IMG/VR virus record: IMGVR_UViG_3300029544_000001 | DNA: 64,000 bases | DNA from: a virus | Lineage: Duplodnaviria > Heunggongvirae > Uroviricota > Caudoviricetes | Strand: one strand, 5' to 3' | Part shown: positions 1 to 64,000 of the stretch, in pieces | Layout of the letters: every line of letters begins with the position of its first letter | How positions within the stretch are numbered: position 1 is the stretch's first letter | Program-made: the position numbers and the translations under genes | The notes under the pieces: model-generated | The model's input: only the letters and a program-made list of their open reading frames with translations | Database searches by the model: none | Told to the model about the DNA's origin: nothing

Positions 1-142
1 TTACGTAGCCACATTAAAAATACATAGAAATCGGCCGAAGTGATTCACCCGCATTTCTTTTATTTGGTTGTTAAGTTAGAAAAAACCATATAATGTATTC
101 ATTTTGGAATATGAATAGATGACATATTCTAAAAGAGGCAAG

Positions 143-176
143 GACGTCCGGCTTGTGAAAGCCGGACGTTTTTTTA
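143..176 (+). terminator. Rho-independent terminator: GC hairpin GACGTCCGGC/GCCGGACGT followed by T7
   Basis: 10-bp perfect stem, 8-nt loop, then TTTTTTT on the + strand. Confidence 0.6.
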
Positions 177-217
177 TATCAGTAAGAGAATAAAGTAAGA
201 GAGCTCATGCATTCATG

Positions 218-243
218 AGGGCTCACCCGATAATCATTGGGGG
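218..243. repeat. IS left terminal inverted repeat
   Basis: matches the reverse complement of 1612-1637 at about 21 of 26 positions. Confidence 0.65.
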
Positions 244-1226
244 TATGCATAAATCTTAGCCAGTCTAAAGAGGAAGAATTTCTCATCCACTACTCCTCTT
301 AATGCGGTTCTGAATTGTTTGATTTTCGCATTAAAGGATTCAGCCGCCGCATTAGAGGATCTTTTATTATAAAAGTTAAGAATATCATCATAATGTTCAT
401 AGAAGGTTGCTGCAATTACATTGAAAGCATGAAAGCCTGCCTCTTCCACTTTATTATACCATTTAGCCATACTCAATCTTGCCGCATCTTTGATTGTATT
501 TTTGGCAAGAATCATTCTGAGTGAATGACATAATCCATACGCCTGTCCCAATTCCGGATATTCCTTAAAAAGAATTTTGGCTCTTTGTTTTTGTGCTGGG
601 GTCCATTTTTCGGAGGATTTAAACAGCAGATAGCGGCTTCTTGCCAACAGTTCTTTCTTTGAATCTCCATTTTCATATCTCATAGGCACATATGATTCCC
701 CTTTCTGCTTTGCTTCTTCCATCTCATCATTGGCTTCCTGGATTGCGTCCCAGCGGAGTTTGATACGCATTTCCTGCACTGCATCGCAAGCTAATTTCTG
801 GATGTGGAACCGGTCTATTACACGAGATGCCTTGCGGAAACAGAAGCGGACTATTTTACGCATTGAGTCCGATAAATCAAGTGTCACTTCTTCTACACTG
901 TCCAACAGGTGTTCGGGAATATGGCGTAAAGCCGCTATGACCGTCTCTGACTTCGTCCCTGCAACAATGGCGACAAGGCACATCTCACGACCATGCCTGT
1001 CCCTGTTGGTTACTATTGTATAAAGGTCGCCATTCGACAGGGAAGTCTCGTCAATAGCCAGATTAGGTCCAATGTTCTCAGGAAAGACAAGCCACTCTTC
1101 CGCATGGCTCAACTCTTCCCAATTACGATAACCGCTTAGCACATCCTTGTATTGCTTCTCAAAGGTAGATGCGTCAATATGATAGAAATCATCAAGCGTA
1201 CGGCAGGTCACCGGGGATGTGTCCAT
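234..1226 (-). pseudogene. ISL3-family transposase, C-terminal DDE segment (orfB); frame-shifted relative to orfA at a T6A4 run, so either disrupted or needs a frameshift
   Basis: 330 aa; C-terminal ...NAAAESFNAKIKQFRTALRGV... is typical of ISL3 transposases; combined length ~440 aa matches an intact ISL3 transposase. Confidence 0.6.
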
Positions 1227-1572
1227 ACGTTTCTTTTAAAAAAGCCGCAAACTCCTTGGAGTAGCGGGTGCCTTCGGCGGCTATTTTAAGAGGTAGAATA
1301 AAACTCTTGCCGGTACGAATATCAACCCATTTACGGCGTCGGAGCAAAAGGATTACTTTGTGGTCGCGGATGGGGAAATCGGTGATGGAAACCGCAGGAA
1401 TAAAACCTTTGGATTCAAAGTGAACATCATTACGTAAAGTATCGTACATCTTTTCATCAAGATGAATGTTAATCTCGGTATCGGTACTTTCTACCTTAGT
1501 TATATCAAACGAGGAAAGGACTTCGCTTGGTAGTACTATTTGAGCTAAAGATATTAATGCTGCTTCTGTCAT
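1192..1572 (-). CDS. ISL3-family transposase, N-terminal segment (orfA; zinc-finger/HTH region)
   Basis: 126-aa ORF directly upstream of the DDE part and overlapping it by 35 nt in another frame. Confidence 0.6.
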   Translation of the reverse strand: MTEAALISLAQIVLPSEVLSSFDITKVESTDTEINIHLDEKMYDTLRNDVHFESKGFIPAVSITDFPIRDHKVILLLRRRKWVDIRTGKSFILPLKIAAEGTRYSKEFAAFLKETYGHIPGDLPYA

Positions 1573-1611
1573 ATTACAAAAGTAATCACTTTAAAGAAAG
1601 CTACAAATAGT

Positions 1612-1637
1612 TACCCCCAAGAAATTGCGGGTGAGCC
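1612..1637. repeat. IS right terminal inverted repeat
   Basis: see IRL at 218-243. Confidence 0.65.
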
Positions 1638-1928
1638 GTTTTCGGACTGACCCATTATTCCTTGATTTTCAGGCGGGCACTTGATATACAAAAAAAGAGG
1701 CAACCTTAGTTACCTCTTTTTTGTACACCCTCAGGGGGTAAAATTGATGTTGATAGTCAGATAATTATACATTTGGTATCATTTTAGTATCACATCCCAA
1801 TATTTCAATTCATCTACATTACCAACCATAGGTTAATAAATGTAGGATAGACTCACTTGTTTTATGTTTCAAAGATACAAAAGTTTTTAGACTATATAGA
1901 TTTAATTAGAGATTTTATTTTCGCTCTT

Positions 1929-2420
1929 CTAAGTATTTTCATCGGTCATACTATTTTGAATAACATCTGATATTTGTTGGAGGGAGTCAACAGATAACTG
2001 AAAAAGGTCTACTGACTTTATCTTGGTTATAAGTTGTTTCTTTCTTATCATTTCATAATATTGCTTTTTCAGACTTTCAGTAAGTACTGAAATGTAACTA
2101 CTACCCCATGTATCTGCCGGTATCTGACGACCATTTTGCTTTCTAAACTTTTCGGTTCCACAAATGATAGTAGTTGGAGTAACACGGTCTACTTTGAGTA
2201 TTTTTGAATAATAACGAGAATTATAATACACTTCATCTCCCGCTTCTATCTCATCCAGTGATTTTTTCATTTTCTGTTTTCTTATAAATGATTCGTAATG
2301 TTTACAAGGTTTCTTTCTGGCTGTAATTCGTCTTTTTAAGACTTTGCAATACATATAGAAATTCGTACATATCTCATAATGTTTACACTCGCTACAATGC
2401 CTATCATCATCTTCTTTCAT
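1929..2420 (-). CDS. hypothetical Cys-rich protein
   Basis: 163-aa ORF, CxxC pairs near the N-terminus. Confidence 0.4.
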   Translation of the reverse strand: MKEDDDRHCSECKHYEICTNFYMYCKVLKRRITARKKPCKHYESFIRKQKMKKSLDEIEAGDEVYYNSRYYSKILKVDRVTPTTIICGTEKFRKQNGRQIPADTWGSSYISVLTESLKKQYYEMIRKKQLITKIKSVDLFQLSVDSLQQISDVIQNSMTDENT

Positions 2421-2425
2421 ATCTT

Positions 2426-2947
2426 TTATTTCAGATATTCTTTATTAAAATGATGATTTTTAGTGAGCCATTCTATCATAGACACACAGCATTCAATTGG
2501 AGTATCCTCGATATGTGTTCCAACCAAACAATCTGCTGTATATCTCCGAATTGACAGATTATACCCCAAAGCATGTTTTATCAGTTCTGGATGATGTGCT
2601 TCAAATCCTGGTTTAGGATCTGGAACTTCATTAGGCAGCATTTCCAACAGTCTCGATAAGCTCCATGCTGGAATATCCCTACCCCATATTTCATCAAACG
2701 CTTCTTCTCCGGTCATAGGCGTTCCATCCGGATGCTTATGAAAAGGCAATTCTAACTTTGCTATTCTTTGAGGTGTCCAAAATTTGCCTCTCAATGTTGG
2801 TGGAGTTGGTTTTAATTCCCATTCTAATGCAGGTACTTTACTTTTGGTATAATGATACACCATATCGGCCGTTTCTAATTTCAATCCTAAAGAAAGCAAT
2901 CTTTCCGATTGCTTATGGGTAGTACATATTTGTGATTCAAAGTTCAT
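2426..2947 (-). CDS. hypothetical protein; paralog of 14604..15038
   Basis: shared motifs ETAD.VY, LEWEL, IPAWSL.RLLE.LP, HHPELIK, GTHIE, CVSMI.WL, KEYL. Confidence 0.55.
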   Translation of the reverse strand: MNFESQICTTHKQSERLLSLGLKLETADMVYHYTKSKVPALEWELKPTPPTLRGKFWTPQRIAKLELPFHKHPDGTPMTGEEAFDEIWGRDIPAWSLSRLLEMLPNEVPDPKPGFEAHHPELIKHALGYNLSIRRYTADCLVGTHIEDTPIECCVSMIEWLTKNHHFNKEYLK

Positions 2948-3018
2948 TTTTTGTTCCTTTTATTTTTAGTTTTCTATATAATGATTACCTTTGTAGTTCT
3001 AATTAAATCTGATAAATT

Positions 3019-3216
3019 ATGAAGAGTCGATATTCTTTATTCATCTCCGCTTGTAAAGGAGCTGATTCGCAAGGTAAATTTGTTTACCTGCATGGAAGAG
3101 GAGAGTTCTCTGGTGCGCGTGGTGCATATAATTACTGTAAACGCACAGGAGATAAGGTTGGCGAATTAGCCATATATAATTGTGTGGTTAACCGTAAAGG
3201 AAAAAAAGTTTATTAA
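3019..3216 (+). CDS. small hypothetical protein (65 aa) with its own terminator
   Basis: ORF followed by hairpin TGGACCGGAAAATTTTCCGGTCCA plus T-run at 3221-3250. Confidence 0.4.
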   Translation: MKSRYSLFISACKGADSQGKFVYLHGRGEFSGARGAYNYCKRTGDKVGELAIYNCVVNRKGKKVY

Positions 3217-3220
3217 TCTA

Positions 3221-3250
3221 TGGACCGGAAAATTTTCCGGTCCATTTTAT
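3221..3250 (+). terminator. Rho-independent terminator
   Basis: 10-bp perfect palindrome followed by TTTTATT. Confidence 0.6.
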
Positions 3251-3258
3251 TATTTTAA

Positions 3259-3975
3259 TCATTTTACAATCTCCCAATCTTCGGCAAACACATCACTGAT
3301 GGATGGAACCCACGAATCAGCACGACCAGTATTCTCGTTGTAAATAAGGCACTGGCTTGTATAGTCAATGAAACCCTTGCCTTTTAAAATAAGGTCTTTT
3401 GCCGATTGATGAAGTGACTGCATCTTCGGAACAATATCGCTTTCGATGTGTGCCGGGACTTGCTTGATGACCCACAACCCCTTTCCATTCCAACCTTTTC
3501 TACGAATAGCAAGACCAAATTTCAACGCTTCGATTGCAACTCCGAAAGACATCCGATTAAACGGAGCGTTAGGAGCACCGTCAAGACATCCAATACGACA
3601 TTCAAGTGTTTTCACGTAATTACCCATCACTACTTGCTGTAAACGTAACAAGAATTTTTGGTAGTTGTCTGTTACCACTTCATCCATCTTTCCAGAATCA
3701 ATGAAAGCAACAAGTTTATCCAACTTATCATACAAGTCTTTCATCTCAATGTGCAAACGATCAAGAAAGGTATCTGCATACTTGTAATATTTCTCAAACG
3801 GTTCGGCAGGCAACCAACTTCTGTAACCATCTTCACCTTTAACATAATAACCTTGCTCTGTTTCTTCATGGTTCTCAATGTCCTTACCATAGGGATTTCT
3901 ACCTGTTTTTTGAACGAAACTGCCCAATGTCATAGGTTCGGCTTCAATCTGTCTTGTTCCAATATACTTTTTCAT
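3259..3975 (-). CDS. phage protein with C-terminal DUF2829-like module (M.FG.A.EALK.G..IRRKGW...)
   Basis: 238 aa; C-terminal motif MSFGVAIEALKFGLAIRRKGWNGKGLWV recognised by eye. Confidence 0.4.
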   Translation of the reverse strand: MKKYIGTRQIEAEPMTLGSFVQKTGRNPYGKDIENHEETEQGYYVKGEDGYRSWLPAEPFEKYYKYADTFLDRLHIEMKDLYDKLDKLVAFIDSGKMDEVVTDNYQKFLLRLQQVVMGNYVKTLECRIGCLDGAPNAPFNRMSFGVAIEALKFGLAIRRKGWNGKGLWVIKQVPAHIESDIVPKMQSLHQSAKDLILKGKGFIDYTSQCLIYNENTGRADSWVPSISDVFAEDWEIVK

Positions 3976-3995
3976 AATTGTTTTTTCAGTTTCTA

Positions 3996-4193
3996 TTAAT
4001 AGTATTTGCGGAAAAATACTATTTGTGACGTTATGAACGAAAATAGAAATGTTAAAGCTATGCAGTAATTAGGAAGACCAAGCCAGCTAACAAATTCTGT
4101 GAGTGTACAAGCTATTGCCCATATACATAAGGCAATAACAGTTCCTTTTAATTCAATATAAAGTTTATCCATAATTATTTTACTTAAACACAT
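3996..4193 (-). CDS. small membrane protein (65 aa), uncertain
   Basis: hydrophobic ORF overlapping the next gene start by 14 nt. Confidence 0.25.
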   Translation of the reverse strand: MCLSKIIMDKLYIELKGTVIALCIWAIACTLTEFVSWLGLPNYCIALTFLFSFITSQIVFFRKYY

Positions 4194-4725
4194 TTAGAAA
4201 TGCCTTAATTGTCTGGCGCATATCATACACACACTGTGGAACAATGTCCTTTTCTGGAAGGCTATCAGCAAGTATCATATCACGCACCATAGTTGCTGAC
4301 ACGCCATCTTCACAAGTGTTTCTGGCAAGTAAAGATAGAGACACGTTATTCCTTAAAAGGAATCCTGGAAACCAAGATGTGATGGTCTCAAATCCATCAG
4401 AGTAATAGATTGTGAAATCAGATTGGTTGATTTTGCTAACAATAAACGAATAAAGATAAAAACCCCAATCGTGGCTGTTGTCAGATTCATCAGAAAGGTC
4501 AGCAAGCTCAACAATCTTCGTTTTTTCGTGAAGAGAATGGTCTTTAATCGCCTTTTCAACAAGTTGTTTTCGGATAGTCCAAGGTATCGGATTCCGTTTT
4601 GAGAGTTTATCTATTGAGCCAATAATAACTAAAACTTGCTCATTCTCGTCACAAGCCTTCTTTATCAGCTGTAGGTGTCCATTGTGTATAGGCTGGAACC
4701 GAGCCAATATTACTCCAGTTTTCAT
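4180..4725 (-). CDS. nadM: nicotinamide-nucleotide adenylyltransferase, NadM-type (nucleotidyltransferase HxGH superfamily)
   Basis: N-terminal ARFQPIHNGHL matches the archaeal/bacterial NMNAT GRFQPFHKGH motif; C-terminal GVSATMVRDMI matches the ISST..R-type motif; 181 aa. Confidence 0.65.
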   Translation of the reverse strand: MKTGVILARFQPIHNGHLQLIKKACDENEQVLVIIGSIDKLSKRNPIPWTIRKQLVEKAIKDHSLHEKTKIVELADLSDESDNSHDWGFYLYSFIVSKINQSDFTIYYSDGFETITSWFPGFLLRNNVSLSLLARNTCEDGVSATMVRDMILADSLPEKDIVPQCVYDMRQTIKAFLNVFK

Positions 4726-5152
4726 AATTACTATTTTTATCGAAAATAATTAGTTACTACTTCCATTTCTGGACACTTTAAGTTGATTGTTCACAACTCT
4801 ATTAGGATAATTTGTTGAGGAAGCAGGGAGAGTCGAAGACCCAGCCACTTTATAGCAGGACATTAACAGTGTGTTACTTTCATTTACCCATACTTCCTTT
4901 ACAAATGACAGCTTTTTGAGCAAAATATTTACCTTTGCAAGCAATATGACTAAACCTACGGGTAAATCGAATCATTTTAGCCAAGAGCGAAGAGACAATA
5001 TAGTTGCAATCAGTGTTGTCCTTCAGACAGTTATAGCTGTCATATCTCTTTTGATTCAACTTTGCGAATAGCCGCTGTCATTTTGATTTCACAACCATAT
5101 TAGCCCTATGGTTGTCATCTTTGGGGAGTAATTTCAACTCCCCATTTTTATG

Positions 5153-5223
5153 AGGCCCATGCAGGAATCGAACCTGCGATCATGGTTTTGCAGACCATTG
5201 CCTTACCACTTGGCTAATGAACC
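5153..5223 (-). tRNA. tRNA-Cys (GCA)
   Basis: 71 nt; acceptor GGTTCAT/ATGGGCC (two GU pairs), anticodon loop CTGCAAA, T-arm GCAGGTTCGATTCCTGC. Confidence 0.85.
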
Positions 5224-5306
5224 AGATAGCTGGAAGTTTCACAACTTCACAGCTTCGCGGAAAGAAAAATAAGCTAATCCAATAACAATCTTTTTAACCT
5301 TAAATG

Positions 5307-5378
5307 CGCTCTTAGATGGATTTGAACCACCGACCTGATGATTAACAGTCATCTGCTCTACCACTAAGCTATAAGAGC
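5307..5378 (-). tRNA. tRNA-Asn (GTT)
   Basis: 72 nt; acceptor GCTCTTA/TAAGAGC, anticodon loop CTGTTAA, T-arm GGTGGTTCAAATCCATC. Confidence 0.85.
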
Positions 5379-5423
5379 AAATGATGTCTTTATCTCCCTA
5401 ACCGACCCATCCCCTTTCGGCGA

Positions 5424-5447
5424 TGGTGGAGGAATCGAACACTCCCA
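5424..5447 (-). other. tRNA-like fragment: T-arm-like hairpin GGGAGTGTTCGATTCCTCC followed by ACCA; no complete cloverleaf could be folded
   Basis: GGTTCGATTCC-type T-loop motif without recognisable D or anticodon arms. Confidence 0.3.
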
Positions 5448-5470
5448 TAAAGACATCTAACATACCGATT

Positions 5471-5920
5471 CTACCAACAGCTCGGTATCACACTCCCGGA
5501 CCAACGATTCCGGACAGGGCTTAGTTTACTTGTATATTGACTTGTCTCAACATAACCTGCATGTTCGTTCCCTTGTACTTCGGGCTTGTTGTACTCGGTA
5601 ATGGAGTCGAACCATTCTTTTCTGCTCGAAAGGCAGATGTCCTTTCCGATAGACGAACCGAGCAAACAGCCGGATTTTTCACCGGCTTTTGGCCAAAAAG
5701 TTTTAACTTTGCAGCCGTAATGGAAATTTATTTGCTGTTGCTTGTCCTCCTTGTACGGGAAATTCGCGCCCTCGTAAAGGAAATCAAAAGACGATAAGCC
5801 GTCCGTAGGACGTAAAAACAACAATTGAGCTTTCTTGCCATTTGGAATGTGAAATACGATCGGTTCACAGGCATTCAAGCATTTTACATAATTTCCATCC
5901 AGAGGAATAAAGGGGTGCAA
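5471..5920 (-). CDS. hypothetical protein (149 aa), uncertain
   Basis: ORF with non-repetitive composition between tRNA genes. Confidence 0.3.
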   Translation of the reverse strand: MHPFIPLDGNYVKCLNACEPIVFHIPNGKKAQLLFLRPTDGLSSFDFLYEGANFPYKEDKQQQINFHYGCKVKTFWPKAGEKSGCLLGSSIGKDICLSSRKEWFDSITEYNKPEVQGNEHAGYVETSQYTSKLSPVRNRWSGSVIPSCW

Positions 5921-6028
5921 AACATTTTTCCAAGATGTTTCTTAACAACCCATGCAGCCATCCCAGCGAAACCAAAGTTGGAAACTACATGGATCGCACC
6001 CCTCCTCTTTCCAATTTATTTATGAGTT

Positions 6029-6820
6029 TTAATTCGTCATCTTCAGAAATTCTGGAATTACCCCATACAGCGGTGTTTTTCCGTCCCATTTATCAATAAA
6101 CTGTTTATATAGAATTTCTTTAGTTAACCCTTTCGATGTGATAAGAGCCTGTTCGGTTTTTAATCTTTCCAGTTCGTTTTGCTTTTTCTGCTCTTCGATT
6201 TTCTGATCAATAACGGAAATATTAGTGTTAACCTCGTTTCTATTATCAATCTTTTCCCGGACTCGATCGCTAAATTCTAATTGGGCTGAAAATGACTTCA
6301 GGTCCAATCCTCTATCTTTAAATTCCGCCCTAACAATATCCTCCAGCTTCTTCTCAAAAGCTAAAGAACCCCCATCAGCCATAAGTGTATCTGTTTTATA
6401 TTTCCGGCTTTCTTCTTTAATAAGGTCGTAAATACGTGGTTCCAGAATATTGTCTTCCAAAGATCTCATAAATCCATCTCCGTTTCCGATATGTTTATTA
6501 TCAAAAACAACGTCAATTGCCTTGTCTTTGATAACTCTATATGAGTATAACGGAGTAGCATTGAACTCTGTATTGTCAGCAGCTTTTAGGGTAACTGATT
6601 TCTGAAATCCTCCACGCTGTTCAAACAATGGCACCTGAAACAACTCTGTTCCCCATTCCCATGTGGAAACTTTTCCGGATACAATCTTAAAATCTTCTTT
6701 ACCTTCCTTACCATAATTCTCCATAAGGACACCGGCATAGTTAGGAGCAACACGCTCACAAGATGAAAAAATCACTGTTGCCATAAGAGCAACCAACATA
6801 AACTTAATCTTCGTTTTCAT
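6029..6820 (-). CDS. lipoprotein (signal peptide + lipobox VIFSSC) with coiled-coil C-terminal half
   Basis: N-terminal MKTKIKFMLVALMATVIFSSC; 263 aa. Confidence 0.55.
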   Translation of the reverse strand: MKTKIKFMLVALMATVIFSSCERVAPNYAGVLMENYGKEGKEDFKIVSGKVSTWEWGTELFQVPLFEQRGGFQKSVTLKAADNTEFNATPLYSYRVIKDKAIDVVFDNKHIGNGDGFMRSLEDNILEPRIYDLIKEESRKYKTDTLMADGGSLAFEKKLEDIVRAEFKDRGLDLKSFSAQLEFSDRVREKIDNRNEVNTNISVIDQKIEEQKKQNELERLKTEQALITSKGLTKEILYKQFIDKWDGKTPLYGVIPEFLKMTN

Positions 6821-7025
6821 GTTTTTTGATAATTAATTTAATGATGTTAATAACTGGATAGCAAACCCCAAAACATATAGCAATTCCCAACCAAGCGTCA
6901 ACATGATTGAATACTCTATTGCCTATGAATAAGACCGCTATCATAAAAAAGAATTGTTCTATATACTTTTTCATCGCATATTAAGTTTGGTATATTTCAA
7001 AGAACTCTTATTGACTTATGTCATT

Positions 7026-7111
7026 GTGCCGCAAACAGGAGTCGAACCTGCATTATCCATTCGGACAAATGGATTTTAAGTCCATCGTGTCTACCAATTC
7101 CACCATTGCGG
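7026..7111 (-). tRNA. tRNA-Leu (TAA), long variable arm
   Basis: 86 nt; acceptor GCCGCAA/TTGCGGC, anticodon loop CTTAAAA, T-arm GCAGGTTCGACTCCTGT. Confidence 0.85.
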
Positions 7112-7362
7112 CATCATCTTATCAAGCCTTAAAGAACAAAGAAAAAATCCGGATAAAGAATGAGTTTCGGGTTTTCATCTTCTCCAACTCTTTATTGTCT
7201 TTTCTCAATTTCTTAATGTCTGCTTTATTGGAAGACACGTGTGTTTTAGCTCTCGTATTCAACTCCACTAAGGACTGAACCAATTGTCTCAAATTGGCAA
7301 TAATATTTGCCCTTTCAGATATGATTTGCTCTTTCATACTATAATTAATTTAATTAGTTAGT

Positions 7363-7435
7363 GGCGGAGAGCCGGACTCGAACCGGCGACCTCTTGGTTA
7401 TGAGCCAAGCGAGCTACCAACTGCTCCATCCCGCT
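7363..7435 (-). tRNA. tRNA-Met (CAT) with defective acceptor stem (5' AGCGGGA versus 3' TCTCCGC); possible pseudogene or 1-nt indel
   Basis: D-arm, anticodon arm (CTTGG-CTCATAA-CCAAG) and T-arm (GCCGG-TTCGAGT-CCGGC) are canonical; only 4 of 7 acceptor pairs form; restoring GCGGAGA would give 7 of 7. Confidence 0.6.
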
Positions 7436-7720
7436 ATGTAACGGCTATTTATGACTAAGTATCTTAACAGCCGTTAGTTGACAGAATTTTGAAAAACTGT
7501 CCTACTTTGAAAGATTCTTCTTACCTTTGCGAATATATGCCAATCGCATGGGTGCTGATTGCCTTTACAATGAGAAAATGCCTACGAATAAGAGTGGATT
7601 TCGATGTAGCCGCATCGTTAAAATCTATCGCTGACATTATCTGGGCTTTCAGAGGAAGAAAGACTTCCAACAAATGATGATTTGTATATCTCAATCCTCC
7701 AGTTCTCTTGCTGGAGGGTT

Positions 7721-8119
7721 TTATTTGTTTCCAAAATCAGCAGGGGTCTCACCCCATTCTTTGTTGTTCCAGTGTCGGACTTCAATTGTATCAACATCCC
7801 ATGCAAGAGTTTTAAGAAATATCTCGGCTTTCTGAAGTTCTTTGCATTTCTTCTTGGATGCTGTTTTTTTGTTTTGAAACCAAGCTATAGCTGTTATACT
7901 ATCTGTATAGATAATTCTGGGAGAATAATCATTTTCTATGATATATTTTGCTGCTTCAACAACACCTAAGAACTCACCAATATTCACCGTTTTATTACCC
8001 AGGTTCTGATAAAAGATCCGCTTACCGGTCCGTAAATCTATCCCCTGAAACTCTGTTATTTTATTTTTCGTGGAATGAGCTGCGTCTGTAGCTATTCCCT
8101 CTACTGGAATTTCTATCAT
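7721..8119 (-). CDS. RNase H (RNase HI-like)
   Basis: IATDAA (Asp), GNKTVNIGEFLGVVEAAKY (Glu), IYTDS (Asp), HWNNKEWGETPAD (His/Asp) motifs in canonical order. Confidence 0.65.
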   Translation of the reverse strand: MIEIPVEGIATDAAHSTKNKITEFQGIDLRTGKRIFYQNLGNKTVNIGEFLGVVEAAKYIIENDYSPRIIYTDSITAIAWFQNKKTASKKKCKELQKAEIFLKTLAWDVDTIEVRHWNNKEWGETPADFGNK

Positions 8120-8122
8120 ATT

Positions 8123-8362
8123 CTACCAATATTGAGCGGGTGTGGGAATAAGAGCCACAGCACCATTTATCATTACCGGTTTTATTTCTACTGTCGAATT
8201 AACCCAAAATTTACAAGGCCACTCTCCTTCTACTTTAGCAAGATTAACAGTGCTATAATACGAAGCACGTCCTTGTGCTTTTATACAAGCCTTTTTTCTT
8301 TTTCTCGGAAGCTTAGGTTTTCTACTTTTTGAGAACTTTTTTTGCTGCGACATAATGACCAT
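8123..8362 (-). CDS. small basic hypothetical protein, uncertain
   Basis: 79-aa ORF abutting the RNase H start. Confidence 0.25.
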   Translation of the reverse strand: MVIMSQQKKFSKSRKPKLPRKRKKACIKAQGRASYYSTVNLAKVEGEWPCKFWVNSTVEIKPVMINGAVALIPTPAQYW

Positions 8363-8888
8363 CGTTCTGGAATGCGGTTAATACAATGTTTGCTGACTTA
8401 CAGAAATCATCAATTACCAGCAATAGATTTTTGATGTCTTTACGTTTTGACAGTTCCTCTACAACCCCATCAATAGTACGAACAGAATCTTTGACCCCAT
8501 CCAGCGGATCGTATTTGATTGTCTTGTTTCCGAACTTTACTTCCACTAAATACACAGCGTTCTTTACAACTGTAGAAGTAATCTTTGCATCAAAAGCATG
8601 TGGTTCCGCTGCTACAACGATGTATCCAGCCTTTTCATTTTTCATAGGAACCATTTGTACATCATAAAGCACATTCGGCTCAATAATTGGCTCTAGCTCA
8701 TGTGTTACAATACATACTTTTTTAGGACCCTTTGCGTCTTCTCTAACGCCCTTAATGTAACCGGTTTTAGTATTGATAGAAACAAATCCTACCCATGACT
8801 CTGTACGGTCTGACTTAATAAATTTCAATTTTGTTTTTATCTTATCCATATTCCTATGATTTTTGTTTACATATAAAAGCCTCACCAA
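8322..8888 (-). CDS. hypothetical protein
   Basis: 188-aa ORF. Confidence 0.4.
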   Translation of the reverse strand: MVRLLYVNKNHRNMDKIKTKLKFIKSDRTESWVGFVSINTKTGYIKGVREDAKGPKKVCIVTHELEPIIEPNVLYDVQMVPMKNEKAGYIVVAAEPHAFDAKITSTVVKNAVYLVEVKFGNKTIKYDPLDGVKDSVRTIDGVVEELSKRKDIKNLLLVIDDFCKSANIVLTAFQNDGHYVAAKKVLKK

Positions 8889-9076
8889 CTATTTTGTTAA
8901 GATGGTGAGGCAAAGGTACGACTTTGTTTTAAATTATGACATCAATTTATTAATTATTTTATATTTAATCAACTGTCACACAACAAATTAGCTATATATA
9001 AAACTAAATATAATACTTAATATAATTGACTATATTACAGATATTTACAAAAATCACTATTAGTATATCGAAAATG

Positions 9077-9394
9077 TCAATAATCAGCTTCAATATCATC
9101 CAAAATTTGTTTCACTTTTGGTATTGCGAATACCCCATTTTCATCTCGATATTCTATAGTCTTAACCGAGATACCAATCTGTACAAGGAACAACAAGGTG
9201 TTTTCAAGTTCATAATCCGGGAAACTACAGAATTTCACGCCTTCTTGCAGATATACTGGGAGATTCAGTACTGCCCCCAGTTGAATAGCATCATCTTCAT
9301 AAGCCTCAAAATGAGATTGGATATGAAATAATACTAAACCATGTGCGTAGTCATTCTTATAGAACTTATACGCTTCAATGTACAGATTGTCCAT
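9077..9394 (-). CDS. hypothetical protein
   Basis: 105-aa ORF in leftward operon. Confidence 0.4.
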   Translation of the reverse strand: MDNLYIEAYKFYKNDYAHGLVLFHIQSHFEAYEDDAIQLGAVLNLPVYLQEGVKFCSFPDYELENTLLFLVQIGISVKTIEYRDENGVFAIPKVKQILDDIEADY

Positions 9395-9397
9395 AAT

Positions 9398-9760
9398 TTA
9401 TAATTTTATTTGTTTAGAAATACACTTATCGCATATACCATCGTTCCGCATGTATTTGACTTTCGATAACTGGAGTCCACATTGCCTACAATAATATACG
9501 CGCTTGGGTTTAACTTTTATCGCATATAAAATTTTACGTTTATTGACATCATATATACCAGAAAGTTTTTCAAGTATCTGGTTATGTGTGAATTTGTTTG
9601 TTTTCATCAATTTCCAATAATCATGTCGGATTAACTTATCTCTTGCTTCTTTCTGATTCAACAAACCATTATCTCTCAATGCAATAATATAAGGATATGG
9701 AATATTGGTTATATCCGAAATCTTTTGAGCATACAAGTCATAAATCTGTGCATCACTCAT
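9398..9760 (-). CDS. hypothetical protein with C-terminal Cys4 cluster
   Basis: 120 aa; CRQCG...CDKC. Confidence 0.4.
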   Translation of the reverse strand: MSDAQIYDLYAQKISDITNIPYPYIIALRDNGLLNQKEARDKLIRHDYWKLMKTNKFTHNQILEKLSGIYDVNKRKILYAIKVKPKRVYYCRQCGLQLSKVKYMRNDGICDKCISKQIKL

Positions 9761-10080
9761 TTCTTTATCACTATTTTAGTTTGAAGGATTATAGATTTGG
9801 AGTCTTCAATATCACGTATAAGATTAAATGAATCTTCCAATAAGGCCAACATAACACGATTACTTTCTTCATGTGTCATATTTTCCCAGTCAATTTCTAA
9901 TTGTTTAGCTATTTCTTTCGCTAACTCATAAAACTTATTTGTCTTTGGAATATCCGTGACATCATATATTTCGTTTTGCTTTTGACCGAACAATAAACGG
10001 CTTAACTCATAATAACGAAAAAACGCCTCCAAAGTCTTCTTCTTATCTGGAGGCGCAATAGATAATTTGTTTTTTGTCAT
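9757..10080 (-). CDS. hypothetical protein
   Basis: 107 aa, 4-nt overlap with downstream gene. Confidence 0.4.
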   Translation of the reverse strand: MTKNKLSIAPPDKKKTLEAFFRYYELSRLLFGQKQNEIYDVTDIPKTNKFYELAKEIAKQLEIDWENMTHEESNRVMLALLEDSFNLIRDIEDSKSIILQTKIVIKK

Positions 10081-10099
10081 ATTTATAAATGATTATATA

Positions 10100-10345
10100 C
10101 GATTATCAACGATTTGTGTAATTTTGTAACCAACATGGTAAGATTAGTCATGTTGGTTGCCCTTTTAGTAGCAAACCTCACCGATGCGCCTGGAATATCA
10201 TGGATCAATTATGCTATTCTGGTTTATGATATTATTTCAGCCGCCATCGCAAGGTTTGCAGGACTAACCAAAAGGAGTCAGAAAGACTCTGCAAATTGAT
10301 GAATTTTATCTGTATGGCTGGAGAATATATCTCCGGCCTTTTTTA
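10100..10345 (+). ncRNA. candidate small RNA or short-peptide element, copy 1 (conserved 5' hairpin CCAACATG...CATGTTGG, 3' intrinsic terminator)
   Basis: nucleotide-level homolog of 13990-14238; terminator GGCTGGAGAATATATCTCCGGCC+T6 at 10316-10345; contains 61-aa ORF 10114..10299. Confidence 0.4.
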
Positions 10346-10412
10346 AGTAATAGTTGAAACTGGATAGGATTAGTTTAGAAAACCAAGTACATTATTGGAA
10401 AATTAATTGGCT

Positions 10413-10434
10413 ACAATTGTATTCAATTATCAAT
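10413..10434 (+). promoter_or_regulatory. conserved promoter/operator motif ACAATTGTATTCAATTATCAAT (palindromic core ACAATTGT) upstream of a -7 TAnnTTTG element
   Basis: near-identical 22-mer at 11229-11250; each is followed ~10 nt later by TAtcTTTG or TAtaTTTG and then a + strand small gene. Confidence 0.5.
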
Positions 10435-10479
10435 AAATAGCAGTATCTTTGCTGAAACGATTAATAAATATTTATCATT

Positions 10480-10653
10480 ATGAATATAGAAATTGGAGAC
10501 AGCGTAAAAATTGTCAATGCCATTGATCCCATAAAGATGGTTGTTATAGATAAAATAGACAATGATCATTTAACCGCAGTGTACTGGAGTCATACCCAAG
10601 GAGCATATCTTACAATAACAGGAAATATAAATGCTTTCGTAAAAATTGACTAA
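10480..10653 (+). CDS. small protein (57 aa), below ORF-track threshold
   Basis: ATG...TAA ORF downstream of the conserved promoter motif. Confidence 0.35.
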   Translation: MNIEIGDSVKIVNAIDPIKMVVIDKIDNDHLTAVYWSHTQGAYLTITGNINAFVKID

Positions 10654-10801
10654 CAAGCCCATTGCTTTTTATAATAAAATATAGGAACACACAAAAAACG
10701 TATCTCGACAACAATATACGAAGAATCAGTGTCCCTATATTTTTTTGCTTCAATAATAGCTTTCATATAACAAAATTTTATTCAATAATAATATTATAAT
10801 T

Positions 10802-11146
10802 TTAGCGTTGGTCCATATAGGCTAGTTCAACAAGGTCCCAAACCTTATCTGCTAAATATACTTCTATCAGCCTTACTTCATTTGCTATATTCGCATCATT
10901 AAGGGGGTATTTCCCCTTACATGATTGTTTTCCACGTAACCTTTCCAGAACATCCGTATCAACAGTTACCTTGAAAAGTTTAGGAGCTTTTTTATTCTCT
11001 TCTTCTATTTGAGGAATAATCTCAGTAATAAAATCAAAGGATGTCTTCTGCTTATCCAATATGAACTCTACCAAACGGTCGGTATTGTGTAAGGCATATC
11101 TACTTTTTAATGCCAAAAATAATTTTGCATTTTTAGGCTCTTCCAT
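10802..11146 (-). CDS. hypothetical protein; weak paralog of 11532..11903
   Basis: 114 aa; shared N-terminal L.LAL(K/H)(S/K)RY and identical leader motif. Confidence 0.45.
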   Translation of the reverse strand: MEEPKNAKLFLALKSRYALHNTDRLVEFILDKQKTSFDFITEIIPQIEEENKKAPKLFKVTVDTDVLERLRGKQSCKGKYPLNDANIANEVRLIEVYLADKVWDLVELAYMDQR

Positions 11147-11228
11147 ATTCTTTATCGTTTTCTATAGAATAGAATGAAAAAAGGGGAATGGTTATGTTAT
11201 TGGATTTATTTTGAAAAATTTATTAACC

Positions 11229-11250
11229 ACAATTGTGCTCAATTATCAAT
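11229..11250 (+). promoter_or_regulatory. second copy of the conserved promoter/operator motif ACAATTGTGCTCAATTATCAAT
   Basis: see 10413-10434. Confidence 0.5.
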
Positions 11251-11286
11251 GATTTTATATATTTGTGATTAAAAACAATTAATACT

Positions 11287-11535
11287 ATGAACATAAAAGA
11301 AAAAGAGCAAATTGAATTGTTAAGTAAAGTTATTGGAAGACGAATCAACCATGAAAACGACTCTTATATCGCAACACGTATTTGGGATGGGTGTTGCACC
11401 TATCTTTCTGCCAATAGACAACTTTTTTCAACTTTCAAGAACGGTATTCCCGAATATCATGTAGAAGAAGCTATAAAAGTTGTAATAATGTATATCAACG
11501 ACCGACATAAACCTGCTTTCTATCCAGAAGACTAA
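11287..11535 (+). CDS. small hypothetical protein (82 aa)
   Basis: + strand ORF downstream of the second promoter motif. Confidence 0.45.
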   Translation: MNIKEKEQIELLSKVIGRRINHENDSYIATRIWDGCCTYLSANRQLFSTFKNGIPEYHVEEAIKVVIMYINDRHKPAFYPED

Positions 11536-11903
11536 CGCACAGAAGAAGCCTGCATCGCAAAAGCAAGCACCTCTCCTGCAAAATTATTTATTACATTTAG
11601 AGCGTAATTTTTCCAATGTTCAGAAATTTGTACCCCATATTCCTCTTCCAATTTCTGAACATTGGAAGGATTAAATTCTATATTTATGAGTTTTGATAAA
11701 TGCACGCACTTATCCTCGATTTCTGCCAGTACGTCATATACATTCTCAACTGTTGCTTTATCATCTAATACCAATTCCTGAATATTATCTGCTGCCCATA
11801 TAACGGGGTATCTTTTATGCAACGCCAATGAAAGTTTTCTTTCTAAAGAAGTTGAATGTATATCTATATTGTTACTTTCGTTTGTATGCAACTCTTTTTC
11901 CAT
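11532..11903 (-). CDS. hypothetical protein; weak paralog of 10802..11146
   Basis: 123 aa. Confidence 0.45.
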   Translation of the reverse strand: MEKELHTNESNNIDIHSTSLERKLSLALHKRYPVIWAADNIQELVLDDKATVENVYDVLAEIEDKCVHLSKLINIEFNPSNVQKLEEEYGVQISEHWKNYALNVINNFAGEVLAFAMQASSVR

Positions 11904-12011
11904 ACTATCTTCTTAAAATTGTTTTCTATAGAATAGAAAAAAAAGAAGAAATACGGTTATGAAAAAGGCATTGAAATCAGAAATAATATGCCAGTTCTTA
12001 TTGCCAGACAA

Positions 12012-12281
12012 TCATCTTTTAGATCTAAAAAACGATATACCCAAAGCATAAATAACGATACCAATTACCCCAATAGCTAAGAAAAACTTATATAGTAATT
12101 CATAATGTTCGTCATACATATACAAAAGGAAAAAAGTAAATACAGACACTAATAACATACATGTACTATATCTTTTCCACGAAATACGTTGACTTTTTTC
12201 TTTTTTTAAAGACAACCCACATATAACAGCAATGCAAGGTGTTACTATAATCCAAATAATAACACAAATAAACGCAACCAT
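12012..12281 (-). CDS. small membrane protein (3 predicted TM helices)
   Basis: 89 aa, hydrophobic, immediately downstream of an HTH gene. Confidence 0.45.
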   Translation of the reverse strand: MVAFICVIIWIIVTPCIAVICGLSLKKEKSQRISWKRYSTCMLLVSVFTFFLLYMYDEHYELLYKFFLAIGVIGIVIYALGISFFRSKR

Positions 12282-12286
12282 AGCAA

Positions 12287-12643
12287 TTATTGTTTTTCGA
12301 TATTAATTGTATATCCCAGAACATCTACTGTTTTAAGTAATGTATCTATACTAATAGTAGTTGTTTTTCTCTCAATATTCGCAATTGTAAGGTGAGAATA
12401 CCCTGCTTTTTCAGCCAAAGCTCTCTGTGAAATTGCTTTTTCTTTACGAATTAATGCTAATATACTTCCTAATTCTTGTGCATCATTTGTACGATATGAA
12501 TGTTGGCCGTTCTCAATTACAAGAATATGCTGTAGTGCTTTAATATACGACATCATATTCCCCATCTCAAAATTGCTACTTCCTTTTTCTAAACGATATA
12601 TAGCAGTAGGCATAACCCCCATTTGAAAACAAATATCTTTCAT
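12287..12643 (-). CDS. XRE-family HTH regulator (HTH at the C-terminus)
   Basis: ISQRALAEKAGYSHLTIANIERKTTTISIDTLLKTVDVLGYTINI. Confidence 0.6.
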   Translation of the reverse strand: MKDICFQMGVMPTAIYRLEKGSSNFEMGNMMSYIKALQHILVIENGQHSYRTNDAQELGSILALIRKEKAISQRALAEKAGYSHLTIANIERKTTTISIDTLLKTVDVLGYTINIEKQ

Positions 12644-12702
12644 TTTAATGGTAGATTCAAAGGCAATTTGTAATAACTAAAGTTTTATTTTCCAAGTCCT
12701 TT

Positions 12703-13257
12703 TTATGATTCCCAATTAAAGGCTGCGTTCCAAATAGCACAAAGGGCAATAATAGTTATTATTAGGCTCATAATATATCCAAATATTCGAGCATTATTTC
12801 TCTCACTCATCCCCCAAACAATAGAATATGATCCGCCTAATACAAAAATGAAAAATAATGTATTGGCTATACCAGCATTACCAATAGCTAAAAAAATTAC
12901 AAAGAGTACAAACGATGCCAATACAATACCCATAAATTTAAATAACCAGCCCCATCTTTTGTCTGACTTAGATTCTGGTGAGGGAGTTATACCTTCCATA
13001 ATATAATTATAATAATCAGTATTAAGCAGAACTTCCTTTGCATAATCACCCATGTCACTTCTATCAAACAATAGTCTTACAATTATATCTTTAGATTCTT
13101 CTATACCTTTTCCTGTAATATTAGAATACCAATTTACAATATTATATATATTTTCTCCTTCCCTAAATTTTGCACATATCTGTTCGTCAGATATTGTAGG
13201 GCTAAACAGTTCTTTTTTCTCTATTTGATGAGGGTCCGAAGTGTTCATTGTTTTCAA
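12703..13257 (-). CDS. membrane protein, soluble N-terminal domain plus 4 C-terminal TM helices
   Basis: 184 aa; overlaps upstream HTH gene by 55 nt. Confidence 0.45.
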   Translation of the reverse strand: MKTMNTSDPHQIEKKELFSPTISDEQICAKFREGENIYNIVNWYSNITGKGIEESKDIIVRLLFDRSDMGDYAKEVLLNTDYYNYIMEGITPSPESKSDKRWGWLFKFMGIVLASFVLFVIFLAIGNAGIANTLFFIFVLGGSYSIVWGMSERNNARIFGYIMSLIITIIALCAIWNAAFNWES

Positions 13258-13687
13258 TTTTTATTGTATATCCTAAGACATCTACAATTTTAAGTAATGT
13301 ATCTATTCTAACAATATGTTTTTTCGATTCAATATTAGCGATTGTAACATACGTTATTCCGGCTTTATCAGCTAACGCACGCTGAGTATATTCAAGTTTA
13401 CGAGTGGATGTCATCCAATCTGCAAAACCCTCAAAATCACAAATAACTTTCCTTTTTTTGCCTTTTAACAAAACCATTTTAGATTTTATAGCCGCCAAAT
13501 AAGTACAAACAAGATTTATATTATAATTATTTGACGCTTTCTCTAAATACTGCAATTGATTAAATGTAAATCCTGTCAAACGACATAGTTCATTTTTACC
13601 TATACCCGCAGACTCACGTTGCACTATTAATTGTTGGCTAAACTCAATTCGATTCATTATATTATAATTTGTAGAACAAAAATACAA
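13202..13687 (-). CDS. tandem-HTH XRE-family regulator; paralog of 12287..12643
   Basis: N-terminal HTH (QRESAGIGKNELCRLTGFTFNQLQYLE) and C-terminal HTH (TQRALADKAGITYVTIANIESKKHIVRIDTLLKIVDVLGYTIKI). Confidence 0.6.
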   Translation of the reverse strand: MYFCSTNYNIMNRIEFSQQLIVQRESAGIGKNELCRLTGFTFNQLQYLEKASNNYNINLVCTYLAAIKSKMVLLKGKKRKVICDFEGFADWMTSTRKLEYTQRALADKAGITYVTIANIESKKHIVRIDTLLKIVDVLGYTIKIENNEHFGPSSNREKRTV

Positions 13688-13715
13688 TAAAGTATTTTAT
13701 ACTGCAAAATATTTA

Positions 13716-13955
13716 TTATCTTTTCTTTATTATTTTCTCTTCCACAAACCCAACGACCTCATCTATCTTGCTTATACAGTCCTCTATCAGGCCGATATAG
13801 TCCTGCATTTTTTCTCCTCTGGAAGACATTTGTAAGCCATCTGGGAGAGAATCGTAGGAGTCTTGTTCTTCATTTAAGATGTCCTCCAGTTCTCCCTTCG
13901 CTTCTTCCAGGGAACTAATAACATCGTTGAATCTACCTTTCCTTTCTTTGTTCAT
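13716..13955 (-). CDS. small acidic coiled-coil protein
   Basis: 79-aa ORF. Confidence 0.35.
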   Translation of the reverse strand: MNKERKGRFNDVISSLEEAKGELEDILNEEQDSYDSLPDGLQMSSRGEKMQDYIGLIEDCISKIDEVVGFVEEKIIKKR

Positions 13956-13989
13956 TTATTTAAATACGATTATATTCGATTATACACAT

Positions 13990-14238
13990 TATTATTAAAT
14001 TTGTAGCCAACTATGATAATGAATATCATGTTGGCTACTCTTTTAATGGCAAATTCCGTTGATTACCAAGAGGTAAGGGTTGCTATTGTTCTGTATGCTA
14101 TTGCCCAAGTATTACGACAATCAGCAGCCTTAATCAAGGCTATCACAAAATTTGCACGGGTGGTCAAGCGAGGCAAGACCTCTTACAATTGATTATTTTT
14201 ATCTTAGCTGGAGTGCGGAATATCGCACTCCTTTTTAT
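13990..14238 (+). ncRNA. candidate small RNA or short-peptide element, copy 2 (homolog of 10100-10345)
   Basis: hairpin CCAACTATG...CATGTTGG at 14008-14035; terminator GGAGTGCG-loop-CGCACTCC+T5 at 14208-14238; only a 48-aa ORF (14046..14192) remains in frame. Confidence 0.4.
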
Positions 14239-14560
14239 TTAGTTTCACACATGCTAATTTTATTCATATTCTCTATCAAAAAATTAAATGTTGTATATTT
14301 GTAACCCCTTTCAGCATCTTTGATATATAAACCAAATCAGAGGGCAAACTTAGGGTTAAGAAATATGTTTAACATATTTAATAGACAACCTCATTCTTTT
14401 TAGAACTGTTAGAATGAGGCTCTGTCTCAAAACTGCAAAACAGTCCAGTGTTGTGGCGATAAACCTGTGCATGTTCGTTCCTATTACAGATTTCGGTTTG
14501 GTAAATGGGAACACGTGACAGAACATTGCAGAAGACTACCGTGTCATTATCGCTAAAAGA

Positions 14561-14600
14561 CTAGTCTTTCCGAGGATACGTGACAGGTATCCTCGTTTCT
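14561..14600 (+). terminator. + strand intrinsic terminator (CGAGGATAC-gtgacag-GTATCCTCG+T-run) with no annotated + strand gene upstream
   Basis: 9-bp perfect stem followed by TTTCTTTTTT. Confidence 0.5.
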
Positions 14601-14603
14601 TTT

Positions 14604-15038
14604 TTAATCTGTATTAGACAAATATTCTTTACTAAAATACCCTTTTGCAATAAGCCACTTAATCATAGACACACAACTGTCAAAAGGGCTGTTCTCGATA
14701 TGGGTACCGGCAAAACAATCTACGGTATATCTACATACGGAGAAGTTATATCCAGCCTCATACTTAATCAATTCTGGATGGTGAAGAACATTTGGTTTGT
14801 CGCAAGGAATCTCATAAGGAAGCAGTTCAAGTAACCGGACCAAGCTCCATGCTGGAATGTCATTGTTGTCTATGTTTTCCAGTGATGGTGGACACAATTG
14901 TAGTTCCCATTCCAATGAATCAGTGCTTGATTTTGTACAGCGATATACCAAATCTGCTGTTTCAGGTTTTACACCTAGCTCTATTAATTGTTGCGACTGC
15001 TCTATGCTTGTTGCAACTTGTGTTGTAAACTGTGCCAT
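14604..15038 (-). CDS. hypothetical protein; paralog of 2426..2947
   Basis: see 2426..2947. Confidence 0.55.
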   Translation of the reverse strand: MAQFTTQVATSIEQSQQLIELGVKPETADLVYRCTKSSTDSLEWELQLCPPSLENIDNNDIPAWSLVRLLELLPYEIPCDKPNVLHHPELIKYEAGYNFSVCRYTVDCFAGTHIENSPFDSCVSMIKWLIAKGYFSKEYLSNTD

Positions 15039-15229
15039 ATCGTTATCATTTTTTCATTAGTTCTTCTTCAAATTCGGCAATGATACAGTCTGCATCACCA
15101 CCATGTACCCAATTCTCTAAAACAGAAGCCAGAATTTCTATAGCTCTTTTCTTGGCATCTTCTTCACCTTGCTTGTAGGTATCCATGCCTATTCGATCTA
15201 TGTCTCCTAAAAAATCATAACTCATTTCT

Positions 15230-15640
15230 CTAAACAGATTTAAAATGTTCTATAAGCTCTTTCACCGTTGCCTTATGACTACAATGGAACCATGCCGCCT
15301 GTACACTATCTTTAATATTTTCTCGTGCATAATTGATGTCATCGTCATCGCATATAAACCAAATATTTTCAGGAGGATATACAAACCATTGTGAATCGTC
15401 AGTATCGTCTCTCAATGCGGCTATGGCAAGGAACAAAGCCTCATTAGTTCCGCAATGAATATACCCATTACATTGTTCAGGAGGATATGGAACATCAATT
15501 CCAAACATCTCATCATTGTCTGTCGCTAAAAAATCATCGTTTATATACCTTTCATATCCTATTTTATACCCTAAACGAACTAACTTATCTCGAAGCTCCG
15601 GTGTGTTTTTGAGTATAAACACAGGTGTTGTAAATCCCAT
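15230..15640 (-). CDS. hypothetical protein
   Basis: 136-aa ORF. Confidence 0.4.
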   Translation of the reverse strand: MGFTTPVFILKNTPELRDKLVRLGYKIGYERYINDDFLATDNDEMFGIDVPYPPEQCNGYIHCGTNEALFLAIAALRDDTDDSQWFVYPPENIWFICDDDDINYARENIKDSVQAAWFHCSHKATVKELIEHFKSV

Positions 15641-15642
15641 AG

Positions 15643-15855
15643 TTAATCCTCCGTTTCTATCTTTACTTTGGCACGTATTACAAATATTCCACTACATGAA
15701 TTAAAAACATCGCATGGATCTGAATACAACCTATCACCTAAATAAGTACCACACTCATTCTTTAAAGAACACTCTAAACAAGGGGATTCGCTCGGTATGA
15801 CAAACTCATGCAAAACTCCATTAATTATTATTCCATTATTTACTTCCATAATCAT
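15643..15855 (-). CDS. small Cys-containing hypothetical protein
   Basis: 70 aa. Confidence 0.3.
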   Translation of the reverse strand: MIMEVNNGIIINGVLHEFVIPSESPCLECSLKNECGTYLGDRLYSDPCDVFNSCSGIFVIRAKVKIETED

Positions 15856-16032
15856 TTCTTTCTTCTATGTGTTTTCTTATTTTTGTTTTTCTTTCAATTC
15901 TTCAATCATCCGTTCAAGGCGATTGTATTCATCTCTCCCAGCTTTATAAGACTGGTCAATGCAATCACGACAGAATTCCAGACGTTTAATTTGTTGTTCC
16001 AATGTTTCGTTCATATTTCTTATTATTATATT

Positions 16033-16248
16033 TTATTCCAGAGGACAATCACTGGGAATATCAACTTCGTCACTTTCGTAGGGTCGAAGTGCAGCGGCTA
16101 CTGTCCTTTTTAATTTTTCACAGAAGAGTTTTACGTCATCGTCACAAAACCAATCATACGGTTCTGGGTCTGGAAGAATTGTACAATGCGGACATTGTAC
16201 ACACTTCTTTATTTCATTAATTTTTGTTTTACCCATATTGTATATCAA
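16033..16248 (-). CDS. small zinc-ribbon-like protein
   Basis: 71 aa; CVQCPHC ... C..C. Confidence 0.35.
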   Translation of the reverse strand: MIYNMGKTKINEIKKCVQCPHCTILPDPEPYDWFCDDDVKLFCEKLKRTVAAALRPYESDEVDIPSDCPLE

Positions 16249-16254
16249 CTTTAA

Positions 16255-16644
16255 TTAAACCAATGTTTTCAATATTCCAATCGCTTTTGCTATACTCAAA
16301 ACTTCCTTCTTTGTTTTTACAGCAGCTGGAATAATTGTCCCATTTGCAGACTTAGAATAGGTCTTGCCACGACATAATACATAATCGTAACCCATTACTT
16401 GCTTCTTACGAGAGAAACCTATACATCCATATTGCAGCGTCCATTCAGAACCACCTCCAAACGGCATATAGTTACCTTTATCATCAGACCACGAATTTTG
16501 ATGACGTCTTGCATGAAAATAACGAGTACCAGGTTGATTATACAATAGCACTTCGTATGCACTATTAATTGAACGATTATGTAAATTCAATCGTTCGCAA
16601 TTCAATCGTTGTTGAGTATCAATCGGTAAATCACAGAATTTCAT
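16255..16644 (-). CDS. hypothetical protein
   Basis: 129 aa. Confidence 0.4.
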   Translation of the reverse strand: MKFCDLPIDTQQRLNCERLNLHNRSINSAYEVLLYNQPGTRYFHARRHQNSWSDDKGNYMPFGGGSEWTLQYGCIGFSRKKQVMGYDYVLCRGKTYSKSANGTIIPAAVKTKKEVLSIAKAIGILKTLV

Positions 16645-16652
16645 ATTTATTC

Positions 16653-16886
16653 TTATCTGAGTGTTGGTTTCTCGAATGTAATATTAGGCAGAAGAGAGTC
16701 GACTTTATTAGCAATTCTACAATTCCATTCTTGTTCTACATTTGATATAGCTTCCATTATCTTACCGAAAAGGCAAACTGGAATTTCATCGCAGCAGGGG
16801 TCTATAAAAGAGACACATCCTTTTTCATCTATCTTATACCGTATTAAAAGCTGTTTACGGTCATCTGTAATTCTCTTTTTACTCAT
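16653..16886 (-). CDS. small hypothetical protein
   Basis: 77 aa. Confidence 0.3.
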   Translation of the reverse strand: MSKKRITDDRKQLLIRYKIDEKGCVSFIDPCCDEIPVCLFGKIMEAISNVEQEWNCRIANKVDSLLPNITFEKPTLR

Positions 16887-17100
16887 TTACGATATTTAAT
16901 AAGTTAAATTTCCATCTTTACTAATAGTAATCACCCCGCTCGTTACCCCAACAAAATAATACTCGGCCTTTGAGATGATGCCTTTGTTTTTCTCCAACAT
17001 GTGTTCTGCTTCTATTTTATCAAAAGCGGTAACTAAGCAAAGTGTATTATCAATGCATAGTCTAAAAATAAATGTTCCCATATTAATTACTATCTTTTTA

Positions 17101-17412
17101 TTAGTTAATTTTCACCCAAATACGAGAACCGGGTAAATCTGACTTAGCTGACATTACATGAAATGCCAACACCTTTTTCACATCTACGCGGTTCCCTTTG
17201 ATTGTTCTTTTAACTTTTTCAGCACTCACAAAATAAGTGTATTCACGTTCACCATTTAGATGTTTGTTAAGAGCTTCTTTTGCGTCAGATTCCTCTTTAA
17301 AAACATCATAAGAATATGCGTTATAGGTCCGTTCTCCATCCAATTTAAATTGTAGCTGATAAAAGACTTCATTTGTTTCTTTATCAAAAGATTTTCCTAT
17401 TCTTATCTTCAT
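17101..17412 (-). CDS. hypothetical protein (start trimmed to MKIRIGKSF...)
   Basis: the ORF-track N-terminal extension (17413-17724) is hydrophobic low-complexity and overlaps the + strand repeat gene. Confidence 0.4.
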   Translation of the reverse strand: MKIRIGKSFDKETNEVFYQLQFKLDGERTYNAYSYDVFKEESDAKEALNKHLNGEREYTYFVSAEKVKRTIKGNRVDVKKVLAFHVMSAKSDLPGSRIWVKIN

Positions 17413-17548
17413 TTCTATACATTTATTAGTTAAAGAGCACACCCTAATAAAAATAAAGTGTCGAATTTTAAAATTATTGCTGAAATGGATGCGCCCTTTG
17501 TTTTTTATTACTACTTTTACAACTGTCGAATTTAAAAAATTATTGTTT

Positions 17549-17767
17549 ATGAAATTAACTAGTGAAATTATCAACATCCTCAACGCAGGTGGAAGTGTAA
17601 AGATTAACTGTAAATCAAAACTAACTTCAGAACTAATCAACATTGCTATGGCTGCGTCAAAGAATAACGTAACTCTCATTTGTACCAATGCAGGATGCAA
17701 ATTAACATCAGAGCTAATTAACATAGCTGCTGCTGGTAAAGGACATGTTGTTTTTGAATTAGACTAA
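17549..17767 (+). CDS. small protein with three tandem ~13-aa repeats KLTSE(L/I)INI..A..
   Basis: repeat copies 2 and 3 differ at 7 nt, 5 of them synonymous third positions; preceded by two 21-22 nt direct repeats (17459-17479, 17524-17545) and followed by a 9-bp hairpin at 17773-17809. Confidence 0.5.
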   Translation: MKLTSEIINILNAGGSVKINCKSKLTSELINIAMAASKNNVTLICTNAGCKLTSELINIAAAGKGHVVFELD

Positions 17768-17819
17768 TGTTTAAAGTCAGGGCGTGCACAACTATTGCTA
17801 CCTGACTTTACGTCATTTT

Positions 17820-18206
17820 CTATTGTGTAATCCATTTGTACAGTTTTTCGGCAACTTCAATGATGGATTCTTTATCACAGATTTTCACCGATACTTCCAC
17901 ACACCATCTACGCAAATCCATTTCCTGTTCTTTAGGTGTCATTGCTAAATCTTTTGTTTCTGATTTTTCTTTCATACATTCTTGTTTTTTGTTTTGTTCC
18001 TCTAATTTGCAACAATTATGTTTATCATCTTGCTTCCAACATGGAAGCCCTGAACCTGAATATAAGTCACAATAGTCACAACCGTCCCAATTTGGGCGTG
18101 CTCTACATACATTGATAATATTTTCCCTTTGTTTGTGAGAAAGAAAATAACTTCTTAATCTTTCCGCATTATTAACATTAGTTGCCATGTTCTCAAAATT
18201 TATCAT
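17820..18206 (-). CDS. Cys-rich hypothetical protein
   Basis: 128 aa. Confidence 0.4.
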   Translation of the reverse strand: MINFENMATNVNNAERLRSYFLSHKQRENIINVCRARPNWDGCDYCDLYSGSGLPCWKQDDKHNCCKLEEQNKKQECMKEKSETKDLAMTPKEQEMDLRRWCVEVSVKICDKESIIEVAEKLYKWITQ

Positions 18207-18218
18207 TTATAGACTCTC

Positions 18219-18914
18219 TTATCTTCTTGTCGGTGCCGGTTTAGTTTTAAACATATACAAATCTTTACCATTATTATCAAGAAGATAATAATCCGGTTTT
18301 ACTAATGTGATCCAGTAATCTGTAGGCAGCAAACGTTCGTCTCCAAAAGAAGGAGACGTGTATTGGCTAGTTGGAACATAATGAGCTTGAAACAAAACCT
18401 TATCATTGTTATATGTTGACATGATTCTTGTTATATCTACATCAGAAAAATGTTCCAAGACCCCATGTGTTACCACTACTGTAGATGATTCAAAAAACTT
18501 AGGTTCACAAATATTCTCTTTAACATAAAACAATGGGACTTTTCCTAAGTAATTATCCGTGGATATTGAGAGTGTGTTCTTGCAACATAGCTCCAACATA
18601 GGAATATTGATGTCAGAGAAGACGACTTTTGAAATTTTCTTTACATCAGAAACACCTGTTAATCCAAAATAATTAAACAATCTCTCTCCTATTTGCGAAA
18701 TAGCAAGGCTTACAGTACCTATTCCACATCCTTCCTCCTTTAAGATAAGGGGTGCTTTCAGGTCGTAGGATATTTGTTGTATATTGATAATTATTTCTTC
18801 TATAAACCGGTTATATTTTTTACAAAAGACATTCACATAACTGTCGTTACAGACACGACTTTGATAGAAATTATCCCATGTATTCACAGACTCTGTAATA
18901 TTATCTTTGCTCAT
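18219..18914 (-). CDS. class I SAM-dependent methyltransferase
   Basis: motif I ILKEEGCGIGTVSLAI; no DPPY/NPPY motif, so substrate unknown. Confidence 0.5.
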   Translation of the reverse strand: MSKDNITESVNTWDNFYQSRVCNDSYVNVFCKKYNRFIEEIIINIQQISYDLKAPLILKEEGCGIGTVSLAISQIGERLFNYFGLTGVSDVKKISKVVFSDINIPMLELCCKNTLSISTDNYLGKVPLFYVKENICEPKFFESSTVVVTHGVLEHFSDVDITRIMSTYNNDKVLFQAHYVPTSQYTSPSFGDERLLPTDYWITLVKPDYYLLDNNGKDLYMFKTKPAPTRR

Positions 18915-19120
18915 ATCTCCTTTTGATTCTCAAATTATTCCTCATCAACATACACCTCTTTCTTATTGTCAGGCCAAGATTTACGAATCAGGGAAGTGAT
19001 CTTCTTTCTTTGAAGTCTCTCGATAGCTTTTCTTTTGGCTTCGGCTTTATTATTAGCCGAAACCACTATTTCAAAAGCATCCAAGTCAATCGTCACTCGG
19101 TATTTTTTCATATCATTTTT

Positions 19121-19339
19121 CTATACTTTTTCCAGATCACTGCTTGCTGCAATTCCTTTTAAAACAGCTCCTCCAACTTCAACACGATAAAAGTAAGAAG
19201 GCTGAACATTGTTATCTGAATCTTCAGAAAATGACGGATACACTTTCTTTACTCGACCAATTTTCCCAACCATTGCCGGTTGCAAATCATTAGAGACAAT
19301 TTTCACATTATCCCCAACATTAAATTTTAAATTTTCCAT
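19121..19339 (-). CDS. small hypothetical protein
   Basis: 72 aa. Confidence 0.35.
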   Translation of the reverse strand: MENLKFNVGDNVKIVSNDLQPAMVGKIGRVKKVYPSFSEDSDNNVQPSYFYRVEVGGAVLKGIAASSDLEKV

Positions 19340-19354
19340 ATTATTGTTGTTGAA

Positions 19355-20992
19355 TTATGCAACCTTACGTTGCGTTGTTACTAATATTTTACATAATGCC
19401 TCACAAAGAACTCGTGCCATATTAACTTCTACGGCATTTCCTATATACTTTTTCTGTTCTGCTTTTGTTCCTATTAGCATATAATCTTCTGGGAATCCCA
19501 TAATACGTTTCAACTCTGGAATCGTTAGCATTCTCATTTTTATGTCGGAAATACCATACATAGCCATGAATTCCTTTATTTTCTTCATTACATCACTATC
19601 TGTGTCATATATCTCATATACCAGTCCTCCTGGAAACATCTTAATAAAGCCAGGTAGCTCTCCCTCTCCAGATGCTTCAATCAAATATGGTGGCATCTTA
19701 TCCATTCTAGCGATTAACGTAAAACAAGGTTTATCTACTGATCCACCAGCAGAATTAAATTGAGGATTCATCAAGTAATGCCATTTACGGTTTGCAGTAA
19801 TTACTGGTGCCGGTTGATTTATACTTGTGCCAACATTCTTAAAATTTGTATTTAAAATCCAAGGTTTACAGCTTACAAGGCTATATTTGGGATTAACAGT
19901 AATACAACCTAGTGGTTTATCCAGCGAAGAAGGCTTACTGTTTCCGTATTGTTGGTCAATAAACACAGAAGAAATTAATGAAAATCGGTCTTTTGTTGTT
20001 ACAGTTGGTGCTGGTTCATCTACAGATTTACAAAATCCATTTCCATAATGAACAGAAATAAATGCTTTTCCGGTTAGAATATTTAAACGGTTTATGCAAG
20101 CAACACCAAGTCGATTTTGAGTAGATATTACTGGACATGGATCCTCAACTCCCAGAGCATTGTACTTTCCAGCTTTACTCATTGAGTTATACTTAACCAT
20201 GAAGGCATCTTTTCCACCTGCTACAAACTTAATAAGTCCTGCATAAATTCTTAATAAAGAAGAATCTACTAAAGGTGTTTTCCGACCAAATATACTTTTC
20301 CCTTCATCATCAAAGTCTAACACTTCTCGTACTGCCTTCCAGTTCTTTAATTTTGGGTCTGGCTTTTTAGAATGGGTTTGCTCTGGAAAAACAATAGGTA
20401 AACTCCCTTTCGCAAATATTCCGAAAAATCTCTTCCTAGAAGTGTAAGCCCCATAGTCTGCTGAATTTAATATTTTATGTTCAAATTTGTAGCCATAAGA
20501 CCTTACGCTATCCAGCCATCTCAAATAAGATTTACCTTTATCACGACTAATGGGTTTACCGTACTCATCCAAATCTCCCCATGACATAAACTCTTCTACA
20601 TTCTCAATTTGAATATAGTCTGGGTTAATAGCCTCAATATACCGAAACAAGTGCTCTGCAAGTGTTCTACTATCTGCATCTCGTGGTTGACCACCTTTAG
20701 CTTTCGAGAAATTAGTACATTCCAACGAAGCCCATAAAACTATCAATGCTTCAGGGTATTCAGCTCTGCATTTTTGTAGATGGGAAACTAAAGGAGATAA
20801 ATTTAGTGTACGAATATCTTCTGTAAAATGAAGAGCGTCCGGATGATTAGCAGCATGACTTGCAATCGCATTTTTATCATGATTTACACATGCTATTACC
20901 TTAGCACATTGTTCATTCTCTAAACGGGCTTTTTCTACCCCTGTGCTGGTTCCACCGGCACCACAAAATAAATCTATATAAAGTAATTTCAT
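19355..20992 (-). CDS. DNA (cytosine-5)-methyltransferase, no recognisable adjacent restriction endonuclease
   Basis: motif I DLFCGAGG, PC-like ASLECTNFSKAKGG, ENV in IQIENVEEF, motif X GNAV; 545 aa. Confidence 0.75.
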   Translation of the reverse strand: MKLLYIDLFCGAGGTSTGVEKARLENEQCAKVIACVNHDKNAIASHAANHPDALHFTEDIRTLNLSPLVSHLQKCRAEYPEALIVLWASLECTNFSKAKGGQPRDADSRTLAEHLFRYIEAINPDYIQIENVEEFMSWGDLDEYGKPISRDKGKSYLRWLDSVRSYGYKFEHKILNSADYGAYTSRKRFFGIFAKGSLPIVFPEQTHSKKPDPKLKNWKAVREVLDFDDEGKSIFGRKTPLVDSSLLRIYAGLIKFVAGGKDAFMVKYNSMSKAGKYNALGVEDPCPVISTQNRLGVACINRLNILTGKAFISVHYGNGFCKSVDEPAPTVTTKDRFSLISSVFIDQQYGNSKPSSLDKPLGCITVNPKYSLVSCKPWILNTNFKNVGTSINQPAPVITANRKWHYLMNPQFNSAGGSVDKPCFTLIARMDKMPPYLIEASGEGELPGFIKMFPGGLVYEIYDTDSDVMKKIKEFMAMYGISDIKMRMLTIPELKRIMGFPEDYMLIGTKAEQKKYIGNAVEVNMARVLCEALCKILVTTQRKVA

Positions 20993-21621
20993 TGTTTTTC
21001 CAAGTATTCTACAATATCTTCATCAGGCATATTAAAGGTATCTTCATCCAGATAGAAATAAATCTGTTCATCTACAAATTCTGCTTCTCGTGTACTCCAA
21101 TTACCCATATCATCTAATAATTGTCGCGCTAACCGTTCTACAGATACAGTCACCTTTTCTTCATCAGGAGTATTTTCAAAGATTACTACCGTTTTTATTG
21201 GATAATCAGCACCATTCCAATCAATATAATCTGGATTTTGGCAAAACATCCCACGAATAATCGACCATATTTTTTCTGACTGAAAATCAGAATTTTGTAT
21301 ATGCCAGTAACATTCCCAGTATGTAAATCCGGCACTGCGTAGCATTTCCTGAATAACCATATCAGAGGCACCATTACTTATTGCATCTTGAAGTGCGCAC
21401 CAGTACCCTTGATTGAAGTCAGTCAATTTTGGAGTTAATTCGTCGGCCTTTACTTTTACACTCCCTTTTTTATCAGAAAAAATTAGAGAAACTAATGTGT
21501 CATTTTCAACAGGATAAGAAACCGAGGTGCATATTTGCATAACTTTCTGCTCGTCACTATTTTCAGGGTGCCATATTACTTCAGCACCAATATTTATAAA
21601 ATAGTATTTATTCATGTTCAA
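20989..21621 (-). CDS. hypothetical protein
   Basis: 210 aa, 4-nt overlap with the methyltransferase start. Confidence 0.4.
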   Translation of the reverse strand: MNMNKYYFINIGAEVIWHPENSDEQKVMQICTSVSYPVENDTLVSLIFSDKKGSVKVKADELTPKLTDFNQGYWCALQDAISNGASDMVIQEMLRSAGFTYWECYWHIQNSDFQSEKIWSIIRGMFCQNPDYIDWNGADYPIKTVVIFENTPDEEKVTVSVERLARQLLDDMGNWSTREAEFVDEQIYFYLDEDTFNMPDEDIVEYLEKQ

Positions 21622-21630
21622 TTTTATATA

Positions 21631-21882
21631 TTAGGACATATTTAGCGAATCTAACAATTGTTTTAAAGGTTGTTTGTCATCTTCACTCTTAGCTGTTAAT
21701 AGTTTCACTTCTCCGTCAGCTAATTGATAAAATTCATCTTTTTCAGCATAGTTCATAGCTTTTATATACAATTCAAAAGCATCTTCAATAGACATGCCAT
21801 CTGCCGAAATATTAGCTAACAATTCTCCCATACACACTTCGCTTTGTGCATATTGTCTTATAATCTTTTTAAATGTTTCCAT
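21631..21882 (-). CDS. small hypothetical protein
   Basis: 83 aa. Confidence 0.35.
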   Translation of the reverse strand: METFKKIIRQYAQSEVCMGELLANISADGMSIEDAFELYIKAMNYAEKDEFYQLADGEVKLLTAKSEDDKQPLKQLLDSLNMS

Positions 21883-21935
21883 GTGTCAAAAATATTCTGC
21901 CACCCATACCATATCAAATATGGGTGGCGATAATA

Positions 21936-22634
21936 TTAAATAGTCAAGGTCTTAGTCAATTCGCCTTTATAACCACGTTCACGTAACATGTTTATAAGAG
22001 CTTCGTCACTATGCAGACAATCGTTACTTTTTGCCTCGCCTGTCAACAGGCTCGGCGAAGGCTGAAATGCTGCAACCGCTCTCACCATGCCACTGTTGCA
22101 CTTGCCGTTGCTGCCGAAGATGCCACCACTAAAGAGCACGCCCCAGCTGCCGCCCCGACTGTCCTCACTGCTACTCCAGACCCAGGTTTCATCAGAATCT
22201 TCTGTAGGAAGTAAACATTCATCGGGACATCCAATTTCTTTCATTGCTTTGTTTATCTCATCATGATATGCGCAAAGCACTCCTAGCTCCATCAAACAAG
22301 GCAAATACCACTGGAGGCCACCTTTTTGATAGTTCCAGCAGCGTTTGGCGGCAGTCATTCCATCAATATCAGTTTGTGCTTCTACAATACGTTTGGTTAG
22401 ATCAAGTCCGGAGAAAGTTTGCATAGCAACGGATTCATTCTGCTCTTCCGTTAAGATCCTATCAGTATTTCCCCATTGTTCTTGCCAAGTGTCAAACGCC
22501 AAAATACGGCTCATAAATTCTGTTGTTACGATAATGCCAATAGCATTAGTATAATTCATACCTCTTGCTCTGAAATCTGCGATTTCATACTGTTTCTTGT
22601 CGGCTCCTAAAACCGAAATAGAATACTTTTCCAT
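21936..22634 (-). CDS. DUF1566-like (C-type-lectin-fold) protein with a GC-rich C-terminal patch rich in NNC codons; candidate DGR variable protein
   Basis: RCWNYQKGGLQWYLPCLMELGVL (W.LPT..EL..L-like), VWSSSE (YWSST-like), MVRAVAAF (VRCVR-like); residues 153-186 encoded at 22077-22178 are almost all AGC/AGT/GGC/GAC/AAC/TGC/ATC/TTC. Confidence 0.5.
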   Translation of the reverse strand: MEKYSISVLGADKKQYEIADFRARGMNYTNAIGIIVTTEFMSRILAFDTWQEQWGNTDRILTEEQNESVAMQTFSGLDLTKRIVEAQTDIDGMTAAKRCWNYQKGGLQWYLPCLMELGVLCAYHDEINKAMKEIGCPDECLLPTEDSDETWVWSSSEDSRGGSWGVLFSGGIFGSNGKCNSGMVRAVAAFQPSPSLLTGEAKSNDCLHSDEALINMLRERGYKGELTKTLTI

Positions 22635-22661
22635 ACTTGTAAATTATTATTAATATTGATT

Positions 22662-22928
22662 TTAGAACCACACCAATAGCCTTGGAGTCTTCCAATAAAA
22701 ATTGAATACTGGGAATATCTCTTTAAGTGTGGTGGTTATTTTTCCTGTAATATTTTTCACATGTCTAATTCGCAAATGATTAGCTGTTACGATATAGTCT
22801 ATTCCTGGGTGTAAACCTATTTGCGAAAGAAGCGATTTCAAGAATATTTTTATATGTTGCTTTGCATCAGTAATTGAACGATAGCCAAAATCAATGTTAG
22901 CTACATACTTGATACGCTTGCGTTTCAT
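22662..22928 (-). CDS. hypothetical protein
   Basis: 88 aa; overlaps the upstream HTH gene by 4 nt. Confidence 0.4.
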   Translation of the reverse strand: MKRKRIKYVANIDFGYRSITDAKQHIKIFLKSLLSQIGLHPGIDYIVTANHLRIRHVKNITGKITTTLKEIFPVFNFYWKTPRLLVWF

Positions 22929-23233
22929 TTATTTTTCAACTTGTTATTAAACTTGATCTTTCCATTTTTATATAAATCAATTTTCTTTTTTCGATACTTC
23001 CGTTTTAACTCTGTCCAATATTCTGTTGGATATTGTTTAGAGTGCTTGCGAACAGGAGGAGATAGTATAGATTGTATAAGCCGCTTACTAACATTGAACA
23101 TAGCGGCCAGTCTTCTTTGGCTATATCCTTCACGGGCCAAAATCTGAATAGCCTGGCGTTGTTCTGGTGACAACTTAGCGCGACCATCAAATTTGGTTCC
23201 TGCCAACTTGATATTCTCAATTCTCAATGGCAT
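22925..23233 (-). CDS. small basic HTH protein; paralog of 28915..29238
   Basis: MPLRIENIKLAGTKFDGRAKLSPEQRQAIQILAREGYSQRRLAAMFNVSKRLIQSI aligns with the paralog. Confidence 0.55.
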   Translation of the reverse strand: MPLRIENIKLAGTKFDGRAKLSPEQRQAIQILAREGYSQRRLAAMFNVSKRLIQSILSPPVRKHSKQYPTEYWTELKRKYRKKKIDLYKNGKIKFNNKLKNK

Positions 23234-23368
23234 ATTTGTTACTGTTTTAATGTGAATAGATTTTATAGTTTTATATGGTGTGAATAGTTGTCCACTTTAA
23301 CCATTGTTTAACACAAAAGGCTGCTCTATTTTGTTAGAACAGCCTTTGCTTTACAGACATCATTTTAA

Positions 23369-23551
23369 CTATGGTCGATTGTACCTTAGTCCGTCTGTAT
23401 GAATAAACCATTTTTTCAAACTTCCGTCTGGCTTCTGAACTTTCTCAATATCCACTGTTAACCAATGAATAGCTCCCTCACCGAACTTAATTTCCCTTTT
23501 GGTTGGGTGTCTCCAATAATCAATCGTCTTTTTATGCCCCATATTAATCAT
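23369..23551 (-). CDS. small hypothetical protein
   Basis: 60 aa. Confidence 0.3.
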   Translation of the reverse strand: MINMGHKKTIDYWRHPTKREIKFGEGAIHWLTVDIEKVQKPDGSLKKWFIHTDGLRYNRP

Positions 23552-23912
23552 CGTTTATTGCCACTGATTTTACCTTGTCTGTAACAGGCATGTATTCAAT
23601 AATATAAGAAAGATGTCCTGGAGAAATGTCATCCAATTCAATATTTATTTTATTTCCCCATCCATTATCATATACAGATAATTTAATAGAATTATTATTC
23701 AACCATACCTTATGTACAACAACATCCATAGGACCACCGTCTAAATTTACTAATATTATAGGCGGACTATATATCTGCTGTTCTATGTTATTGTCATCAA
23801 TCCATGTAAATTCACCACCATGAGCTTTCAATGCTAATCGTAATTCATCAGCTTCTTTCTTTCTAATTTCATTATACATAGCATAAAAGTTGGTATGTTT
23901 CATATACTCCAT
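23544..23912 (-). CDS. hypothetical protein
   Basis: 122 aa. Confidence 0.4.
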   Translation of the reverse strand: MEYMKHTNFYAMYNEIRKKEADELRLALKAHGGEFTWIDDNNIEQQIYSPPIILVNLDGGPMDVVVHKVWLNNNSIKLSVYDNGWGNKINIELDDISPGHLSYIIEYMPVTDKVKSVAINDD

Positions 23913-23924
23913 GATAATTCAATT

Positions 23925-25097
23925 TTATGATCTACAAACACAGATATATTCCCCAGCAATCTTATATTCTTCATGCCGTCCATCCCAAGAATTAAGTACC
24001 GAGCACCAACCATCCTCATTTATGATTGAATCCAACCAATCACTCAATGAATCAGTAGTTCTTTGAGCCGCCACAGATTCACGCCATAAATACGCGTATT
24101 CATCATCATTATGTACTATATCATTAGCTATATTGGTCAGTTCATCTTCCGTGCCAATATAATAATCAATACCATTTGCACAGTATAGTTGTTCACCATA
24201 GGAACATTCTTCAAATGTATCATTCAAATCACCGAATGTACATCCCAAATGTACTCCCAAAGCTACGAAGCGTTTTGCTTCATCTTCGTCACATTCACGT
24301 AAATCCATTACTTGCTGGATGATTTCTTTTGTGGCAATAAACCCTTCTTTCCCCATGTCAAAAACCGCTTCCAGTTCTTCTGTTAACGCAGTTTCTTCTT
24401 CTTCAACAAGGTCACAAATATTATTTATGATCCCTTCAATATTATCTGGAAGCGGACTGTATAACCAGCCATTACCATATTTATATCCATTATCTACATA
24501 TAAGCCTTTTATAGCAAGAAAGAAACATTTTACGTTGTAGTCTGAAGATGTATGGAAGCATTTGTTTGACAATCCAAGGATATATTGAATGGGATTATTC
24601 CTCATTTTCTCATAAAGCACATTTCTCACCTGTATTATAGCCGCGTCACTAATATTAAAATTCTTAACAAGAATCTGAAAAGAAATATCATCAAACTGTT
24701 CACGGTAATGTTCATTATATGTTTTAAACAACTCCACAAAGTAATTGTAGTCGTTAACATATTGCTCACCGTTTAAATATTCATCTTGACGAACTGTACC
24801 GCCAGACATACCACCTAGATGATATTTGTTCCAAAATTCCAAAAGTTTCTTTTGTCCTTCTGTACGAGGATTTATATGATCGTAGCATTGCCCAGCACTC
24901 ATACCACCAGCCCCACATACCGAAACGCTGAAACTTTGTTTAAATTTTTGCAATGTTTCACGGTTTATACGAGTAGATTCTTCTTTATAAACCTCAAAAT
25001 CTACAGTCCAACTGTTTTTATTTTGGTCCCGAAATTGGACGGAACGTTTGAATATTATATCGTTTCTCATAATCAATCTTTCTAATTTTATTTTCAT
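23925..25097 (-). CDS. hypothetical protein
   Basis: 390 aa; no P-loop. Confidence 0.45.
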   Translation of the reverse strand: MKIKLERLIMRNDIIFKRSVQFRDQNKNSWTVDFEVYKEESTRINRETLQKFKQSFSVSVCGAGGMSAGQCYDHINPRTEGQKKLLEFWNKYHLGGMSGGTVRQDEYLNGEQYVNDYNYFVELFKTYNEHYREQFDDISFQILVKNFNISDAAIIQVRNVLYEKMRNNPIQYILGLSNKCFHTSSDYNVKCFFLAIKGLYVDNGYKYGNGWLYSPLPDNIEGIINNICDLVEEEETALTEELEAVFDMGKEGFIATKEIIQQVMDLRECDEDEAKRFVALGVHLGCTFGDLNDTFEECSYGEQLYCANGIDYYIGTEDELTNIANDIVHNDDEYAYLWRESVAAQRTTDSLSDWLDSIINEDGWCSVLNSWDGRHEEYKIAGEYICVCRS

Positions 25098-25148
25098 AAA
25101 CCAGAGGAAATGTACCTAAACTGGTTTATGAAAACTGCCTTGATTAAG

Positions 25149-26138
25149 TTATTTACGCCATTCCTTCATTTTAGCAACCACATCAATGTTGTTGTCATCC
25201 AGCGTTTTCTTCAACATACCAATCAAACGCCAACCTTCTCTATTCTCGTACAACTTTGCCTTCTTATTCAAAAAAGCAAGGGACGCGTTTTTACTTAATG
25301 TTTTTCCATTGTCATCAATGATAACGCAATTATGAAAACGAATCATGTTCTGCATTGTAAAGAACGCTCCAGCTCCTTTGTAAGCATCTAGCCATGCTGC
25401 ATTTTGAGGAGTACCCCAATGCATTTTGATACGCCTTTTATTGAACTCCTGCACCGAATGCCAAAGTTCATAAGTGTTTTCGGCATGTTGTATTTTATGT
25501 ACTGCAAACAACAATGGCTTGATTACTTTTTTATCAAAATCATCAACGAAAATGTTTTGGCCGTTGATACGTTTATACGGTACCCCTTTACATTTTCTCA
25601 ATTTCAACTTCTCAAATCTCTTTTTGAGTTTCTCGATATAGTCTTTTGCCATATCTAATACCACTCTTTTGTTGAACCAGCGATTTCGATCTCTGAAATT
25701 ATCGACATCACCATTCTGCATCATTTTGTGCTGGGCGTACAACTCGTTATTTAGCATCTTCCACTGATATTCATATCCCATATTACGAATCACCTCTGAA
25801 ACTCCAATTGGCTTATAAGCACCGTGGGTATTGGTAGTTATATAAATTATGCGGAACATCTGTGCCATTACCCAACGTCTGAATAATTGCCGATTAGGAA
25901 TTGTGCCTTGAATTATAATGGCCTGGAAGATTGGATCATCTTCTTCCAAGATACTAATGACACCATCTCTTTTTGAGGCTATAAACTCCAAACCATCTGC
26001 ACTTTGCATTGCAAAAAGCTCACTAACATCAACACCAGCTTTCTTTAGAGCTTCAATACGCTCCTTAGCTTTGGTTTGATTAGCTGTAAGCGTAAACTCG
26101 GTACCACACTCAGGACATTCAAATTTTAACTGTTTCAT
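25149..26138 (-). CDS. hypothetical protein with N-terminal zinc ribbon (CPECG)
   Basis: 329 aa. Confidence 0.45.
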   Translation of the reverse strand: MKQLKFECPECGTEFTLTANQTKAKERIEALKKAGVDVSELFAMQSADGLEFIASKRDGVISILEEDDPIFQAIIIQGTIPNRQLFRRWVMAQMFRIIYITTNTHGAYKPIGVSEVIRNMGYEYQWKMLNNELYAQHKMMQNGDVDNFRDRNRWFNKRVVLDMAKDYIEKLKKRFEKLKLRKCKGVPYKRINGQNIFVDDFDKKVIKPLLFAVHKIQHAENTYELWHSVQEFNKRRIKMHWGTPQNAAWLDAYKGAGAFFTMQNMIRFHNCVIIDDNGKTLSKNASLAFLNKKAKLYENREGWRLIGMLKKTLDDNNIDVVAKMKEWRK

Positions 26139-26172
26139 AACTTATTAATAATTTAATTTTTAGTCTGATTAT

Positions 26173-26769
26173 TTATTTCTCTACTGTAACCCAGTTTTTG
26201 AGAATTACTAAATCTCTATCTTTGTTGCTTTGCCAAAACCATTTACCCATTTTATTAGCATCCCAACCTATACCCAATATTATTTGACAGAGAATGTATA
26301 ATTCCAATTCGACTTGTGCTATATCTCGACCAACTCCAAACAACATGTCTTCATCCTCCAAATCTTTATCAGACAAAGCCTTAAAGTATTTTCGGCTTTT
26401 ACATTCACTCATTGTTGATGGAATAGAATGTTTATATCGAGTATATAAATGCTCTACATTAGACAGAAACTCATCAAGAGAAGCGCATAATTCCACACCT
26501 AAGTCTCCCTCATACTGCGAATTCTGTATAATATATTGGCCATTAAGTTTGAAACTTCGTGTTTTAAAATCTACTTTAAACTTGGTTCCGTTCTCTACAG
26601 CCTGTATTGATTCTTGATAAATATTTTTCATAATGTTTACTTTTGATTTTATACTCAAACCTTTGACACATTTCTTTAAAAGCCTGATATTAACATCCAG
26701 AATACGCCGGAATAAAGGTTTATAAAACCGTAGATGCCGGCGTAATTGTCGGATAGTTGTTAAACGCAA
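26173..26769 (-). CDS. hypothetical protein
   Basis: 198 aa. Confidence 0.4.
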   Translation of the reverse strand: MRLTTIRQLRRHLRFYKPLFRRILDVNIRLLKKCVKGLSIKSKVNIMKNIYQESIQAVENGTKFKVDFKTRSFKLNGQYIIQNSQYEGDLGVELCASLDEFLSNVEHLYTRYKHSIPSTMSECKSRKYFKALSDKDLEDEDMLFGVGRDIAQVELELYILCQIILGIGWDANKMGKWFWQSNKDRDLVILKNWVTVEK

Positions 26770-26866
26770 GGTTCTTGTATAAATGAAAGTTGTGTTACTT
26801 ATAAAACAGCCCCCATTTAGCGTGACACATGTCTATATGTTTATGATATATACTGTATCAAGTAAT

Positions 26867-26918
26867 GCCCGCGTAATCCTAGGTCATACATAGGATGACC
26901 GTCATCACGCGGGCATCA
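26867..26918. repeat. nested perfect hairpins (ATGCCCGCGT...ACGCGGGCAT enclosing GGTCAT...ATGACC)
   Basis: 10-bp outer and 6-bp inner perfect inverted repeats. Confidence 0.5.
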
Positions 26919-27099
26919 TATCTTGTCCAGTATGTTAAATTACTAAATCCCAGACTGTAAACTTTGTGTTAAGTAATAAGTTGTAATTCTCAAAATATTG
27001 GCACATTTCTATACTTATTCGATTTAAAGCTGGTGTGATCAGGAACGGACCAGGACAATTAGTACTCGGCCCTTCCTGATATATAACCAGCTATATAAA

Positions 27100-27649
27100 T
27101 GATATTTCTTGAATTACATTTCTGTGCTAAATAGTTATCCTCATAATACTGATACATTACTTTACCCAATAGATGTAATCCGGTTGGATTATCCTGGACC
27201 CGACAGATATAATCTTCGGTTCCAGGATATAATTTCTACCGGAGTAGTGAAAATATATTCCTTGGATAACTTCGATGTATTTCGCTTATTTTACAAGTCC
27301 TCAAATGAATGGCACATCACTTTACTCTCATGATAATTATAAATATGACCTGATCGAGAACCTGAGGTGAGAGGCTATGCAGCCTTGTAACCTCCGGTGA
27401 ACGATCAATAGTTCATACTTTAGAATATGAAATTTTCTTCTTGAACTTGCCTGCTGTGCTGCTTTATAAACCCTCATAACAATCGACACATTTCTTTATC
27501 TTCATTGATATAATCCAGATGATTATATGGTACCCGGAGTAGATACTGAAGGATGTAATCCTTCAAGGATAGAATCGGGGTACCTAATATATAATCTGGA
27601 TATTAAACACTTGTTCCTCGGATTCATTTACTGTGTGTTCAGATTGTAG
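27100..27649 (-). other. structured non-coding region downstream of the RT gene with two related hairpin modules (27160-27290 and 27500-27600)
   Basis: shared CCGGAGTAG and GATATAAT motifs; long-range pairs GGTACCCCG/CCGGGTACC and TCCTGGAACCG/CGGGTCCAGGA. Confidence 0.35.
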
Positions 27650-28918
27650 TTACAATATTGCCACTAAAGTATTGTACGCTGCTCTTCTGGTCAAAATAGC
27701 ATTCTGCATACAACCTATTGTCAAATAACCTTCAATTTCTTTACTCTTAGATTTATTTCGATTAGCCTTTACGTTCCGACCAATACCTCTAACAACACAA
27801 CCATCCGGCTTATCCTTAACATAGCCAAGGCCACCAACTTTATGTTTCCCAGTTTCAACGGCTCTAAGGCAATCCATTACGAATTTATTCAATTCATTAA
27901 TATCAACCCGAACATTACATACTGGAAGGGTCTGAGTCGCCCAACTATATTCTCCATTGCCTTTATATAAATATCGGTTAACCGAATCCACAGCCTTCTT
28001 CAACGTAATACCACGTTTTCTGATGGTTCTTGATTCTATTTCTTTCTGGAAGGTTTTAAGACGATTGGGAGAGAAAGAAATCATACTTCCCTTAATGCTG
28101 AAACCTAGAAATTTGAACCACTTGTCCATAGTCAGGTACTCTACTTTCTTGGGATTCAAATTCATTGATTTTTCGGCCAATCTCTTTTGTAAAATGGTCA
28201 TAGCCTTTTCATAGTCCGGACCAACGAACAACATATCATCCGAATACCTTACGTAAAACCCATTCAATTGGGACAGTTCATCATCCAAGCTATATAGCAA
28301 CACGTTGGCTAACCAGCTTGCTACTGCGCATCCTTGTTTAAGTGATTGATATTTCTCATGCAGTTCGTTGTTCTCATCGAAATACAATCCGCAATGATAG
28401 TATTTTCTTAATACATCAATTAACACAGAGTGACCATACTTAGCTTCCACCTTATCAAAAGCTGCGTCAATAAACCGGATAGGAACAGTGTCGAAATATT
28501 TACTTAAATCAGATTTCCAGCCCACATAACCATCACTTTTCATGTCAACAATTGTGTGACTTACTTCCAGAACCACTTTACCGCAACCAATACCGACCTG
28601 ATAAGATTTACAAGCAGGATGAATCATCTCTGGCATTAAATCAAATAGCAAATCATTCGCGATGCTTAGGATTATACGATCAATAGGTTCGTTGACATAT
28701 ACAGTACGAAACTCTCCGTTATCCTTCGGAATTTGTGCAATATGTGGTGGTGTTATTTGATATTTACCATTCAACATAGCTTCTGCCATACGAATTCTGG
28801 TTGGTTCTTCTGTCAGTTTGATAAGTTCGCTCTTCCGAATATCCTTCAGAACGCCTTTCTCAATTGCTTTTGTCCATCTATTAATGTCGAAGAACATTGT
28901 AAGAATCTTATCTTTCAT
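27650..28918 (-). CDS. reverse transcriptase (RT domains 1-7; class unresolved)
   Basis: IPKDNGEFRTVYVNEPIDRII, DLSKYFDTV, QGCAVASWLANVLL, YVRYSDDMLFVG, NPKKVEYL, FLGFSI. Confidence 0.75.
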   Translation of the reverse strand: MKDKILTMFFDINRWTKAIEKGVLKDIRKSELIKLTEEPTRIRMAEAMLNGKYQITPPHIAQIPKDNGEFRTVYVNEPIDRIILSIANDLLFDLMPEMIHPACKSYQVGIGCGKVVLEVSHTIVDMKSDGYVGWKSDLSKYFDTVPIRFIDAAFDKVEAKYGHSVLIDVLRKYYHCGLYFDENNELHEKYQSLKQGCAVASWLANVLLYSLDDELSQLNGFYVRYSDDMLFVGPDYEKAMTILQKRLAEKSMNLNPKKVEYLTMDKWFKFLGFSIKGSMISFSPNRLKTFQKEIESRTIRKRGITLKKAVDSVNRYLYKGNGEYSWATQTLPVCNVRVDINELNKFVMDCLRAVETGKHKVGGLGYVKDKPDGCVVRGIGRNVKANRNKSKSKEIEGYLTIGCMQNAILTRRAAYNTLVAIL

Positions 28919-29238
28919 TTTATATCTCCTTTCTTTTTGAGTTGTTCCTTATATCTCCTGTGCTCACGAATTGTTGCTGCCCATTCTGCTTTTGTAGGTT
29001 TGTATCGCCCTTCTGCTTTACGTTGTTTTAAACTCTCTTTATTTTTCAAATATTTGTCTGGGCAACAAATAAATTGAATAAGACGCTTGCTCACTCCAAA
29101 TATTTTAGCAAGTTTAGAGTAACTGATTAATTGCTTTTCTCTCAACCATTTTATATATTCTTTTTGGTCTGGAGTGAGCTTTATTCGTCTATCATATTTG
29201 GTTCCAGCGATACGAATCTTTTCTGATTTATACGGCAT
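28915..29238 (-). CDS. small basic HTH protein; paralog of 22925..23233, upstream of the RT with 4-nt overlap
   Basis: MPYKSEKIRIAGTKYDRRIKLTPDQKEYIKWLREKQLISYSKLAKIFGVSKRLIQFI. Confidence 0.55.
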   Translation of the reverse strand: MPYKSEKIRIAGTKYDRRIKLTPDQKEYIKWLREKQLISYSKLAKIFGVSKRLIQFICCPDKYLKNKESLKQRKAEGRYKPTKAEWAATIREHRRYKEQLKKKGDIK

Positions 29239-29830
29239 CGTTTTGAGGAAACATTAAATCATCGTGCAGGTTATTGAGACACCGTTCATCGAACCAACGC
29301 CAGACATCGAACTTTGGTGTTCCGGCTGGGAAGTTGAGGAAGTCTTCTTCAATCTCATCATCATTGTTTACCGGAATATCCCCAAACATTTCCCATAATT
29401 CTGAAAGGGTGCATAATTCTACATGCTCTTCACAAATATTACACCAGCAATCTTCTTCCTCAACTGAATCATTATAGCTGATTTCATCTGTGTTTGGATT
29501 TACCCATGCTCTTTCTTCAACATTATTACTTCCACATTTGGGGCAATACAATGTGTCTAATGACCTTATCCCCTTCTTTTTAAACACTATGTCAAACTGT
29601 TTGAGATTTGAAAGTTCGGTGAGAACCATTTCTGTAATAAAGGCTCTCATCTTATTAATCTGTTCATCTGATGATATTCCCCATATATTAGCCGCAGCTT
29701 GTACTGCATTTTGTATGGAAAAACAGATTTGAGTCCAATCATCATACTCTTTTTTATCTTCGAGGATTTCATGGATTAGCGTTTTTGCTTTCTCAATATA
29801 TTCTTGATTGAATGATTTTGATGTTTTCAT
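29228..29830 (-). CDS. hypothetical protein with zinc ribbon
   Basis: 200 aa; CPKCG ... CNIC. Confidence 0.4.
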   Translation of the reverse strand: MKTSKSFNQEYIEKAKTLIHEILEDKKEYDDWTQICFSIQNAVQAAANIWGISSDEQINKMRAFITEMVLTELSNLKQFDIVFKKKGIRSLDTLYCPKCGSNNVEERAWVNPNTDEISYNDSVEEEDCWCNICEEHVELCTLSELWEMFGDIPVNNDDEIEEDFLNFPAGTPKFDVWRWFDERCLNNLHDDLMFPQNDAV

Positions 29831-30059
29831 ATCCTATTGTGTTAAGTTCTTCTAACAATGACCGATATTCTTGTTCAGTAGCTAAAGGCCAATTTTTCAG
29901 AATGTCAGGAGAGCAACCGGCGTGTTGTCCGATGTGCATATAGCTTGTCAATTTAGTTTTGGACCTATCCCAAAATTCATTCACAAATACAGCACATATT
30001 TCTCCTTCTTCTGGAGATTTTACGAAAGTTATTTTTGTTTCATTTTTCATACATATCAA
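29793..30059 (-). CDS. small hypothetical protein
   Basis: 88 aa. Confidence 0.3.
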   Translation of the reverse strand: MICMKNETKITFVKSPEEGEICAVFVNEFWDRSKTKLTSYMHIGQHAGCSPDILKNWPLATEQEYRSLLEELNTIGYENIKIIQSRIY

Positions 30060-30406
30060 TTGTTGTTATACCATTCTATTTCAGCATCATTTGCTTCACG
30101 ATACAGCATATATACACCACCAATAGTTGAGTTGTAAATAAGGATGTATCCATCCTTTTGATGTACGGAATCAGTGCCATTATTCACCCACCTTGGTTCT
30201 TCGCTGCGAATATCATCGTCAGCCCATTCATCGCTATCCCATTGCTTCAGATAATCAATAACAGCTTCTCCATTCGCATCGGTAAAGACAGTTCCAGACC
30301 CTTTACCATCGTACAGTTTATCACATTCGTCCAGCATATCTCCGTACTGGACATCAATTACAATTCTATAAAGCTTTCGATTTTCCATTGAACTTAAATG
30401 CGGCAT
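30056..30406 (-). CDS. hypothetical protein
   Basis: 116 aa. Confidence 0.35.
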   Translation of the reverse strand: MPHLSSMENRKLYRIVIDVQYGDMLDECDKLYDGKGSGTVFTDANGEAVIDYLKQWDSDEWADDDIRSEEPRWVNNGTDSVHQKDGYILIYNSTIGGVYMLYREANDAEIEWYNNN

Positions 30407-30592
30407 AACTATCTTTTCTTATTGCGTTTACGATCTCTTCTTATTTGTTTCTTATTGCGCCCACTTTTAGTGGACGAACCTTTATATGCAGGAGGAACCC
30501 GTCTCCACGGAGTCGATTTCTCTTCATAGTCTTCTACTCTCTCAAAATAGACGGTAGGTGGATTTTCAAATAATATCATATTCATTCTTTAT

Positions 30593-30841
30593 TTAATCTC
30601 TTGCATCAGCCATTTTTCGGCCTTTAGCTGTTGCTGAATAGATATTCGGTTTATCACCTTTGAAACATTTAGTCTTTATCCATTCATATCTTTCAGCTTC
30701 CCGGAGATAGAATAATATTCCATATTCAGATGTATTTTTCAACCAATCTAATTTCTTGATTTGCTCAAATGTCATAGGGCCGCCATATACAAGCGACGAT
30801 GTTAACATCTGAACTCTTTCTTTCAATGAATATTCACTCAT
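30593..30841 (-). CDS. small hypothetical protein
   Basis: 82 aa. Confidence 0.35.
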   Translation of the reverse strand: MSEYSLKERVQMLTSSLVYGGPMTFEQIKKLDWLKNTSEYGILFYLREAERYEWIKTKCFKGDKPNIYSATAKGRKMADARD

Positions 30842-31037
30842 ATCTATTCTGTTTTGAGGGCTATTTAATTTCTCCTATTTCATATTTCTGTTTACCGAAG
30901 TAAAATCCAAAACATAGCCATTCAAACTCAAATTCATGGTTGTGTAAATTGATATTTATTGCCGGCAACAATGCCCAAAACTGAACATCAAAGTCAATAT
31001 CTATTTTAAAAGTCCTTCTATTCATATCTTATTTATT

Positions 31038-31340
31038 TTATACTATTAATATTGTCCTTTTTTCTATACGAAGTAAGTTGTGATTTGTGTCAGGGGCAAG
31101 CCATACAAGATACCATTCCCCTTTTATAAATCCTTTCCACATTTTACCTTCGTATCTTCCTGTAGGTATTGAAGTCGAATATTCTTTCAGCCCCTTAAAC
31201 GTTTGTTCGCTCATAAGTGCATGGGTATCGTCCAATTCAATAAATCTTCTGTGAGGTTGTTGCCAATGTTTCCCTAATGGATCAGTAATTGGCGGTATTA
31301 TCTGTTCTCCGTTCATTTCTTGACCACTTAAAATTACCAA
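31038..31340 (-). CDS. hypothetical protein
   Basis: 100 aa. Confidence 0.35.
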   Translation of the reverse strand: MVILSGQEMNGEQIIPPITDPLGKHWQQPHRRFIELDDTHALMSEQTFKGLKEYSTSIPTGRYEGKMWKGFIKGEWYLVWLAPDTNHNLLRIEKRTILIV

Positions 31341-31543
31341 ATCCTGATATCATAGTCTCTAAAATAATCTTCCAGTTCTTTTAGTCCTTCCAAACTGTGC
31401 AGTCCACCCTCGCCAACTACTTCAATATCAACAGATATTTCATAGTCTGTTTTAATACTTACCTTTGAGTTATTGAAAGTTTTTCTCACGTATTCTAAAA
31501 TGCTCGAAGAATCAGTACCATTTTTTACTATATTGAGTACCAT
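31334..31543 (-). CDS. small hypothetical protein
   Basis: 69 aa. Confidence 0.3.
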   Translation of the reverse strand: MVLNIVKNGTDSSSILEYVRKTFNNSKVSIKTDYEISVDIEVVGEGGLHSLEGLKELEDYFRDYDIRIW

Positions 31544-31560
31544 TGTTTTTTGAATTTTAA

Positions 31561-32262
31561 TTATGCAACATCATCTAACGGTCCACTATAAACTCTTCCA
31601 TCCATATAATACAACCTGTCCTCATACTGGTTGTTATGTAATTCCTCCCGGATTGCATTTTCATCATTGGCCCAATACTCATATTCTTCATGCCAGCATT
31701 TGAAAAAACTGTCGTAGCATTGTTCTATTAAGTCTGTGAGCGAAAAGTTGTCCGGATAACTGCACCAAGTTTTATAATATTTAATGATAGGTTCAAGCAA
31801 GTAATAATCGTAACACATACCAGTTAGTGGACAATCCTCTAAAGATTTAATAACCCTACTTCGTCTATGCTTATAAGTGCGTTTCCCGTCTATACACTCA
31901 CCTGAAGTTGAATAATATTGGCCATGCGTAATGTATGGCATAATATTATTATTGATATATCGGAACAGTAACTTCCCACACAAATCCTCTGCGTAAATGT
32001 CATTATCACAATTAACTGGACATTCAAAAATTGGGTTATAACTACATTTAAAATTAAAATCGTATCCGCTATAGTTAACACTCCAACTATATGATTGGGT
32101 GTTTGTCAATTTCTCGAAAGCTCTTAGAGACGTTACATAATCCGAACCATAACCCTCCATGCACTGCTCCATTATATTCCAGCGTTCACGCTCAATAATT
32201 TCCTTTTGTACCTCATCCGACAATTCATCAAAAGTGTACAGTTGCAATGTTATTGTTTTCAT
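31561..32262 (-). CDS. Cys-rich hypothetical protein (start trimmed to MKTITLQ...)
   Basis: the ORF-track start at 32418 would overlap the upstream gene by 150 nt. Confidence 0.4.
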   Translation of the reverse strand: MKTITLQLYTFDELSDEVQKEIIERERWNIMEQCMEGYGSDYVTSLRAFEKLTNTQSYSWSVNYSGYDFNFKCSYNPIFECPVNCDNDIYAEDLCGKLLFRYINNNIMPYITHGQYYSTSGECIDGKRTYKHRRSRVIKSLEDCPLTGMCYDYYLLEPIIKYYKTWCSYPDNFSLTDLIEQCYDSFFKCWHEEYEYWANDENAIREELHNNQYEDRLYYMDGRVYSGPLDDVA

Positions 32263-32266
32263 TGAT

Positions 32267-32731
32267 TTAAGATTGTTGGTTTTCAAACTCCATATAAAGG
32301 AACTCTGATATATTTGACTGGAAATTATAGGATATTCCCCATGTTCCAAAAGTTTCAAAGAACCAGTCAGCAAGAAAGTCCCGGTCCTCGTTAGCTTGTT
32401 CGCTGTCTTCACCGGCATCTAATCTAGCGATCATAGCATTTACAAGAGGCGTATCGTATGTAACCTCTCCATAAATATGATAAGGGTAGTCATAATCAAT
32501 GTTATTGAAATTACCACAAATCCTGTGGTCTGGATTATGCAAGTATTTCTTCATATCAGAATTAAATTGCCAAGCCATTACATTGCTGTAATCTTCCAGA
32601 TACTCATCCGAAAAGTTCTCCATGATAAAATCTTTATTTTCATCATCAACCATGCTTTCACGTGCATCTTTGAGAATTTGACAAAGGCGTGTCGCCATAT
32701 TGTCAATATTTATATACTTCTTTTCTTCCAT
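32267..32731 (-). CDS. acidic hypothetical protein
   Basis: 154 aa. Confidence 0.4.
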   Translation of the reverse strand: MEEKKYINIDNMATRLCQILKDARESMVDDENKDFIMENFSDEYLEDYSNVMAWQFNSDMKKYLHNPDHRICGNFNNIDYDYPYHIYGEVTYDTPLVNAMIARLDAGEDSEQANEDRDFLADWFFETFGTWGISYNFQSNISEFLYMEFENQQS

Positions 32732-32735
32732 TTTA

Positions 32736-32993
32736 CTACTTTATTTGAAGTTGAAGATTATCATTACCATAAGAATACATCATTACAGAAGCTCCACAAG
32801 GAGCATTTTTACCAGCATGGAAACATCTCACACCTATTTCACGAAGTTTCTGAAAAGCATCAAATGATTGATTTTCGTTTGGAAAATGCAAATCAATAGA
32901 ACTACCAATATCTACATGCTGTACCTGCAAGGATACTTTGTTTTTGTGATTTAAGACTATTACATCCATATTATTCATCGTTTTCTTGTTCAC
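32736..32993 (-). CDS. small hypothetical protein
   Basis: 85 aa. Confidence 0.3.
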   Translation of the reverse strand: MNKKTMNNMDVIVLNHKNKVSLQVQHVDIGSSIDLHFPNENQSFDAFQKLREIGVRCFHAGKNAPCGASVMMYSYGNDNLQLQIK

Positions 32994-33348
32994 GTCTATA
33001 TTGTCTGTATCTATCGTATGCTTTAAATGTCTCTGCTATAGTTTCAGAGAGATCATCAAATTTTAGAGGAGTAATTTTTGCAAAATATGCAATCCCTTTA
33101 GTTGTATAACAACAATTTGTTACAAGTCTATCTGGAGTGCCAAACAAACCACGAACTTTAAATCGGTCATCTGATCTTACTTGGAAATGTTCTGACAACA
33201 CCTTCAATGTTTCATTACCAGCTTTGACTGCTTCTTCCAAAGTATCAAATATACCTATGGCAATTGTCTTACTACAAGAAGTAGCTGGGCAGCTACCTAT
33301 CGGTCTGTCATGATAACGAAATTCTATTTCTAACAATTCCTTTTGCAT
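32971..33348 (-). CDS. hypothetical protein
   Basis: 125 aa. Confidence 0.4.
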   Translation of the reverse strand: MQKELLEIEFRYHDRPIGSCPATSCSKTIAIGIFDTLEEAVKAGNETLKVLSEHFQVRSDDRFKVRGLFGTPDRLVTNCCYTTKGIAYFAKITPLKFDDLSETIAETFKAYDRYRQYRREQENDE

Positions 33349-33528
33349 ATTTCCTTTTGTTTTTATTATCGAATAGTTTTTTGATGGTGTCCATAGTTGT
33401 CCACTTTTTGAATATTAACTCGCTTTAACTTTAAAGGAAAAGGCGCAACCAGAACAATAACATTCTGATCGCGCCACCCTTCAAACAAAAACATGTCGAA
33501 CAACACACATGGAAACAACAAATATATG

Positions 33529-33568
33529 TAGTGTTCCGGGAATCGAACCCGGATTTCTACCATAACAC
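33529..33568 (-). other. tRNA-like minihelix: 6-bp acceptor-like stem AGTGTT/AACACT enclosing a perfect T-arm CCGGG-TTCGATT-CCCGG; no D or anticodon arm
   Basis: GGTTCGATTCC motif in an otherwise coding-poor spot. Confidence 0.35.
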
Positions 33569-33569
33569 T

Positions 33570-34022
33570 TTACTCGTGCTTACGATACTCTTTCACTTGT
33601 TCAATATCATCCATATTGTTCCACCAATTTGAAAAGTCATAGTAAACAAGATCTTCATCAAATTCTTCTTCCCCATTTTCATCTGTAGAAATATAGTCTT
33701 CTCTGTCAAGGCTGGCTATATCAATCATATCTTCGGTGTCTGTGATACCGTCAAACCAATCTTGCGCTTCTTTCACATCATCTTCACTAACTCCTGCATC
33801 AAAATGTTCTCCATCCTTGTATCCAAGCCAGTCTGCAATTGTATCAAAGTCAAACCAAAAGAAATTATTTATGTCATCATCGGTCCAACCACTTTCAGGA
33901 GCAGCACTCTCCATTATGGATTCAATTTTATCCAGTTGTTCATCGGTACAGTTCTTTGCCCGATCCTCACCCCCACTCCAAAATTTGAAATCTCGAAGTG
34001 AAATTTCTGATATAACTTTCAT
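33570..34022 (-). CDS. highly acidic protein (~30% Asp+Glu, Trp/Phe-rich); candidate DNA-mimic anti-restriction protein
   Basis: 150 aa; long D/E runs; call from composition only. Confidence 0.3.
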   Translation of the reverse strand: MKVISEISLRDFKFWSGGEDRAKNCTDEQLDKIESIMESAAPESGWTDDDINNFFWFDFDTIADWLGYKDGEHFDAGVSEDDVKEAQDWFDGITDTEDMIDIASLDREDYISTDENGEEEFDEDLVYYDFSNWWNNMDDIEQVKEYRKHE

Positions 34023-34336
34023 AGTTCGTTTGCTTTTAAAAGTTCCTTAGCAACTCTTCCTACCCGCAGCAAGTATTCATTCCAGACTCTCCCATCAGAG
34101 ATTCTGTTCTGAACAACAGCACTATAACCGCATTTAATATTCAATTCTCTCACATCATAAGGGGAAACAAGCATACCTCCATGTTGTGCCAAGTTATAAT
34201 CCGGTTCTTTAGGAAATGATTTTATATACCTCTTAATAATTTGAATACTCTCTTGCTTATCCTTTCCTTTGGATAACAATAGTTTCTCAATACTATTCAT
34301 AACAGCATTGAGATTAGGATTTACTGAATACTTCAT
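34019..34336 (-). CDS. hypothetical protein
   Basis: 105 aa. Confidence 0.35.
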   Translation of the reverse strand: MKYSVNPNLNAVMNSIEKLLLSKGKDKQESIQIIKRYIKSFPKEPDYNLAQHGGMLVSPYDVRELNIKCGYSAVVQNRISDGRVWNEYLLRVGRVAKELLKANEL

Positions 34337-34348
34337 ATTACAACTGTT

Positions 34349-35026
34349 TTATGTATGAATACTCCAACGTCTTTCAGTCGCATTTGGGGACATAATTATC
34401 CCGCCGCAAATTTTGCGTTCGCCATTTACCACCTCAGAGAATCCAAAGCTATTTTTCGCAAAATCACCATATATTTCAATATGTTGGTTAACGGCAAATC
34501 TCACCCATTTTTGTAGACTTTTCAAGCAATCTTCAAAACTTGAATCTTGCAATTCCGAAGCAATATTCTTGACCTCTTTTACACGCTCTGATATTTCTGG
34601 GGACATTTTTAATTCCAATGGTTTGTTTATGGCTGCATACTCTTCAGGGTATTGAATGGAAAGTTGATGTATCCGGCTTCCCCAAATATTATTGAATATT
34701 GAAATAACCTTATCCTTGGATACTTTCTGAAGCTGTGCTCCATCCCAATAAAAATACTTATTATAGTCCAAATCGTCCCAATAAACAATACTTGCGATAA
34801 TAGCATGAGAATCTTTCATAATTGCAAACCGGTTACTTTCTGACGAAAAAAGACTTTCTACACTGGGGCCAATAAAACACAAATGTGTTCCGTGTGTGCG
34901 CACTAACCAAAAAAATGGCTCATTGGTCTTTTCAAGAGTTTTCAAATCATACTTCTCGAAATCAGAGATGCACAATTTAGTATCGTATAACTCTTTGCGC
35001 ATTTGTTCAATAATTTCTGGTATCAT
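34349..35026 (-). CDS. hypothetical protein
   Basis: 225 aa. Confidence 0.4.
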   Translation of the reverse strand: MIPEIIEQMRKELYDTKLCISDFEKYDLKTLEKTNEPFFWLVRTHGTHLCFIGPSVESLFSSESNRFAIMKDSHAIIASIVYWDDLDYNKYFYWDGAQLQKVSKDKVISIFNNIWGSRIHQLSIQYPEEYAAINKPLELKMSPEISERVKEVKNIASELQDSSFEDCLKSLQKWVRFAVNQHIEIYGDFAKNSFGFSEVVNGERKICGGIIMSPNATERRWSIHT

Positions 35027-35216
35027 ACTTCTTTATTTTAATTTTCACTTTTTATCAATCTTCCAGTATAACCACGGTATTCAAGCAATGTCACAATAAG
35101 ATGATCTGGCACATCTCTCAAACGTCTGTAATTTTCCGTTAACACTTCAAGCAGATATTCCTCATCTTGTCCCTGCAAAAAATTAGTCAATTCCCAGCCA
35201 TAACTTGTGTACATAC

Positions 35217-35480
35217 CTATATATTTACTACTTTGGAATAACGTAATTCTCCAGTGTATCCACGTCTACGCAATTCAGCAAACAACATGTTGTCATCAAA
35301 GTCAGACATTTTCAGAGTAGCTTTTACTCCTTGTTGAGTTATGCCCCCACTGGATTTGCGTCTTCTTTCTTTGTCACACTTCTTACAATAGTTTGCCAAC
35401 CCATCTTTGGTTGCCTTGTTCTTAGAAAAATTTGATTTGGGCAAACTCTGACCACATTCTTTACACACTTTTGTTTCCAT
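35217..35480 (-). CDS. zinc-ribbon protein
   Basis: 87 aa; CKECG ... CKKC. Confidence 0.4.
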   Translation of the reverse strand: METKVCKECGQSLPKSNFSKNKATKDGLANYCKKCDKERRRKSSGGITQQGVKATLKMSDFDDNMLFAELRRRGYTGELRYSKVVNI

Positions 35481-35493
35481 TATTGTCTTGATA

Positions 35494-35769
35494 TTAATTG
35501 TTCTCTTCAGGATGGAGTTTCAAATACTCGGTAAGTTCACAGTCATATATTTGTTCCTTAGCAATTTCAGAAACAAGGGAATCTCCTATAGTCTCCCAGA
35601 ATTTTACCAACAAATCAATATTGGCGCATTCTGGGTGCTCTGTAATTATGCGCTCTCGGATTTCTTTTGGGATGCTATCAACTACATCGCACACATAATT
35701 TAAGCGGCAGGCTTTTAATGTTAGTATAACAATAACACATCCCACGATTACTTTGAATATCTTTTTCAT
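35494..35769 (-). CDS. small secreted protein or lipoprotein (signal peptide)
   Basis: MKKIFKVIVGCVIVILTLKAC. Confidence 0.4.
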   Translation of the reverse strand: MKKIFKVIVGCVIVILTLKACRLNYVCDVVDSIPKEIRERIITEHPECANIDLLVKFWETIGDSLVSEIAKEQIYDCELTEYLKLHPEENN

Positions 35770-36020
35770 TTGATACGTTTTTTACCGCTGTACATTTCCA
35801 GTGCACGCTCTACGAGTAAGTTCTGATTCCTGTCATCCAAATTGGCAAAAAATTCTTCTACCGCTCCATAATGACCATTTTGACTATTATATTCACGCCA
35901 CTTGTTCCATAAATGTCTCCATCCACATTCGGCTTTTTCAAAAGCAACAGCACATTCGTGCTCATCCCAGCAATTCCACATATAGTAGAAGAAACTGGCT
36001 ATATCATTCTTTTTTACCAT
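35766..36020 (-). CDS. small hypothetical protein
   Basis: 84 aa. Confidence 0.3.
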   Translation of the reverse strand: MVKKNDIASFFYYMWNCWDEHECAVAFEKAECGWRHLWNKWREYNSQNGHYGAVEEFFANLDDRNQNLLVERALEMYSGKKRIK

Positions 36021-36354
36021 TATCTTTCACATCAATCATTATAAACTTGAAATATTTCCAACTCTCCAATACAATACTATATTGCTTCTCATCCTCTAGT
36101 TGGTACATGGTACCATCTTTCAATGTTAGGAAGTAAGTGTTTCCATCTATTCTCACAGTCTTCTCCACGCGCTGTATGTTTCCTGTAAATACCCTTATAG
36201 TTTTGGCATTTATCGCAATACAGGAAAACAACAGGCATATAACTACCAAGATTCTATAGAATTTACTACCAATTGCAGTAGCTACTTTGATATACTTTTT
36301 CCGCTTATATACCACAACATACTTCTTCATAGATTTACGCTTTAAATAAATCAT
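36004..36354 (-). CDS. membrane-anchored hypothetical protein
   Basis: 116 aa; N-terminal TM helix. Confidence 0.35.
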   Translation of the reverse strand: MIYLKRKSMKKYVVVYKRKKYIKVATAIGSKFYRILVVICLLFSCIAINAKTIRVFTGNIQRVEKTVRIDGNTYFLTLKDGTMYQLEDEKQYSIVLESWKYFKFIMIDVKDNGKKE

Positions 36355-36662
36355 ACACAGTTTTCCGCTTCACAGTAACATTTTGAGATTTAGGCAAATA
36401 AAATGTCATACTTGCACAAGAGGTAGAAATGATTTTCACGCTCGTTCTTTGGATTCTTGCTCGTTTCATGCTTTATTTTTTAAAATTTACAATCAGACAC
36501 AAAAATGGCACGCACTCAAAAGTACATGCCACAATTAAAGTGGGTAACAAAGACTCGCACTTCTTGCACGCTGCGCTTCCACGTTCGTTTTACCCATAAA
36601 AATAGCACGCCTGTATTCACCTCCAGACGTGCTATATATGTTATGACTTACCAGTTCTTTAT

Positions 36663-37355
36663 TTATGCAGCCATTCGCGCATCATATTCCGCACGCTTTT
36701 GAGCATTTCCCAGAACTTCCCATGCTGCATTTACCTCTTGCATCTTTTCATTGGAACCACCGGCATCAGGATGAGCAGATTTAGCAGCTTGTTTGTATGC
36801 AGCTTTAATTTCCGCTTCCGTAGCATCATGCTTCACACCCAAGATTTCATAATAGTTAGCGGCTTTTGCGACTACTTCTTCAAAGTTCAAACGGAATTTC
36901 AGAGCATCGAAAGACGCTTTTGTAGCAGCATGGATTTTCTTCTTAAAATCACGCGCTGCACAATCCAGGTCTTTCTTTGTAGGCACCAAACCAATACGGC
37001 TCCATACACTTCCCTCAACATCCCACTTCTTTGACACTTTGCAATCACTTGTACGCACTATGATTTCAGCCGGTGTACCGCTACGCAATTTGGATGCAAT
37101 ACCACCATTATCTTCACGCAGCCCAGCTTCCACCGCTTTCACAGTCCAGAACGTAGCTACCACATTCTTCCACACGCGGAAAATCTCGTCCTGTGTCTTA
37201 TCCTTTGGCGTGTATTCATCACCGGCAAAATTCAGTCCTGAATAATGCGTTTCTCCGTCACGGTTTACACTCTTATACACCAAAGTTACGCCTACCAACT
37301 CGTTTGCGTTCAAGTTCTCAAATTGTACACTGTTATACCTACTAATTGTTCCCAT
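36663..37355 (-). CDS. J-domain (DnaJ-like) protein with unknown N-terminal domain
   Basis: C-terminal YYEILGVKHDATEAEIKAAYKQAAKSAHPDAGG...AWEVLGNAQKRAEYD with the HPD tripeptide. Confidence 0.65.
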   Translation of the reverse strand: MGTISRYNSVQFENLNANELVGVTLVYKSVNRDGETHYSGLNFAGDEYTPKDKTQDEIFRVWKNVVATFWTVKAVEAGLREDNGGIASKLRSGTPAEIIVRTSDCKVSKKWDVEGSVWSRIGLVPTKKDLDCAARDFKKKIHAATKASFDALKFRLNFEEVVAKAANYYEILGVKHDATEAEIKAAYKQAAKSAHPDAGGSNEKMQEVNAAWEVLGNAQKRAEYDARMAA

Positions 37356-37390
37356 GATTACTGTTTTTTAGGAATTTTCTGCAATAGCGC

Positions 37391-37430
37391 ATTGTAGGCA
37401 ATCGGGGAATCGAACCCCGACCTACCAAAA
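37391..37430 (-). other. tRNA-like T-arm minihelix (TCGGGG-TTCGATT-CCCCGA) at the left edge of the 1.7 kb non-coding region
   Basis: perfect 6-bp T-stem with canonical T-loop; no complete tRNA could be folded. Confidence 0.35.
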
Positions 37431-39102
37431 TAGGAACGCACCACCGAAAACGTTTACACGCTTTCGATTGCGTTAAAGCCCAATCAGAGCATACTGGACA
37501 TTCACCTATCCAGCACACTCTATGTACAACTTTTTGCCCGTCACTAACAGCGCAACGGAGCCGTGCGCCCTGTGTATGAGTGCTCACCAACTGCAACCAA
37601 ACCGATTGAATTGCAGCTTTTTACATACGCTTTCGCCTATGTGGTAGGTAATTTCCATCGTTACCGTTAAAGCACACTTTTGGCATACACTTTTTCACTG
37701 TTAGGGCTGCGTTGCGTTGGTGATTACATATATACGCAAGGGCATATATCTTTCTCAGTTCGCATTAGGGGCAGATTTTCACACCTTTGTGTAAACATCC
37801 GTTTTTCGGTATGCAGTTGGCAACTGGGCACAACTATGGCACAAAGTTTACACTTTTCCCTTTTGCTGCATGGAGCTACGCACCTATGGCACGCTTTTGA
37901 AGCAGACTTATGTATATAGCTCCCCCATAGTGCCAGCGACGGTTTGCATGACAATCTTTAATAACTGACCATTACAGTTATGGGTATTCTTTTCCCGTTC
38001 ACAAAACATCCCGTTTTATGTCTGAGCGTGCGCTTTTGCTTTCGCTTTCGCACTCCTTTTGCTTTTATGTACTACTTTCTTTTGTCCGTTTCTTACTTCT
38101 TGTTTTTACGGTTATTAATTACGTTTATTATCTCGTATCTGTTTGCGGTTTTCGCTTTTTGTAGGTTTACAGATAAAACCAAAACGGAAAGTAAACACTT
38201 TATCAAGTAGCCGTTATCTTAACTTGACGTTGCAAAGATATGGCAAACATTTGGAACTGCAAAGTATTTTAGCAAAAAACTTTCATTTTAAGGCTAAAAT
38301 AATTTGCAAACACTTGATTTTCAGATACATAAAAACATCAACAAAACAGATAAATCTATAAATAGCTGATAATCAACAAAATAATCATCTCAACACGTGC
38401 GCGTGTACGCGGGGTTATTTATTAGGGCAAATCGTGACACACATACACACACATATACGCGCGGGATGTTGTTACCTGGATGCAAAAAGGAACGGGAACA
38501 AATCACATACACAAAAGGGTAAATTTGTAATAATTTCAAAAGAGTATCAAAAACAAAAGAATAGGCAAAACAAAGAACAAAAGCACATTTGTTTCACTTT
38601 TGTATATTAGTGAAACAATATAATTAACTGATTTACAGCAATATGGCAATAAAAAATATAAAAAAAAGAAGGCAGAGCCGGTCAATTATGGAGCGAATAC
38701 CGTATATATAATCCGACCTGATTTTTCAATCTCGTTTTTTCAAAAGTCGATCATAGTACAAAAAGCCAATTCTCTTCCAGACCACGTTATTCAATACAAT
38801 AAAATTATCTCCAATTTCTAACATCAATTTTATAATATATCGAATCTGGAAGTAGAGATTTCGTAATTATCCCAGCATCAATTTATTAACTTTATTTTTT
38901 ATAATACAGAGAAATAATTATTTTCCAATATATTCAAATTGACAACGATATAAAAATTCAATATATAAGTTTTCTGATTTTTTTCAGCCACCTATTTTTT
39001 CAGTCTCGTTTTGTGGTAATTAAGCTAAATTTTTATATCCAAATTGATGTTTATCAAAAAATCATATTACATTTGCCTAACAATTGATTATTTTATCCAA
39101 AT

Positions 39103-40017
39103 ATGAAAACTAAAAAACAAGTAGAGCATTTTCTAAGAAAAAGAAAATATAAGTCTGAAATTGATTTTAAAGGAATCAGTTCTTATTGCAAAACAGAATA
39201 TAATATTAAGCTGCATGTACCTTCCAGTTATTCAGACGATCCTGAATCTCTCGATTACGCTACATTTGCCAACTGGTTTGACAAAGGATTTGGAGCTGGA
39301 GATGCAGTAAAATGGAACGATTCTATAGGTTTGGTACAAGAAGGGAATGTGAATACAGTTTTAATATGCCTTAGAATTGACGGAAACACGCCTAATTTCG
39401 ACAAAATAACAATTCCTGTAGACATTATAACCCCAGCCGGAGAAAATGCTTTAAATCGCCTCTATTTAGTTTTAGATGAAAATGGCCAGGAATTTGGCAA
39501 CCCATTTTTCGTAATAAGCGATAAATATATTCCCAAATCATGTGATTTAGTATGCTTCCATAATCATAAAACTGGTCAAGAAGGATATGGGGTAGTAAGA
39601 CTTGTAGATAAATCCTCTGGAGACATTGTTATGTATTGCTATGTTATCAAAGGGGAACCAGTTAAATACAGCATGAACGAGTATTTGGGAAAAATAGATG
39701 ATTTTTCGTTCACAACTTTCAAGCCAGCGGATTATCAAAGAAAGGCTCTGGATGTAGAATTAGCTAAGGTCGGTAAAACATGGAATCATTTTCTAAAACG
39801 AATTGAGCCTTTGAACATGAAAGTAGCTACAGGAGAACGATACTGGTATATTACGGATAAGATGCAAGTTACTTCAGATGTGGAAAAAGGAACTGTAACA
39901 AGCAATAAACGTTATCTGGCAGGCAATTATTTTCGAAGAGAGAAAGATGCGATTAGAATACTGTCTGAAGAAATAGAAATTAGAAGAAACTTTTTAGCCG
40001 AACCCGAAATAAGATAA
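39103..40017 (+). CDS. hypothetical protein (isolated + strand gene)
   Basis: 304 aa. Confidence 0.45.
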   Translation: MKTKKQVEHFLRKRKYKSEIDFKGISSYCKTEYNIKLHVPSSYSDDPESLDYATFANWFDKGFGAGDAVKWNDSIGLVQEGNVNTVLICLRIDGNTPNFDKITIPVDIITPAGENALNRLYLVLDENGQEFGNPFFVISDKYIPKSCDLVCFHNHKTGQEGYGVVRLVDKSSGDIVMYCYVIKGEPVKYSMNEYLGKIDDFSFTTFKPADYQRKALDVELAKVGKTWNHFLKRIEPLNMKVATGERYWYITDKMQVTSDVEKGTVTSNKRYLAGNYFRREKDAIRILSEEIEIRRNFLAEPEIR

Positions 40018-40062
40018 TCAAGTCCGGCTAAGGAAAAGGATTCTGGAAGGTGGCAAAAGACT

Positions 40063-41622
40063 TCATGGTTGTTCTGCCATCTTTTTGTTATAAAGCTCCT
40101 CCACATCACTTGCCTGATTTACCTGCACGTTATAGCTTATAATCTTACCAACTGACAACTGTTGAGGATGAAGTTTAACTGTATTTTTTTGAGGAAGCTC
40201 TTTCCATAGGGTTCTCAAATCTTCTACAGGCACCTTCGATTCGTTCGAGAAACGTTTAAGCAAATCTTCATAAGCAGCTTTCGTCACTTCTGATGGACGA
40301 GGTTGCTGATTACTTTCCCGTTCTTTCACAAACTCAATCATAAGCCATATTGCATACTCGGCGTCCGTCAACATATTCGTATCTTTTTCGGCGACTTGCC
40401 GGAGAGATTCAAGAAATATCAATCTGGAGGTTCGGTCCTCTACTCCTTTTCGTTTAATTTTTCTGGAAGATGAGGGAGATTGATTGATGTTTTTAATTTT
40501 ACTGGGAGTCACATAACATACAGGTTCTCCATTTTGCATCTTAACATCGAATCCAAAAATATTCTTCATGTCTTGTTCTGAAAGAGAGAAATCAGGATTG
40601 ATAGTTTTTAAATCATTCCAAGCACGGTAAAGAATATCTTTGAAATATTCAACTGGAATGTAATTATCTGGAGAGTCTTCATCATATTGCAAATATCCCC
40701 AAACTTCTCTTATTGCCATATCAAAATCATTATCGGCAAAATCTGGAAGGTTAATGATGGTTTCAAAATCAGAAGAAGAAAGATCTGGAAAAGATAAGTC
40801 ACGAGAATTGAACCATTCCAAAATCTTCATATCAGTTTCTTTATTAAACTCACTTCGTTCGTTATGATTCTCTTTATTCTCTATATTATCTATATATATC
40901 TTATTCTGTTGTTCAATATGAGCGGACCCTCGTTCAATATGAACACACCCTCGCTCATATTGAGCGCACCCTCGTTCATATTGAGCGGACCCCTGTTCAT
41001 ATTGAACGAGGTTAGATTGCTCTTTGACTACATTTTCTGATAGTTTTTCTATGTCTTCACCTTTTTCTTCGTCTATTTGCGAGGGTGTGTTCATATTGAG
41101 CGAGGGTGTGTTCATATTGAGCGAGGGTGTGTTCATATTGAGCGAGGGTGTGTTCATATTGAGCGAGGGTGTGTTCATATTGAGCGAGGTGTGTGGATAT
41201 TGACGAACGACATCGTTCAATATGGTCAATGGAATCGCTGAAATTGGACGTACCTCGCTATTTAAGCACAAGCCTCGCAGATATACCCATCCTTTATCTG
41301 ATATTTGAGAACTTACTTTATGTATTGCTCGTATCTCACTCCAATTTACATAGAATGTGCAAAGTGCCCCTTTATTTTGAGAACAGCTGATAAGATTAAG
41401 TTGCTTCAAGGTATCTATTGCCCGGCGTACTGAACTAATAGAAGTTCCCATGACGTCAGCTAGTTCTTTGTTGGATATGGCGCATGTTGTCTTATCTCCA
41501 TCCGTATAGCCTCTTCGTAACAGATGAAATAAAATCATAAAGCCATCACTGGATGTTAATGTTGCCATTGCGTATGGGATGCACTTCCAGTGGTTATCGA
41601 ATTTCTCGGAAAACGTACTCAT
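40063..41622 (-). CDS. putative replication initiator: N-terminal winged-helix/HTH domain, internal TPSLNMN x5 and QYERG(C/S)A repeats encoded by iterons
   Basis: 519 aa; N-terminal ...LRRGYTDGDKTTCAISNKELADVMGTSISSVRRAIDTLKQLNLI...; iteron arrays embedded in the ORF. Confidence 0.45.
   Translation of the reverse strand: MSTFSEKFDNHWKCIPYAMATLTSSDGFMILFHLLRRGYTDGDKTTCAISNKELADVMGTSISSVRRAIDTLKQLNLISCSQNKGALCTFYVNWSEIRAIHKVSSQISDKGWVYLRGLCLNSEVRPISAIPLTILNDVVRQYPHTSLNMNTPSLNMNTPSLNMNTPSLNMNTPSLNMNTPSQIDEEKGEDIEKLSENVVKEQSNLVQYEQGSAQYERGCAQYERGCVHIERGSAHIEQQNKIYIDNIENKENHNERSEFNKETDMKILEWFNSRDLSFPDLSSSDFETIINLPDFADNDFDMAIREVWGYLQYDEDSPDNYIPVEYFKDILYRAWNDLKTINPDFSLSEQDMKNIFGFDVKMQNGEPVCYVTPSKIKNINQSPSSSRKIKRKGVEDRTSRLIFLESLRQVAEKDTNMLTDAEYAIWLMIEFVKERESNQQPRPSEVTKAAYEDLLKRFSNESKVPVEDLRTLWKELPQKNTVKLHPQQLSVGKIISYNVQVNQASDVEELYNKKMAEQP
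40912..41011. repeat. iteron array 1: about 4.7 imperfect 21-bp direct repeats TTCA(A)TATGA(G/A)C(G/A)(C/G)(A/G)CCCTCG, next to an AT-rich stretch at 40871-40910
   Basis: units at 40912, 40933, 40954, 40975, 40996. Confidence 0.7.
41080..41205. repeat. iteron array 2: five perfect 21-bp tandem repeats CGAGGGTGTGTTCATATTGAG plus a degenerate sixth, inverted relative to array 1
   Basis: units at 41080, 41101, 41122, 41143, 41164; the reverse complement matches the array-1 unit TTCAATATGAACACACCCTCG. Confidence 0.8.
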
Positions 41623-41807
41623 TTACTTGTATCATCTTTTATATAAAAACTAATAATCTGCCCTTTAACCATCTGTTTGGTAAGACGGAAACCTATTTGT
41701 TTTGCAAATCGTCCTATGCGTTGATTATTGGGTGCATACGGAAATCTTTCAGCATAACATGTTCTCATATCTTCTACAGAAACCCTGTTTTTATTTTCTA
41801 TATCCAT
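41619..41807 (-). CDS. small hypothetical protein
   Basis: 62 aa. Confidence 0.3.
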   Translation of the reverse strand: MDIENKNRVSVEDMRTCYAERFPYAPNNQRIGRFAKQIGFRLTKQMVKGQIISFYIKDDTSK

Positions 41808-41842
41808 ACTTTTATTAAATTAGTTCGTTATACATCTATTTA

Positions 41843-42025
41843 TTATTTCTCTTCGTTTTGACTTGGCATATTATTTTGTTGGCACAAGTTAAGTTGATTT
41901 TGGCTCAACAATTCATCGCATGTCCGTTTAAAAGGACAATCTTTACAAGCTGTATTCTGTGCAACCACAATGGTTATAGCCGCGATTGAGACAAGCGACA
42001 ATACAATTAAAAGAATAACAATCAT
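41843..42025 (-). CDS. small single-TM membrane protein
   Basis: 60 aa. Confidence 0.3.
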   Translation of the reverse strand: MIVILLIVLSLVSIAAITIVVAQNTACKDCPFKRTCDELLSQNQLNLCQQNNMPSQNEEK

Positions 42026-42026
42026 T

Positions 42027-42761
42027 TTATTTCAAGTTTTTTGTCATTAATATAAAATCATATTTTAATGGATCCTCTGCATCCCATTGGCGATAAACAT
42101 GAGTGAGTTCCATAACAGCCTTCCAGCTTTCTTTAGGATAAGATATAATCCCCATACGTTGTGCTTGCTGCGCAACATGGGTATCCATAACAGCGTATAG
42201 TTTTTTAGGTTTGATTAAGTCAGTCTGCCATACTCCTAAATCTATTTCATCTTTACGAACCATCCAACGCAATAGCATATTAATACGTTTACAAGCAGAG
42301 TTACGATATGGACTTCCAAGACGGGCCGGTTCACACCAATTACATAGCGTGAGTAATAAATCATCAAGTGAAATGGGATGTTTTTTTAAATATTCCTGAA
42401 TAGAATCGTGTTTACTGTAGAAGTATCTTAATTGATGACACACCTCTTTAAATATTTTTCCTGTAAGAGTACGGTAAATATTACATTCGTCCGGAATATC
42501 ATAAAAATCACCAAATTTAATATACTTACCTGGCTCCCATCCACATACGTCCATCAACTTCTCTGCACAATATATTATATGACTATATTGTCCCCATGAA
42601 ACCATAGCCGTCCATATTGCACAAACCTCAATATCCGCTGTAGTTCTCCCAGAAAGATTCCGTATCTGGTGTACTATTTGAATAGGATCATTTGAGATAA
42701 ACGCTTTATGGTCAAACTGATTCCACATTCGTTCCATCTCATTTTTTAATGTATATATCAT
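42027..42761 (-). CDS. hypothetical protein
   Basis: 244 aa. Confidence 0.45.
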   Translation of the reverse strand: MIYTLKNEMERMWNQFDHKAFISNDPIQIVHQIRNLSGRTTADIEVCAIWTAMVSWGQYSHIIYCAEKLMDVCGWEPGKYIKFGDFYDIPDECNIYRTLTGKIFKEVCHQLRYFYSKHDSIQEYLKKHPISLDDLLLTLCNWCEPARLGSPYRNSACKRINMLLRWMVRKDEIDLGVWQTDLIKPKKLYAVMDTHVAQQAQRMGIISYPKESWKAVMELTHVYRQWDAEDPLKYDFILMTKNLK

Positions 42762-43071
42762 TATTATCTGCTTTTAAATTGTTACGATAAAAAGTTATCA
42801 TATCAGCTATAATATTAGTTGCTACTTTGGCTTGTTGTGCCATTTCATAATTTTCTGCTTTTACTAAGTTTTCATTCCAGCACCATATATCATATCTGAT
42901 TTTCCATAAAATCATTTCATTGGCATCATTCGTAAATTGAGAGTGAGATAACATTAGCTTCTGAAGATAATATATCTCTTGAAGAGTTTTGTATTGCTTA
43001 GATAGTTTACGAAGTGCATAAATGGCAATGGCAAACAATATTAAGCATAGTATAAAAATTGCATATATCAT
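42739..43071 (-). CDS. membrane-anchored hypothetical protein
   Basis: 110 aa; N-terminal TM helix. Confidence 0.35.
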   Translation of the reverse strand: MIYAIFILCLILFAIAIYALRKLSKQYKTLQEIYYLQKLMLSHSQFTNDANEMILWKIRYDIWCWNENLVKAENYEMAQQAKVATNIIADMITFYRNNLKADNNDIYIKK

Positions 43072-43655
43072 ATTTTTAATTCGTTTATATTTATAAATGA
43101 AGGACAGTTTTCATCGCCAATAGTATGATTGGCCGGAATCTTATTGAAAGGTCCATCTCGTTCGCAAGATAAATTATATCTAAGACAATTATAGCGATCC
43201 CAACATCCTTTAGCCTGACACTTATGAGGGTCGTTAGATAATTTGGTATAAGTTATCAATGATAGGAAATTGGCAGTATCTGGTAATTGCTTTCTAAAAT
43301 GTTTAGGGATTTCACCTTGATGCCATATATTATTGGATTTGATTAGTGTTCCATCAAATCGCCGAATATAAAATTCTTTACCTTCAGAACCTTTAATAAC
43401 GTTATTGGGTCGTTTTACAAATGGATATACAATATAATAATGAGAACCAATAACTTCATTACCTATATCCGGATGAGCTATTTTATCCATCCAGAAAGCA
43501 CATTTAGAACAGACATTTCGTTTACTCATAATACGCAAAATATCTCCCGGAGGATTACATTCATCCAGGTTCTCCAGCGTATTACATAATTCACAAGTAA
43601 TGATGATGGGTGGGGATACAGACAGTCCCCTCTTTTGTTGTATAAACATGGTCAA
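43068..43655 (-). CDS. Cys-rich hypothetical protein
   Basis: 195 aa. Confidence 0.4.
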   Translation of the reverse strand: MTMFIQQKRGLSVSPPIIITCELCNTLENLDECNPPGDILRIMSKRNVCSKCAFWMDKIAHPDIGNEVIGSHYYIVYPFVKRPNNVIKGSEGKEFYIRRFDGTLIKSNNIWHQGEIPKHFRKQLPDTANFLSLITYTKLSNDPHKCQAKGCWDRYNCLRYNLSCERDGPFNKIPANHTIGDENCPSFININELKI

Positions 43656-43730
43656 TTTTATTTATCCGATTATGGAATAAAGATAGGGGCACATGTCGTG
43701 CAAATCAAAATGTAAAATGTAGCGAAGAAG

Positions 43731-44318
43731 TTAGAGACGGATAGAATCGAATATAGAATTTATTTCATCTTCTCTAATACAGATGTATATTTTAGTTATT
43801 TCAATGTTAGAGTGATTGAATATCCTGTTCAATAGTAACAATGCTTCTGACTTGTTTTCGCTTGTATCATAAACATATCGTCCAAATGTTTTTCTAAAAG
43901 TATGCGTAGAAAAATTCTCTATATCCAATTTATATTTAGCCTTCCATTCTTTCATTATCCGATTAAGATATTGGGAAGAGATAGATACTCCTGTAAATTT
44001 GCTTTTAAATATTAATTCATTCGGATTAGGGCGTTTAAGCAATATATAAAGTTCCTCTATTCTCGTTTGAATACTTAAATTAAATGGGATTTTTCGTACC
44101 TTTCCAGTTTTCTTCTCAATTTTAGTCAATGAACCTTTATGGAGAATATCAGCCCATGCTAAAGACAATACATCTGATACTCGTAGTGCAGTGCAGAATG
44201 CCAGTCGAGCATATAGTTCCCATAAATATTGCCGATCCTTATGAAGAAGGCGTAGTAATTTCTTATATTCTTCCATAGGAAGATAATCACTTTTGGTTAA
44301 CTGATTTTTCTTTGCCAT
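43731..44318 (-). CDS. tyrosine-type site-specific recombinase, catalytic domain only (no N-terminal core-binding domain)
   Basis: ALRVSDVLSL (Arg I), HTFRKTFGRYVY (His-x-x-Arg), ITKIYI (catalytic Tyr); only 195 aa. Confidence 0.6.
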   Translation of the reverse strand: MAKKNQLTKSDYLPMEEYKKLLRLLHKDRQYLWELYARLAFCTALRVSDVLSLAWADILHKGSLTKIEKKTGKVRKIPFNLSIQTRIEELYILLKRPNPNELIFKSKFTGVSISSQYLNRIMKEWKAKYKLDIENFSTHTFRKTFGRYVYDTSENKSEALLLLNRIFNHSNIEITKIYICIREDEINSIFDSIRL

Positions 44319-44439
44319 AATTATATCAATTCATTTACTCAATGCAAAAGTATGATATTACATCCAATTATACAAATTTAGAAGCGATTAATATCAATTT
44401 AAATCAATATTAATCGCTAATATATTGCAATACAACAAT

Positions 44440-46398
44440 TTAACCATTCAAAAATTCACAGAATTCTTCAATTGATAAAATTGGTATCCCCAATAATTTG
44501 GCCTTGGATATTTTTGATGAGTTGGCAGATTTGTCCTTCACCACCAAATGTGTTGTTTTTTTAGACACCCCACTAACAATTTTTCCTCCTTCGTTGGTGA
44601 TTACTTCTTCAAGATTACTATCTCGAAATCCTGATACACAGATGGACAAACCTTTACATTTACCTTCCAGCACAACGGTCTTTGGGGACAATTTGTAAGG
44701 TATTTTAGTTTCCTCTAAAAAGGCCATAAATGGAAAATACCCTAACAATAAGTTTTGTACAGTTATAGGACAATTTTTAAAGTCTTCGCTTTGAACATCC
44801 GGTTCGTGATTGATATACCACCCTTGACAGAACGAGCATAAATCCTCATCATCCATTTCATCCAATATTTTTTGGGCTTTTATTTTTCCTATTCCTTTAA
44901 AGCAATCGCTGGCTTGCATTAAAGTCGCCAAATCAACTCCTTGCATGATTTTTCTGTTATTCTCCAATATTATATTTGAAATACTGTCTCCGAATCCTTC
45001 GATTTTTATCAGATCGTTAAAAGTAACGTTAAGAATCGCCGGTATAGAAGTAAAGCCTGCATTGAATATTTTGGATAATGTTTCTTCTCCCATATTTTCA
45101 GCCCCACATGTCAAATAGAAAAATATAATTTTAGCTAATTGAACACCTGGACAACTAGGATTAGTGCAACACAGTTCTATGTGATTCTCATTCCACATAG
45201 TCGATGAACCACAATGAGGACACTCTGACATTTCATCCCATAATTTTTCTTGTTCTTCTTGTGTTGCTGGGCTAAGAGTTGAGAGAATCTTAGGAATTAC
45301 CCCTCCAGAACGGGTAACTAATATTTCAGCCCCCTTCGCTATTTCGTGATCATTAATCCAACCGGCATTATATCCAGTAGGATTTTCCATGTTACAATCT
45401 CCAGTATCAACCATTTCAATATTGACCACAGGTTTAAGGGCACCTGACTTACTGACTTTCCATACAATACCCTTAACTGTTGTTTCAAAAGATTCTGTAA
45501 AATCTGGATGTTTGTAGGCAATAGCATATAATGGATTTCCAGATGTTTGATGTCTGCCAATAACTTCCCATAAGCGCAAATCATCAACATAAATTACAAT
45601 ACCATCAATTGGATATATCTTACTCCACTCTTTGAATAAATTCATCAGTAGCTCTTCATTCAGTTCATCTATAAAAGCGAAATGGTAAAGATGCTCTTGT
45701 TGATAGATATTACAAATAGTTTCTATCAGACTATGGAAGTTGTTATAATCATGTAGGGAACTCTCATCCACTCCATATCTGAAAAAAGAAGCGTGTTCAA
45801 GATAATCACACGGCTCATCTCTATTTAAAAGACCGGCAGCTGTATTACGTGGTGATTTAAAAATATCTCCTGTGAATTTAGAACGTTTTCCATGAAAATG
45901 TTGCTCCCAATCACTTCTGTTGATGACAAATTCTCCAAAAGTATAATGAAAACTGCTGGCCGGATTATAACATTGAGTGGATGCTTGATAATGGTTAGTA
46001 CAATCTTGTCCTTCATTTTCTATCCCGCCACGAGAATATGCCTCACCTGTTAATTCATTATATAGTAGAGAAAGACCATCCAGCTTAGGCATACATACTA
46101 CACCTGCATTTCCTTTCAAGCCTAAAGACATATACCATTTTTTAAGTTCTGATATATCCTTTACTTTATTTAAAGATTTCATTGGGATTGGCAAAGCCCG
46201 TTTTCGGGTTTCAGACACAAAAGCGGGTTCGGTATGTTTGAACCATTCATTGTCTGGATCAAGTGTTTTTAATAGTTCTATTTCTGCATCATACTCCGCA
46301 TCTGAGATTTCTGGCGTACCCATACGATACATTTTATTGTGTCGCTTGACCCTATCAAGCAACGCATCTTTTGTTTCAACTGTAAAATTAAGCTCCAT
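44440..46398 (-). CDS. ligA: NAD+-dependent DNA ligase (LigA-type)
   Basis: adenylation motif MPKLDG (KxDG), Cys4 zinc finger CPHCGS...CTNPSCP, C-terminal BRCT-like segment; 652 aa. Confidence 0.8.
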   Translation of the reverse strand: MELNFTVETKDALLDRVKRHNKMYRMGTPEISDAEYDAEIELLKTLDPDNEWFKHTEPAFVSETRKRALPIPMKSLNKVKDISELKKWYMSLGLKGNAGVVCMPKLDGLSLLYNELTGEAYSRGGIENEGQDCTNHYQASTQCYNPASSFHYTFGEFVINRSDWEQHFHGKRSKFTGDIFKSPRNTAAGLLNRDEPCDYLEHASFFRYGVDESSLHDYNNFHSLIETICNIYQQEHLYHFAFIDELNEELLMNLFKEWSKIYPIDGIVIYVDDLRLWEVIGRHQTSGNPLYAIAYKHPDFTESFETTVKGIVWKVSKSGALKPVVNIEMVDTGDCNMENPTGYNAGWINDHEIAKGAEILVTRSGGVIPKILSTLSPATQEEQEKLWDEMSECPHCGSSTMWNENHIELCCTNPSCPGVQLAKIIFFYLTCGAENMGEETLSKIFNAGFTSIPAILNVTFNDLIKIEGFGDSISNIILENNRKIMQGVDLATLMQASDCFKGIGKIKAQKILDEMDDEDLCSFCQGWYINHEPDVQSEDFKNCPITVQNLLLGYFPFMAFLEETKIPYKLSPKTVVLEGKCKGLSICVSGFRDSNLEEVITNEGGKIVSGVSKKTTHLVVKDKSANSSKISKAKLLGIPILSIEEFCEFLNG

Positions 46399-46454
46399 AT
46401 CTTATAATATTTATAAATTAAATAATGGGGCACATAAAACGTACCCCATATTTC

Positions 46455-46898
46455 TTATTTTATTCCAGAATGCCCAAATCCTTGTTCACCGCGTTCTGTG
46501 GCCTCTAAATCTTCGATTGAAGAAACAGGCTCCCATTCTGCTTGTTCATATTTAGAGATAATCATTTGAGCAATCCGTTCCCCGTCATTAACAGTAAACG
46601 GCTCTGTTCCATGATTAATAAGAATTACACCTACATCACCTCGATAGTCGGCATCCACGCATCCAGGAGAATTAAGACAAGTGATTCCTTTTTTAAGAGC
46701 CAATCCACTTCTAGGCTGAATTCTTGCTTCAAAACCTTCTGGAAGTTGTATGTGTAATCCTGTTGGAACCAATACACGTTCTCTAGGATTAATAGTAATT
46801 GGAGCATCAATATTTGCTCTTAGGTCCAGTCCTGCTGATTGCTTAGTTGCGTATTGAGGCAACGGATGTTTTGATGTACTATAAACTTTTACTTTCAT
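46455..46898 (-). CDS. dut: dUTP diphosphatase (trimeric dUTPase)
   Basis: [43 protein letters not shown]. Confidence 0.85.
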
Positions 46899-47226
46899 AC
46901 GTTCTATTGTTTTTATTATATTTCCATTTTTTACGATTCATCGCCATCGTAGGATATGTCTGACGTTCGATACCACATAATTTGTCATATTCCTCTAACT
47001 TTAATGAACCTATATCTGATAATTCTATTTCAACATTACTGCCTATATATCTAAAATAATACATACCATTGGAAATCAATGTACCGACACAGGCCTTAGA
47101 AATATTTCCAGGCTTTAAACCGCTGATTTTAGCTGCCTCATTTACTGAAGCAGCCATAAGAGCCAATGTTTTTCTGCGATTAAATATTAAGACAGCTTTG
47201 GGTTTACGAAAAATCTTCTCTGCCAT
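46879..47226 (-). CDS. protein with homing-endonuclease-associated DNA-binding module (NUMOD/IENR-like); no nuclease domain seen
   Basis: [49 protein letters not shown]. Confidence 0.35.
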
Positions 47227-47668
47227 CCCAAATTTGTTTGAGCAATTCTGGAGGAAGCCTTTTCTTTACCAACGAAATTAAATGTGTATCTGACACAACA
47301 ACTCCAGTAACAAACATTTCGTCTATTATTTCATTGATATATGCGCAGAATTGCGGATCAACATAAGATAAAAACGGATAGCATAAACATCCGTCAATCA
47401 ATTGATGCCCCTCCGTGTTGATTGATACCAGTTTCTCTAAAGGCAACTTGTAAGTTTCTGCAATAGCCTTGATTTGGAAATCAAACTTATGAAAGAAGTC
47501 TTCTATGCTTAATTTATTGTCGGGGTCTTTAGATTGGAGATAATATGTAGCATCAAAAATTCTGCTACCATCAAAATGAGTTCCAAAAAGGAGATTAGGA
47601 AATTCCGGGAGTGAGACTTCTGTACATTTGATATTTATAATTTTCCCGGTTCCCTTAGGAGAAGTCAT
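47204..47668 (-). CDS. hypothetical protein
   Basis: 154 aa. Confidence 0.4.
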   Translation of the reverse strand: MTSPKGTGKIINIKCTEVSLPEFPNLLFGTHFDGSRIFDATYYLQSKDPDNKLSIEDFFHKFDFQIKAIAETYKLPLEKLVSINTEGHQLIDGCLCYPFLSYVDPQFCAYINEIIDEMFVTGVVVSDTHLISLVKKRLPPELLKQIWDGREDFS

Positions 47669-48201
47669 TATACCCTAATGTTGTTTTGATGAGTTTCAGG
47701 TGTAACCATGACCGATTGTGCTTTGTCATATTTGACATTGCGAATAGTATATTCACGTGTTTCCCCAGCCCGTTTTAAGTAAGTGCGAATATTTTCTATC
47801 GCTTCAGATGAAGAATAAGCCGGTACATAAATTGTACTGTTGGAACTTTTGGTTTTACCAGTCTTTTCGTCCACATCATAATAAACAAGAGATACTTGAT
47901 ACAACCCAACTTCTGTATCTTCACTTTCTTCAAAAAAATAGGATATTAATCCACAAATTAGTTCAGTATCAGTAGCAAATGTATCGTTATAAGCAACTTC
48001 TGAAATTTTGGTGCGGACAATTTCTATATCTACATCACCAAACTCATCTTTTCCTTCAGCCAACTTATATGCGATTTGTTCTGCTTCGGTATAGCATGTA
48101 GCCATTACCAGATCTTCTGATTTGATGGGAACAATAGCACCTAGATCATTTGTGCCTTTGTATGCCATCTTAATGCGAAAATAATTAAAATCTTTACTCA
48201 T
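47668..48201 (-). CDS. hypothetical protein
   Basis: 177 aa. Confidence 0.4.
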   Translation of the reverse strand: MSKDFNYFRIKMAYKGTNDLGAIVPIKSEDLVMATCYTEAEQIAYKLAEGKDEFGDVDIEIVRTKISEVAYNDTFATDTELICGLISYFFEESEDTEVGLYQVSLVYYDVDEKTGKTKSSNSTIYVPAYSSSEAIENIRTYLKRAGETREYTIRNVKYDKAQSVMVTPETHQNNIRV

Positions 48202-48423
48202 TTTAATGACGTATTATTTGTTAAACATTAAATTATCGACGCAAAGATATTTTATTTTATCATATTGACAATACAAAAACATATATTTAACACATATTTT
48301 ATAGCTATATGTCTATAATACTGATATTTATAAATTCCAAATTATAATACATATACTCCTACCCTATCATATATATAGAAACCAACTTTAGACTCGCTAT
48401 CTATTCTTTCAAAAACTCTTAAT

Positions 48424-49761
48424 ATGAATGTAATTAGTGCAGAAACAACATTTCACGGCACTCCTTTAGAAAGCATATTTAAAACTAGCAAAAAAACTAT
48501 TCAAGAATATGTTAGGGAGATTGACCGTCATTGTAGATACAAATCCATTCAATCCCAAGTAACACGCGGGGTTGTTTTAGATGATCGTGGCCCACTGATA
48601 GATTTATACGAAGCATGTGTAGAGCAGGATGCTCATTTACGTGCAGTATTAGAAACTGTAGAATCACAGATTATAGGCGAACGATACATGTTGGCAAGAC
48701 AAAATGAACGAGGAAAATATATTAAGGATGTAGAAGAAACCAAAAAGATACAAGGTTCTCAATTCACTAAAATCATAAAAGGTATTGTTGAAGCCAAATG
48801 GTACGGTTACACCTTATTAGAAATAATGCCTGATATTAATCCTTTAACAGGAAAGCTAGCTGAAGTAAATATTATTGAGAGAAGAAATGTATTGGCAAGT
48901 CAATTACGAGTTGTGCAAAGACAAGGGCAGTGGAATCCTGGATGGGATATTGCTTCATCGCAATATTCCAAGAATTATATACTTATTGATAATGGTGATT
49001 TGGGGCTATTCTCTGCAACTACTCCAACTATCCTTGCAAAAAAATTCACTCTTGCTAATTATGTTAATTTTAGTCATACTTATGGCCAGCCTATCATACA
49101 TGGTAAGACTGAATCAGAAAGCATTCAAGATCGACAACGATTAGCACAAAACATTGCAAATGCAGCTCAGAATAAAATAATAGTTACAGGATTGAACGAT
49201 GATATTGACATTAAGACATTTACAATGTCAAATTCCGAACACATATATACTAGTTTAATAAATTTTGCCAATACAGAAGTTTCTAATCTGATAGTTGGCT
49301 CTGAATCTATGGCTGGAGCAACCCAATCTTATGTTGGATCAACAAATGCTCACCAAGACATTTTTCGGGAGCGCATAGAGATGTATCGCGGTTTCATTGA
49401 AAATGTAATGAATGAAGAGATCGTTCCTAGATTAGTATCTATGGGATATATCAAGCCGGGATTAGAATTCAAATATGCCAACCGTGTAGAAATGAGTAAT
49501 AAAGACAAGATTAGCTTATATTCTTTTATTACAGATAAGTATGAAGTATCAGCAGATGAAATCGAAAAAGAATTTGGTATTGTCGTAGGGAAACAATTTA
49601 ACGCTATATCGGAAATGGCAAGTAATAGCGGGAGTATAAATGGAAGTTCCAATGATAGACGCATTATGTCCGATGAAGAATATTACAAAAGATATGGGCA
49701 TAGACGTGGCGAACGAAAAAATTCAAGCAACGTTGAAAATTTTCTAATGGAAGGAGAATAA
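48424..49761 (+). CDS. portal protein (Mu gp29/DUF935-like)
   Basis: 445 aa; first gene of the rightward head module, followed directly by a Mu-F-like gene. Confidence 0.5.
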   Translation: MNVISAETTFHGTPLESIFKTSKKTIQEYVREIDRHCRYKSIQSQVTRGVVLDDRGPLIDLYEACVEQDAHLRAVLETVESQIIGERYMLARQNERGKYIKDVEETKKIQGSQFTKIIKGIVEAKWYGYTLLEIMPDINPLTGKLAEVNIIERRNVLASQLRVVQRQGQWNPGWDIASSQYSKNYILIDNGDLGLFSATTPTILAKKFTLANYVNFSHTYGQPIIHGKTESESIQDRQRLAQNIANAAQNKIIVTGLNDDIDIKTFTMSNSEHIYTSLINFANTEVSNLIVGSESMAGATQSYVGSTNAHQDIFRERIEMYRGFIENVMNEEIVPRLVSMGYIKPGLEFKYANRVEMSNKDKISLYSFITDKYEVSADEIEKEFGIVVGKQFNAISEMASNSGSINGSSNDRRIMSDEEYYKRYGHRRGERKNSSNVENFLMEGE

Positions 49762-49907
49762 AAGATAGCACTTCTCCTTCCGTCCTTGCAGAATCTAAAT
49801 CAAACAAAGATGAAGAGAATGCTGAATACCTTGCTATCTATGCTGTTTTCCAGAAGTTTTTACAGGACTATGGCAATATAGAGGATCGTTGGGATTTATT
49901 AGAAGAA

Positions 49908-50621
49908 ATGATGACGTTACGTGCGGAATTTGCATTTAATCATGCAATCAAAGGTTTTGGTATGGACTTTGAAAAAGCACTGGAATTACTTCGTAATCAC
50001 AATGATGGATTAACCAAATTAGAAAAAGAGCAACGTAATATATTAGTAGCTGCATTAGATAATCTTGTTGATTTTGCAGTAGCTGAAGAATTTCAGATGT
50101 TGGAGAACCTTCCAGACAATTTTAATATTGACAATGAAGCAGATCTGACAGAAGCTGAAAATGTTTTTCACAGATACAATAGCATATACGCGAATATTGA
50201 AAACGAAGATATTGAATATGCGATGGGAATTGCTGCTGGTTGGATTTTGTATAGTAATAATACAGTGTTAACATATATGACACAGGGAGACAATAGGGTT
50301 CGCCCTTGGCATCTTGCATTAGAAGGGACTAGCTACCGCAAAGCATCTTTCCCAGCATGGTTAATCCCCCCAATTGAACATGGATGCCGTTGTTTTCTAG
50401 TGGAAGAAAGTGCTGACGTTCTCAACCAATCCAAATTATCACAGGTGATGGGACAAATTATTGAGATGCCCGATTTTGTTAATCCAGTATTTAAAGAAAG
50501 TGTAGCAAAAGGTGGGCGAATATTTAGTGATGCACATTCATACTTTATTATTCCTAAAAAGCATAAAAAGAGGCTGCGCACCATTGCTAATAAAATTAAG
50601 GACAAATGGCTGGAAAAGTAA
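49908..50621 (+). CDS. head morphogenesis protein, Phage_Mu_F/SPP1 gp7 family
   Basis: RVRPWHLALEGTSYRKASFPAWLIPPIEHGCRCFLVE. Confidence 0.7.
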   Translation: MMTLRAEFAFNHAIKGFGMDFEKALELLRNHNDGLTKLEKEQRNILVAALDNLVDFAVAEEFQMLENLPDNFNIDNEADLTEAENVFHRYNSIYANIENEDIEYAMGIAAGWILYSNNTVLTYMTQGDNRVRPWHLALEGTSYRKASFPAWLIPPIEHGCRCFLVEESADVLNQSKLSQVMGQIIEMPDFVNPVFKESVAKGGRIFSDAHSYFIIPKKHKKRLRTIANKIKDKWLEK

Positions 50622-51100
50622 TAACTCCAAGACAATTAGCTCAACAATGGTTGAGGTTGCCTAATAAATTTGAAGTTAATGTATTCAATTTTGAAATATT
50701 GGTAGGTAATGCCGCAAAAAAAATATTTAGAGACTCTTTTTATCTCCGGCGGTTCAATTCATCCGGAACTTTTTCTTGGCAATCCAGACGTGATCATAAG
50801 CCACACCCTATATTGGAAGAAACAGGAGCATTAAAACATTCAATAGTATGGGAACGCTTTTATTCTAATAAGAATCGTGGTGTTAAATTATTCACAGATC
50901 CAGACATGTTCAAATTTAGTAATAGGCAATATGGAAGAAACTTTTGTTATGCAGCAATACATAATGAAGGAGGGAAAATTGCCAAACCCGGTTCTCCAGC
51001 ATCCTATATTAGACAAAGGCAATTTATAGGATATTCTACAACCGTAGCTGATAAAATTTCATCTTACAGTATTCGTATTTTTGATGGCTTTCCAAAATGA
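50606..51100 (+). CDS. putative virion morphogenesis protein (Mu gpG-like), uncertain
   Basis: 164 aa; position between the Mu-F and protease genes. Confidence 0.3.
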   Translation: MAGKVITPRQLAQQWLRLPNKFEVNVFNFEILVGNAAKKIFRDSFYLRRFNSSGTFSWQSRRDHKPHPILEETGALKHSIVWERFYSNKNRGVKLFTDPDMFKFSNRQYGRNFCYAAIHNEGGKIAKPGSPASYIRQRQFIGYSTTVADKISSYSIRIFDGFPK

Positions 51101-51870
51101 TAGTAGATAAATATAAAACAGATTTACCGGACAGTTTAAAAGACACGCCTGCAAAAGACACCTCTCCCCTTCCCGATGATGACGATACTACTTTGGAGGA
51201 AGTAGACAACAACCCTTTAGAGGATGTGTATTTAGCAGTAAAACGTGTATTAGAGTCCTTACATACAGACCCTAACGATAATAATTCGCCCAAACTATTC
51301 CAAACTGTAAAAATAGATAACGGACAGTTTGAACGTATTGTTCGTACTCGTGGTAATACAGAATATGCTATACCTTTTCCTGCGGCATTTATTCGGTTTG
51401 TAAATGTACGTTATTTAGTTGCCCAACAAAGAATTGGAGAAGGGCGTGCCACTATGCGTATCAGATTTGTACTTAATGATTTAAACAATAGTGACGATAT
51501 TGTTGAGACACATGGATTTCGCGTTTTTCAACAGATTAATGATGCAATTCAAGATGCGAAAGATTATGAAGAAGCATTAAATGAACGTTGCAATCTTACC
51601 TATTTTGATATGCCGGAATCTTTAGATCATGGGCTACAGCCATACTGGATTGACTACGAGATATGGTTTAGAACATCTTCTTCTTTCCAGTATCGCAAAT
51701 GGGTAGACAGGTATTTAGTTATGCCCCCATTCACTAACCATTCTGATGCACCAGAACATGATTCAGAAGCACATGGTAATCACAAGGAACCTAAAATCGA
51801 AGATGTAGCTAAGTATGAACCTTCTGTAGAAATGCCTTCAACTGCTCCTCCAACCGATCAAGTCGAATAA
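51097..51870 (+). CDS. hypothetical head-module protein with acidic N-terminus
   Basis: 257 aa. Confidence 0.4.
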   Translation: MIVDKYKTDLPDSLKDTPAKDTSPLPDDDDTTLEEVDNNPLEDVYLAVKRVLESLHTDPNDNNSPKLFQTVKIDNGQFERIVRTRGNTEYAIPFPAAFIRFVNVRYLVAQQRIGEGRATMRIRFVLNDLNNSDDIVETHGFRVFQQINDAIQDAKDYEEALNERCNLTYFDMPESLDHGLQPYWIDYEIWFRTSSSFQYRKWVDRYLVMPPFTNHSDAPEHDSEAHGNHKEPKIEDVAKYEPSVEMPSTAPPTDQVE

Positions 51871-51922
51871 CAAACTTACAACCATTAAAGAAGCTGATAC
51901 CTATTCTTGTGAAAAAGCTCAA

Positions 51923-53194
51923 ATGAAAGTAGATGAATTAAAATATGTAGTTGGAGAAGCGCAAGAAGCAAAGCCGGTATATATGCGCTTCTATGGCAAA
52001 ATTGACGAAGAGAGCACACGTAATTTCAATGATGAATTTTTATGGATACAAGATTACGTTAAACCCTCGAAAATTGTAATCAGCATTAATAGTGAAGGTG
52101 GAAGCGTTCTGTACGGAATGGGAACATTCTCCATTATACAGCAATGTCCCATTGAAGTTGAAACAATTGTAGAAGGATTGGCAGCATCAATGGCTTCAGT
52201 ACTGTGGGCGGCAGGAACTCGTTCTTACATGCGTGACTATTCTATTTTAATGATCCATAACCCCTTCATACGTGACGAAAACTCACGCAACCCAGACAAT
52301 GAACAAATTGTAAATGCTTTTCAGAAACAGATTGAGACCATATATCATAAAAGATTTGGTCTGACGAAAGCTAAGGTTCGAGAAATCATGGATGGCAAAG
52401 AAGGTTGTGATGGAACTTACTTTGATGCAAAATCTGCCGTAAACGCCGGTATATTATCAGCAGAATGTGTTTTAAAAACCTCTAAACAGGTTTGTAATAA
52501 AGTAAAAGATCAAATTGAAGGAGTAGTGGAAGCGAACGCCCTTCAAAAAATCATGGCTTCTATCAATACAGAACTGGGCAATTTTAAACCACTTGATGAT
52601 TCCAGTTCTATTCCTAATCAAAATCAAATAGAAAATTCAAATTCACAAAAAACAATGGACAAAGAACAAGAATTTGCATTTGGTTCTGTATGCGCCCAGC
52701 TTGGTTTGGAGAAAAACTCTGAAGTTTCAGCTGTTATTACCCGAATTGACGCATTGAAAAATGCGGAAAACAAGGCAGCAGAAATTCAGGCTTCATACAA
52801 TGCTTTGAAAATTCAGAAAGAAGGATTGGATGCGCAACTTACCAATGTTCAAAACGAATTGACAACTGTCAAGAACGAATTGAAAAGTTACAAAGATGCT
52901 GAAGAAGCAAAACGTAAAGAAACTATCGAACAGTTCGTTGACAATGCAATTGCTGAAGGTAAAATCAATTCTGATGCAAAACCTAAATGGGTGGAAATGG
53001 CTCAAAACGATTTTGAGATGGTACAGGCAACACTGAATTCCATTCCAAAACGTGATAAAATTTCTGCTGAAATTGCAAATGATCCTGCCAACATTGAAAA
53101 TGCAGAAAATCAGATGACCGAGGCAGAAAAGAAAATGGCTAAGGCTGTTGAAGCTGTCGTAGGAACAGATTTCCAATTTAAAACACTTGACTAA
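51923..53194 (+). CDS. prohead protease (ClpP/S14-like) fused to a coiled-coil scaffold domain
   Basis: ISINSEGGSVLYG, GLAASMASVLW (Ser nucleophile), MIHNP; C-terminal coiled coil. Confidence 0.6.
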   Translation: MKVDELKYVVGEAQEAKPVYMRFYGKIDEESTRNFNDEFLWIQDYVKPSKIVISINSEGGSVLYGMGTFSIIQQCPIEVETIVEGLAASMASVLWAAGTRSYMRDYSILMIHNPFIRDENSRNPDNEQIVNAFQKQIETIYHKRFGLTKAKVREIMDGKEGCDGTYFDAKSAVNAGILSAECVLKTSKQVCNKVKDQIEGVVEANALQKIMASINTELGNFKPLDDSSSIPNQNQIENSNSQKTMDKEQEFAFGSVCAQLGLEKNSEVSAVITRIDALKNAENKAAEIQASYNALKIQKEGLDAQLTNVQNELTTVKNELKSYKDAEEAKRKETIEQFVDNAIAEGKINSDAKPKWVEMAQNDFEMVQATLNSIPKRDKISAEIANDPANIENAENQMTEAEKKMAKAVEAVVGTDFQFKTLD

Positions 53195-53214
53195 AACAAA
53201 ATAACATAAACAAC

Positions 53215-54285
53215 ATGGCAAGTTCAGTAAATTTTGCGCAAAACACATATTCTGGTGAGGTCCTTAATGACCTCCTGACATATACCGCGCAAGGGAATGA
53301 TACATACAAAGAAGGTTTGATTCATATCAAATCTGGAATCCAGTTCAAATACACCATCCCCACTATCCAATTGGGAAAAGTAATTCAAGATAACGTCCCC
53401 ACTCCAAACTCAACTCATGGCGCAGGAGCAGGAACTACTGGTGGATTGAACCAATACACATTAACAGAACGTTACCTGGAACCGCAAGAATTCATGGTGT
53501 ACCTTGAATTTAACCCCCGTGACTATGAAAAGTATTACAAATTTGCCCAGCCGGAAGGTAATTTGGTATTCCGTGACTTAGACCCCAAAGTACAAGCTAA
53601 AATGCTGCGCCTCTTGATGGATCGAAAGAATGAGTATATCGGTGAGTCTATTTGGTGCTCCGCAAAAGGTGGTTCAGCTGCCGCAAAAATTACCGCTCCT
53701 GAAGGTTGTACAACGATTGGAGGTGAAAATGCCGGTGGCCCAATGAAATACTTTGATGGTGCAATCAAACGTATTCTGGCAAATACCGCAACAAATGCAA
53801 CAGAGGTAGAGAAAGCTGGTGGACAAGTTATTATTGCCGGTACTACAGAATTGAGTACAGGTGCCAATGTAGAAGCCGCTCTCAATGCTATGTGGAAGAA
53901 ATGCCCGAAACAAATCCGTAAAAAAGCAGGACTGGTATTTGTATGTGGTTGGGATATTTGGGATTTATATGATCAATATCTAAGTGACAAAACAGTGAAA
54001 TACTCCGACAACACTAAGGTTAACGAGTATCGTTTTAAAGGTAAGCGTATTGTACCTATTGTCGGCATTCCAGAACATACTATCGTACTCGGAGAATTTA
54101 CTACCGGCATGGAATCTAACCTGTGGATGGGGGTTGACTATGCAAATGACGCTGAAGTAGTAAAGGTTGAACGGCTACAAGCTAACAGCGAATTGTATTT
54201 CTTCCAGATGCGAATGAAAATGGATGTAAACATCGTTCGTCCGGCAGAAATCGTAGCATGGACCGCTTACAAAAATGCAGAATAA
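53215..54285 (+). CDS. major capsid protein (assigned by position after protease/scaffold)
   Basis: 356 aa immediately downstream of the protease/scaffold gene. Confidence 0.5.
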   Translation: MASSVNFAQNTYSGEVLNDLLTYTAQGNDTYKEGLIHIKSGIQFKYTIPTIQLGKVIQDNVPTPNSTHGAGAGTTGGLNQYTLTERYLEPQEFMVYLEFNPRDYEKYYKFAQPEGNLVFRDLDPKVQAKMLRLLMDRKNEYIGESIWCSAKGGSAAAKITAPEGCTTIGGENAGGPMKYFDGAIKRILANTATNATEVEKAGGQVIIAGTTELSTGANVEAALNAMWKKCPKQIRKKAGLVFVCGWDIWDLYDQYLSDKTVKYSDNTKVNEYRFKGKRIVPIVGIPEHTIVLGEFTTGMESNLWMGVDYANDAEVVKVERLQANSELYFFQMRMKMDVNIVRPAEIVAWTAYKNAE

Positions 54286-54364
54286 CAAATTGAATTAAAT
54301 ATCTCATCATAGTTTATTACAAGGGAGTGGAGTCGGTACTCCATTCCCTTTTTTAATTTAAGTT

Positions 54365-54718
54365 ATGGCTAGAAAAAAGAATACAGAAACTCCGGTTACA
54401 GAAGAGGTTAAAACACAAGATCCTACAGTTACTTCAGAAACACCGGTTATTTCAAATGAAGAATCTGAAAAACAAGAGCAAGACACTGTTGAAACTCCAG
54501 ATACCTCCTCTATCAAAGAGCCTTCTCAAAAACCTGAAAAAAAAGACAAAACAAAAGAAGAGGATGAAATACCAGAATTCGTAAAAGAACTATTACAAAA
54601 ATATCCTGGCTATCCAGCATTGTATATTGATTCCAAAGGTGGTGTATTCACCGCAGATGCACAACCTAATTGGGTGAAGGATGCTATTCTTTATCAAAAT
54701 CCGTATTACAAACAATAA
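54365..54718 (+). CDS. acidic low-complexity structural protein
   Basis: 117 aa; T/E/P/K-rich. Confidence 0.35.
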   Translation: MARKKNTETPVTEEVKTQDPTVTSETPVISNEESEKQEQDTVETPDTSSIKEPSQKPEKKDKTKEEDEIPEFVKELLQKYPGYPALYIDSKGGVFTADAQPNWVKDAILYQNPYYKQ

Positions 54719-54729
54719 AATTTACAAAT

Positions 54730-56043
54730 ATGGCATTAGGTGGCGTTTTTATGAGTGATACCGATGGAAACATTGGAACAAGCTCTACAACCTCAACTGA
54801 AAAAGTCACAGGTTTGCTGTTTGATATTTCCAAACAAGCTAAATTCTTTGAAGAAGGTGCTGGTTTGGCCGTAAAAGACAAATTACAAGGTAATGTTATT
54901 GAAATCAACTCTATGGATGATTTGAAAGAACTTGGCATTACCGCATACTCCGGTGACACTGAAAAGGATTTACTGTTTGGAATTCCTTATTATCATATCA
55001 ATCATTTCTTTGGAATACAAGGAAGCACAGGACGTTTGTTTATCATGTTTGCAGACTGTGGTGTAGATTGGAATGCTATAGAACAAATGCAACGCGCAGC
55101 ACATGGTATGATTAACCAACTCGGTGTTTGGACTGAACAATCGTTGTGGAAACAAACAGATCCGGAAGCAGAAACATATAGCATTGACCTAGTTACAGAT
55201 CTGCAATCCAAAGCTGCGTCTTTAGCTGATGAAAATGCTCCTTTATCAATCTTGTTATGTGCAAATTCCGCAGTAATTGCAACAGCTGAAGAATCTGTGA
55301 AGAAAGTAGAACTGGGCAAAATACCTACGTGTGTCATTAATGCTCGGTTTGTCAGTGTATTGCTTGGCCAGGGATTAGACGCTGATGTATCAGCTATGCA
55401 GCTTGCTAACCCGAACCTCACTCCTGTAGGAAATATTGGAGCCGCACTCGGATGTATCGCTTCAGCAAGCGTACAAGAATCATTCGCATGGGTAAATAAG
55501 TTCAATTTGATTGGTTATTTCCCAGATATTGAAATGGGATTCGGAGATGTCACTTTAAATAGCGAGGATAAGTTAACAAGTACATTAAAGTACTCATCTT
55601 TGAATAAAATCCAATTGGATGATCTGGACGATAAGGGATATGTCTTCTTGTGCAAATATTCTGGTTTGGAAAGCGGAGTCTTTTTCTCTAAAGACCAAAC
55701 GTGTTCAAACGGAGATTACCGAACAGTTGCTAGAAACCGTACAATTCATAAGTCAAGACGCGCTGTACGTAACGCATTATTACCTTATGTCAACTCTCCG
55801 TTGAAAGTAGACCCCAGCACTGGATATTTATCTTCTGCAAAGATTACGATGTTTCAAAATATTGTTTCTGACATCCTCACAACCATGCAGACTAATGAAG
55901 AAATCTCTGGCTTTTCTGTAACAATTGATAAGAATCAAAATGTATTAAAGAATGATACACTGATCATTAAATATTCACTTGTTCCGGTGGGTGTAGCGTC
56001 CCGTATTGAAGTAGTCGAGGGCTTGGCATTAACCAATAAATAA
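54730..56043 (+). CDS. putative tail sheath protein (start trimmed to MALGGVFM)
   Basis: 437 aa; precedes the putative tube, G/GT chaperone and tape measure in canonical contractile-tail order. Confidence 0.4.
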   Translation: MALGGVFMSDTDGNIGTSSTTSTEKVTGLLFDISKQAKFFEEGAGLAVKDKLQGNVIEINSMDDLKELGITAYSGDTEKDLLFGIPYYHINHFFGIQGSTGRLFIMFADCGVDWNAIEQMQRAAHGMINQLGVWTEQSLWKQTDPEAETYSIDLVTDLQSKAASLADENAPLSILLCANSAVIATAEESVKKVELGKIPTCVINARFVSVLLGQGLDADVSAMQLANPNLTPVGNIGAALGCIASASVQESFAWVNKFNLIGYFPDIEMGFGDVTLNSEDKLTSTLKYSSLNKIQLDDLDDKGYVFLCKYSGLESGVFFSKDQTCSNGDYRTVARNRTIHKSRRAVRNALLPYVNSPLKVDPSTGYLSSAKITMFQNIVSDILTTMQTNEEISGFSVTIDKNQNVLKNDTLIIKYSLVPVGVASRIEVVEGLALTNK

Positions 56044-56051
56044 TTAACAAG

Positions 56052-56513
56052 ATGGCAATAATTAACAATGTAGCATACAGCTGGTCTATGATCCGCATTT
56101 CCATACCAGCATTGGATATTTCAGAAGATTCTACTATTATGCAAGGAGTTTCTGAAATCAAGTGGAACAAGACTCGTAAAGTTGAAAACAACTACGGTAT
56201 TGGAGGAAATGCTATCAATCGTGGTTTTGGCAATAAAACCTGTACAGCCTCCATTACAATGGATTATAATACCGTTTCCCAACTCCGAGCATTGGCTGGT
56301 TCTTTAATGGATTTGGGAGAATTTGACTTGATCATCTCATTTACTAATGCTTATGCCGGTGAAGACTGGACCGCCGAAACTGTAACGCTAAAGGGATGCC
56401 TCTTTAACGAAGACGGAATGGAAAGTAAACAAGATGATACAAACATTACAAAAGAATTCAATTTGAATCCTTTCGACATTATCACAGGAGAAGGAACTAG
56501 TTCTTGGCTATAA
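56052..56513 (+). CDS. putative tail tube protein
   Basis: 153 aa directly after the sheath candidate. Confidence 0.4.
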   Translation: MAIINNVAYSWSMIRISIPALDISEDSTIMQGVSEIKWNKTRKVENNYGIGGNAINRGFGNKTCTASITMDYNTVSQLRALAGSLMDLGEFDLIISFTNAYAGEDWTAETVTLKGCLFNEDGMESKQDDTNITKEFNLNPFDIITGEGTSSWL

Positions 56514-56583
56514 CTTCTAGTATAATACGTTTTTGAAAAGGCGAGTTGAAAACGGCTCGCTTTTCATTTTATCTATAAAATAA

Positions 56584-56612
56584 AAAGGGATGCGTTAACA
56601 CATCCCTTTATT
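56584..56612. terminator. bidirectional intrinsic terminator AGGGATG-loop-CATCCCT flanked by A5 and TTTATT; a weaker hairpin at 56541-56564 precedes it
   Basis: 7-bp stem with U-runs on both strands; separates the + tube gene from the - Abi gene. Confidence 0.6.
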
Positions 56613-56681
56613 ATCCGTTTTATAGTGCAGAATTGACGACTAAGCTCAAATATGCACTTTTTACGTTGCAAAAATAATGTT

Positions 56682-57572
56682 TTATTTCCAATCTACAAAA
56701 TTCAGTAAGTGTATTTTTGAGCAATCCTTAATTATTTGGTTTGTTTTACCACTTCTTTTTATGTTTACCAGATGATTTATGTCTTGTTCAAGCTCTTTTT
56801 GCCTATTTATTGATATTTTACCAAGTATATAATCAATAACACCAATAATGCCACTAACATATTGCCGGGATTGATTATCGACATTTGCTGGATGTACCTT
56901 TACGCCCAATGGCAATGTGATATTATACAAACAACTACCATGTGCACATTTGTTTCTGATAAACATGATTGTTTCAAGATAATTCTTGAATATTCCTATT
57001 GTACAACCGTATTTGTTTGCTATCTGTAATTGAACATCTTTATCTCGCAAACTTTTGTACAACATGCAAACATTGCCGATTGTCATAAATTCCAACGTTT
57101 TCCATGCAGGTGCATATCGGTCATTTATGTGAGTTTTATGATGACGCAGAATAACCGGATTCTTAGAAATCTGTGCATACACCATATCGTCAAATGTATT
57201 GATAAAAGATGAAAGCATAATTGCAGGATCTACAAACCATGTAGGAGAATTTTTATAATGGTTTGATATAATATATGTGATAGTTGTGCGGATATTGACT
57301 TCTATTCTATTTAATGCGTTCAATAGAACCCTTCTCAAATCATAATCGAAATAATACAAATCCACAATTTCCTTAAAAGAAGTGCCTTTACACAGTTTAT
57401 GGTTGCGATTCCTTAGACTGGGAAAAGTTTTTTCAAACGGAAAAGAATAGAATCCCAATCTATAATACCCCACATCTAGTAAAATCTCCTTTGCCTTCTC
57501 TTCATCCTCAAAGACCATACCATGTTCTTTGAGTTTATTTATCTGTTCTTCTATATTCAATGCGTGTTTCAT
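56682..57572 (-). CDS. Abi_2-family abortive infection protein (AbiD/AbiF-like) inserted antisense in the tail module
   Basis: N-terminal MKHALNIEEQINKLKEHGMVFEDEEKAKEILLDVGYYRLGFYSFPFE matches the conserved Abi_2 start (..EQI..LK..G....DE.KA...L..I.YYRLS.Y); 296 aa. Confidence 0.7.
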   Translation of the reverse strand: MKHALNIEEQINKLKEHGMVFEDEEKAKEILLDVGYYRLGFYSFPFEKTFPSLRNRNHKLCKGTSFKEIVDLYYFDYDLRRVLLNALNRIEVNIRTTITYIISNHYKNSPTWFVDPAIMLSSFINTFDDMVYAQISKNPVILRHHKTHINDRYAPAWKTLEFMTIGNVCMLYKSLRDKDVQLQIANKYGCTIGIFKNYLETIMFIRNKCAHGSCLYNITLPLGVKVHPANVDNQSRQYVSGIIGVIDYILGKISINRQKELEQDINHLVNIKRSGKTNQIIKDCSKIHLLNFVDWK

Positions 57573-57799
57573 ATAACAAAATATCTCATAAAAATAATAA
57601 AAGCCACTTATGAGTGGCTCATTTCCTTACAAGAAAGTAAGGCGTTGCTTTTTATATGTTGTAAAGGTAATAGATTTTATTTTATATACCAAATAAAATA
57701 ATACAGAGAATATACATTTAACATTTTATTTGCATTCACACACAACCTACCAACATTATAATTACTATTCTTGGATAAACATCAATAATCATAATTATA

Positions 57800-58186
57800 A
57801 TGGAAAATGTAAACGAAGACCTTTTCTTGCCTGAAGATATTCAGACCGAGATTGAAAAGAAAGTAAAAGAGCTGAAAGATTCAGATCCCAAACTAAAACG
57901 TGTATTCCCGATTTTTGTGGAAGGAGATGAAGACGAAGGCGAAAAGCCATATTATATCGGTTATTTTAAACAGCCGCCTTTCCCGACATTCAGTAAATAT
58001 TTGTCCCTCTCCCAAAAGGACCAGGCCGGTGCCATGCGAGAATTGGCAAAAGATTGCTTTGTCGATGGCGATAAAGAACTGATTAAAGATGATTCCTTAT
58101 TCATCTATGGCTTGATGCCACATCTGGCTCAAATCATCGAGTTGCGCAAAGGAAAACTCGTAAATTTATCAAAAGCTGGGAAGTAA
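57800..58186 (+). CDS. tail assembly chaperone (gpG-like)
   Basis: 128 aa between the tube and tape measure genes. Confidence 0.45.
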   Translation: MENVNEDLFLPEDIQTEIEKKVKELKDSDPKLKRVFPIFVEGDEDEGEKPYYIGYFKQPPFPTFSKYLSLSQKDQAGAMRELAKDCFVDGDKELIKDDSLFIYGLMPHLAQIIELRKGKLVNLSKAGK

Positions 58187-58359
58187 AAGACGATCAACTT
58201 ATTCGTCATAGACTGATATTTATCCGTCATTATTTTCCCAGCGTAAACCTTGATGAGTTAAACGATGAAGAATTTGCAATGCTTTCTGAAGATGCCGTAT
58301 GGCTCCACAGCAAAATGCTCATAACTCAACAAGCAAGTGCACTTGGAATGCTTGCGTAA
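58169..58359 (+). other. -1 frameshift extension (gpGT-like): slippery A_AAA_G at 58171-58175, -1 frame open to 58359
   Basis: -1 frame reads IKSWEVKDDQLIRHRLIFIRHYFPSVNLDELNDEEFAMLSEDAVWLHSKMLITQQASALGMLA then stop. Confidence 0.4.
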
Positions 58360-58388
58360 AGTGTCTTATTACTCGTTTTTTCTACGTA

Positions 58389-58422
58389 GCCCTTTATCCT
58401 CTGTCGGATAAGGGGCTTTTTC
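58389..58422 (+). terminator. intrinsic terminator or attenuator between the chaperone and tape measure genes
   Basis: GCCCTTTATCC-tctgtcg-GGATAAGGGGC+T5, one mismatch in the stem. Confidence 0.45.
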
Positions 58423-58474
58423 AATCTTTCAGGGTACCAAACCGCTATTCTTTAGAAAATCAAAATACAAAAAG

Positions 58475-61400
58475 ATGGCAGAAAATTATATTGTTAATTA
58501 TCAGATAAACGTTAACTCTAATCCAGCTTTAGAGTCTATACGTAAATTTCAGCAGGCCACAGCTGAAATGGAAGCATTAACAAAGCGATTTGATGTTGTT
58601 GCAAAAAGCATCGGTAAGGTTAATTCAGCATTGGCTTCTATTAAAACTAAGCCTATCAATATACAGATTAACACAAGCGCGGCAGAAGCTAGTTTAGAAC
58701 GTGTTTTAAAGCAACTAAGCAATATTAAATCACAGGCTAAGACTGCATTAGGTAAACCTTTATATTCAACTTCGGATATAAAGAAATTGGATCAAGCTAT
58801 TAGTTCTATAAATGGTAAAACGATCAATCCAAAGGCTAATACAGAAAGAGCAATAAGTAGTCTTGATAAGTTAATACAGAAAATAGAACAGATTAAGTCG
58901 AATAGTAAAATAACCATTACAGCCAGTGCCGCTGGCGCATCTAAGGGGGTATCTGGTAGTACAACTAGAAATACGACTTCCACTTCAACACGACAGACTG
59001 GAGCAGGACGAAGTACTTATCTGTATCCATCTACTCGGCAAGTATTAGGTCCAACATACGCCAACACAGGTACAAATGTTGCAGGCGAAATGATTAAGGG
59101 TATGGGAATTGCCTATGGGCTTAGCTCTTTAATGTCTGGGGTAACTTCTGTATTTAGAGATGCTTCTACCTATGATAATATAGCCAAAACGACAAAAAAT
59201 ATCCTCCAAACTCACGATAAAGGTGTAGGGTTTGAAGGTCGGTTTAATGAAATGAACCAACTCATGCGCCAAGTCGGTGTTGAGACTAAATATACAGCCC
59301 CACAAGTTGCATCAGCTGGAAAATTCTTAGCTATGGCAGGATTTAATGTCGATCAAATAAAACATGCCATCCGGCCTATATCAGATATTGCACTTGTAGG
59401 TGATACAGACTTGGGAGAAACAGCGGATGTTGTAACAAACATTATGACCGCTTATGAAATCCCAGCAAAACAAATGGATAACACAGCAGACATTCTTACG
59501 ATGACGTTCACAAAAACGAATACAACATTGTTAGAATTAGCTGAATCATTTAAATATGCCGGTACTGTCGCCCATCAATCAGGGTTAGATTTTGAAACTG
59601 CTTCGGCAGCTTTTGGTGTATTAGGCGATGCCGGTATCAAAGGTTCTCACGCAGGTACTACGTTACGTATGATGCTATTAAATATGATGAACCCTACTAA
59701 AAGAGGTCAAGAAGCATGGGACATATTAGGCATCAACACAAAAGATAAAAACGGAAATCTTCGGAATCTCTCAGACATTTTAAGTGATTTACATGAAAAA
59801 CAGCAAACCATGAGTGCTGGTGATTTCTCAACACTAATCAACAAGATGTTTCGGGTAACAGCGGCTCCAGGTGCACTAGCATTAATAAATAATGTAGCAA
59901 AAATGCAAGAAGTAACCGGACTCAATAAAAAGTCAATGGGGCTTGCATCCGACCTTGCCGACGAAAAGAAAAACACCATACAGGGTCTTTGGTATCAGAT
60001 GACCTCAGCATTTACAGAAACTGGAATGCAAGGGTTTGAACAAATGCAAGGAGTAATCCGAGACTTCCTGCAACGCATGATTGAGTTAATGAAATCCACA
60101 GAATTTGCAACTGCATTGAGAAATGCAATGGACATGTTCATTAAACTATTAAATGTTGTAGTCAGTGTTTTTAAACAAATAATGACTTTTTGGAATCTTT
60201 TGCCCAATTGGGCAAAAGATGGTATTGTATGGTTTGTAAAAATTCAAATGACATTAGGGGTTATTGCTGGCATTGGACAAAGTATATTAAGTACATGGAT
60301 AATGATTCGAGGTGTAATGATGGGTTCATGGCTGTCTACTATTATATCCAAATTCACTTTTTTATTCAGAACAATTCACAATGGATACAAATACTTTTTA
60401 CTATCGCGAGCCTTGGGTAATGGTGTTGGCTCTTCTGTAATTAATGCTATAGGCACGAGGACCACCAGTGCTATTGTTGCCACAGGAGTTACAGCAAATG
60501 CCAATGGATTTACAGCATTAAGTGCAGCATCTGGGTTATTAAGAGGATTATTTACTACTCCAATAGGTTGGATGATAGGAGCCGTTACTGTCTTAGGAAC
60601 ATTGGTTTATAAAATATATCAAGCACATAAAGCTACAGAGGCTGCTCGTCAAGCCAATGAAGCATGGGCACAAAGCTATCGTAATTTGAATATTGACAAG
60701 TTAAATCTATCCGATCCAGATGCCTTAATGATTGGAAATATGCGTATTTTCAATAATGAATTGTTAACCCAAAACGAGCGTATCGCCCAGTCTACCGAAT
60801 TATGGCATCGTTACTGGATAGAAAAGAATGGTCCCAAACAAAGTGTAGACGACCAAACCAAATTCTTTGACACAGCCGCAGGTAGAGACCCGGAATTACT
60901 AAAACGATTAGAAGCCGCAGACCAATGGACAGGTGTAGATAAAGCCTTCCAGTCATTATCCGGCGCACTGGGAATGAAACAGACTGTCAAAAAAGGTCTG
61001 AACGGTGAAAATTATTATGCGTATGAGTTACATGGCCGTACTTTAAGTGGAACGAATACAAATGTTTTTGCAAGAAACGGAGATATAAGCGAACAAGTGG
61101 CCGTCCAAATGATGCTGGCCCAATTAGCAGACCATAATTCTAAAGAGAATATGGCTTTGAGCAAATATCTTTTGCATAACGCTGTGTCTGCTAATAGTTC
61201 AGAAGATTTATCAAGAATATTAGACAATGCAGCAGAGCGTTTTATACCTAAGATGAATAGTTGGGATTCTCGATGGGACTGGATTAGCACAGAAACATTC
61301 CATGACGAGATGACTGAAGGTGATGTGCATCGTTCACAAGCATATATCCGGCACCTTATGCAAATTATGCAGAAAACAATAAATACATGGAATGATTTTG

Positions 61401-62158
61401 CTTCTGTGTTAAAAGATGCCGATGCAGGAAAGACTATTGATCCAATGAAGATCCAAACTGTATTGCAAAACCGTTTCGGACTTTTGTTTGATACTAAAGC
61501 TGGTCTATTTGGAACTGAAGGATGGTTGAAGTATGTACAGGATATATACAATAACCCCTCTAAATTTGGATTACCTGAAAAATCTAATGTTAAAGAAATT
61601 TCCGGTCATATCACAAAAACATTTGATGATATTTTAGCCTTTTACAATGAACTTGATGTTAAATACAAACCACTTTTCGCCCCATTTATAAATAGATCTT
61701 CTTTCCAAAATATACTTAAAAATGGGTACGAACTTCCTACGGGCGGTTTTTATGGTCCACAGAAAGAAGGTGATAAAGCGATTTTTGACGGGGCACAGTA
61801 TATAGCTAAAACAATAGCTCCATACGCTACTCCACAGTGGGTAGATAAAAGTGGGAAAATATATACCCCTAAAAATGCTAAAGATACATTTAAGTGGGAC
61901 CCTACGGCTGGTAACAAAGAGCAAGATTTAGCCTCCAGCCTTCATAACGGAGCCGACCAGTCTCAATATAGGAGTCATAATAATTATAATGCAGCTCCTA
62001 AACAATTAATAGTACGAATAGAAAATCTAATGCGCGTGGATCATCAAACAATTGATATGACAGATGATAGACAAGTTGCGGCAATAACAAACGTAAAACA
62101 AGAATTAGCAACCGCCTTGTTAGATGTAGTTCAAGATTTTAATGCAAATATGATGTAA
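58475..62158 (+). CDS. tail tape measure protein
   Basis: 1227 aa; conserved TMP core (GVETKYTAPQVASAGKFLAMAGF ... TADVVTNIMTAYEI); helical with hydrophobic segments. Confidence 0.8.
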   Translation: MAENYIVNYQINVNSNPALESIRKFQQATAEMEALTKRFDVVAKSIGKVNSALASIKTKPINIQINTSAAEASLERVLKQLSNIKSQAKTALGKPLYSTSDIKKLDQAISSINGKTINPKANTERAISSLDKLIQKIEQIKSNSKITITASAAGASKGVSGSTTRNTTSTSTRQTGAGRSTYLYPSTRQVLGPTYANTGTNVAGEMIKGMGIAYGLSSLMSGVTSVFRDASTYDNIAKTTKNILQTHDKGVGFEGRFNEMNQLMRQVGVETKYTAPQVASAGKFLAMAGFNVDQIKHAIRPISDIALVGDTDLGETADVVTNIMTAYEIPAKQMDNTADILTMTFTKTNTTLLELAESFKYAGTVAHQSGLDFETASAAFGVLGDAGIKGSHAGTTLRMMLLNMMNPTKRGQEAWDILGINTKDKNGNLRNLSDILSDLHEKQQTMSAGDFSTLINKMFRVTAAPGALALINNVAKMQEVTGLNKKSMGLASDLADEKKNTIQGLWYQMTSAFTETGMQGFEQMQGVIRDFLQRMIELMKSTEFATALRNAMDMFIKLLNVVVSVFKQIMTFWNLLPNWAKDGIVWFVKIQMTLGVIAGIGQSILSTWIMIRGVMMGSWLSTIISKFTFLFRTIHNGYKYFLLSRALGNGVGSSVINAIGTRTTSAIVATGVTANANGFTALSAASGLLRGLFTTPIGWMIGAVTVLGTLVYKIYQAHKATEAARQANEAWAQSYRNLNIDKLNLSDPDALMIGNMRIFNNELLTQNERIAQSTELWHRYWIEKNGPKQSVDDQTKFFDTAAGRDPELLKRLEAADQWTGVDKAFQSLSGALGMKQTVKKGLNGENYYAYELHGRTLSGTNTNVFARNGDISEQVAVQMMLAQLADHNSKENMALSKYLLHNAVSANSSEDLSRILDNAAERFIPKMNSWDSRWDWISTETFHDEMTEGDVHRSQAYIRHLMQIMQKTINTWNDFASVLKDADAGKTIDPMKIQTVLQNRFGLLFDTKAGLFGTEGWLKYVQDIYNNPSKFGLPEKSNVKEISGHITKTFDDILAFYNELDVKYKPLFAPFINRSSFQNILKNGYELPTGGFYGPQKEGDKAIFDGAQYIAKTIAPYATPQWVDKSGKIYTPKNAKDTFKWDPTAGNKEQDLASSLHNGADQSQYRSHNNYNAAPKQLIVRIENLMRVDHQTIDMTDDRQVAAITNVKQELATALLDVVQDFNANMM

Positions 62159-62159
62159 T

Positions 62160-63200
62160 ATGAGTTTTATAAGCTCTACATTTTCTAATTTAACGATTAA
62201 TGTTGGTAAAGGGCTGGCAAACACCGGTGTGAATGCCGCCTTTTATGCAGCTAATTATAGAAAAAGAGATGGACAATTGAAATTTATATCCAATAGAGGA
62301 TATAGTAATGTATTTGTTTATGCAGCCAAAAGAACGATGATGCAAATGACTTTTGCTACCATCAACGATCTTTATCCCAAATATATACGCCAGTTGGACA
62401 GAAAGAATGCCACCGCAGCCTATCAGAAGAACCAAGGTCAAGAGCTTCAGAAAATCATAACGAACGGTCAGAAGGCAGATGAAGATACCTTTAATAAACA
62501 AGGGGTTGTATTAAAGTATCAAGGTAAACCTGCCAATGAAGGTTTACTTCTTTGGATTAAAAATGAAAGCGGCCAGGTTCAAACGGTTCAATTCAATACT
62601 TATTGGGATAAAATAAAAGGATTGAGCAATGAAGCTGCTGCCAGTTCATCACTTAACACTGCTACGGAAGTAAAGGTGCCCGGCGATCCTGTTTTCTTAG
62701 ACTTAGGTGCTATAGTGCAAGCACAAAGTTCTAACAATCTTGTATTAACCAAGGTACAAGGAAGAGATTATTCACGTAAAGAATTGATTTCAGGAGGCGA
62801 TATAAATTTTACTGTAACAGGAAAGATTGTTAGCAATTATCCGGATGTATATCCGTATGCAGAAGTTTCCAAATTTATAACATTGATGCAACATAAAGGA
62901 GTTATCCAGGTATTTAATCTCATGTTTCAACAGTTCAATGTGACACAAATTCTGATAAAAGACTTCAATATGGGGCAAAATGAAGGCTTTAAGAATGTTC
63001 AACCATATAGTTTTACATGTGTTGCCGTTGAACCGGATGACGCGGTTAATGTAGTGCAAGATACCATAAATGGAACAAACCTTGAAATCTCTCAAATGAA
63101 AAAACAAGGTTGGGCCAAAGTTCTTCTTGATAAGGTTAAAGCATCTGCTGCTAATCAAGCCGCTCAAATGATTGAATCATTAACTTCTAACACCATTTAA
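62160..63200 (+). CDS. tail protein of unknown function
   Basis: 346 aa, 1-nt gap after the tape measure stop. Confidence 0.4.
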   Translation: MSFISSTFSNLTINVGKGLANTGVNAAFYAANYRKRDGQLKFISNRGYSNVFVYAAKRTMMQMTFATINDLYPKYIRQLDRKNATAAYQKNQGQELQKIITNGQKADEDTFNKQGVVLKYQGKPANEGLLLWIKNESGQVQTVQFNTYWDKIKGLSNEAAASSSLNTATEVKVPGDPVFLDLGAIVQAQSSNNLVLTKVQGRDYSRKELISGGDINFTVTGKIVSNYPDVYPYAEVSKFITLMQHKGVIQVFNLMFQQFNVTQILIKDFNMGQNEGFKNVQPYSFTCVAVEPDDAVNVVQDTINGTNLEISQMKKQGWAKVLLDKVKASAANQAAQMIESLTSNTI

Positions 63201-63202
63201 GT

Positions 63203-64000
63203 ATGAAACTTCCAGAAGCAATAATTATAGATGGTAAAGAATGCCTTGATATATTGTGCTGTAAAATCCTAATATGGGAAGCTAATAGTGACGTTATAGA
63301 AATTAACGATCCAGATGAAAATAAATGCCTTGTTATTCGGGAATGTGAAAGTATTGAGATAAACGATACTTATAAGAAACTTATTAATTCAGCTTCTGTC
63401 AGATTCCCAAGAGGAACCGTAATTAAACGCACTATAACTTCCGAGAACATAGAAAAAGAAGGTGCAACTACTGTTTATACAGAGCGTTTAATAGACGGTA
63501 CAGTTGTAGAAAAGCGAAAAGGATATTCGACAGCCCAGCCGACTGATTTTAAGGTAGGACAACGTATCCGGATATATTTAGGCTATTATAAAGATAGAGG
63601 AAAGGTCTTCAAAAATGCGACCGAGAGACTTCAGGCAATGGAGAAAGAGGCATTTGTCAAGAACGTTCCCGATTTTGACGGTTATATCGTAAAATGCAGT
63701 GTAAGCACACCTATTGAAATCAAATGTGAGAATCTGGCAAGTGGGCTAAAACGAAAAAATGTCGTTAAATTAGGCCCAATGACTGTTACAGTAAACGATT
63801 TGTTGAAAGAGGGAGGAAAATACGATTTATTAAAAGGAACAGGGTTAAAATTGCATCCCAAAACAGCAGAAAGGGACATTAATATTGGCAAGATTCAGTT
63901 AACGGAAGATTTGACAGTTGCGGATGTATTAACAGAATGGAATAAATACGGGCTATATAGTTTTATTAGGAAAGATACAGATGGAACTCCTTATGTTATG
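63203..64000 (+). CDS. tail or baseplate-associated protein, partial (runs off window)
   Basis: ATG at 63203, open to the window end. Confidence 0.4.
   Translation, partial: MKLPEAIIIDGKECLDILCCKILIWEANSDVIEINDPDENKCLVIRECESIEINDTYKKLINSASVRFPRGTVIKRTITSENIEKEGATTVYTERLIDGTVVEKRKGYSTAQPTDFKVGQRIRIYLGYYKDRGKVFKNATERLQAMEKEAFVKNVPDFDGYIVKCSVSTPIEIKCENLASGLKRKNVVKLGPMTVTVNDLLKEGGKYDLLKGTGLKLHPKTAERDINIGKIQLTEDLTVADVLTEWNKYGLYSFIRKDTDGTPYVM

Follow-up and report, generated by a model that had tools for sequence, protein, structure and literature searches.

A stand-alone NadM-type NMN adenylyltransferase homolog in a gut prophage that also encodes an NAD+-dependent DNA ligase

The DNA analysed here (the window) is a 64,000-nucleotide stretch of the virus record IMGVR_UViG_3300029544_000001. 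Its minus strand encodes, at 4180..4725, a stand-alone protein of 181 aa that the open reading frame, sequence motifs, profile comparison, an AF2 model and a Foldseek search identify as a homolog of the NadM/archaeal-type NMN adenylyltransferases (NMNATs). On profile and modelled fold it belongs to the NadM/archaeal lineage, and the predicted reaction is almost certainly NMN + ATP → NAD+ + PPi. The account that we favour, if by a little better than even confidence, is that this NMNAT would recycle the NMN released by the NAD+-dependent DNA ligase (LigA) of the same prophage and so top up NAD+ beside an adjoining sponge. This would be a one-step reaction, not a full pathway.

The NMNAT homolog and its active site

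The gene starts with an ATG at 4725 and ends with a TAA stop codon at 4180-4182, confirming the frame given in the original prediction. It is not a chance reading frame, because a public assembly collection lists the identical protein in 4178 of its blocks, 882 homologs are found at E ≤ 1e-3, and there are 1397 matches among 50%-identity cluster representatives. The protein has a single domain, with no Nudix domain. Near its N-terminus ARFQPIHNGH (residues 8-17, within ARFQPIHNGHL at 8-18) corresponds to the GxFxPxHxGH, i.e. (H/T)xGH, nucleotidyltransferase motif, while VSATMVR (residues 142-148, overlapping SATMVRD at 143-149) corresponds to the C-terminal ISxTxxR motif. Among 83 homologs R9, H17 and R148 are invariant, and conservation is at least 90% at Q11, S143 and T145. 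The catalytic residues remain invariant in family members down to about 25% identity.

These motifs had been taken to identify an NMNAT. That conclusion stands, although the motifs alone are insufficient for it; the evidence of profile and structure carries it. The protein lies below every curated NMNAT cutoff (NF002243, TIGR01527 and the NadM-Nudix equivalogs), scoring 52.5 bits against 127, 42.2 against 181 and 46.2 against 449, and passes the cutoffs of only the generic models PF01467 and TIGR00125. It is therefore a member of a divergent subfamily. The NCBIfam NMNAT models NF002243, NF003786, NF003791 and NF003787 are matched by 83/83 family members. The large family to which it belongs, known in databases only as "cytidyltransferase", is on these sequence comparisons a divergent, uncharacterised NMNAT subfamily.

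A family profile was built from the 83 homologs for comparison with known structures and families, whereas a 20-sequence alignment was used in searching for related loci, the 83-sequence alignment being too diverse. The profile aligns full length with solved archaeal and NadM NMNATs, with E-values from 8.5e-27 to 4e-22 (1f9a, 8.5e-27; 2qjt, 3.7e-25; 1ej2, 8.3e-25; 2qjo, 3.5e-24). The adenylyltransferase domains of NadR follow at 5e-13 to 1e-8. The AF2 model has a pLDDT of 94.7 and a pTM of 0.90. In a Foldseek search of the PDB the first 16 places go to the NMNATs of M. thermoautotrophicum (M.th) or M. jannaschii and to NadM, with TMq of 0.66-0.75. Phosphopantetheine adenylyltransferase (PPAT) structures rank after them with TM-scores of 0.64-0.70, barely lower, so that comparison of the predicted fold discriminates weakly. 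Sequence identity in these matches is 18-26% for NMNATs and 12-18% for PPATs.

In the profile alignments R9, H17 and R148 align with R11, H19 and R136 of the M.th enzyme, the residues that were mutated in PDB entries 1m8f, 1m8g, 1m8k and 1m8j according to the entry titles. The RNP motif (residues 44-46), R52, D76, W87, R135 and S143xT145 align with M.th R47-D-P, R55, D80, W87, R127 and S131xT133. Across the family, conservation reaches at least 90% at all the mapped site residues except R44. These include the residues aligned with the pyridine-nucleotide site, i.e. D76, W87 and N45-P46; we take M.th W87 to stack on the nicotinamide ring. The loop preceding W87 exceeds that of the archaeal enzymes by four residues, so the specificity for NMN or NaMN, and even the acceptor itself, could differ. 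We note also that the subfamily has a strongly conserved DLSDESDNSHDW loop and the motifs YYSDGFE and WFPGFLLR, which are unseen in archaeal or NadM enzymes.

Could the protein be a different HxGH nucleotidyltransferase, such as PPAT/CoaD, TagD, the second domain of RfaE, the citrate-lyase ligase domain or FAD synthetase? The generic nature of the two cutoffs passed, the closeness of the PPAT TM-scores and a weak match to Citrate_ly_lig (23 bits) would be in keeping with this, but the citrate-lyase ligase (CitC) match covers residues 6-62 only. The E-values favour NMNATs over PPATs by about 20 orders of magnitude. PPATs reach 1.3e-6 or weaker in the profile comparison and align over the N-terminal 60-80 residues only, and the PPAT models score 31.7 against a cutoff of 103 over residues 9-63. 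TagD reaches only 4.5e-3, and RfaE was dropped on grounds of profile and coverage. TagD, CoaD and RfaE are thus rejected as alternatives to the original NadM-type assignment, and to the class as a whole we give hardly any credence. It is improbable, though less remote, that the fold and chemistry are those of an NMNAT while the acceptor is another compound, either NaMN (in an NadD-like bypass) or some other ribosyl compound bearing a phosphate, for example an immune signal derived from ADPR or its breakdown product. The scores below all curated NMNAT cutoffs, the motifs confined to the subfamily, and a neighbouring protein predicted to bind cADPR-type signals (see below) would fit such a change of substrate. 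Against it, the Trp and Asp aligned with M.th W87 and D80, the RNP motif and the mapped phosphate-binding arginines are all conserved, the best-matching families are NMN-specific enzymes, and the gene is linked in sister phages to Nampt, which makes NMN.

Prophage setting and missing partners

The element is an integrated prophage and not the genome of a free phage. Its end falls at about 1.7 kb in the window, and an ISL3 element occupies 215-1640. Comparison by blastn with loci L008, L011 and L012 places this end at 1684..1929 (no strand assigned); similarity to the sister prophages stops at 1684-1735 and the flanks diverge beyond, where L008-L013 carry host genes including UxaC and LacI. The NMNAT gene is about 2.45 kb from this end. 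At the other side the prophage runs on past position 64,000, so the window holds only part of it. Upstream of the NMNAT gene, at 5152..7434 on the minus strand, are five phage tRNA genes (Cys, Asn, Glu, Leu and Met) with an interleaved lipoprotein-like gene (6029-6820). The carrier is a very common human-gut Bacteroides-type prophage, in which the NMNAT gene is accessory. A search for the template and variable repeats of a DGR near the reverse transcriptase gave no direct repeat of at least 60 bp in 25000-31500.

Immediately downstream of the NMNAT gene, at 3259..3975 on the minus strand, is a gene for a fusion of a Sequestin domain (PF21825, 53.4 bits, cutoff 24.8) with a Tad2-like domain (PF11195/DUF2829, 66.5 bits, cutoff 25). 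The two genes adjoin in nearly all copies that are 97-100% identical. Both Sequestin and Tad2 families have anti-Thoeris activity (bioRxiv 10.1101/2025.07.12.664507; 10.1101/2023.05.01.538930), and from its domains the fusion is predicted to be a sponge for Thoeris cADPR-type signals. Between the two genes a putative hydrophobic ORF of 65 aa (3996..4193, minus strand) overlaps the stop of the NMNAT gene by 14 nt; it is present in some prophage copies and missing from others, and has no family match. Thirteen nucleotides past the stop of the sponge gene there is a hairpin at 3220..3245 on the minus strand, a perfect palindrome with an 11-bp stem, beyond which the sequence is rich in A/T and includes a run of seven T. 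By its match to the consensus it is the probable end of a transcription unit comprising the NMNAT and sponge genes, which are probably co-transcribed. Running PADLOC on the NMNAT gene and its neighbours found no component of a defence system. A downstream ORF of 173 aa was considered as an NR kinase and rejected; it lacks a P-loop and has no PDB or PHROG match.

The enzymes with which an NMNAT might be expected to work were sought by Pfam (on 40 ORFs of the window, comprising all those of at least 350 aa and most of at least 160 aa), by tblastn and by local HMMs run unfiltered. No Nampt/Namat, Prs/Adps, PnuC, NadR kinase or Nudix protein turned up in the window, in sister copies over the 10 kb beyond its right end, or in the related Bacteroides phage BS-TP1, whose genome is complete. 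In these same three regions tblastn with partial and full-length Nampt was negative, and an HMM of 26 Nampt sequences run with --max on six-frame translations returned noise only (E > 1). Prs-like proteins gave no match by tblastn or phmmer --max, nor was there any match to the NAPRTase family; Pribosyltran and NAPRTase Pfam domains are absent from the scanned ORFs of the window. No PnuC or kinase match was found among the neighbours of the NMNAT gene, and neither in the window nor in BS-TP1 did the family HMM detect a further NMNAT-like gene. The earlier statement that a Nampt or PRPP-synthetase-like partner is lacking thus holds across all 64 kb. It had been added that the second step of a salvage pathway is missing or novel; it is missing from these 64 kb, and no candidate for a novel step was found among the neighbours.

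Three phage pathways provide a reference. The pair of Prs-like Adps and NAPRTase-like Namat that characterizes NARP1 is not found here, and nor is the ribosylnicotinamide kinase domain fused to NMNAT, with an adjacent PnuC-like transporter, that characterizes NARP3. Nampt in the same phage, as in NARP2, is found only in a sister lineage in Muribaculaceae. There the NMNAT is 74-77% identical and a 503-aa NAMPT_N + NAPRTase gene lies about 9.4 kb downstream, preceded by a Band_7 gene and a gap that seems to be free of genes. In roughly 100 loci Nampt occurs within 10 kb of the NMNAT gene in this one lineage only (L002-L005, L146 and L150), and none of 31 viral Nampt contigs is among 80 listed NMNAT contigs. 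Several divergent lineages keep the NMNAT gene without Nampt. No neighbour is conserved across the whole family, the neighbourhoods differing by clade. With the adjacent Sequestin + Tad2 sponge and the Nampt of the sister phages, the anti-NADase context of the gene is stronger than was first recognized.

From ADPR and nicotinamide, the products left by TIR and SIR2 NADases, an NMNAT by itself has no means of regenerating NAD+. The locus is therefore not the NAD+ reconstitution pathway that had originally been suggested; in the window, the 10 kb beyond it and the complete BS-TP1 genome, the partner is absent.

LigA and the possible role of the enzyme

The original prediction also included a LigA-type ligase, and this is genuine. 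The gene at 44440..46398 on the minus strand encodes an NAD+-dependent DNA ligase of 652 aa, identified by Pfam and by alignment with Thermus filiformis LigA (1dgs). It comprises domain Ia, the adenylation site with its KLDG motif, OB, zinc finger, HhH and BRCT parts, of which the adenylation, OB and BRCT domains score above their Pfam cutoffs. The alignment with 1dgs runs over the full length and takes in both domain Ia, with YR..PEISDAEYD, and the lysine motif KLDG. Against TIGR00575 it scores 225 bits where the cutoff is 444, so this is a divergent member, yet complete. LigA consumes NAD+ and releases one NMN for each nick sealed; its domain Ia is NMN-binding.

The ligase had been called unusual for a phage. 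It is indeed uncommon, but such enzymes are well known, homologs being found in 208 phage records. NMNAT and LigA lie on one contig in the window, in BS-TP1 and in 3/3 long viral contigs found with both, and at locus L085 a LigA-like ORF is 2.8 kb from the NMNAT homolog. Among the GenBank phages listed, BS-TP1 alone appears in the match lists of both proteins, and most of the NMNAT-bearing phages among the matches listed are T4-like. A general association of NMNAT with LigA in sequenced phages was not seen, the lists holding 60/82 and 60/208 records so that the co-occurrence is a lower bound. Relatives of the NMNAT at 54-60% identity adjoin ATP-dependent DNA or RNA ligases instead. The pairing of NMNAT and LigA is specific to this lineage.

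With no Nampt/Prs, Adps/Namat or PnuC/NadR-kinase partner, the likeliest source of NMN would be the phage's own LigA together with the host pool. In the favoured account LigA would release NMN as it seals nicks, host NMN would add to this, and the NMNAT would re-adenylylate NMN to NAD+ in one ATP-dependent step. NMN has been described as a potent inhibitor of LigA, with scavenging of NMN securing the supply of NAD to the ligase (PMC3680494). Recycling could thus both keep LigA in cofactor and clear its inhibitory product. NAD+ would be held up by the NMNAT while the adjoining sponge would block activation of the Thoeris NADase. We note that recycling of LigA-derived NMN is no remedy once an NADase has cleaved NAD+ to ADPR and nicotinamide.

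More tentatively, the two enzymes might form a self-contained cofactor loop (LigA-derived NMN to NMNAT to NAD+), in which a small catalytic pool of NAD+ and NMN would drive all the nick-sealing of the phage while the double sponge keeps the Thoeris NADase off. If true, the loop and sponge would provide a Nampt-independent protection of an NAD+-dependent step of replication, distinct from NARP1, NARP2 and NARP3.

Alternatively, the gene could be one half of a NARP2-type counter-defence, by which NAD+ would be rebuilt after an NADase has fired, with the step from nicotinamide to NMN host-encoded or otherwise supplied. This is in essence the original suggestion, with the partner placed outside the phage. 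NARP2 consists of Nampt and Nmnat, and Nmnat is present in 94% of Nampt-bearing phages (bioRxiv 10.1101/2024.02.11.579819). The anti-Thoeris double sponge next to the gene is consistent with such a role, as are the Muribaculaceae sister phages that carry Nampt in the same accessory arm. We nevertheless consider it rather unlikely in view of the absence of Nampt, Namat, Prs and Adps from the window, the 10 kb beyond and the whole BS-TP1 genome, the confinement of nearby Nampt to one lineage, and the complete separation of the listed NMNAT contigs from the viral Nampt contigs. Loss of a partner that the sister lineage retains might also have left a functionless remnant, or the gene might be a hitch-hiker. 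This is very improbable for an intact ORF that is identical in thousands of assemblies, belongs to a family with invariant catalytic residues even at about 25% identity, and is kept without Nampt in several divergent lineages.

Comparison with known systems

We have here the predicted last enzyme of NAD+ synthesis, found without its known partners, in an extremely prevalent gut prophage and in a family of at least 880 phage proteins. If the protein is active, this would provide a better annotation for the large unnamed "cytidyltransferase" family, and would bring Bacteroidota phages into the conflict over NAD+. It raises the question of what use an NMNAT is to a phage that has no Nampt; recycling of LigA-derived NMN and host nicotinamide salvage are the candidates. 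NARP1, NARP2 and NARP3 are a recently recognized phage counter to NAD+-depleting defences, and work on them has concerned phages that infect Bacillus, Vibrio and Enterobacteriaceae.

The phage protein most resembles the archaeal NMNATs (M. jannaschii MJ0541, PDB 1F9A; M. thermoautotrophicum, PDB 1EJ2/1HYB). These too are single-domain proteins of about 170-180 aa, they give the full-length profile matches and best structural matches, and their HxGH and SxTxxR motifs and equivalents of R11, H19, R47, R55, D80, W87 and R136 are conserved. By contrast, the phage protein has 22-26% identity to them, a loop before the Trp that is longer by four residues and its own YYSDGFE and WFPGFLLR motifs; it does not reach the cutoffs of TIGR01527 and NF002243, and is encoded by phages of Bacteroidota, not by archaea.

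The NadM-Nudix NMNATs (Francisella tularensis 2QJT, Synechocystis 2QJO and NatV of Vibrio phage KVP40, the Nmnat half of NARP2) have a homologous adenylyltransferase domain, and the distant phage matches of our protein by tblastn are all NadM-Nudix bifunctional proteins. The sister phages pair NMNAT with Nampt just as in NARP2. The protein described here differs in having no Nudix/ADP-ribose pyrophosphatase domain, with about 20-28% identity, and Nampt is missing from this prophage and from BS-TP1. The NadR-like Bas30_86 of NARP3, which acts with a PnuC-like transporter (PMC13464706), has an adenylyltransferase domain of the same NadR/NadM superfamily branch, but no ribosylnicotinamide kinase domain or PnuC-like transporter was found at this locus.

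The nearest isolate is Bacteroides phage BS-TP1, a syntenic phage of 111.7 kb whose gp96, annotated generically as 'cytidyltransferase' (PQ571274.1), is a 70% identical ortholog. It likewise encodes LigA (gp50) and a DUF2829/Tad2-like gene (gp86), with no Nampt or Prs; there the sponge-like gene is about 5.4 kb upstream of the NMNAT gene and not adjacent. In its proposed job the NMNAT would resemble PncC, the bacterial NMN deamidase, in that NMN inhibitory to LigA is removed and returned to NAD+ (PMC3680494). PncC is an unrelated enzyme that converts NMN to NaMN, after which NadD and NadE are required, whereas the NMNAT would accomplish this in one ATP-dependent step.

Identity of the 181-aa protein

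The ORF at 4180..4725 on the minus strand encodes 181 aa. ARFQPIHNGHL occupies residues 8-18 and SATMVRD residues 143-149, and the position and both motifs are exactly those of the original prediction. This is clearly a real gene, since 4178 blocks of public assemblies contain the identical protein, 882 homologs are found at E<=1e-3, and the representatives of 50%-identity clusters give 1397 hits. Public sources name the family only as "cytidyltransferase" or "adenylyltransferase/cytidyltransferase family protein".

The pair of motifs had been taken to identify an NMN adenylyltransferase (NMNAT). The single sequence passes generic models only (PF01467, 37 bits; TIGR00125, 41.8 bits). The best specific models are all NMN adenylyltransferase families, every one scoring far under its curated cutoff (NF002243, 52.5 bits against 127; TIGR01527, 42.2 bits against 181), so the motifs alone are insufficient. 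The NadM-type identity itself is borne out by a family profile, built from an alignment of 83 sequences extending down to ~25% identity. This gives whole-length matches to the solved NMNATs of M. jannaschii (1f9a, 8.5e-27) and M. thermoautotrophicum (1ej2, 8.3e-25), and to the NadM structures of F. tularensis (2qjt, 3.7e-25) and Synechocystis (2qjo, 3.5e-24), while NadR adenylyltransferase domains are matched at 5e-13 to 1e-8. All 83 members match NMNAT NCBIfam models. The profile matches PPAT far more weakly (~1e-6, confined to the N-terminal 60-80 residues) and TagD at 4.5e-3, and both identities were rejected.

An AlphaFold2 model from the same alignment is of high confidence, with a pLDDT of 94.7 and a pTM of 0.90. 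Structures of archaeal NMNAT or NadM fill the first 16 places of its Foldseek ranking against the PDB (TMq 0.66-0.75, 18-26% identity); PPATs come next with TM-scores just slightly lower, so the fold alone is a weak discriminator. The catalytic residues are conserved. The profile alignments pair the invariant R9, H17 and R148 with R11, H19 and R136 of M. thermoautotrophicum, i.e. the residues mutated in PDB 1m8f, 1m8g, 1m8k and 1m8j according to the entry titles. Moreover, G36-S37 aligns with G38-S39 of that enzyme, the RNP motif at 44-46 with R47-D-P, R52 with R55, D76 with D80, W87 with W87 (the archaeal Trp that stacks against the nicotinamide ring), R135 with R127 and S143xT145 with S131xT133. 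Conservation within the family is at least 90% for G36-S37, N45-P46, R52, D76, W87, R135, S143 and T145, with R44 excepted. Motif, homology, fold and key residues agree, and only the curated score cutoffs are not reached. Judged from sequence and model, the protein stands alone and belongs, as a divergent member, to the archaeal/NadM NMNAT lineage, with predicted NMNAT activity.

Partner enzymes, ligase and sponge gene

The known phage routes to NAD+ are NARP1 (Adps and Namat), NARP2 (Nampt and Nmnat; bioRxiv 10.1101/2024.02.11.579819) and NARP3 (PnuC and a NadR-like protein; PMC13464706). A Pfam scan of all ORFs of at least 350 aa and most of at least 160 aa revealed no NAMPT_N/NAPRTase, Pribosyltran, PnuC, kinase or Nudix domain. 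Searching the window by tblastn with partial and full-length phage Nampt and phage Prs gave nothing, and a 26-sequence Nampt HMM and Prs phmmer against six-frame translations with filters off gave only noise (E>1). The same searches found no NARP partner in the complete genome of the closest isolate, Bacteroides phage BS-TP1 (PQ571274.1, 111.7 kb; loci L001, L016 and L020), whose gp96 is an ortholog of 70% identity. In sister copies, the 10 kb that follow the right end of the window contain baseplate and tail-fibre genes only, with no partner; the prophage was searched to about 74 kb, and co-occurrence was gauged mostly within +/-10 kb. A 173-aa downstream ORF has neither a P-loop nor a detectable homolog. 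The predicted lack of a Nampt or PRPP-synthase-like partner therefore holds, while the suggested NAD+ reconstitution pathway does not: the defining partner of each of NARP1, NARP2 and NARP3 is absent from the regions searched, and all three were rejected.

A 503-aa NAMPT_N+NAPRTase gene lies ~9.4 kb downstream of NMNAT in relatives of 74-77% identity, on contigs from Muribaculaceae and Bacteroidales. Within the +/-10 kb sampled, Nampt-bearing phages show no NMNAT candidate other than the present family, and this association supports the assignment of NMN as substrate. The pairing is restricted to one lineage and is absent from the other ~90 loci examined (+/-10 kb); the 80 NMNAT contigs listed include none of the 31 viral contigs with Nampt. 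The sister-lineage Nampt is ~77% identical to that of crAss-like Bacteroides phages such as DAC15. These have a Nampt - small ORF - Prs module (L101-L131; L145, DAC15, NC_055832.1 80785-97753), and the family HMM found no NMNAT-like ORF over 17 kb around that of DAC15. Some viral contigs have a Nampt 97% identical to that of Muribaculaceae phages of the L003 type, which suggests that the module moves between unrelated phages. In a relative of 61% identity (L007, 12258-16581) genes for Peptidase_C26/GATase, COOH-NH2 ligase and GATase_6/7 proteins come 2-3 kb or less after the NMNAT-like gene; this cluster is amidoligase-type.

The predicted LigA-type NAD+-dependent ligase (44440..46398, minus strand, 652 aa) is confirmed by Pfam adenylation, OB and BRCT domains above cutoffs and by an alignment to T. 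filiformis LigA (1dgs) that runs from end to end and takes in domain Ia (YR..PEISDAEYD) as well as the KLDG adenylation motif. It is divergent (TIGR00575, 225 bits against a cutoff of 444). Its description as unusual for phages is correct insofar as such ligases are uncommon, but they are not rare as a phenomenon, with homologs in 208 of 50,697 phage records, mainly jumbo phages and Bacteroides phages. The window, BS-TP1 (gp50 and gp96) and three viral contigs of the same lineage each have both LigA and NMNAT, and a jumbo-phage contig (L085) has a LigA-like ORF 2.8 kb from an NMNAT homolog. Their co-occurrence is no general rule, since among the matches listed BS-TP1 is the only GenBank phage in both sets, and since in relatives at 54-60% identity the NMNAT gene adjoins ATP-dependent DNA or RNA ligases and dUTPase. 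The NMNAT-bearing GenBank phages listed are mostly T4-like.

Read along the strand of NMNAT, tRNAs and a lipoprotein-like gene come first, then NMNAT, a 65-aa hydrophobic ORF that overlaps the NMNAT stop and is found in some prophage copies only, and a 238-aa Sequestin+Tad2-like fusion (3259..3975), a predicted sponge. This fusion matches PF21825 (53.4 bits, cutoff 24.8; labelled crAss001_48 in the Pfam copy used, and more recently named Sequestin) and PF11195 (66.5 bits, cutoff 25). Both families are published sponges for Thoeris cADPR-type signals (bioRxiv 10.1101/2025.07.12.664507; 10.1101/2023.05.01.538930), and Sequestin came to light because it is found fused to sponges already known, Tad2 among them (bioRxiv 10.1101/2025.07.12.664507). 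The sponge gene lies directly downstream of NMNAT in nearly all copies of 97-100% identity, and 1-7 kb away in relatives at 68-76%. A perfect 11-bp-stem hairpin, with a T-run after it, lies 13 nt past its stop, suggesting that the two genes form one transcription unit. PADLOC defence models matched no gene of the NMNAT cluster.

The prophage setting

The element is a prophage in its integrated state. Host-type genes, among them UxaC, LacI and mannitol dehydrogenase, start ~2.5 kb downstream in sister copies that encode the identical protein, the window is >99.6% identical to these copies from 1684-1735 rightwards, and assemblies of 3.1-6.8 Mb carry copies of the structural module. Abutting the left prophage end is an ISL3-family insertion sequence (215-1640; PF01610, 168 bits), missing at this position in sister copies. 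Its transposase (234-1572) is split by a frameshift into minus-strand ORFs 234..1226 and 1192..1572, and the terminal inverted repeats GGGCTCACCCG and CGGGTGAGCC lie near 215-232 and 1626-1640. Near-identical copies (L008-L013) have at least two host flanks: most adjoin UxaC/LacI, and L011 adjoins genes of a conjugative element. The head module (48424-53194) is Mu-like (Portal_Mu, Mu-like protease, Mu F); together these observations raise the question of whether the ~100-kb phage integrates at variable sites.

Five minus-strand tRNA genes (Cys-GCA, Asn-GTT, Glu-TTC, Leu-TAA and Met-CAT; 5152-7434) are interleaved with the lipoprotein-like gene (6029-6820, minus; phrog_200). An Abi-like abortive-infection gene (Abi_2, PF07751, 149.5 bits; 56682-57572, minus) sits within the tail-gene module in reverse orientation, with the DUF2586 sheath-like region on one side and the tape-measure gene on the other, and is probably a prophage-borne defence moron. 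A reverse transcriptase (RVT_1, 73 bits; 27650-28918, minus), conserved upstream of the NMNAT region in BS-TP1 and all sister lineages, may belong to a diversity-generating retroelement; a search of 25000-31500 for direct repeats of at least 60 bp (template/variable pair) found none, so the target could be in another place, e.g. in a tail fibre beyond the window. A 195-aa Phage_integrase-family protein (43731-44318, minus), directly downstream of LigA as in BS-TP1 (gp51), falls short of the length of a typical tyrosine integrase. The 545-aa C-5 cytosine DNA methyltransferase (19355-20992, minus; PF00145, 122 bits) is probably an anti-restriction self-methylation gene.

Possible role and comparison with known systems

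The enzyme would convert NMN and ATP to NAD+ and PPi. NMNAT alone is unable to rebuild NAD+ from the ADPR and nicotinamide left by TIR or SIR2 NADases, so a source of NMN is needed. LigA releases NMN at each adenylation, and this is the sole NMN-producing reaction found to be encoded by the phage. NMN has been described as potently inhibiting NAD+-dependent ligase, and scavenging of NMN as securing the ligase's supply of NAD (PMC3680494). The best explanation, to which we give a little better than an even chance, is one-step NMN recycling and NAD+ top-up, serving both the phage ligase and the NAD+ pool at large, with the NMNAT deployed beside an anti-Thoeris sponge that would prevent NADase activation.

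Alternatively the gene could be half of a NARP2-like pathway that relies on host conversion of nicotinamide to NMN. The Nampt of the sister lineage fits such a scheme and is confined to that lineage; we regard this as possible, if rather doubtful. The same chemistry on another acceptor, which the sub-threshold family scores and the altered pyridine loop would favor, is improbable given the association with Nampt. It is very unlikely that a gene with these conserved residues is a functionless remnant, and a different transferase class, for all the closeness of the PPAT folds, is the least credible reading given the profile matches. Recycling of NMN from the ligase remains our preferred interpretation.

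Present evidence does not point to a system of a new type. In its predicted mode of action the protein is like archaeal NMNAT and like the adenylyltransferase half of NadM/NatV. In contrast to these enzymes, the phage family has a loop ahead of the conserved Trp that is 4 residues longer, and its own subfamily-specific motifs DLSDESDNSHDW, YYSDGFE and WFPGFLLR; the 181-aa protein has neither a Nudix nor a kinase domain. What is new is a stand-alone, Nudix-less form of predicted NMNAT in Bacteroidota phages, and its tight linkage, without Nampt, to a Sequestin+Tad2 sponge. This is of use in annotating the family and offers a testable lead.

Follow-up and report, generated by a model that had tools for sequence, protein, structure and literature searches.

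Two paralogous transcription units in a Bacteroides phage

The window, a 64,000-nucleotide stretch of the tailed Bacteroides phage record IMGVR_UViG_3300029544_000001, carries two homologous elements on the + strand, at 10100-10345 (copy 1) and 13990-14238 (copy 2), and reciprocal nhmmer searches (E ~1e-9 to 2e-9) and a MAFFT alignment agreed on this homology. The two are paralogous, self-contained transcription units, each consisting of a promoter, a near-leaderless small ORF and an intrinsic terminator. The initial annotation of this DNA had recognized the pair, and its hairpins and terminators were found where it had placed them. It had also described the elements as opposite in strand to the surrounding operon, which was confirmed, the neighboring genes being mostly on the - strand, and as flanking duplicated HTH/membrane-protein cassettes, which is true only loosely: copy 2 lies one gene away from them, but ~1.7 kb with four genes, two of them also on the + strand, lie between them and copy 1. 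The surroundings of both copies are small regulatory or early-type genes.

The copy 1 promoter/operator module (10090-10126, + strand) consists of direct repeats in 10-bp phase, TGATTAT-ATA-CGATTAT-CAA-CGATTTG, followed by the -7 box TAATTTTG (10119-10126), and the copy 2 module (13967-14003, + strand) reads CGATTAT-ATT-CGATTAT-ACA-CATTATT, followed by the -7 box TAAATTTG (13996-14003). In both copies the box, preceded by phased CGATTAT repeats, is of the Bacteroides type TAnnTTTG, and a Bacteroides promoter motif centered at -7 has been reported (PMC7366714). Transcription is predicted to start at ~10130 in copy 1 and ~14007 in copy 2, and the ATG follows the -7 box by 8-9 nt in both units, which makes the ORFs almost leaderless. 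The composite of repeats and -7 box occurs four times in the 64 kb, each time upstream of a small + strand ORF. The intrinsic terminators, at 10316-10345 (stem 10316-10338) and 14210-14238 (stem 14210-14231) on the + strand, each pass from the stem into a T-run, and the copy 1 terminator helix shows compensatory changes among variants. At the level of motifs, both units possess the promoter and the factor-independent terminator of their own that characterize a phage moron.

Reading frames and their fate among relatives

The copy 1 ORF (10135-10299, + strand) has 54 codons and a TGA stop (MVRLVMLVALLVANLTDAPGISWINYAILVYDIISAAIARFAGLTKRSQKDSAN), and the copy 2 ORF (14013-14192, + strand) is likewise intact, with 59 codons and TGA (MIMNIMLATLLMANSVDYQEVRVAIVLYAIAQVLRQSAALIKAITKFARVVKRGKTSYN). 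Copy 2 had been annotated as frame-broken with only a 48-aa ORF left, from which it was argued that structure but not frame is conserved and that the element is an RNA. The 'TAA' in CTTTTAATG is, however, out of frame: the frame ATG ATA ATG AAT ATC ATG TTG GCT ACT CTT TTA ATG encodes MIMNIMLATLLMANS and runs without a stop through 59 codons; counting it from Met12 yields the 48-aa ORF. The argument for a non-coding RNA fails because it rests on the misread frame; both window copies and their homologs keep intact ORFs, and intact ORFs of ~60 aa in homologs were what the initial annotation itself had named as speaking against its reading. As for copy 1, the annotated 61-aa ORF begins at a TTG (10114) that lies within the promoter and has no counterpart in copy 2; the start that the two copies share is the ATG at 10135, giving 54 aa.

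We consider it very likely that the elements are protein-coding, because their ORFs are intact, indels within them are in frame, pN/pS is 0.24-0.42 and the ORFs are kept in metagenomic contigs. Between the two copies, the indels within the ORF measure 9, 27 and 3 nt, all multiples of three, while the one indel of 1 nt precedes the ATG, and natural variants with in-frame indels of +5, -1 and -6 aa are known. Intact ORFs were found in 11 distinct copy-1-type sequences and in the divergent copy-2-type genes L068 and L070, the latter C-terminally extended, with 31-40% protein identity between intact paralogs. The pN/pS ratio was 0.42 in the copy-1 group, 0.35 for copy 2 versus L068 and 0.24 for copy 2 versus L070, and the variable sites of the copy-2 group were distributed 14/7/23 over the codon positions, a third-position excess. 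Exact copy-2-type variants are present on 871 and 222 contigs, and the ORFs are retained across hundreds of metagenomic contigs. The absence of a selected reading frame, expected of a non-coding sRNA, was seen in neither unit; both are structured protein-coding mRNAs, not non-coding RNAs.

The units are gained, lost and replaced among relatives. Copy 1 is missing in L028 and L009, where its promoter module precedes different genes. Most relatives carry another membrane-protein gene in place of copy 2, and at 35 loci retrieved the copy 2 body was swapped for a 148-aa gene with the copy 2 promoter module kept. Presence in some relatives and absence or replacement at the same position in others is a further property of morons. 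In L024/25/27 the ORF is broken; because its -7 box has lost the G and its hairpin is gone as well, this copy can be recognized as a decaying pseudogene, or 'ghost', not an ORF-free RNA gene.

Predicted folding of the transcripts

All folding was done in silico. A local hairpin was predicted at the 5' end of both transcripts. In copy 1 (10126-10160, + strand; core CCAACAUG/CAUGUUGG, 10130-10156), the 5' arm holds AUG1 (10135) and the 3' arm AUG6 (10150), and the 8-bp inverted repeat annotated in this copy is exact (CCAACATG, 10130-10137; CATGTTGG, 10149-10156) and extendable to 10126-10160 (-16.5 kcal/mol, z -3.0). The repeat annotated in copy 2, CCAAC-T-ATG...CATGTTGG, holds with one bulged T and is extendable to 14003-14038 (+ strand); the resulting hairpin, GUAGCCAAC-U-AUG...CAUGUUGGCUAC, contains AUG1 (14013) and AUG6 (14028), and the folded 61-nt fragment reached -23.7 kcal/mol (z -6.2). 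Across homologs, the hairpin shows 94% pairing and two pairs changed on both sides, but these covarying pairs sit 1-3 nt past the -7 box, no later than the predicted transcription start, and could equally mark a DNA palindrome rather than an RNA.

At full length, the + strand transcripts were predicted to form a long rod. Its outermost helix, P1, brings the region of the start codon together with the stop codon and the conserved block of 3'UTR behind it: in copy 1, 10133-10150, including AUG1, pairs with the 3' strand at 10297-10313 (UGAUGAAUUUUAUCUGU), and in copy 2, 14011-14028 pairs with 14190-14207 (UGAUUAUUUUUAUCUUAG). In the inner rod of copy 1 (10153-10271), P2 joins 10153-10163 to 10260-10271 and P3 joins GCAAACCU (10171-10178) to AGGUUUGC (10252-10259), with P4 and P5 as apical helices; in that of copy 2 (14031-14167), P2 joins 14031-14040 to 14158-14167 and P3 joins GCAAAUU (14049-14055) to AAUUUGC (14149-14155), followed by a 25-bp apical helix. 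The architecture of P1, P2, P3, side hairpin and terminator recurred in three independent folds. In all three homologs the local hairpin was the MFE structure for lengths up to 150-170 nt, the full-length RNA gave the rod, and the A and G of AUG1 were paired (P(unpaired) <= 0.10), so that the start-sequestering fold typical of type I toxin mRNAs, by a 5' stem-loop, a long-distance 5'-3' interaction or both (PMC8594479, PMC5416894), was found, in silico, in three homologs.

Comparative evidence makes it likely that the mRNA fold is under selection, and the conserved RNA structure claimed in the initial annotation proved stronger than had been seen there. Structure is unusually pronounced over the whole transcripts (z -5.5, -4.35 and -6.4 in the three homologs), against a noisy genome scan in which ~4% of 220-nt windows reach z < -4, and the consensus fold gave a column-shuffle z of -6.5 (0/200). 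Substitutions avoid paired positions: within the ORF, 8/115 paired versus 15/50 unpaired positions are variable (p = 3e-4), and each codon position shows the same trend. All 16 pairs of the 16-bp P1 are invariant across 13 copy 1 variants, and compensation is lineage-specific, with ACAUG:CUGU versus CUAUG:CUUAG in P1, a CG pair turned into UA in P3 and, inside the copy-2 lineage, GC replaced by AU. The comparison is shallow, covering three lineages, of which the copy-1 lineage has 2 covarying pairs only.

These predictions suggest a folding switch. In the nascent RNA, the 5'-terminal hairpin would capture AUG1 and AUG6; upon completion of the 3' end, the RNA would refold into the long rod, its 5' end (AUG included) now paired to the stop codon and 3'UTR block. 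Folding may in this way keep the peptide untranslated until the 5' end is opened, for instance because the RNA is processed or unwound or the 3' block is lost. The predicted advantage of the rod over a hairpin-retaining fold is only 1.6 (copy 2) and 3.6 kcal/mol (L068), and the persistence on at least 148 contigs of an abundant variant, L070/P0004, without the stop codon, the 3' strand of P1 and the terminator counts against fold-dependent silencing.

The encoded peptides and alternative explanations

The peptides form an orphan family. They are small, basic and hydrophobic and have two predicted helices, with GRAVY values of 0.6-0.76, a net charge of +2 to +6 and an amphipathic, basic C-terminal helix. 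The AF2 model has helices at residues 2-16 and 23-53 (pLDDT 70), and transmembrane propensity is marginal (best 19-residue KD 1.73; Hessa sum ~+5 kcal/mol). No match to the peptides was obtained in Pfam at E <= 1 or in NCBIfam, PADLOC or PHROG, nor to the units in Rfam at E <= 1, and known type I toxin families (Hok/Gef, Ldr, Fst, TisB, Ibs, ShoB, TxpA/BsrG and others) and their RNAs gave no sequence or covariance-model match; matches in an exhaustive HMMER search were confined to this phage lineage. Holins are small membrane proteins with a charged C-terminus, encoded next to an endolysin in a lysis cassette; the peptides recall them in their size, basic C-terminus and two Met starts, but no lysis gene adjoins either copy and transmembrane propensity is marginal.

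On balance, and with moderate confidence, we favor the reading that these are hydrophobic-peptide genes whose mRNA, like that of a type I toxin, silences itself by folding. Because the predicted control logic of the mRNA is that of the type I toxin mRNAs hok and aapA1, the peptide, by analogy, probably harms the cell membrane or acts on it; a toxin-like function is a tentative proposal that we rate as rather unlikely. A partner RNA was sought in several ways: neither unit contains a perfect TAnnTTTG on the minus strand, no minus-strand terminator is conserved between the copies, and complementarity of the units to local mRNAs or to a downstream structured region did not rise above background, which also gave no support to the annotated suggestion of pairing with the membrane-protein mRNAs. 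Any minus-strand read-through transcripts, if made, would be fully complementary to the units. The hok system comprises a long 5'UTR, a Shine-Dalgarno sequence, the leader ORF mok and the antisense RNA Sok, and is switched on by 3' trimming, whereas the phage mRNA is nearly leaderless, sequesters the AUG itself, has no antisense RNA detected in the sequence and lacks sequence similarity to hok (Pfam and Rfam negative). The antitoxins of Bacillus subtilis prophages are convergent RNAs that overlap the 3' end of the toxin, and neither a promoter nor a terminator for such an RNA was seen at the phage units.

Despite these differences, the units resemble hok/Sok of plasmid R1 and E. coli chromosomes in the ~50-aa hydrophobic peptide, the compact, very stable mRNA whose ends pair and whose full-length form is silent (PMC5416894; see also PMC9841398; predicted for the phage mRNA), the transient 5' hairpins during transcription and the several copies, including decayed ones. 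In aapA1/IsoA1 of Helicobacter pylori, successive metastable structures mask the start co-transcriptionally and are then replaced by 5'-3' end-pairing (PMC5416894), and the phage mRNA is predicted to pass likewise from a start-masking hairpin to end-pairing. New aapA members were discovered by mRNA fold and not by peptide sequence, aapA loci include 'ghost' copies without promoter or ORF, and some aapA copies lie on prophages or mobile elements (PMC5416894); the ghost and replaced phage copies resemble those described for aapA and hok. AapA1 differs in its 30 aa, its 5'UTR fully overlapped by IsoA1 and its demonstrated toxicity and 3' processing, while the phage peptide has 54-59 aa and two predicted helices. 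The type I toxins txpA/RatA, bsrG/SR4 and yonT/SR6 of B. subtilis prophages, hydrophobic peptides of 38-59 aa with structured, translation-limiting mRNAs as outlined in PMC3834814, share with the phage units the small hydrophobic peptide and structured mRNA. Small ORFs in divergent or antisense arrangement were proposed as type I candidates in Bacteroides thetaiotaomicron from dRNA-seq (Ryan et al. 2020, PMC7366714); these belong to the host genus of the phage but are pairs on the chromosome that were recognized by their antisense transcripts, whereas the phage units are predicted from sequence, in which no antisense partner was found. With phage morons, the units share their own promoter and terminator, a setting amid operon genes and variable presence or replacement among relatives (PMC3594210), but moron is a term for architecture, not mechanism, and an mRNA fold that buries the start codon lies outside that concept.

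The most serious alternative, less probable than self-silencing yet credible, is an ordinary moron-type gene for an accessory or membrane protein that does no harm, such as one acting in superinfection exclusion, whose fold only stabilizes the mRNA or shields it from duplexes with read-through minus-strand transcripts, with no switch. It would fit the promoter-gene-terminator layout, the patchy presence across related phages, the failure to find an antitoxin by sequence and the survival of L070 without P1 and terminator, as well as a probably temperate phage lifestyle, at which relatives on 0.2-0.9 Mb contigs and an integrase in the nearest GenBank phage indirectly hint. 5'-terminal hairpins are known mRNA stabilizers. 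Stabilization, however, requires neither burial of the start codon in both conformers nor pairing of the AUG region with the stop block in three lineages, and two neighboring small + strand units do without excess structure (z ~-0.2).

It is improbable that the peptide mRNA doubles as a regulatory or decoy RNA (RNase III substrate, sponge or cis-antisense partner of minus-strand read-through). The very strong conserved structure and the antisense position in gaps of a minus-strand gene array, where neither terminator works on the minus strand, would suit such a dual role, for which prophage RNAs such as IsrK offer a precedent (outlined in PMC4825925), but target complementarity remained at background, no Rfam family matched and no minus-strand coding sequence lies opposite the units for cis regulation. 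Quite unlikely is selection on something other than the + strand RNA, the palindrome at the transcription start being a DNA operator for a neighboring HTH protein, or the rod a processing or insulating structure of minus-strand read-through. The position of the covarying hairpin pairs, two XRE-type HTH genes nearby and the highly structured minus strand (z -4.1 to -5.9) point that way; against it, 12-bp arms and the U:A, U·G, C:G series suit RNA better, L028 and L009 carry the same promoter without the palindrome, and P1 needs G·U pairs and forms on the + strand alone, whose fold is favored over that of its complement by 4-10 kcal/mol in all three homologs. Least probable of all is a non-coding sRNA of ~200-240 nt with an incidental ORF, as initially annotated, to which the strong conserved structure, the lineage keeping the element with a broken ORF and a few frameshifted singleton database entries could be credited, but which is opposed by the intact, diverged ORFs of both paralogs with their in-frame indels and purifying selection, and by the broken lineage having lost the promoter G and hairpin too.

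Two paralogous small genes

The elements at 10100-10345 (copy 1) and 13990-14238 (copy 2), both on the plus strand, are homologous, with a clear alignment and reciprocal nhmmer E-values of about 1e-9 to 2e-9, and each is closed by a strong intrinsic terminator (10316-10338 and 14210-14231). The inverted repeat of copy 1 (CCAACATG/CATGTTGG) is present and can be extended to 10126-10160; that of copy 2, at 14003-14038, is arranged as in copy 1 but is interrupted by one bulged T. The initial annotation had further taken copy 2 to be frame-broken and both elements to be non-coding RNAs. A mechanical ORF list revealed instead an intact 59-codon ORF in copy 2 (14013-14192), which starts ATG ATA ATG AAT ATC ATG TTG GCT ACT CTT TTA ATG (MIMNIMLATLLMANS...), and the stop noticed previously is an out-of-frame TAA. 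The 61-aa ORF ascribed to copy 1 had to be shortened: its TTG at 10114 sits within the promoter and is without counterpart in copy 2, while the homologous start is the ATG at 10135, giving 54 aa (10135-10299).

Within the ORF, the two copies differ by indels of 9, 27 and 3 nt, and the sole 1-nt indel precedes the ATG; the peptides can be aligned from Met1 through a common ...N-stop with 31-40% identity. Among 67 related IMG/VR loci, 11 distinct ORF sequences preserve the copy 1 reading frame intact, and the ORF of copy 2 is unbroken at every locus having the gene body. A search of 5.8 billion proteins matched 35 clusters, among which are variants with in-frame indels (+5, -1 and -6 aa) and one divergent, copy-2-like form of 59 aa. 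The pN/pS ratio (Nei-Gojobori) was 0.42 for the most divergent copy-1 pair, 0.35 for copy 2 against the divergent homolog L068 and 0.24 for copy 2 against another related locus, L070, and changes in the copy-2 group were distributed 14/7/23 over the codon positions, the third predominating. The intact ORFs, the in-frame indels and pN/pS values of 0.24-0.42 led us to reject the non-coding reading; the earlier observation is confirmed in part and its interpretation is not. On this sequence evidence, we infer that copies 1 and 2 are paralogs, each transcribed autonomously and encoding a small hydrophobic protein.

Both peptides are hydrophobic and basic and are marginal as classical transmembrane segments; the AlphaFold model consists of two helices (residues 2-16 and 23-53, pLDDT 70), and the C-terminal helix of the copy 2 peptide is strongly amphipathic. 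An exhaustive HMMER search of 1.84 billion representatives gave matches confined to this phage lineage, which makes the family an orphan. The peptides had no match in Pfam, PHROGs, NCBIfam or PADLOC, tblastn against GenBank phages found no homolog, GTDB representative genomes held no homologs of the family, and Foldseek, run with the AF2 model on viral structures, returned nothing at E < 1, only generic helical hairpins. The gene context led us to reject a holin.

Promoter module, exchange and spread

The -7 boxes ahead of the two copies (TAATTTTG or TAAATTTG) fit the Bacteroides sigma-ABfr -7 consensus TAnnTTTG, and 10-bp-phased CGATTAT repeats lie 18-20 nt upstream at both. The bare TAnnTTTG motif is not enriched in the window (89 occurrences versus 84 expected) and was rejected as promoter evidence by itself. 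The composite of phased repeats and -7 box occurs exactly four times in the window, all on the plus strand from 10090 to 14003 and each immediately 5' of a small plus-strand ORF; because the pattern was built from those same four sites, its count ('zero expected') is descriptive. Only this composite with the phased repeats, and the fact that it persists ahead of other genes, carries weight as promoter evidence. Two related loci, L028 and L009, keep the module with other genes behind it. In 35 fetched loci, representing most relatives, the promoter, hairpin and nine initial codons of copy 2 are retained, but another gene, for a 148-aa membrane protein, comes next. The copy-2 slot seems to host interchangeable membrane-acting cargo. 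At these loci (L058, 5445-5891 on the minus strand, and 34 others), the reading frame runs MIMNIMLAT, then II-stop, and the 148-aa gene lies about 20 nt beyond; its product resembles SLATT_1 (E 0.058) and 8xMP (E 0.012) at a level below threshold.

The TAnnTTTG motif is reported to be centred at -7 (PMC7366714), which puts the predicted transcription start sites (TSS) near 10130 and 14007 and predicts transcripts of ~215 and ~230 nt. The mRNAs would accordingly be nearly leaderless, with leaders of 5-6 nt and the core hairpin at the extreme 5' end; in B. thetaiotaomicron only about 3.7% of 5'UTRs are shorter than 10 nt (PMC7366714). A moron is a unit with its own promoter, gene and terminator (PMC3594210), and each copy is a predicted moron-type promoter-gene-terminator unit, gained, lost and swapped among relatives. 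Read on the minus strand, the CGATTATA repeats at 10092-10120 and 13969-13998 give TATAAT, as sigma-70-like matches (10/12) facing the divergent genes for 107 aa and 79 aa. The start codons of these genes lie only 54-57 nt from the ATGs of the copy 1 and copy 2 ORFs, and these repeats may serve both divergent promoters.

In one lineage of relatives (L024, L025 and L027), whose adjoining 107-aa gene is 81-82% identical, a 1-nt deletion past codon 8 and a 1-nt insertion close to the 3' end break the frame (MVRLVMQVPF-stop), the G of the -7 box is gone, and so is the hairpin (-5.9 kcal/mol, z +1.3). The joint decay of promoter, hairpin and ORF indicates a pseudogene, with no sign of an ORF-independent RNA function; aapA/IsoA likewise has ghost copies lacking promoter or ORF (PMC5416894), of which this lineage is the counterpart.

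The window derives from a tailed phage of Bacteroides and carries PHROG matches to tail sheath, tape measure, portal, protease, NAD-ligase, methyltransferase and reverse-transcriptase-like and transposase-like ORFs, together with five tRNA genes (Cys, Asn, Glu, Leu and Met) clustered at 5152-7434 on the minus strand. The reverse-transcriptase-like ORF (27650-28918, minus strand; phrog_1423, E 4e-20) is possibly part of a diversity-generating retroelement. The sole GenBank phage match of the window, over an 8% stretch, is the temperate Bacteroides phage BS-TP1, which carries an integrase. Exact copy-2-type variants were found on 871 and 222 contigs, among them GenBank 'MAG: Bacteriophage sp.' records in which the gene is labelled hypothetical protein. 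Copy-2-type genes also occur on contigs of 0.2-0.9 Mb (103/254 index blocks for P0004, the protein variant of L070, itself an ENA contig of 342,798 bp) and in assemblies of B. xylanisolvens and B. faecis, implying an integrated prophage state for this phage lineage of ~100-115 kb. If the family served in prophage maintenance, superinfection exclusion or host killing, its abundance in human-gut metagenomes would make that role relevant to gut phage-host dynamics.

Predicted mRNA fold and the start codon

From TSS to terminator, the predicted transcripts of copy 1, copy 2 and L068 fold at -75.6, -69.2 and -79.4 kcal/mol (z -5.5, -4.35 and -6.4), and none of 200 dinucleotide shuffles of each reached the native energy. 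The three independent folds have a common rod-like architecture of helices P1, P2 and P3, apical helices, a small side hairpin and the terminator. In P1, the 5' end, including the first Met codon (AUG1), pairs with a segment that starts exactly at the stop codon and continues into a 3'UTR block (10297-10313 in copy 1, 14190-14207 in copy 2), the stretch best conserved between the paralogs; in P2, the 3' arm of the local 5' hairpin pairs with a downstream segment; in P3, GCAAAYY...GAU pairs with AUC...RRUUUGC. P1 is compensated by lineage (ACAUG:CUGU in copy 1 versus CUAUG:CUUAG in copy 2), and P3 has three to four CG-to-UA double changes across copy types and a GC-to-AU double change inside the copy-2 lineage. 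The RNAalifold consensus energy was 6.5 SD lower than that of column-shuffled alignments (0/200), and the local hairpin, which holds AUG1 and the sixth, also Met, codon (AUG6), is 94% paired over ten variants, two of its pairs showing UA/UG/CG and AU/GC series. In a gapless alignment of 13 distinct sequences from the copy-1 lineage, both P1 strands are invariant, and variable sites inside the ORF fall at 8/115 paired versus 15/50 unpaired positions (p = 3e-4), a trend that holds for every codon position. The plus strand folds 4-10 kcal/mol more stably than its complement in each of the three homologs and is the only strand on which P1 forms. The case shows that a genuine ORF and an RNA structure under selection can coincide in one hairpin-plus-terminator element.

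Two further small plus-strand units nearby have no structural excess (z about -0.2). In a reduced, noisy whole-window scan with 16 shuffles, about 4% of background windows lay at z < -4, and copy 2 without its terminator scored -1.8. The scan's most structured windows of 220 nt, at 40921-41140 (minus), 56401-56620 (minus), 1-280 (both strands) and 37321-37540 (minus), reached z -7 to -9.5 with 16 shuffles only, exceeding the tile over copy 1 (10081-10300, z -6.2).

A switch is predicted, in which the local hairpin and P1/P2 exclude each other. The hairpin is the MFE structure of 5' fragments up to 150-170 nt in all three homologs, and the closed rod takes over once the stop codon and 3'UTR are included, the best hairpin-retaining fold then being less stable by 11.0 (copy 1), 1.6 (copy 2) and 3.6 (L068) kcal/mol. 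The full-length ensemble has the A and G of AUG1 paired (P(unpaired) at most 0.10), and the conserved mRNA fold is predicted to sequester the start codon of both genes. In the abundant variant L070/P0004, the stop codon, the 3' strand of P1 and the terminator have been lost, P2, P3 and the inner rod are kept, and P1 is therefore not indispensable. The protein clusters also contain forms of 49, 57 and 46 aa; these reflect only alternative start calls or truncations and were rejected as a guide to the AUG used.

Likeness to type I toxin mRNAs and the surrounding region

In type I toxin mRNAs, the start is masked by metastable 5' structures during transcription and then by pairing of the 5' and 3' ends (PMC5416894), as is predicted here, and the full-length mRNA is inert before processing (PMC5416894); structural determinants of such mRNAs are catalogued in PMC8594479. 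The AUG of the nearly leaderless mRNA would be hidden first by the co-transcriptional hairpin and next by the stop-codon/3'UTR block. The mRNA is predicted to work like a type I toxin mRNA; filing the copies among type I toxin-antitoxin systems is not possible, and on these models they are better described as a putative new, nearly leaderless variant of type I toxin mRNA logic in a Bacteroides phage.

The search for an antitoxin RNA identified none. Neither terminator would be active on the minus strand, so that read-through of the surrounding genes along that strand would be fully antisense to the units. Such a transcript of the surrounding minus-strand operon could replace a dedicated antitoxin and would couple peptide production to the lysogeny/lysis state. 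We consider it rather unlikely, and put it forward tentatively, that the copies act as type I toxin-like modules in a Bacteroides phage/prophage widespread in the human gut, with the AUG hidden for a non-Shine-Dalgarno host and read-through antisense RNA acting as antitoxin. Type I systems are described in a 2025 paper (PMC12390103) as experimentally known only from Proteobacteria, Firmicutes and Tenericutes, and Bacteroides has putative candidates only (PMC7366714). In Bacteroidota, which initiate translation with no need of Shine-Dalgarno pairing and whose type I toxin systems are as yet only putative, the copies would, if the inference holds, offer a sequence-defined, easily tested candidate for an RNA-fold-controlled small membrane-active peptide.

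The minus strand within both units has no consensus -7 box. The proposed pairing with membrane-protein mRNAs was not borne out, as complementarity to the translation-initiation regions of minus-strand genes nearby, those for the membrane and HTH proteins among them, stayed within controls (z between -1.0 and +1.6). A whole-window tile scan for targets gave the expected tail only, with none common to both copies, and Rfam at E <= 1 over 9500-15000 returned just spurious miRNA-like matches on the unrelated inverted repeat at 11592-11686. On the plus strand, a candidate non-coding RNA region downstream of copy 2 (14294-14603) has a TATATTTG box, lying in TGTATATTTGTAACC, which is similar to the copy 1 promoter, followed by ~299 nt without an ORF above 34 aa. 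It folds at -87.1 kcal/mol (z -4.3), ends in a terminator-like hairpin (14571-14595), and has no Rfam match and no special complementarity to copies 1 and 2 (z -1.1 and +0.1 for the ORF-free structured part, 14305-14603). Since the L070 copy-2-like gene is without its own terminator, its transcription would continue into this region.

Between the copies lies a tandem duplicated module of convergent genes (10395-11180 and 11211-11944). A 63-nt promoter repeat (CAATTGT-N3-CAATTAT plus -7 box) precedes its plus-strand 57-aa and 82-aa ORFs, which are unrelated, and a TCTATAGA-palindrome repeat lies upstream of its minus-strand 114-aa and 123-aa genes, which are paralogous (27% identity, E 7e-5). 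Two successive cassettes of XRE-type HTH and membrane-protein genes follow at 12012-13687 on the minus strand (118 aa + 89 aa; 161 aa + 184 aa), with the HTH proteins encoded at 12287-12643 and 13202-13687, and the HTH C-termini of both share a 97-nt repeat that is 79% identical. The inverted repeat at 11592-11686, with 37-nt arms (81% complementary), separates the convergent 82-aa and 123-aa genes and is a possible bidirectional terminator.

Follow-up and report, generated by a model that had tools for sequence, protein, structure and literature searches.

How did two consecutive gene pairs, each a regulator followed by a small membrane protein, come to lie in a single Bacteroides prophage, and what might they do for it? 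The human gut is rich in Bacteroides prophages, yet to our knowledge very little has been characterised of what governs their immunity and superinfection. The two pairs, A1–M1 and A2–M2, lie in a 64,000-nucleotide stretch of phage DNA, the whole of which is called the window here. An earlier note on this DNA had read them as a tandem duplication of one cassette. The features of the locus are as follows.

12012..12281, minus strand: M2, 89-aa membrane protein with three transmembrane helices (Kyte-Doolittle scan, family alignment)
12287..12643, minus strand: A2, 118-aa regulator, read as the resident allele (Pfam, alignment to full-length relatives)
12294..12390, minus strand: 97-nt direct repeat, 79% identical to 13251–13347 (repeat search)
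12644..12702, minus strand: spacer between M1 and A2, 59 nt (fine alignment with the sister prophage L037)
12660..13715, minus strand: putative stacked segment of ~1.06 kb, comprising promoter, A1, M1 and ~43 nt (blastn collinearity, fine junction alignment)
12703..13248, minus strand: M1, 181-aa membrane protein (Kyte-Doolittle scan, AF2)
13202..13657, minus strand: A1, 151-aa single-chain tandem-HTH (XRE/HipB-like) regulator (Pfam, AF2, hhalign)
13677..13708, minus strand: Bacteroides-type promoter, consensus TTTG-N20-TATTTTTG (consensus scan, relatives)

The four open reading frames described earlier were confirmed, all of them on the minus strand, but two of their starts were revised. A1 probably begins at ATG 13657, the choice also made by public gene callers, and not at 13687; a TTG extension to 13687 would cover the −7 box of the promoter. 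M1 probably begins at ATG 13248, as in public gene calls, and not at 13257. With these starts M1 overlaps A1 by 47 nt, while M2 begins 5 nt past the A2 stop codon. Of the 75 ORFs on this strand that encode 60 aa or more, only five contain two or more transmembrane segments, M1 and M2 among them.

Both regulators belong to the XRE/Cro-C1 HTH_3 class. Pfam HTH_3 (PF01381, gathering cut-off 23) was matched at residues 97–142 of A1 (43.9 bits) and in A2 (50.8 bits), and the two proteins are homologous, as had been proposed (39% identity over 114 aa, E = 2e-24, BLASTP). An HMM scan of all ORFs in the window found no member of the regulator family besides these two. The N-terminal HTH unit lies below Pfam thresholds and was visible only through AF2 and hhalign. 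The AF2 model of A1 (pLDDT 89.8) contains two four-helix HTH units with beta strands, and its terminal 13 residues, which overlap the start of M1, are disordered. Profiles of the N-terminal and C-terminal halves of the regulators matched one another with an hhalign probability of 89% (E = 2e-6), and the tandem fold of A1 arose by internal duplication. Each half of A1 is nearest to HipB (PDB 8ezt, 41% identity, TM 0.73–0.76), and a PDB sequence search matched the C-terminal HTH to HipB with E = 3.6e-9. In HipB of E. coli and HipB(Lp) of Legionella (8ezt) the unit consists of four helices and a C-terminal beta strand, as in each A1 half; HipB dimerises via that strand and autorepresses its operon at palindromic operators, which is the behaviour we propose for A1. 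Unlike HipB, A1 fuses two units in one chain, and that single chain is predicted to resemble a HipB dimer, that is, a pseudo-dimer. None of the PDB chains searched spans both A1 halves (query-normalised TM ≤0.36); it is uncommon for a regulator to carry HipB-like units in tandem on one chain, and no solved full-length structure of this kind was among those chains. At the level of family models the NCBIfam HipB entries missed their cut-offs (TIGR03070, 45.7 and 53.5 bits against 71.65; PRK09726, 31.1 and 26.4 bits against 79), and PADLOC-DB 2.0 matched the regulators with generic HTH models only (HTH_VI, C-protein, RmrA N-terminus and CapH).

The second regulator is not a full repeat of the first. 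A1 is a complete tandem-HTH protein, as had been noted, but A2 lacks the first ~20 residues, corresponding to helix 1 of the N-terminal unit, which are present in 27/27 aligned relatives. A2 aligns to residues 21–137 of full-length relatives and retains an intact C-terminal HTH. It is 98–99% identical to a 138-aa protein of sister prophages that carry a single pair (L037 and L055), and 85% identical to P0032. Its ORF is intact in every double-pair locus (dN/dS 0–0.3). Across regulator alleles the recognition-helix region is the best conserved part.

The membrane partners had been thought unrelated, and this was borne out: M1 and M2 gave no BLASTP match to each other, and their families gave an hhalign profile–profile probability of 0.5%. 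Both proteins are predicted to contain transmembrane helices, three in each; the four previously counted in M1 were reduced to three by a Kyte-Doolittle scan and AF2. In M1 these are C-terminal (96–121, 128–146 and 152–177 in the AF2 model) and lie behind a helical soluble N-domain of ~100 aa, which is predicted to be cytoplasmic. AF2 modelled M1 with low confidence (pLDDT 61 overall, ~80 in the N-domain), so the Foldseek search made with this model, which returned no structural match for the N-domain, is uninformative. In a search of 1.84 billion proteins the M1 family was represented by only 16, most of them stand-alone three-helix proteins of 79–105 aa that align to the transmembrane part of M1 only. 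M2, with 34 homologues, has hydrophobic Kyte-Doolittle segments at residues 1–27, 38–56 and 59–87, a C-terminal RSKR and a conserved motif, YMYDEHYELLYKFF, between its second and third helices. The topology of both proteins was assigned by eye from hydropathy and the positive-inside rule. M1 had no match in Pfam, PADLOC or NCBIfam and a single weak one in PHROG (phrog_27946, function unknown, E = 0.0023); M2 had none in any of the four. Searches of Pfam, PHROG, NCBIfam and PADLOC-DB 2.0 linked neither M1, M2 nor the partners of 260–307 aa (260–303 aa in the PADLOC search) to a known exclusion, abortive-infection, holin or defence family. Class I holins of the lambda S type have three transmembrane helices, ~90–110 aa and a charged C-terminus. 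M2 and the stand-alone relatives of the M1 transmembrane part are likewise proteins of 80–100 aa, with three such helices predicted, and M2, on its by-eye topology, is likely N-out/C-in with a basic C-terminal tail. Unlike holin genes, the cassette lies neither beside an endolysin nor in the late region, and its membrane proteins have no holin match in Pfam or PHROG.

We gathered related loci via the upstream 79-aa gene, independently of the regulator. The regulator was present in 33/33 untruncated close relatives, and a membrane protein came next wherever the contig continued. Loci gathered via the regulator itself had the same order, with a gap between regulator and membrane gene of −47 to +12 nt, including a 4-nt ATGA overlap in two of them (L009 and L012). 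The tight coupling of a regulator to a small multi-helix membrane protein that had been noted in the window was upheld, and the pair is a conserved unit in every related locus examined. Throughout, the slot runs from the 79-aa gene through a host-type promoter and a single-chain tandem-HTH regulator to one or two small inner-membrane proteins. Its flanks are 94–100% identical, yet it holds at least five regulator alleles and at least four membrane types, the partners falling into three major unrelated families plus singletons. Neither N-terminal regulator type is tied to one partner family, so a regulator with swappable cargo fits better than a cognate binding pair. M2 in relatives always follows a regulator of the A1/A2 family; in L040/L072 it follows a regulator and a gene resembling the M1 transmembrane part, giving two membrane genes to one regulator; the ratio is reversed in L027 and L031, where two regulators accompany one membrane gene. 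In a further group (L009–L014) the regulator and a 186-aa gene are transcribed away from each other, with 82 nt between them. Two rare variants (P0006 and P0007) have the A1 C-terminus fused in frame to M1; both come from short contigs, and the difference is a single A in a homopolymer run (A6/A5, at about 13214–13219), so the fusions may be sequencing errors.

Comparison with sister prophages bears directly on the origin of the double arrangement. In blastn against L033, L036 and L037, whose flanks are ~98% identical, the segment carrying A1 and M1 was missing; in its place these sisters have ~100 nt comprising the resident promoter and first ~16 codons of one full-length regulator, which is followed by M2. 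Fine alignment showed that, at the left junction, high identity extends as far as the stop codon that closes the 79-aa gene, and that the A1 unit came with its own diverged promoter. The right junction lies at ~12660 inside the M1–A2 spacer, in which the codons 'STIK' survive from the resident regulator; in-frame translation upstream of A2 meets stop codons. These alignments indicate that A2–M2 is the resident allele, upstream of which a diverged allele, A1–M1, has been stacked together with its promoter. The incoming promoter, A1 and M1 would have taken the place of the resident regulator's promoter and its first ~16 codons, and the stacking would therefore have truncated that regulator to A2.

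A simple local duplication of the two-gene cassette followed by divergence, which would imply no particular function, is highly improbable. A1 and A2 are indeed paralogous, with like gene order, and share a direct repeat of 97 nt at their 3' ends, which encodes the C-terminal recognition and beta-strand parts of both. However, this repeat, at 79% identity, is the only similarity of the two pairs at the DNA level; the membrane proteins are unrelated even by profile; near-identical sisters hold a full-length A2-type allele alone; and A1, besides its own promoter, is closer to the regulators of other phages (49–54% identity) than to A2. We therefore rejected a recent tandem duplication in situ. 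A deep duplication linking the M2 family to that of the M1 transmembrane part was also rejected, as the profile comparison showed no relationship.

The element in the window is an integrated prophage of Bacteroides. This was established by exact-sequence look-ups, which found exact window proteins on Bacteroides contigs of 5.9–6.7 Mb and several window proteins on at least 1000 contigs each; the Bacteroides gut prophage that carries the slot is very common and widespread. One relative, BS-TP1, has been described as temperate (PMC12694917). Among 50,697 phage records, blastn with the DNA of the region and tblastn with A1 and M1 gave no match, so the nearest isolates, BS-TP1 and MT835494.1, lack the regulator family. 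A search of GTDB representative genomes with M2 returned a mis-binned 1.3-kb MAG contig as its sole match. The cassette neighbours are early-region genes, and the cassette is co-directional with a long early-gene array. The pair recurs in a prophage region in which defence genes also gather: GmrSD lies directly downstream of the cassette in some variants, and a PADLOC scan found AbiD and a UG27 reverse transcriptase elsewhere in the 64-kb window. Allele variety, presence or absence of A1–M1 and nearby defence genes together form an arms-race signature.

A Bacteroides-type promoter precedes A1, its −7 box ending 19 nt ahead of the A1 ATG. Full-consensus sites number six in the 64 kb (2.1 expected), one of which is this promoter, and the same consensus stands 14–24 nt upstream of the regulator start in 21/25 distinct upstream sequences from relatives. 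The consensus is kept across alleles while the spacer diverges around a semi-conserved motif, GTAnnnCAAATA. No TTTG-N19-21-TAnnTTTG site was found between M1 and A2, and the conserved host-type promoter and tight gene spacing support a single operon, as judged from the sequence. Within the spacer of the A1 promoter lies a palindrome, AGTAT-AAA-ATACT (13691–13703), present in one exact copy in the window. From its 5-bp arms and the semi-conserved motif we would guess that it is an operator. As a multi-site operator AGTATnnnATACT found no support, there being a single exact site and one-mismatch matches at chance level in the window, where the pattern was not enriched either.

We tentatively favour the view that the slot is an accessory operon that regulates itself and whose membrane cargo would exclude superinfecting phage or abort their infection, although no defence family was matched. 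The stacking would have produced a four-gene operon, A1–M1–A2(truncated)–M2, driven from the A1 promoter. The HipB-like, pseudo-dimeric regulator would bind the pseudo-palindrome that separates the −33 box from the −7 box in its own promoter, and would thereby keep operon expression low and autoregulated in the lysogen, where we assume it to take place; since the cassette is co-directional with the early-gene array, it could instead be an early lytic unit. The membrane proteins would work at the cytoplasmic membrane, where they might stop phage DNA from entering or, in the manner of holins, damage the membrane and so abort the infection, and two stacked cargo types would widen the range of phages covered. 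The roles suggested in the earlier note, superinfection exclusion, abortive infection or toxin immunity, are plausible on these grounds and putative. Lactococcal Sie2009 and Ltp of TP-J34 are prophage repressor-linked exclusion genes. In lambda, cI-rexA-rexB likewise places a prophage HTH repressor in co-transcription with a multi-helix inner-membrane anti-phage protein in a variable, lysogen-relevant region, an arrangement that the cassette, as a predicted operon with a putative exclusion role, would share. Unlike Rex, however, the cassette has no RexA-like sensor and no third gene, M1 and M2 resemble neither RexB, RexA nor any known Sie protein in sequence or profile, and A1/A2 are at most putative counterparts of CI as an immunity repressor.

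Another reading is heteroimmunity, in which the regulator would be a CI-like immunity repressor whose alleles set immunity groups, the membrane protein a Rex-like accessory and the window phage doubly immune. Strongly diverged repressor alleles with co-varying promoter spacers in phages that are otherwise 94–100% identical are the classical signature of an immunity region, the divergent arrangement in L009–L014 points the same way, and the structure search with the A1 halves placed the P22 c2 repressor 14th and the P2 C repressor 29th (E 0.05–0.08). We nevertheless think this reading improbable. In the window lineage no gene diverges from the regulator, which points the same way as the early genes on either side, the wider phage group (BS-TP1 and MT835494.1) lacks any homologue, the candidate operator occurs once and not at several early promoters, and the strong conservation of the recognition-helix region is the opposite of what immunity groups predict. 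A membrane toxin–antitoxin system, acting in addiction or abortive infection, is an unlikely account. A HipB-like antitoxin of type II style would repress the operon and neutralise a holin-like toxin (M1 or M2), and loss of the labile antitoxin at phage attack or prophage loss would kill the cell. The C-terminal HTH is nearest to HipB and Y4mF antitoxins, the antitoxin gene would come first, with short overlaps between the genes in L009, L012 and the window, and M2 is holin-like in shape. Against this, the HipB models fell short of their curated thresholds, and neither HipA nor another known toxin was found; where HipBA has the HipA kinase, the cassette has a small membrane protein downstream. 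One regulator subtype precedes unrelated membrane families, which is hard to square with specific protein–protein neutralisation, and the gene ratios are uneven in L040/L072 and, in the reverse sense, L027 and L031.

The same exchange of partners weighs against a membrane sensor working with a repressor, in which a three-helix protein would sense a cue in the membrane or outside the cell and modulate an HTH repressor of phage or host genes. BcrR, of which the pair could be a split version, is a membrane-bound XRE one-component regulator. The closer precedent is the cytolysin operon of Enterococcus faecalis, where CylR2, a 66-aa HTH_3 repressor, is co-transcribed with CylR1, which has three predicted transmembrane helices, as a non-canonical two-component regulator (PMC3709268). 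The cassette has this architecture of a small HTH_3 repressor adjoining a three-helix protein (~90 aa in CylR1), CylR2 is among the PDB sequence matches of the regulator family profile (E = 1e-4), regulator and membrane protein are invariably found together, and the rare A1–M1 fusions would join the two parts. However, the gene order is reversed relative to cylR1-cylR2, the regulator is a tandem HTH in another host phylum and context, the likeness to CylR2 is that of any HTH_3 protein, unrelated membrane families swap freely relative to regulator subtype, the one candidate operator is at the operon's own promoter, and the fusions may be spurious. We consider such a sensor distinctly unlikely.

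Returning to the accessory anti-phage operon, the slot is best read as an accessory module directed against other phages, with a putative function. A bolder proposal, which we regard as quite doubtful, is that it is an undescribed modular 'exclusion-group' determinant in a Bacteroides prophage that is among the commonest of the human gut, in which a single-chain pseudo-dimeric repressor and an interchangeable small membrane effector decide which related phages a lysogen admits, and alleles are shuffled or stacked to widen protection. In a sharper variant the membrane protein could exert physical control over the regulator, the two forming a split one-component switch tethered to the membrane, at which the rare in-frame A1–M1 fusions would hint. 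The slot is found on thousands of assemblies, roughly 5,000 in all, is hypervariable between near-identical prophages and lies beside a site where defence genes accumulate. Should it govern phage–phage exclusion, it would help to explain strain-level phage susceptibility in Bacteroides, and it would also offer a compact, self-regulated promoter–repressor–cargo module for Bacteroides genetics.

We showed a self-promoted unit of regulator and membrane cargo in an integrated prophage, at a slot whose position is fixed and whose content is hypervariable. In the window the slot holds two regulator-membrane pairs, and all four minus-strand ORFs named in the earlier note were present:

13202-13687 in the earlier listing, minus strand, A1, the first tandem-HTH regulator (likely start ATG 13657)
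12703-13257 in the earlier listing, minus strand, M1, its membrane partner (likely start ATG 13248)
12287-12643, minus strand, A2, the second, N-terminally shortened regulator
12012-12281, minus strand, M2, the membrane partner of A2

Public gene callers picked the same ATG starts for A1 and M1 on 8 other contigs. The proposed homology of A1 and A2 was borne out (39% identity over 114 aa, E 2e-24, BLASTP), and Pfam HTH_3 matched the C-terminal half of both, at 43.9 bits in A1 and 50.8 bits in A2 (cut-off, 23 bits). M1 and M2 were unrelated, as had been supposed, with no BLASTP similarity and an hhalign probability of 0.5% between family profiles. The four TM helices claimed for M1 were not reproduced, because a hydropathy scan gave three TM segments in each of M1 and M2, and in the AF2 model M1 ends in three long helices (96-121, 128-146 and 152-177) that are preceded by a soluble helical domain of ~100 aa.

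The pairing of regulator and membrane gene recurs across related IMG/VR loci. Among 22 loci reached via the regulator, a membrane protein came next, with gaps of -47 to +12 nt, the single exception being truncated by a contig end; in L027 and L031 a second regulator comes next and the membrane protein after that. A second set of loci was fetched via the 79-aa gene directly upstream of the slot, independently of the regulator; in 33/33 untruncated close relatives a regulator came after the 79-aa gene, with a membrane protein behind it wherever the contig goes on. Within the window, ORFs of at least 60 aa on the same strand had two or more TM segments in 5 of 75 cases. The pairing is genuine, and the slot has a constant place. 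Despite flanking genes that are 94-100% identical among the relatives fetched via the 79-aa gene, five or more alleles of the regulator occupy the slot, and its membrane proteins are of several types: M1, a stand-alone version of the M1 TM part, M2 variants of 55-100% identity, and a multi-TM protein of 80 aa. Partner family and regulator N-terminal subtype did not map one to one.

The earlier note had read the double pair as a tandem duplication. We rejected duplication in place, which is contradicted by single-pair sister prophages and by near-absent DNA similarity between the pairs, where a 97-nt stretch (79% identity) at the 3' ends of the two regulator genes is all that aligns. In three sisters (L033, L036 and L037) both flanks are ~98% identical to the window, and the slot holds M2 behind a single regulator of 138 aa, which matches A2 at 98-99% identity along the part they have in common. 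Fine alignment put the left junction at 13716, where the 79-aa gene has its stop codon, and the right one near 12660, so that ~12660-13715 comprises A1 and M1 with a diverged promoter and about 43 nt; this segment stands in for roughly 100 nt of sister DNA, the resident promoter and first ~16 codons. Double pairs were rarer among the IMG/VR loci (n = 4, one made of different alleles), and one locus, L072, has two membrane genes and one regulator.

The M1 family is tiny, with 16 representatives among 1.84 billion proteins, most of them stand-alone 3-TM proteins of 79-105 aa whose match is confined to the M1 TM part. For M2 we detected 34 homologues, best conserved at YMYDEHYELLYKFF, between TM2 and TM3. 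A third, unrelated partner family (260-307 aa) comes after the regulator in other relatives and joins a soluble N-domain of ~195 aa to 1-3 C-terminal TM helices. No partner type matched annotated Pfam, PHROG or PADLOC families, the sole family match being a weak one of M1 to phrog_27946 (function not known), and an NCBIfam scan of M1, M2 and the 260- and 303-aa partners found nothing.

Relatives of the regulator (n = 27) are 129-149 aa long. The AF2 model of A1, a confident one (pLDDT 89.8), has two HTH units of four helices with beta strands after each, which pack together, and the N-half and C-half family profiles are in register with each other by hhalign (probability 89%, E 2e-6), from which the regulator is predicted to be an internally duplicated, single-chain pseudo-dimer. 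HipB antitoxin-repressors were closest to each half (PDB 8ezt, 41% identity, TM 0.73-0.76; profile E 3.6e-9); none of the PDB chains searched covered both halves, and curated HipB models scored A1 and A2 under their cut-offs. A2 aligns to family residues 21-137 and therefore lacks helix 1 of the first HTH unit; the in-frame sequence upstream contains stop codons. The shortened ORF is intact in all double-pair loci, with mostly synonymous changes (dN/dS 0-0.3, from small counts). On two short public contigs (P0006 and P0007) the A1 C-terminus is fused in frame to M1 (...SSNREK-ELFSP...), the expected product of a one-A deletion in the AGAAAAAAGAA run (A6) of the A1/M1 overlap (window ~13205-13225); this could be a homopolymer sequencing error or a real variant tethering the regulator to the membrane.

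The full Bacteroides promoter consensus (TTTG-N19-21-TAnnTTTG) matched the window six times, against 2.1 expected by chance:

1577-1607, minus strand, consensus pattern match
13677-13708, minus strand, consensus pattern match, -7 box ending 19 nt ahead of the A1 ATG
21887-21918, minus strand, consensus pattern match
38233-38263, minus strand, consensus pattern match
44345-44376, minus strand, consensus pattern match
56669-56699, minus strand, consensus pattern match

These sites may point to prophage transcription units that depend on a host sigma factor. In 21 of 25 distinct upstream sequences the consensus stood 14-24 nt ahead of the regulator start; the four without it probably include some whose start was wrongly chosen. 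Promoter spacers diverge and commonly share a loose GTAnnnCAAATA element; the palindrome in the window spacer, AGTAT-AAA-ATACT, occurs once in 64 kb. Since the full consensus was not found ahead of A2, A1-M1-A2-M2 would most simply form one operon.

The window comes from a Bacteroides myophage genome of about 100 kb, and its genes include those for portal, head protease, tail sheath, tape measure, NAD-dependent ligase and methyltransferase. Its portal is 68% identical to that of MT835494.1, an unannotated human-faecal phage record, and 58% identical to that of Bacteroides phage BS-TP1, described by its authors as temperate (PMC12694917). Exact copies of the A1, A2, M1, M2 and 79-aa proteins were recorded under the label 'MULTISPECIES [Bacteroides]', each on no fewer than 1000 contigs, and the regulator allele of the single-pair prophages lies, as does a variant 79-aa gene, on contigs of 5.9-6.7 Mb, a sequence context indicating that the element is an integrated, very common prophage.

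Other features were seen in the window and its relatives. Directly downstream of M2, gene content differs between otherwise syntenic prophages: L004, L005 and L007 carry a 559-aa GmrSD_N+GmrSD_C type IV restriction gene (9974-11653, equivalent to window ~10800-11900) where the window has 123-, 82- and 114-aa ORFs, and a 217-aa ExoX-like_C protein is present in others. The position, next to the cassette, looks like a hotspot for cargo. Within the gap of ~650 nt upstream of the 79-aa gene lies a 59-aa hydrophobic ORF on the opposite strand (14013-14192, plus), followed by a GC-rich hairpin and T-run (14210-14231); a 148-aa gene takes its place in L004 and L006, making this a second variable position. 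L015-L018 (e.g. L016 7345-8763) have an extra three-gene group missing from the window, in which the gene for a 182-aa protein overlaps that for an HTH_3 protein of 152 aa and one for a 140-aa protein follows; this group may be another regulator-linked accessory module. The early region includes a five-tRNA cluster (Cys, Asn, Glu, Leu, Met; 5152-7434, minus) and small genes for a 123-aa HTH_38/sigma-70 region-4-like protein (22925-23296, minus), a DnaJ-domain protein (36663-37355, minus) and a DUF2400 protein (42027-42761, minus). An ISL3-family transposase (DDE_Tnp_ISL3, E 4e-49) lies within the prophage at 234-1226 (minus), and several cassette-bearing metagenome contigs end roughly where this IS is expected, which suggests that assemblies break there. 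A moron-like AbiD/Abi_2 abortive-infection homologue (56682-57572, minus; PADLOC AbiD E 2e-53, Pfam Abi_2 E 2e-43) stands on the opposite strand within the plus-strand tail-gene block. A 422-aa UG27 reverse transcriptase (27650-28918, minus) matches the defence-associated PADLOC RT_UG27 over nearly its full length (E 4e-231), and there is no obvious sign of a DGR or group II intron RT (TIGR04416, 98 bits against a cut-off of 300).

A membrane-toxin/antitoxin pair would account for the regulator's HipB likeness, the antitoxin-first gene order and the overlap of regulator and membrane genes, but unrelated partners swap freely. The two genes might also form a sensor-repressor pair like CylR1/CylR2 (PMC3709268). 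Allele diversity, with promoter spacers varying along with the alleles, would suit a heteroimmunity repressor; the recognition region, however, is the most conserved part of the regulator, there is one candidate operator only, and the family is missing from more distant relatives.

Prophage accessory operons of an HTH regulator and a membrane effector are a familiar kind of system; the unfamiliar parts here are the single-chain tandem HipB-like regulator and the orphan membrane families, and we know of no earlier description of allele shuffling and stacking at this slot. The slot adjoins the position that holds GmrSD in some variants. We tentatively propose, at somewhat below even confidence for the whole taken jointly, that the HipB-like pseudo-dimer would autorepress its own promoter via the spacer element, that the membrane proteins would be cargo against superinfecting phage, acting by exclusion or membrane-damaging abortive infection, and that two stacked cargo types would widen the range of phages covered.
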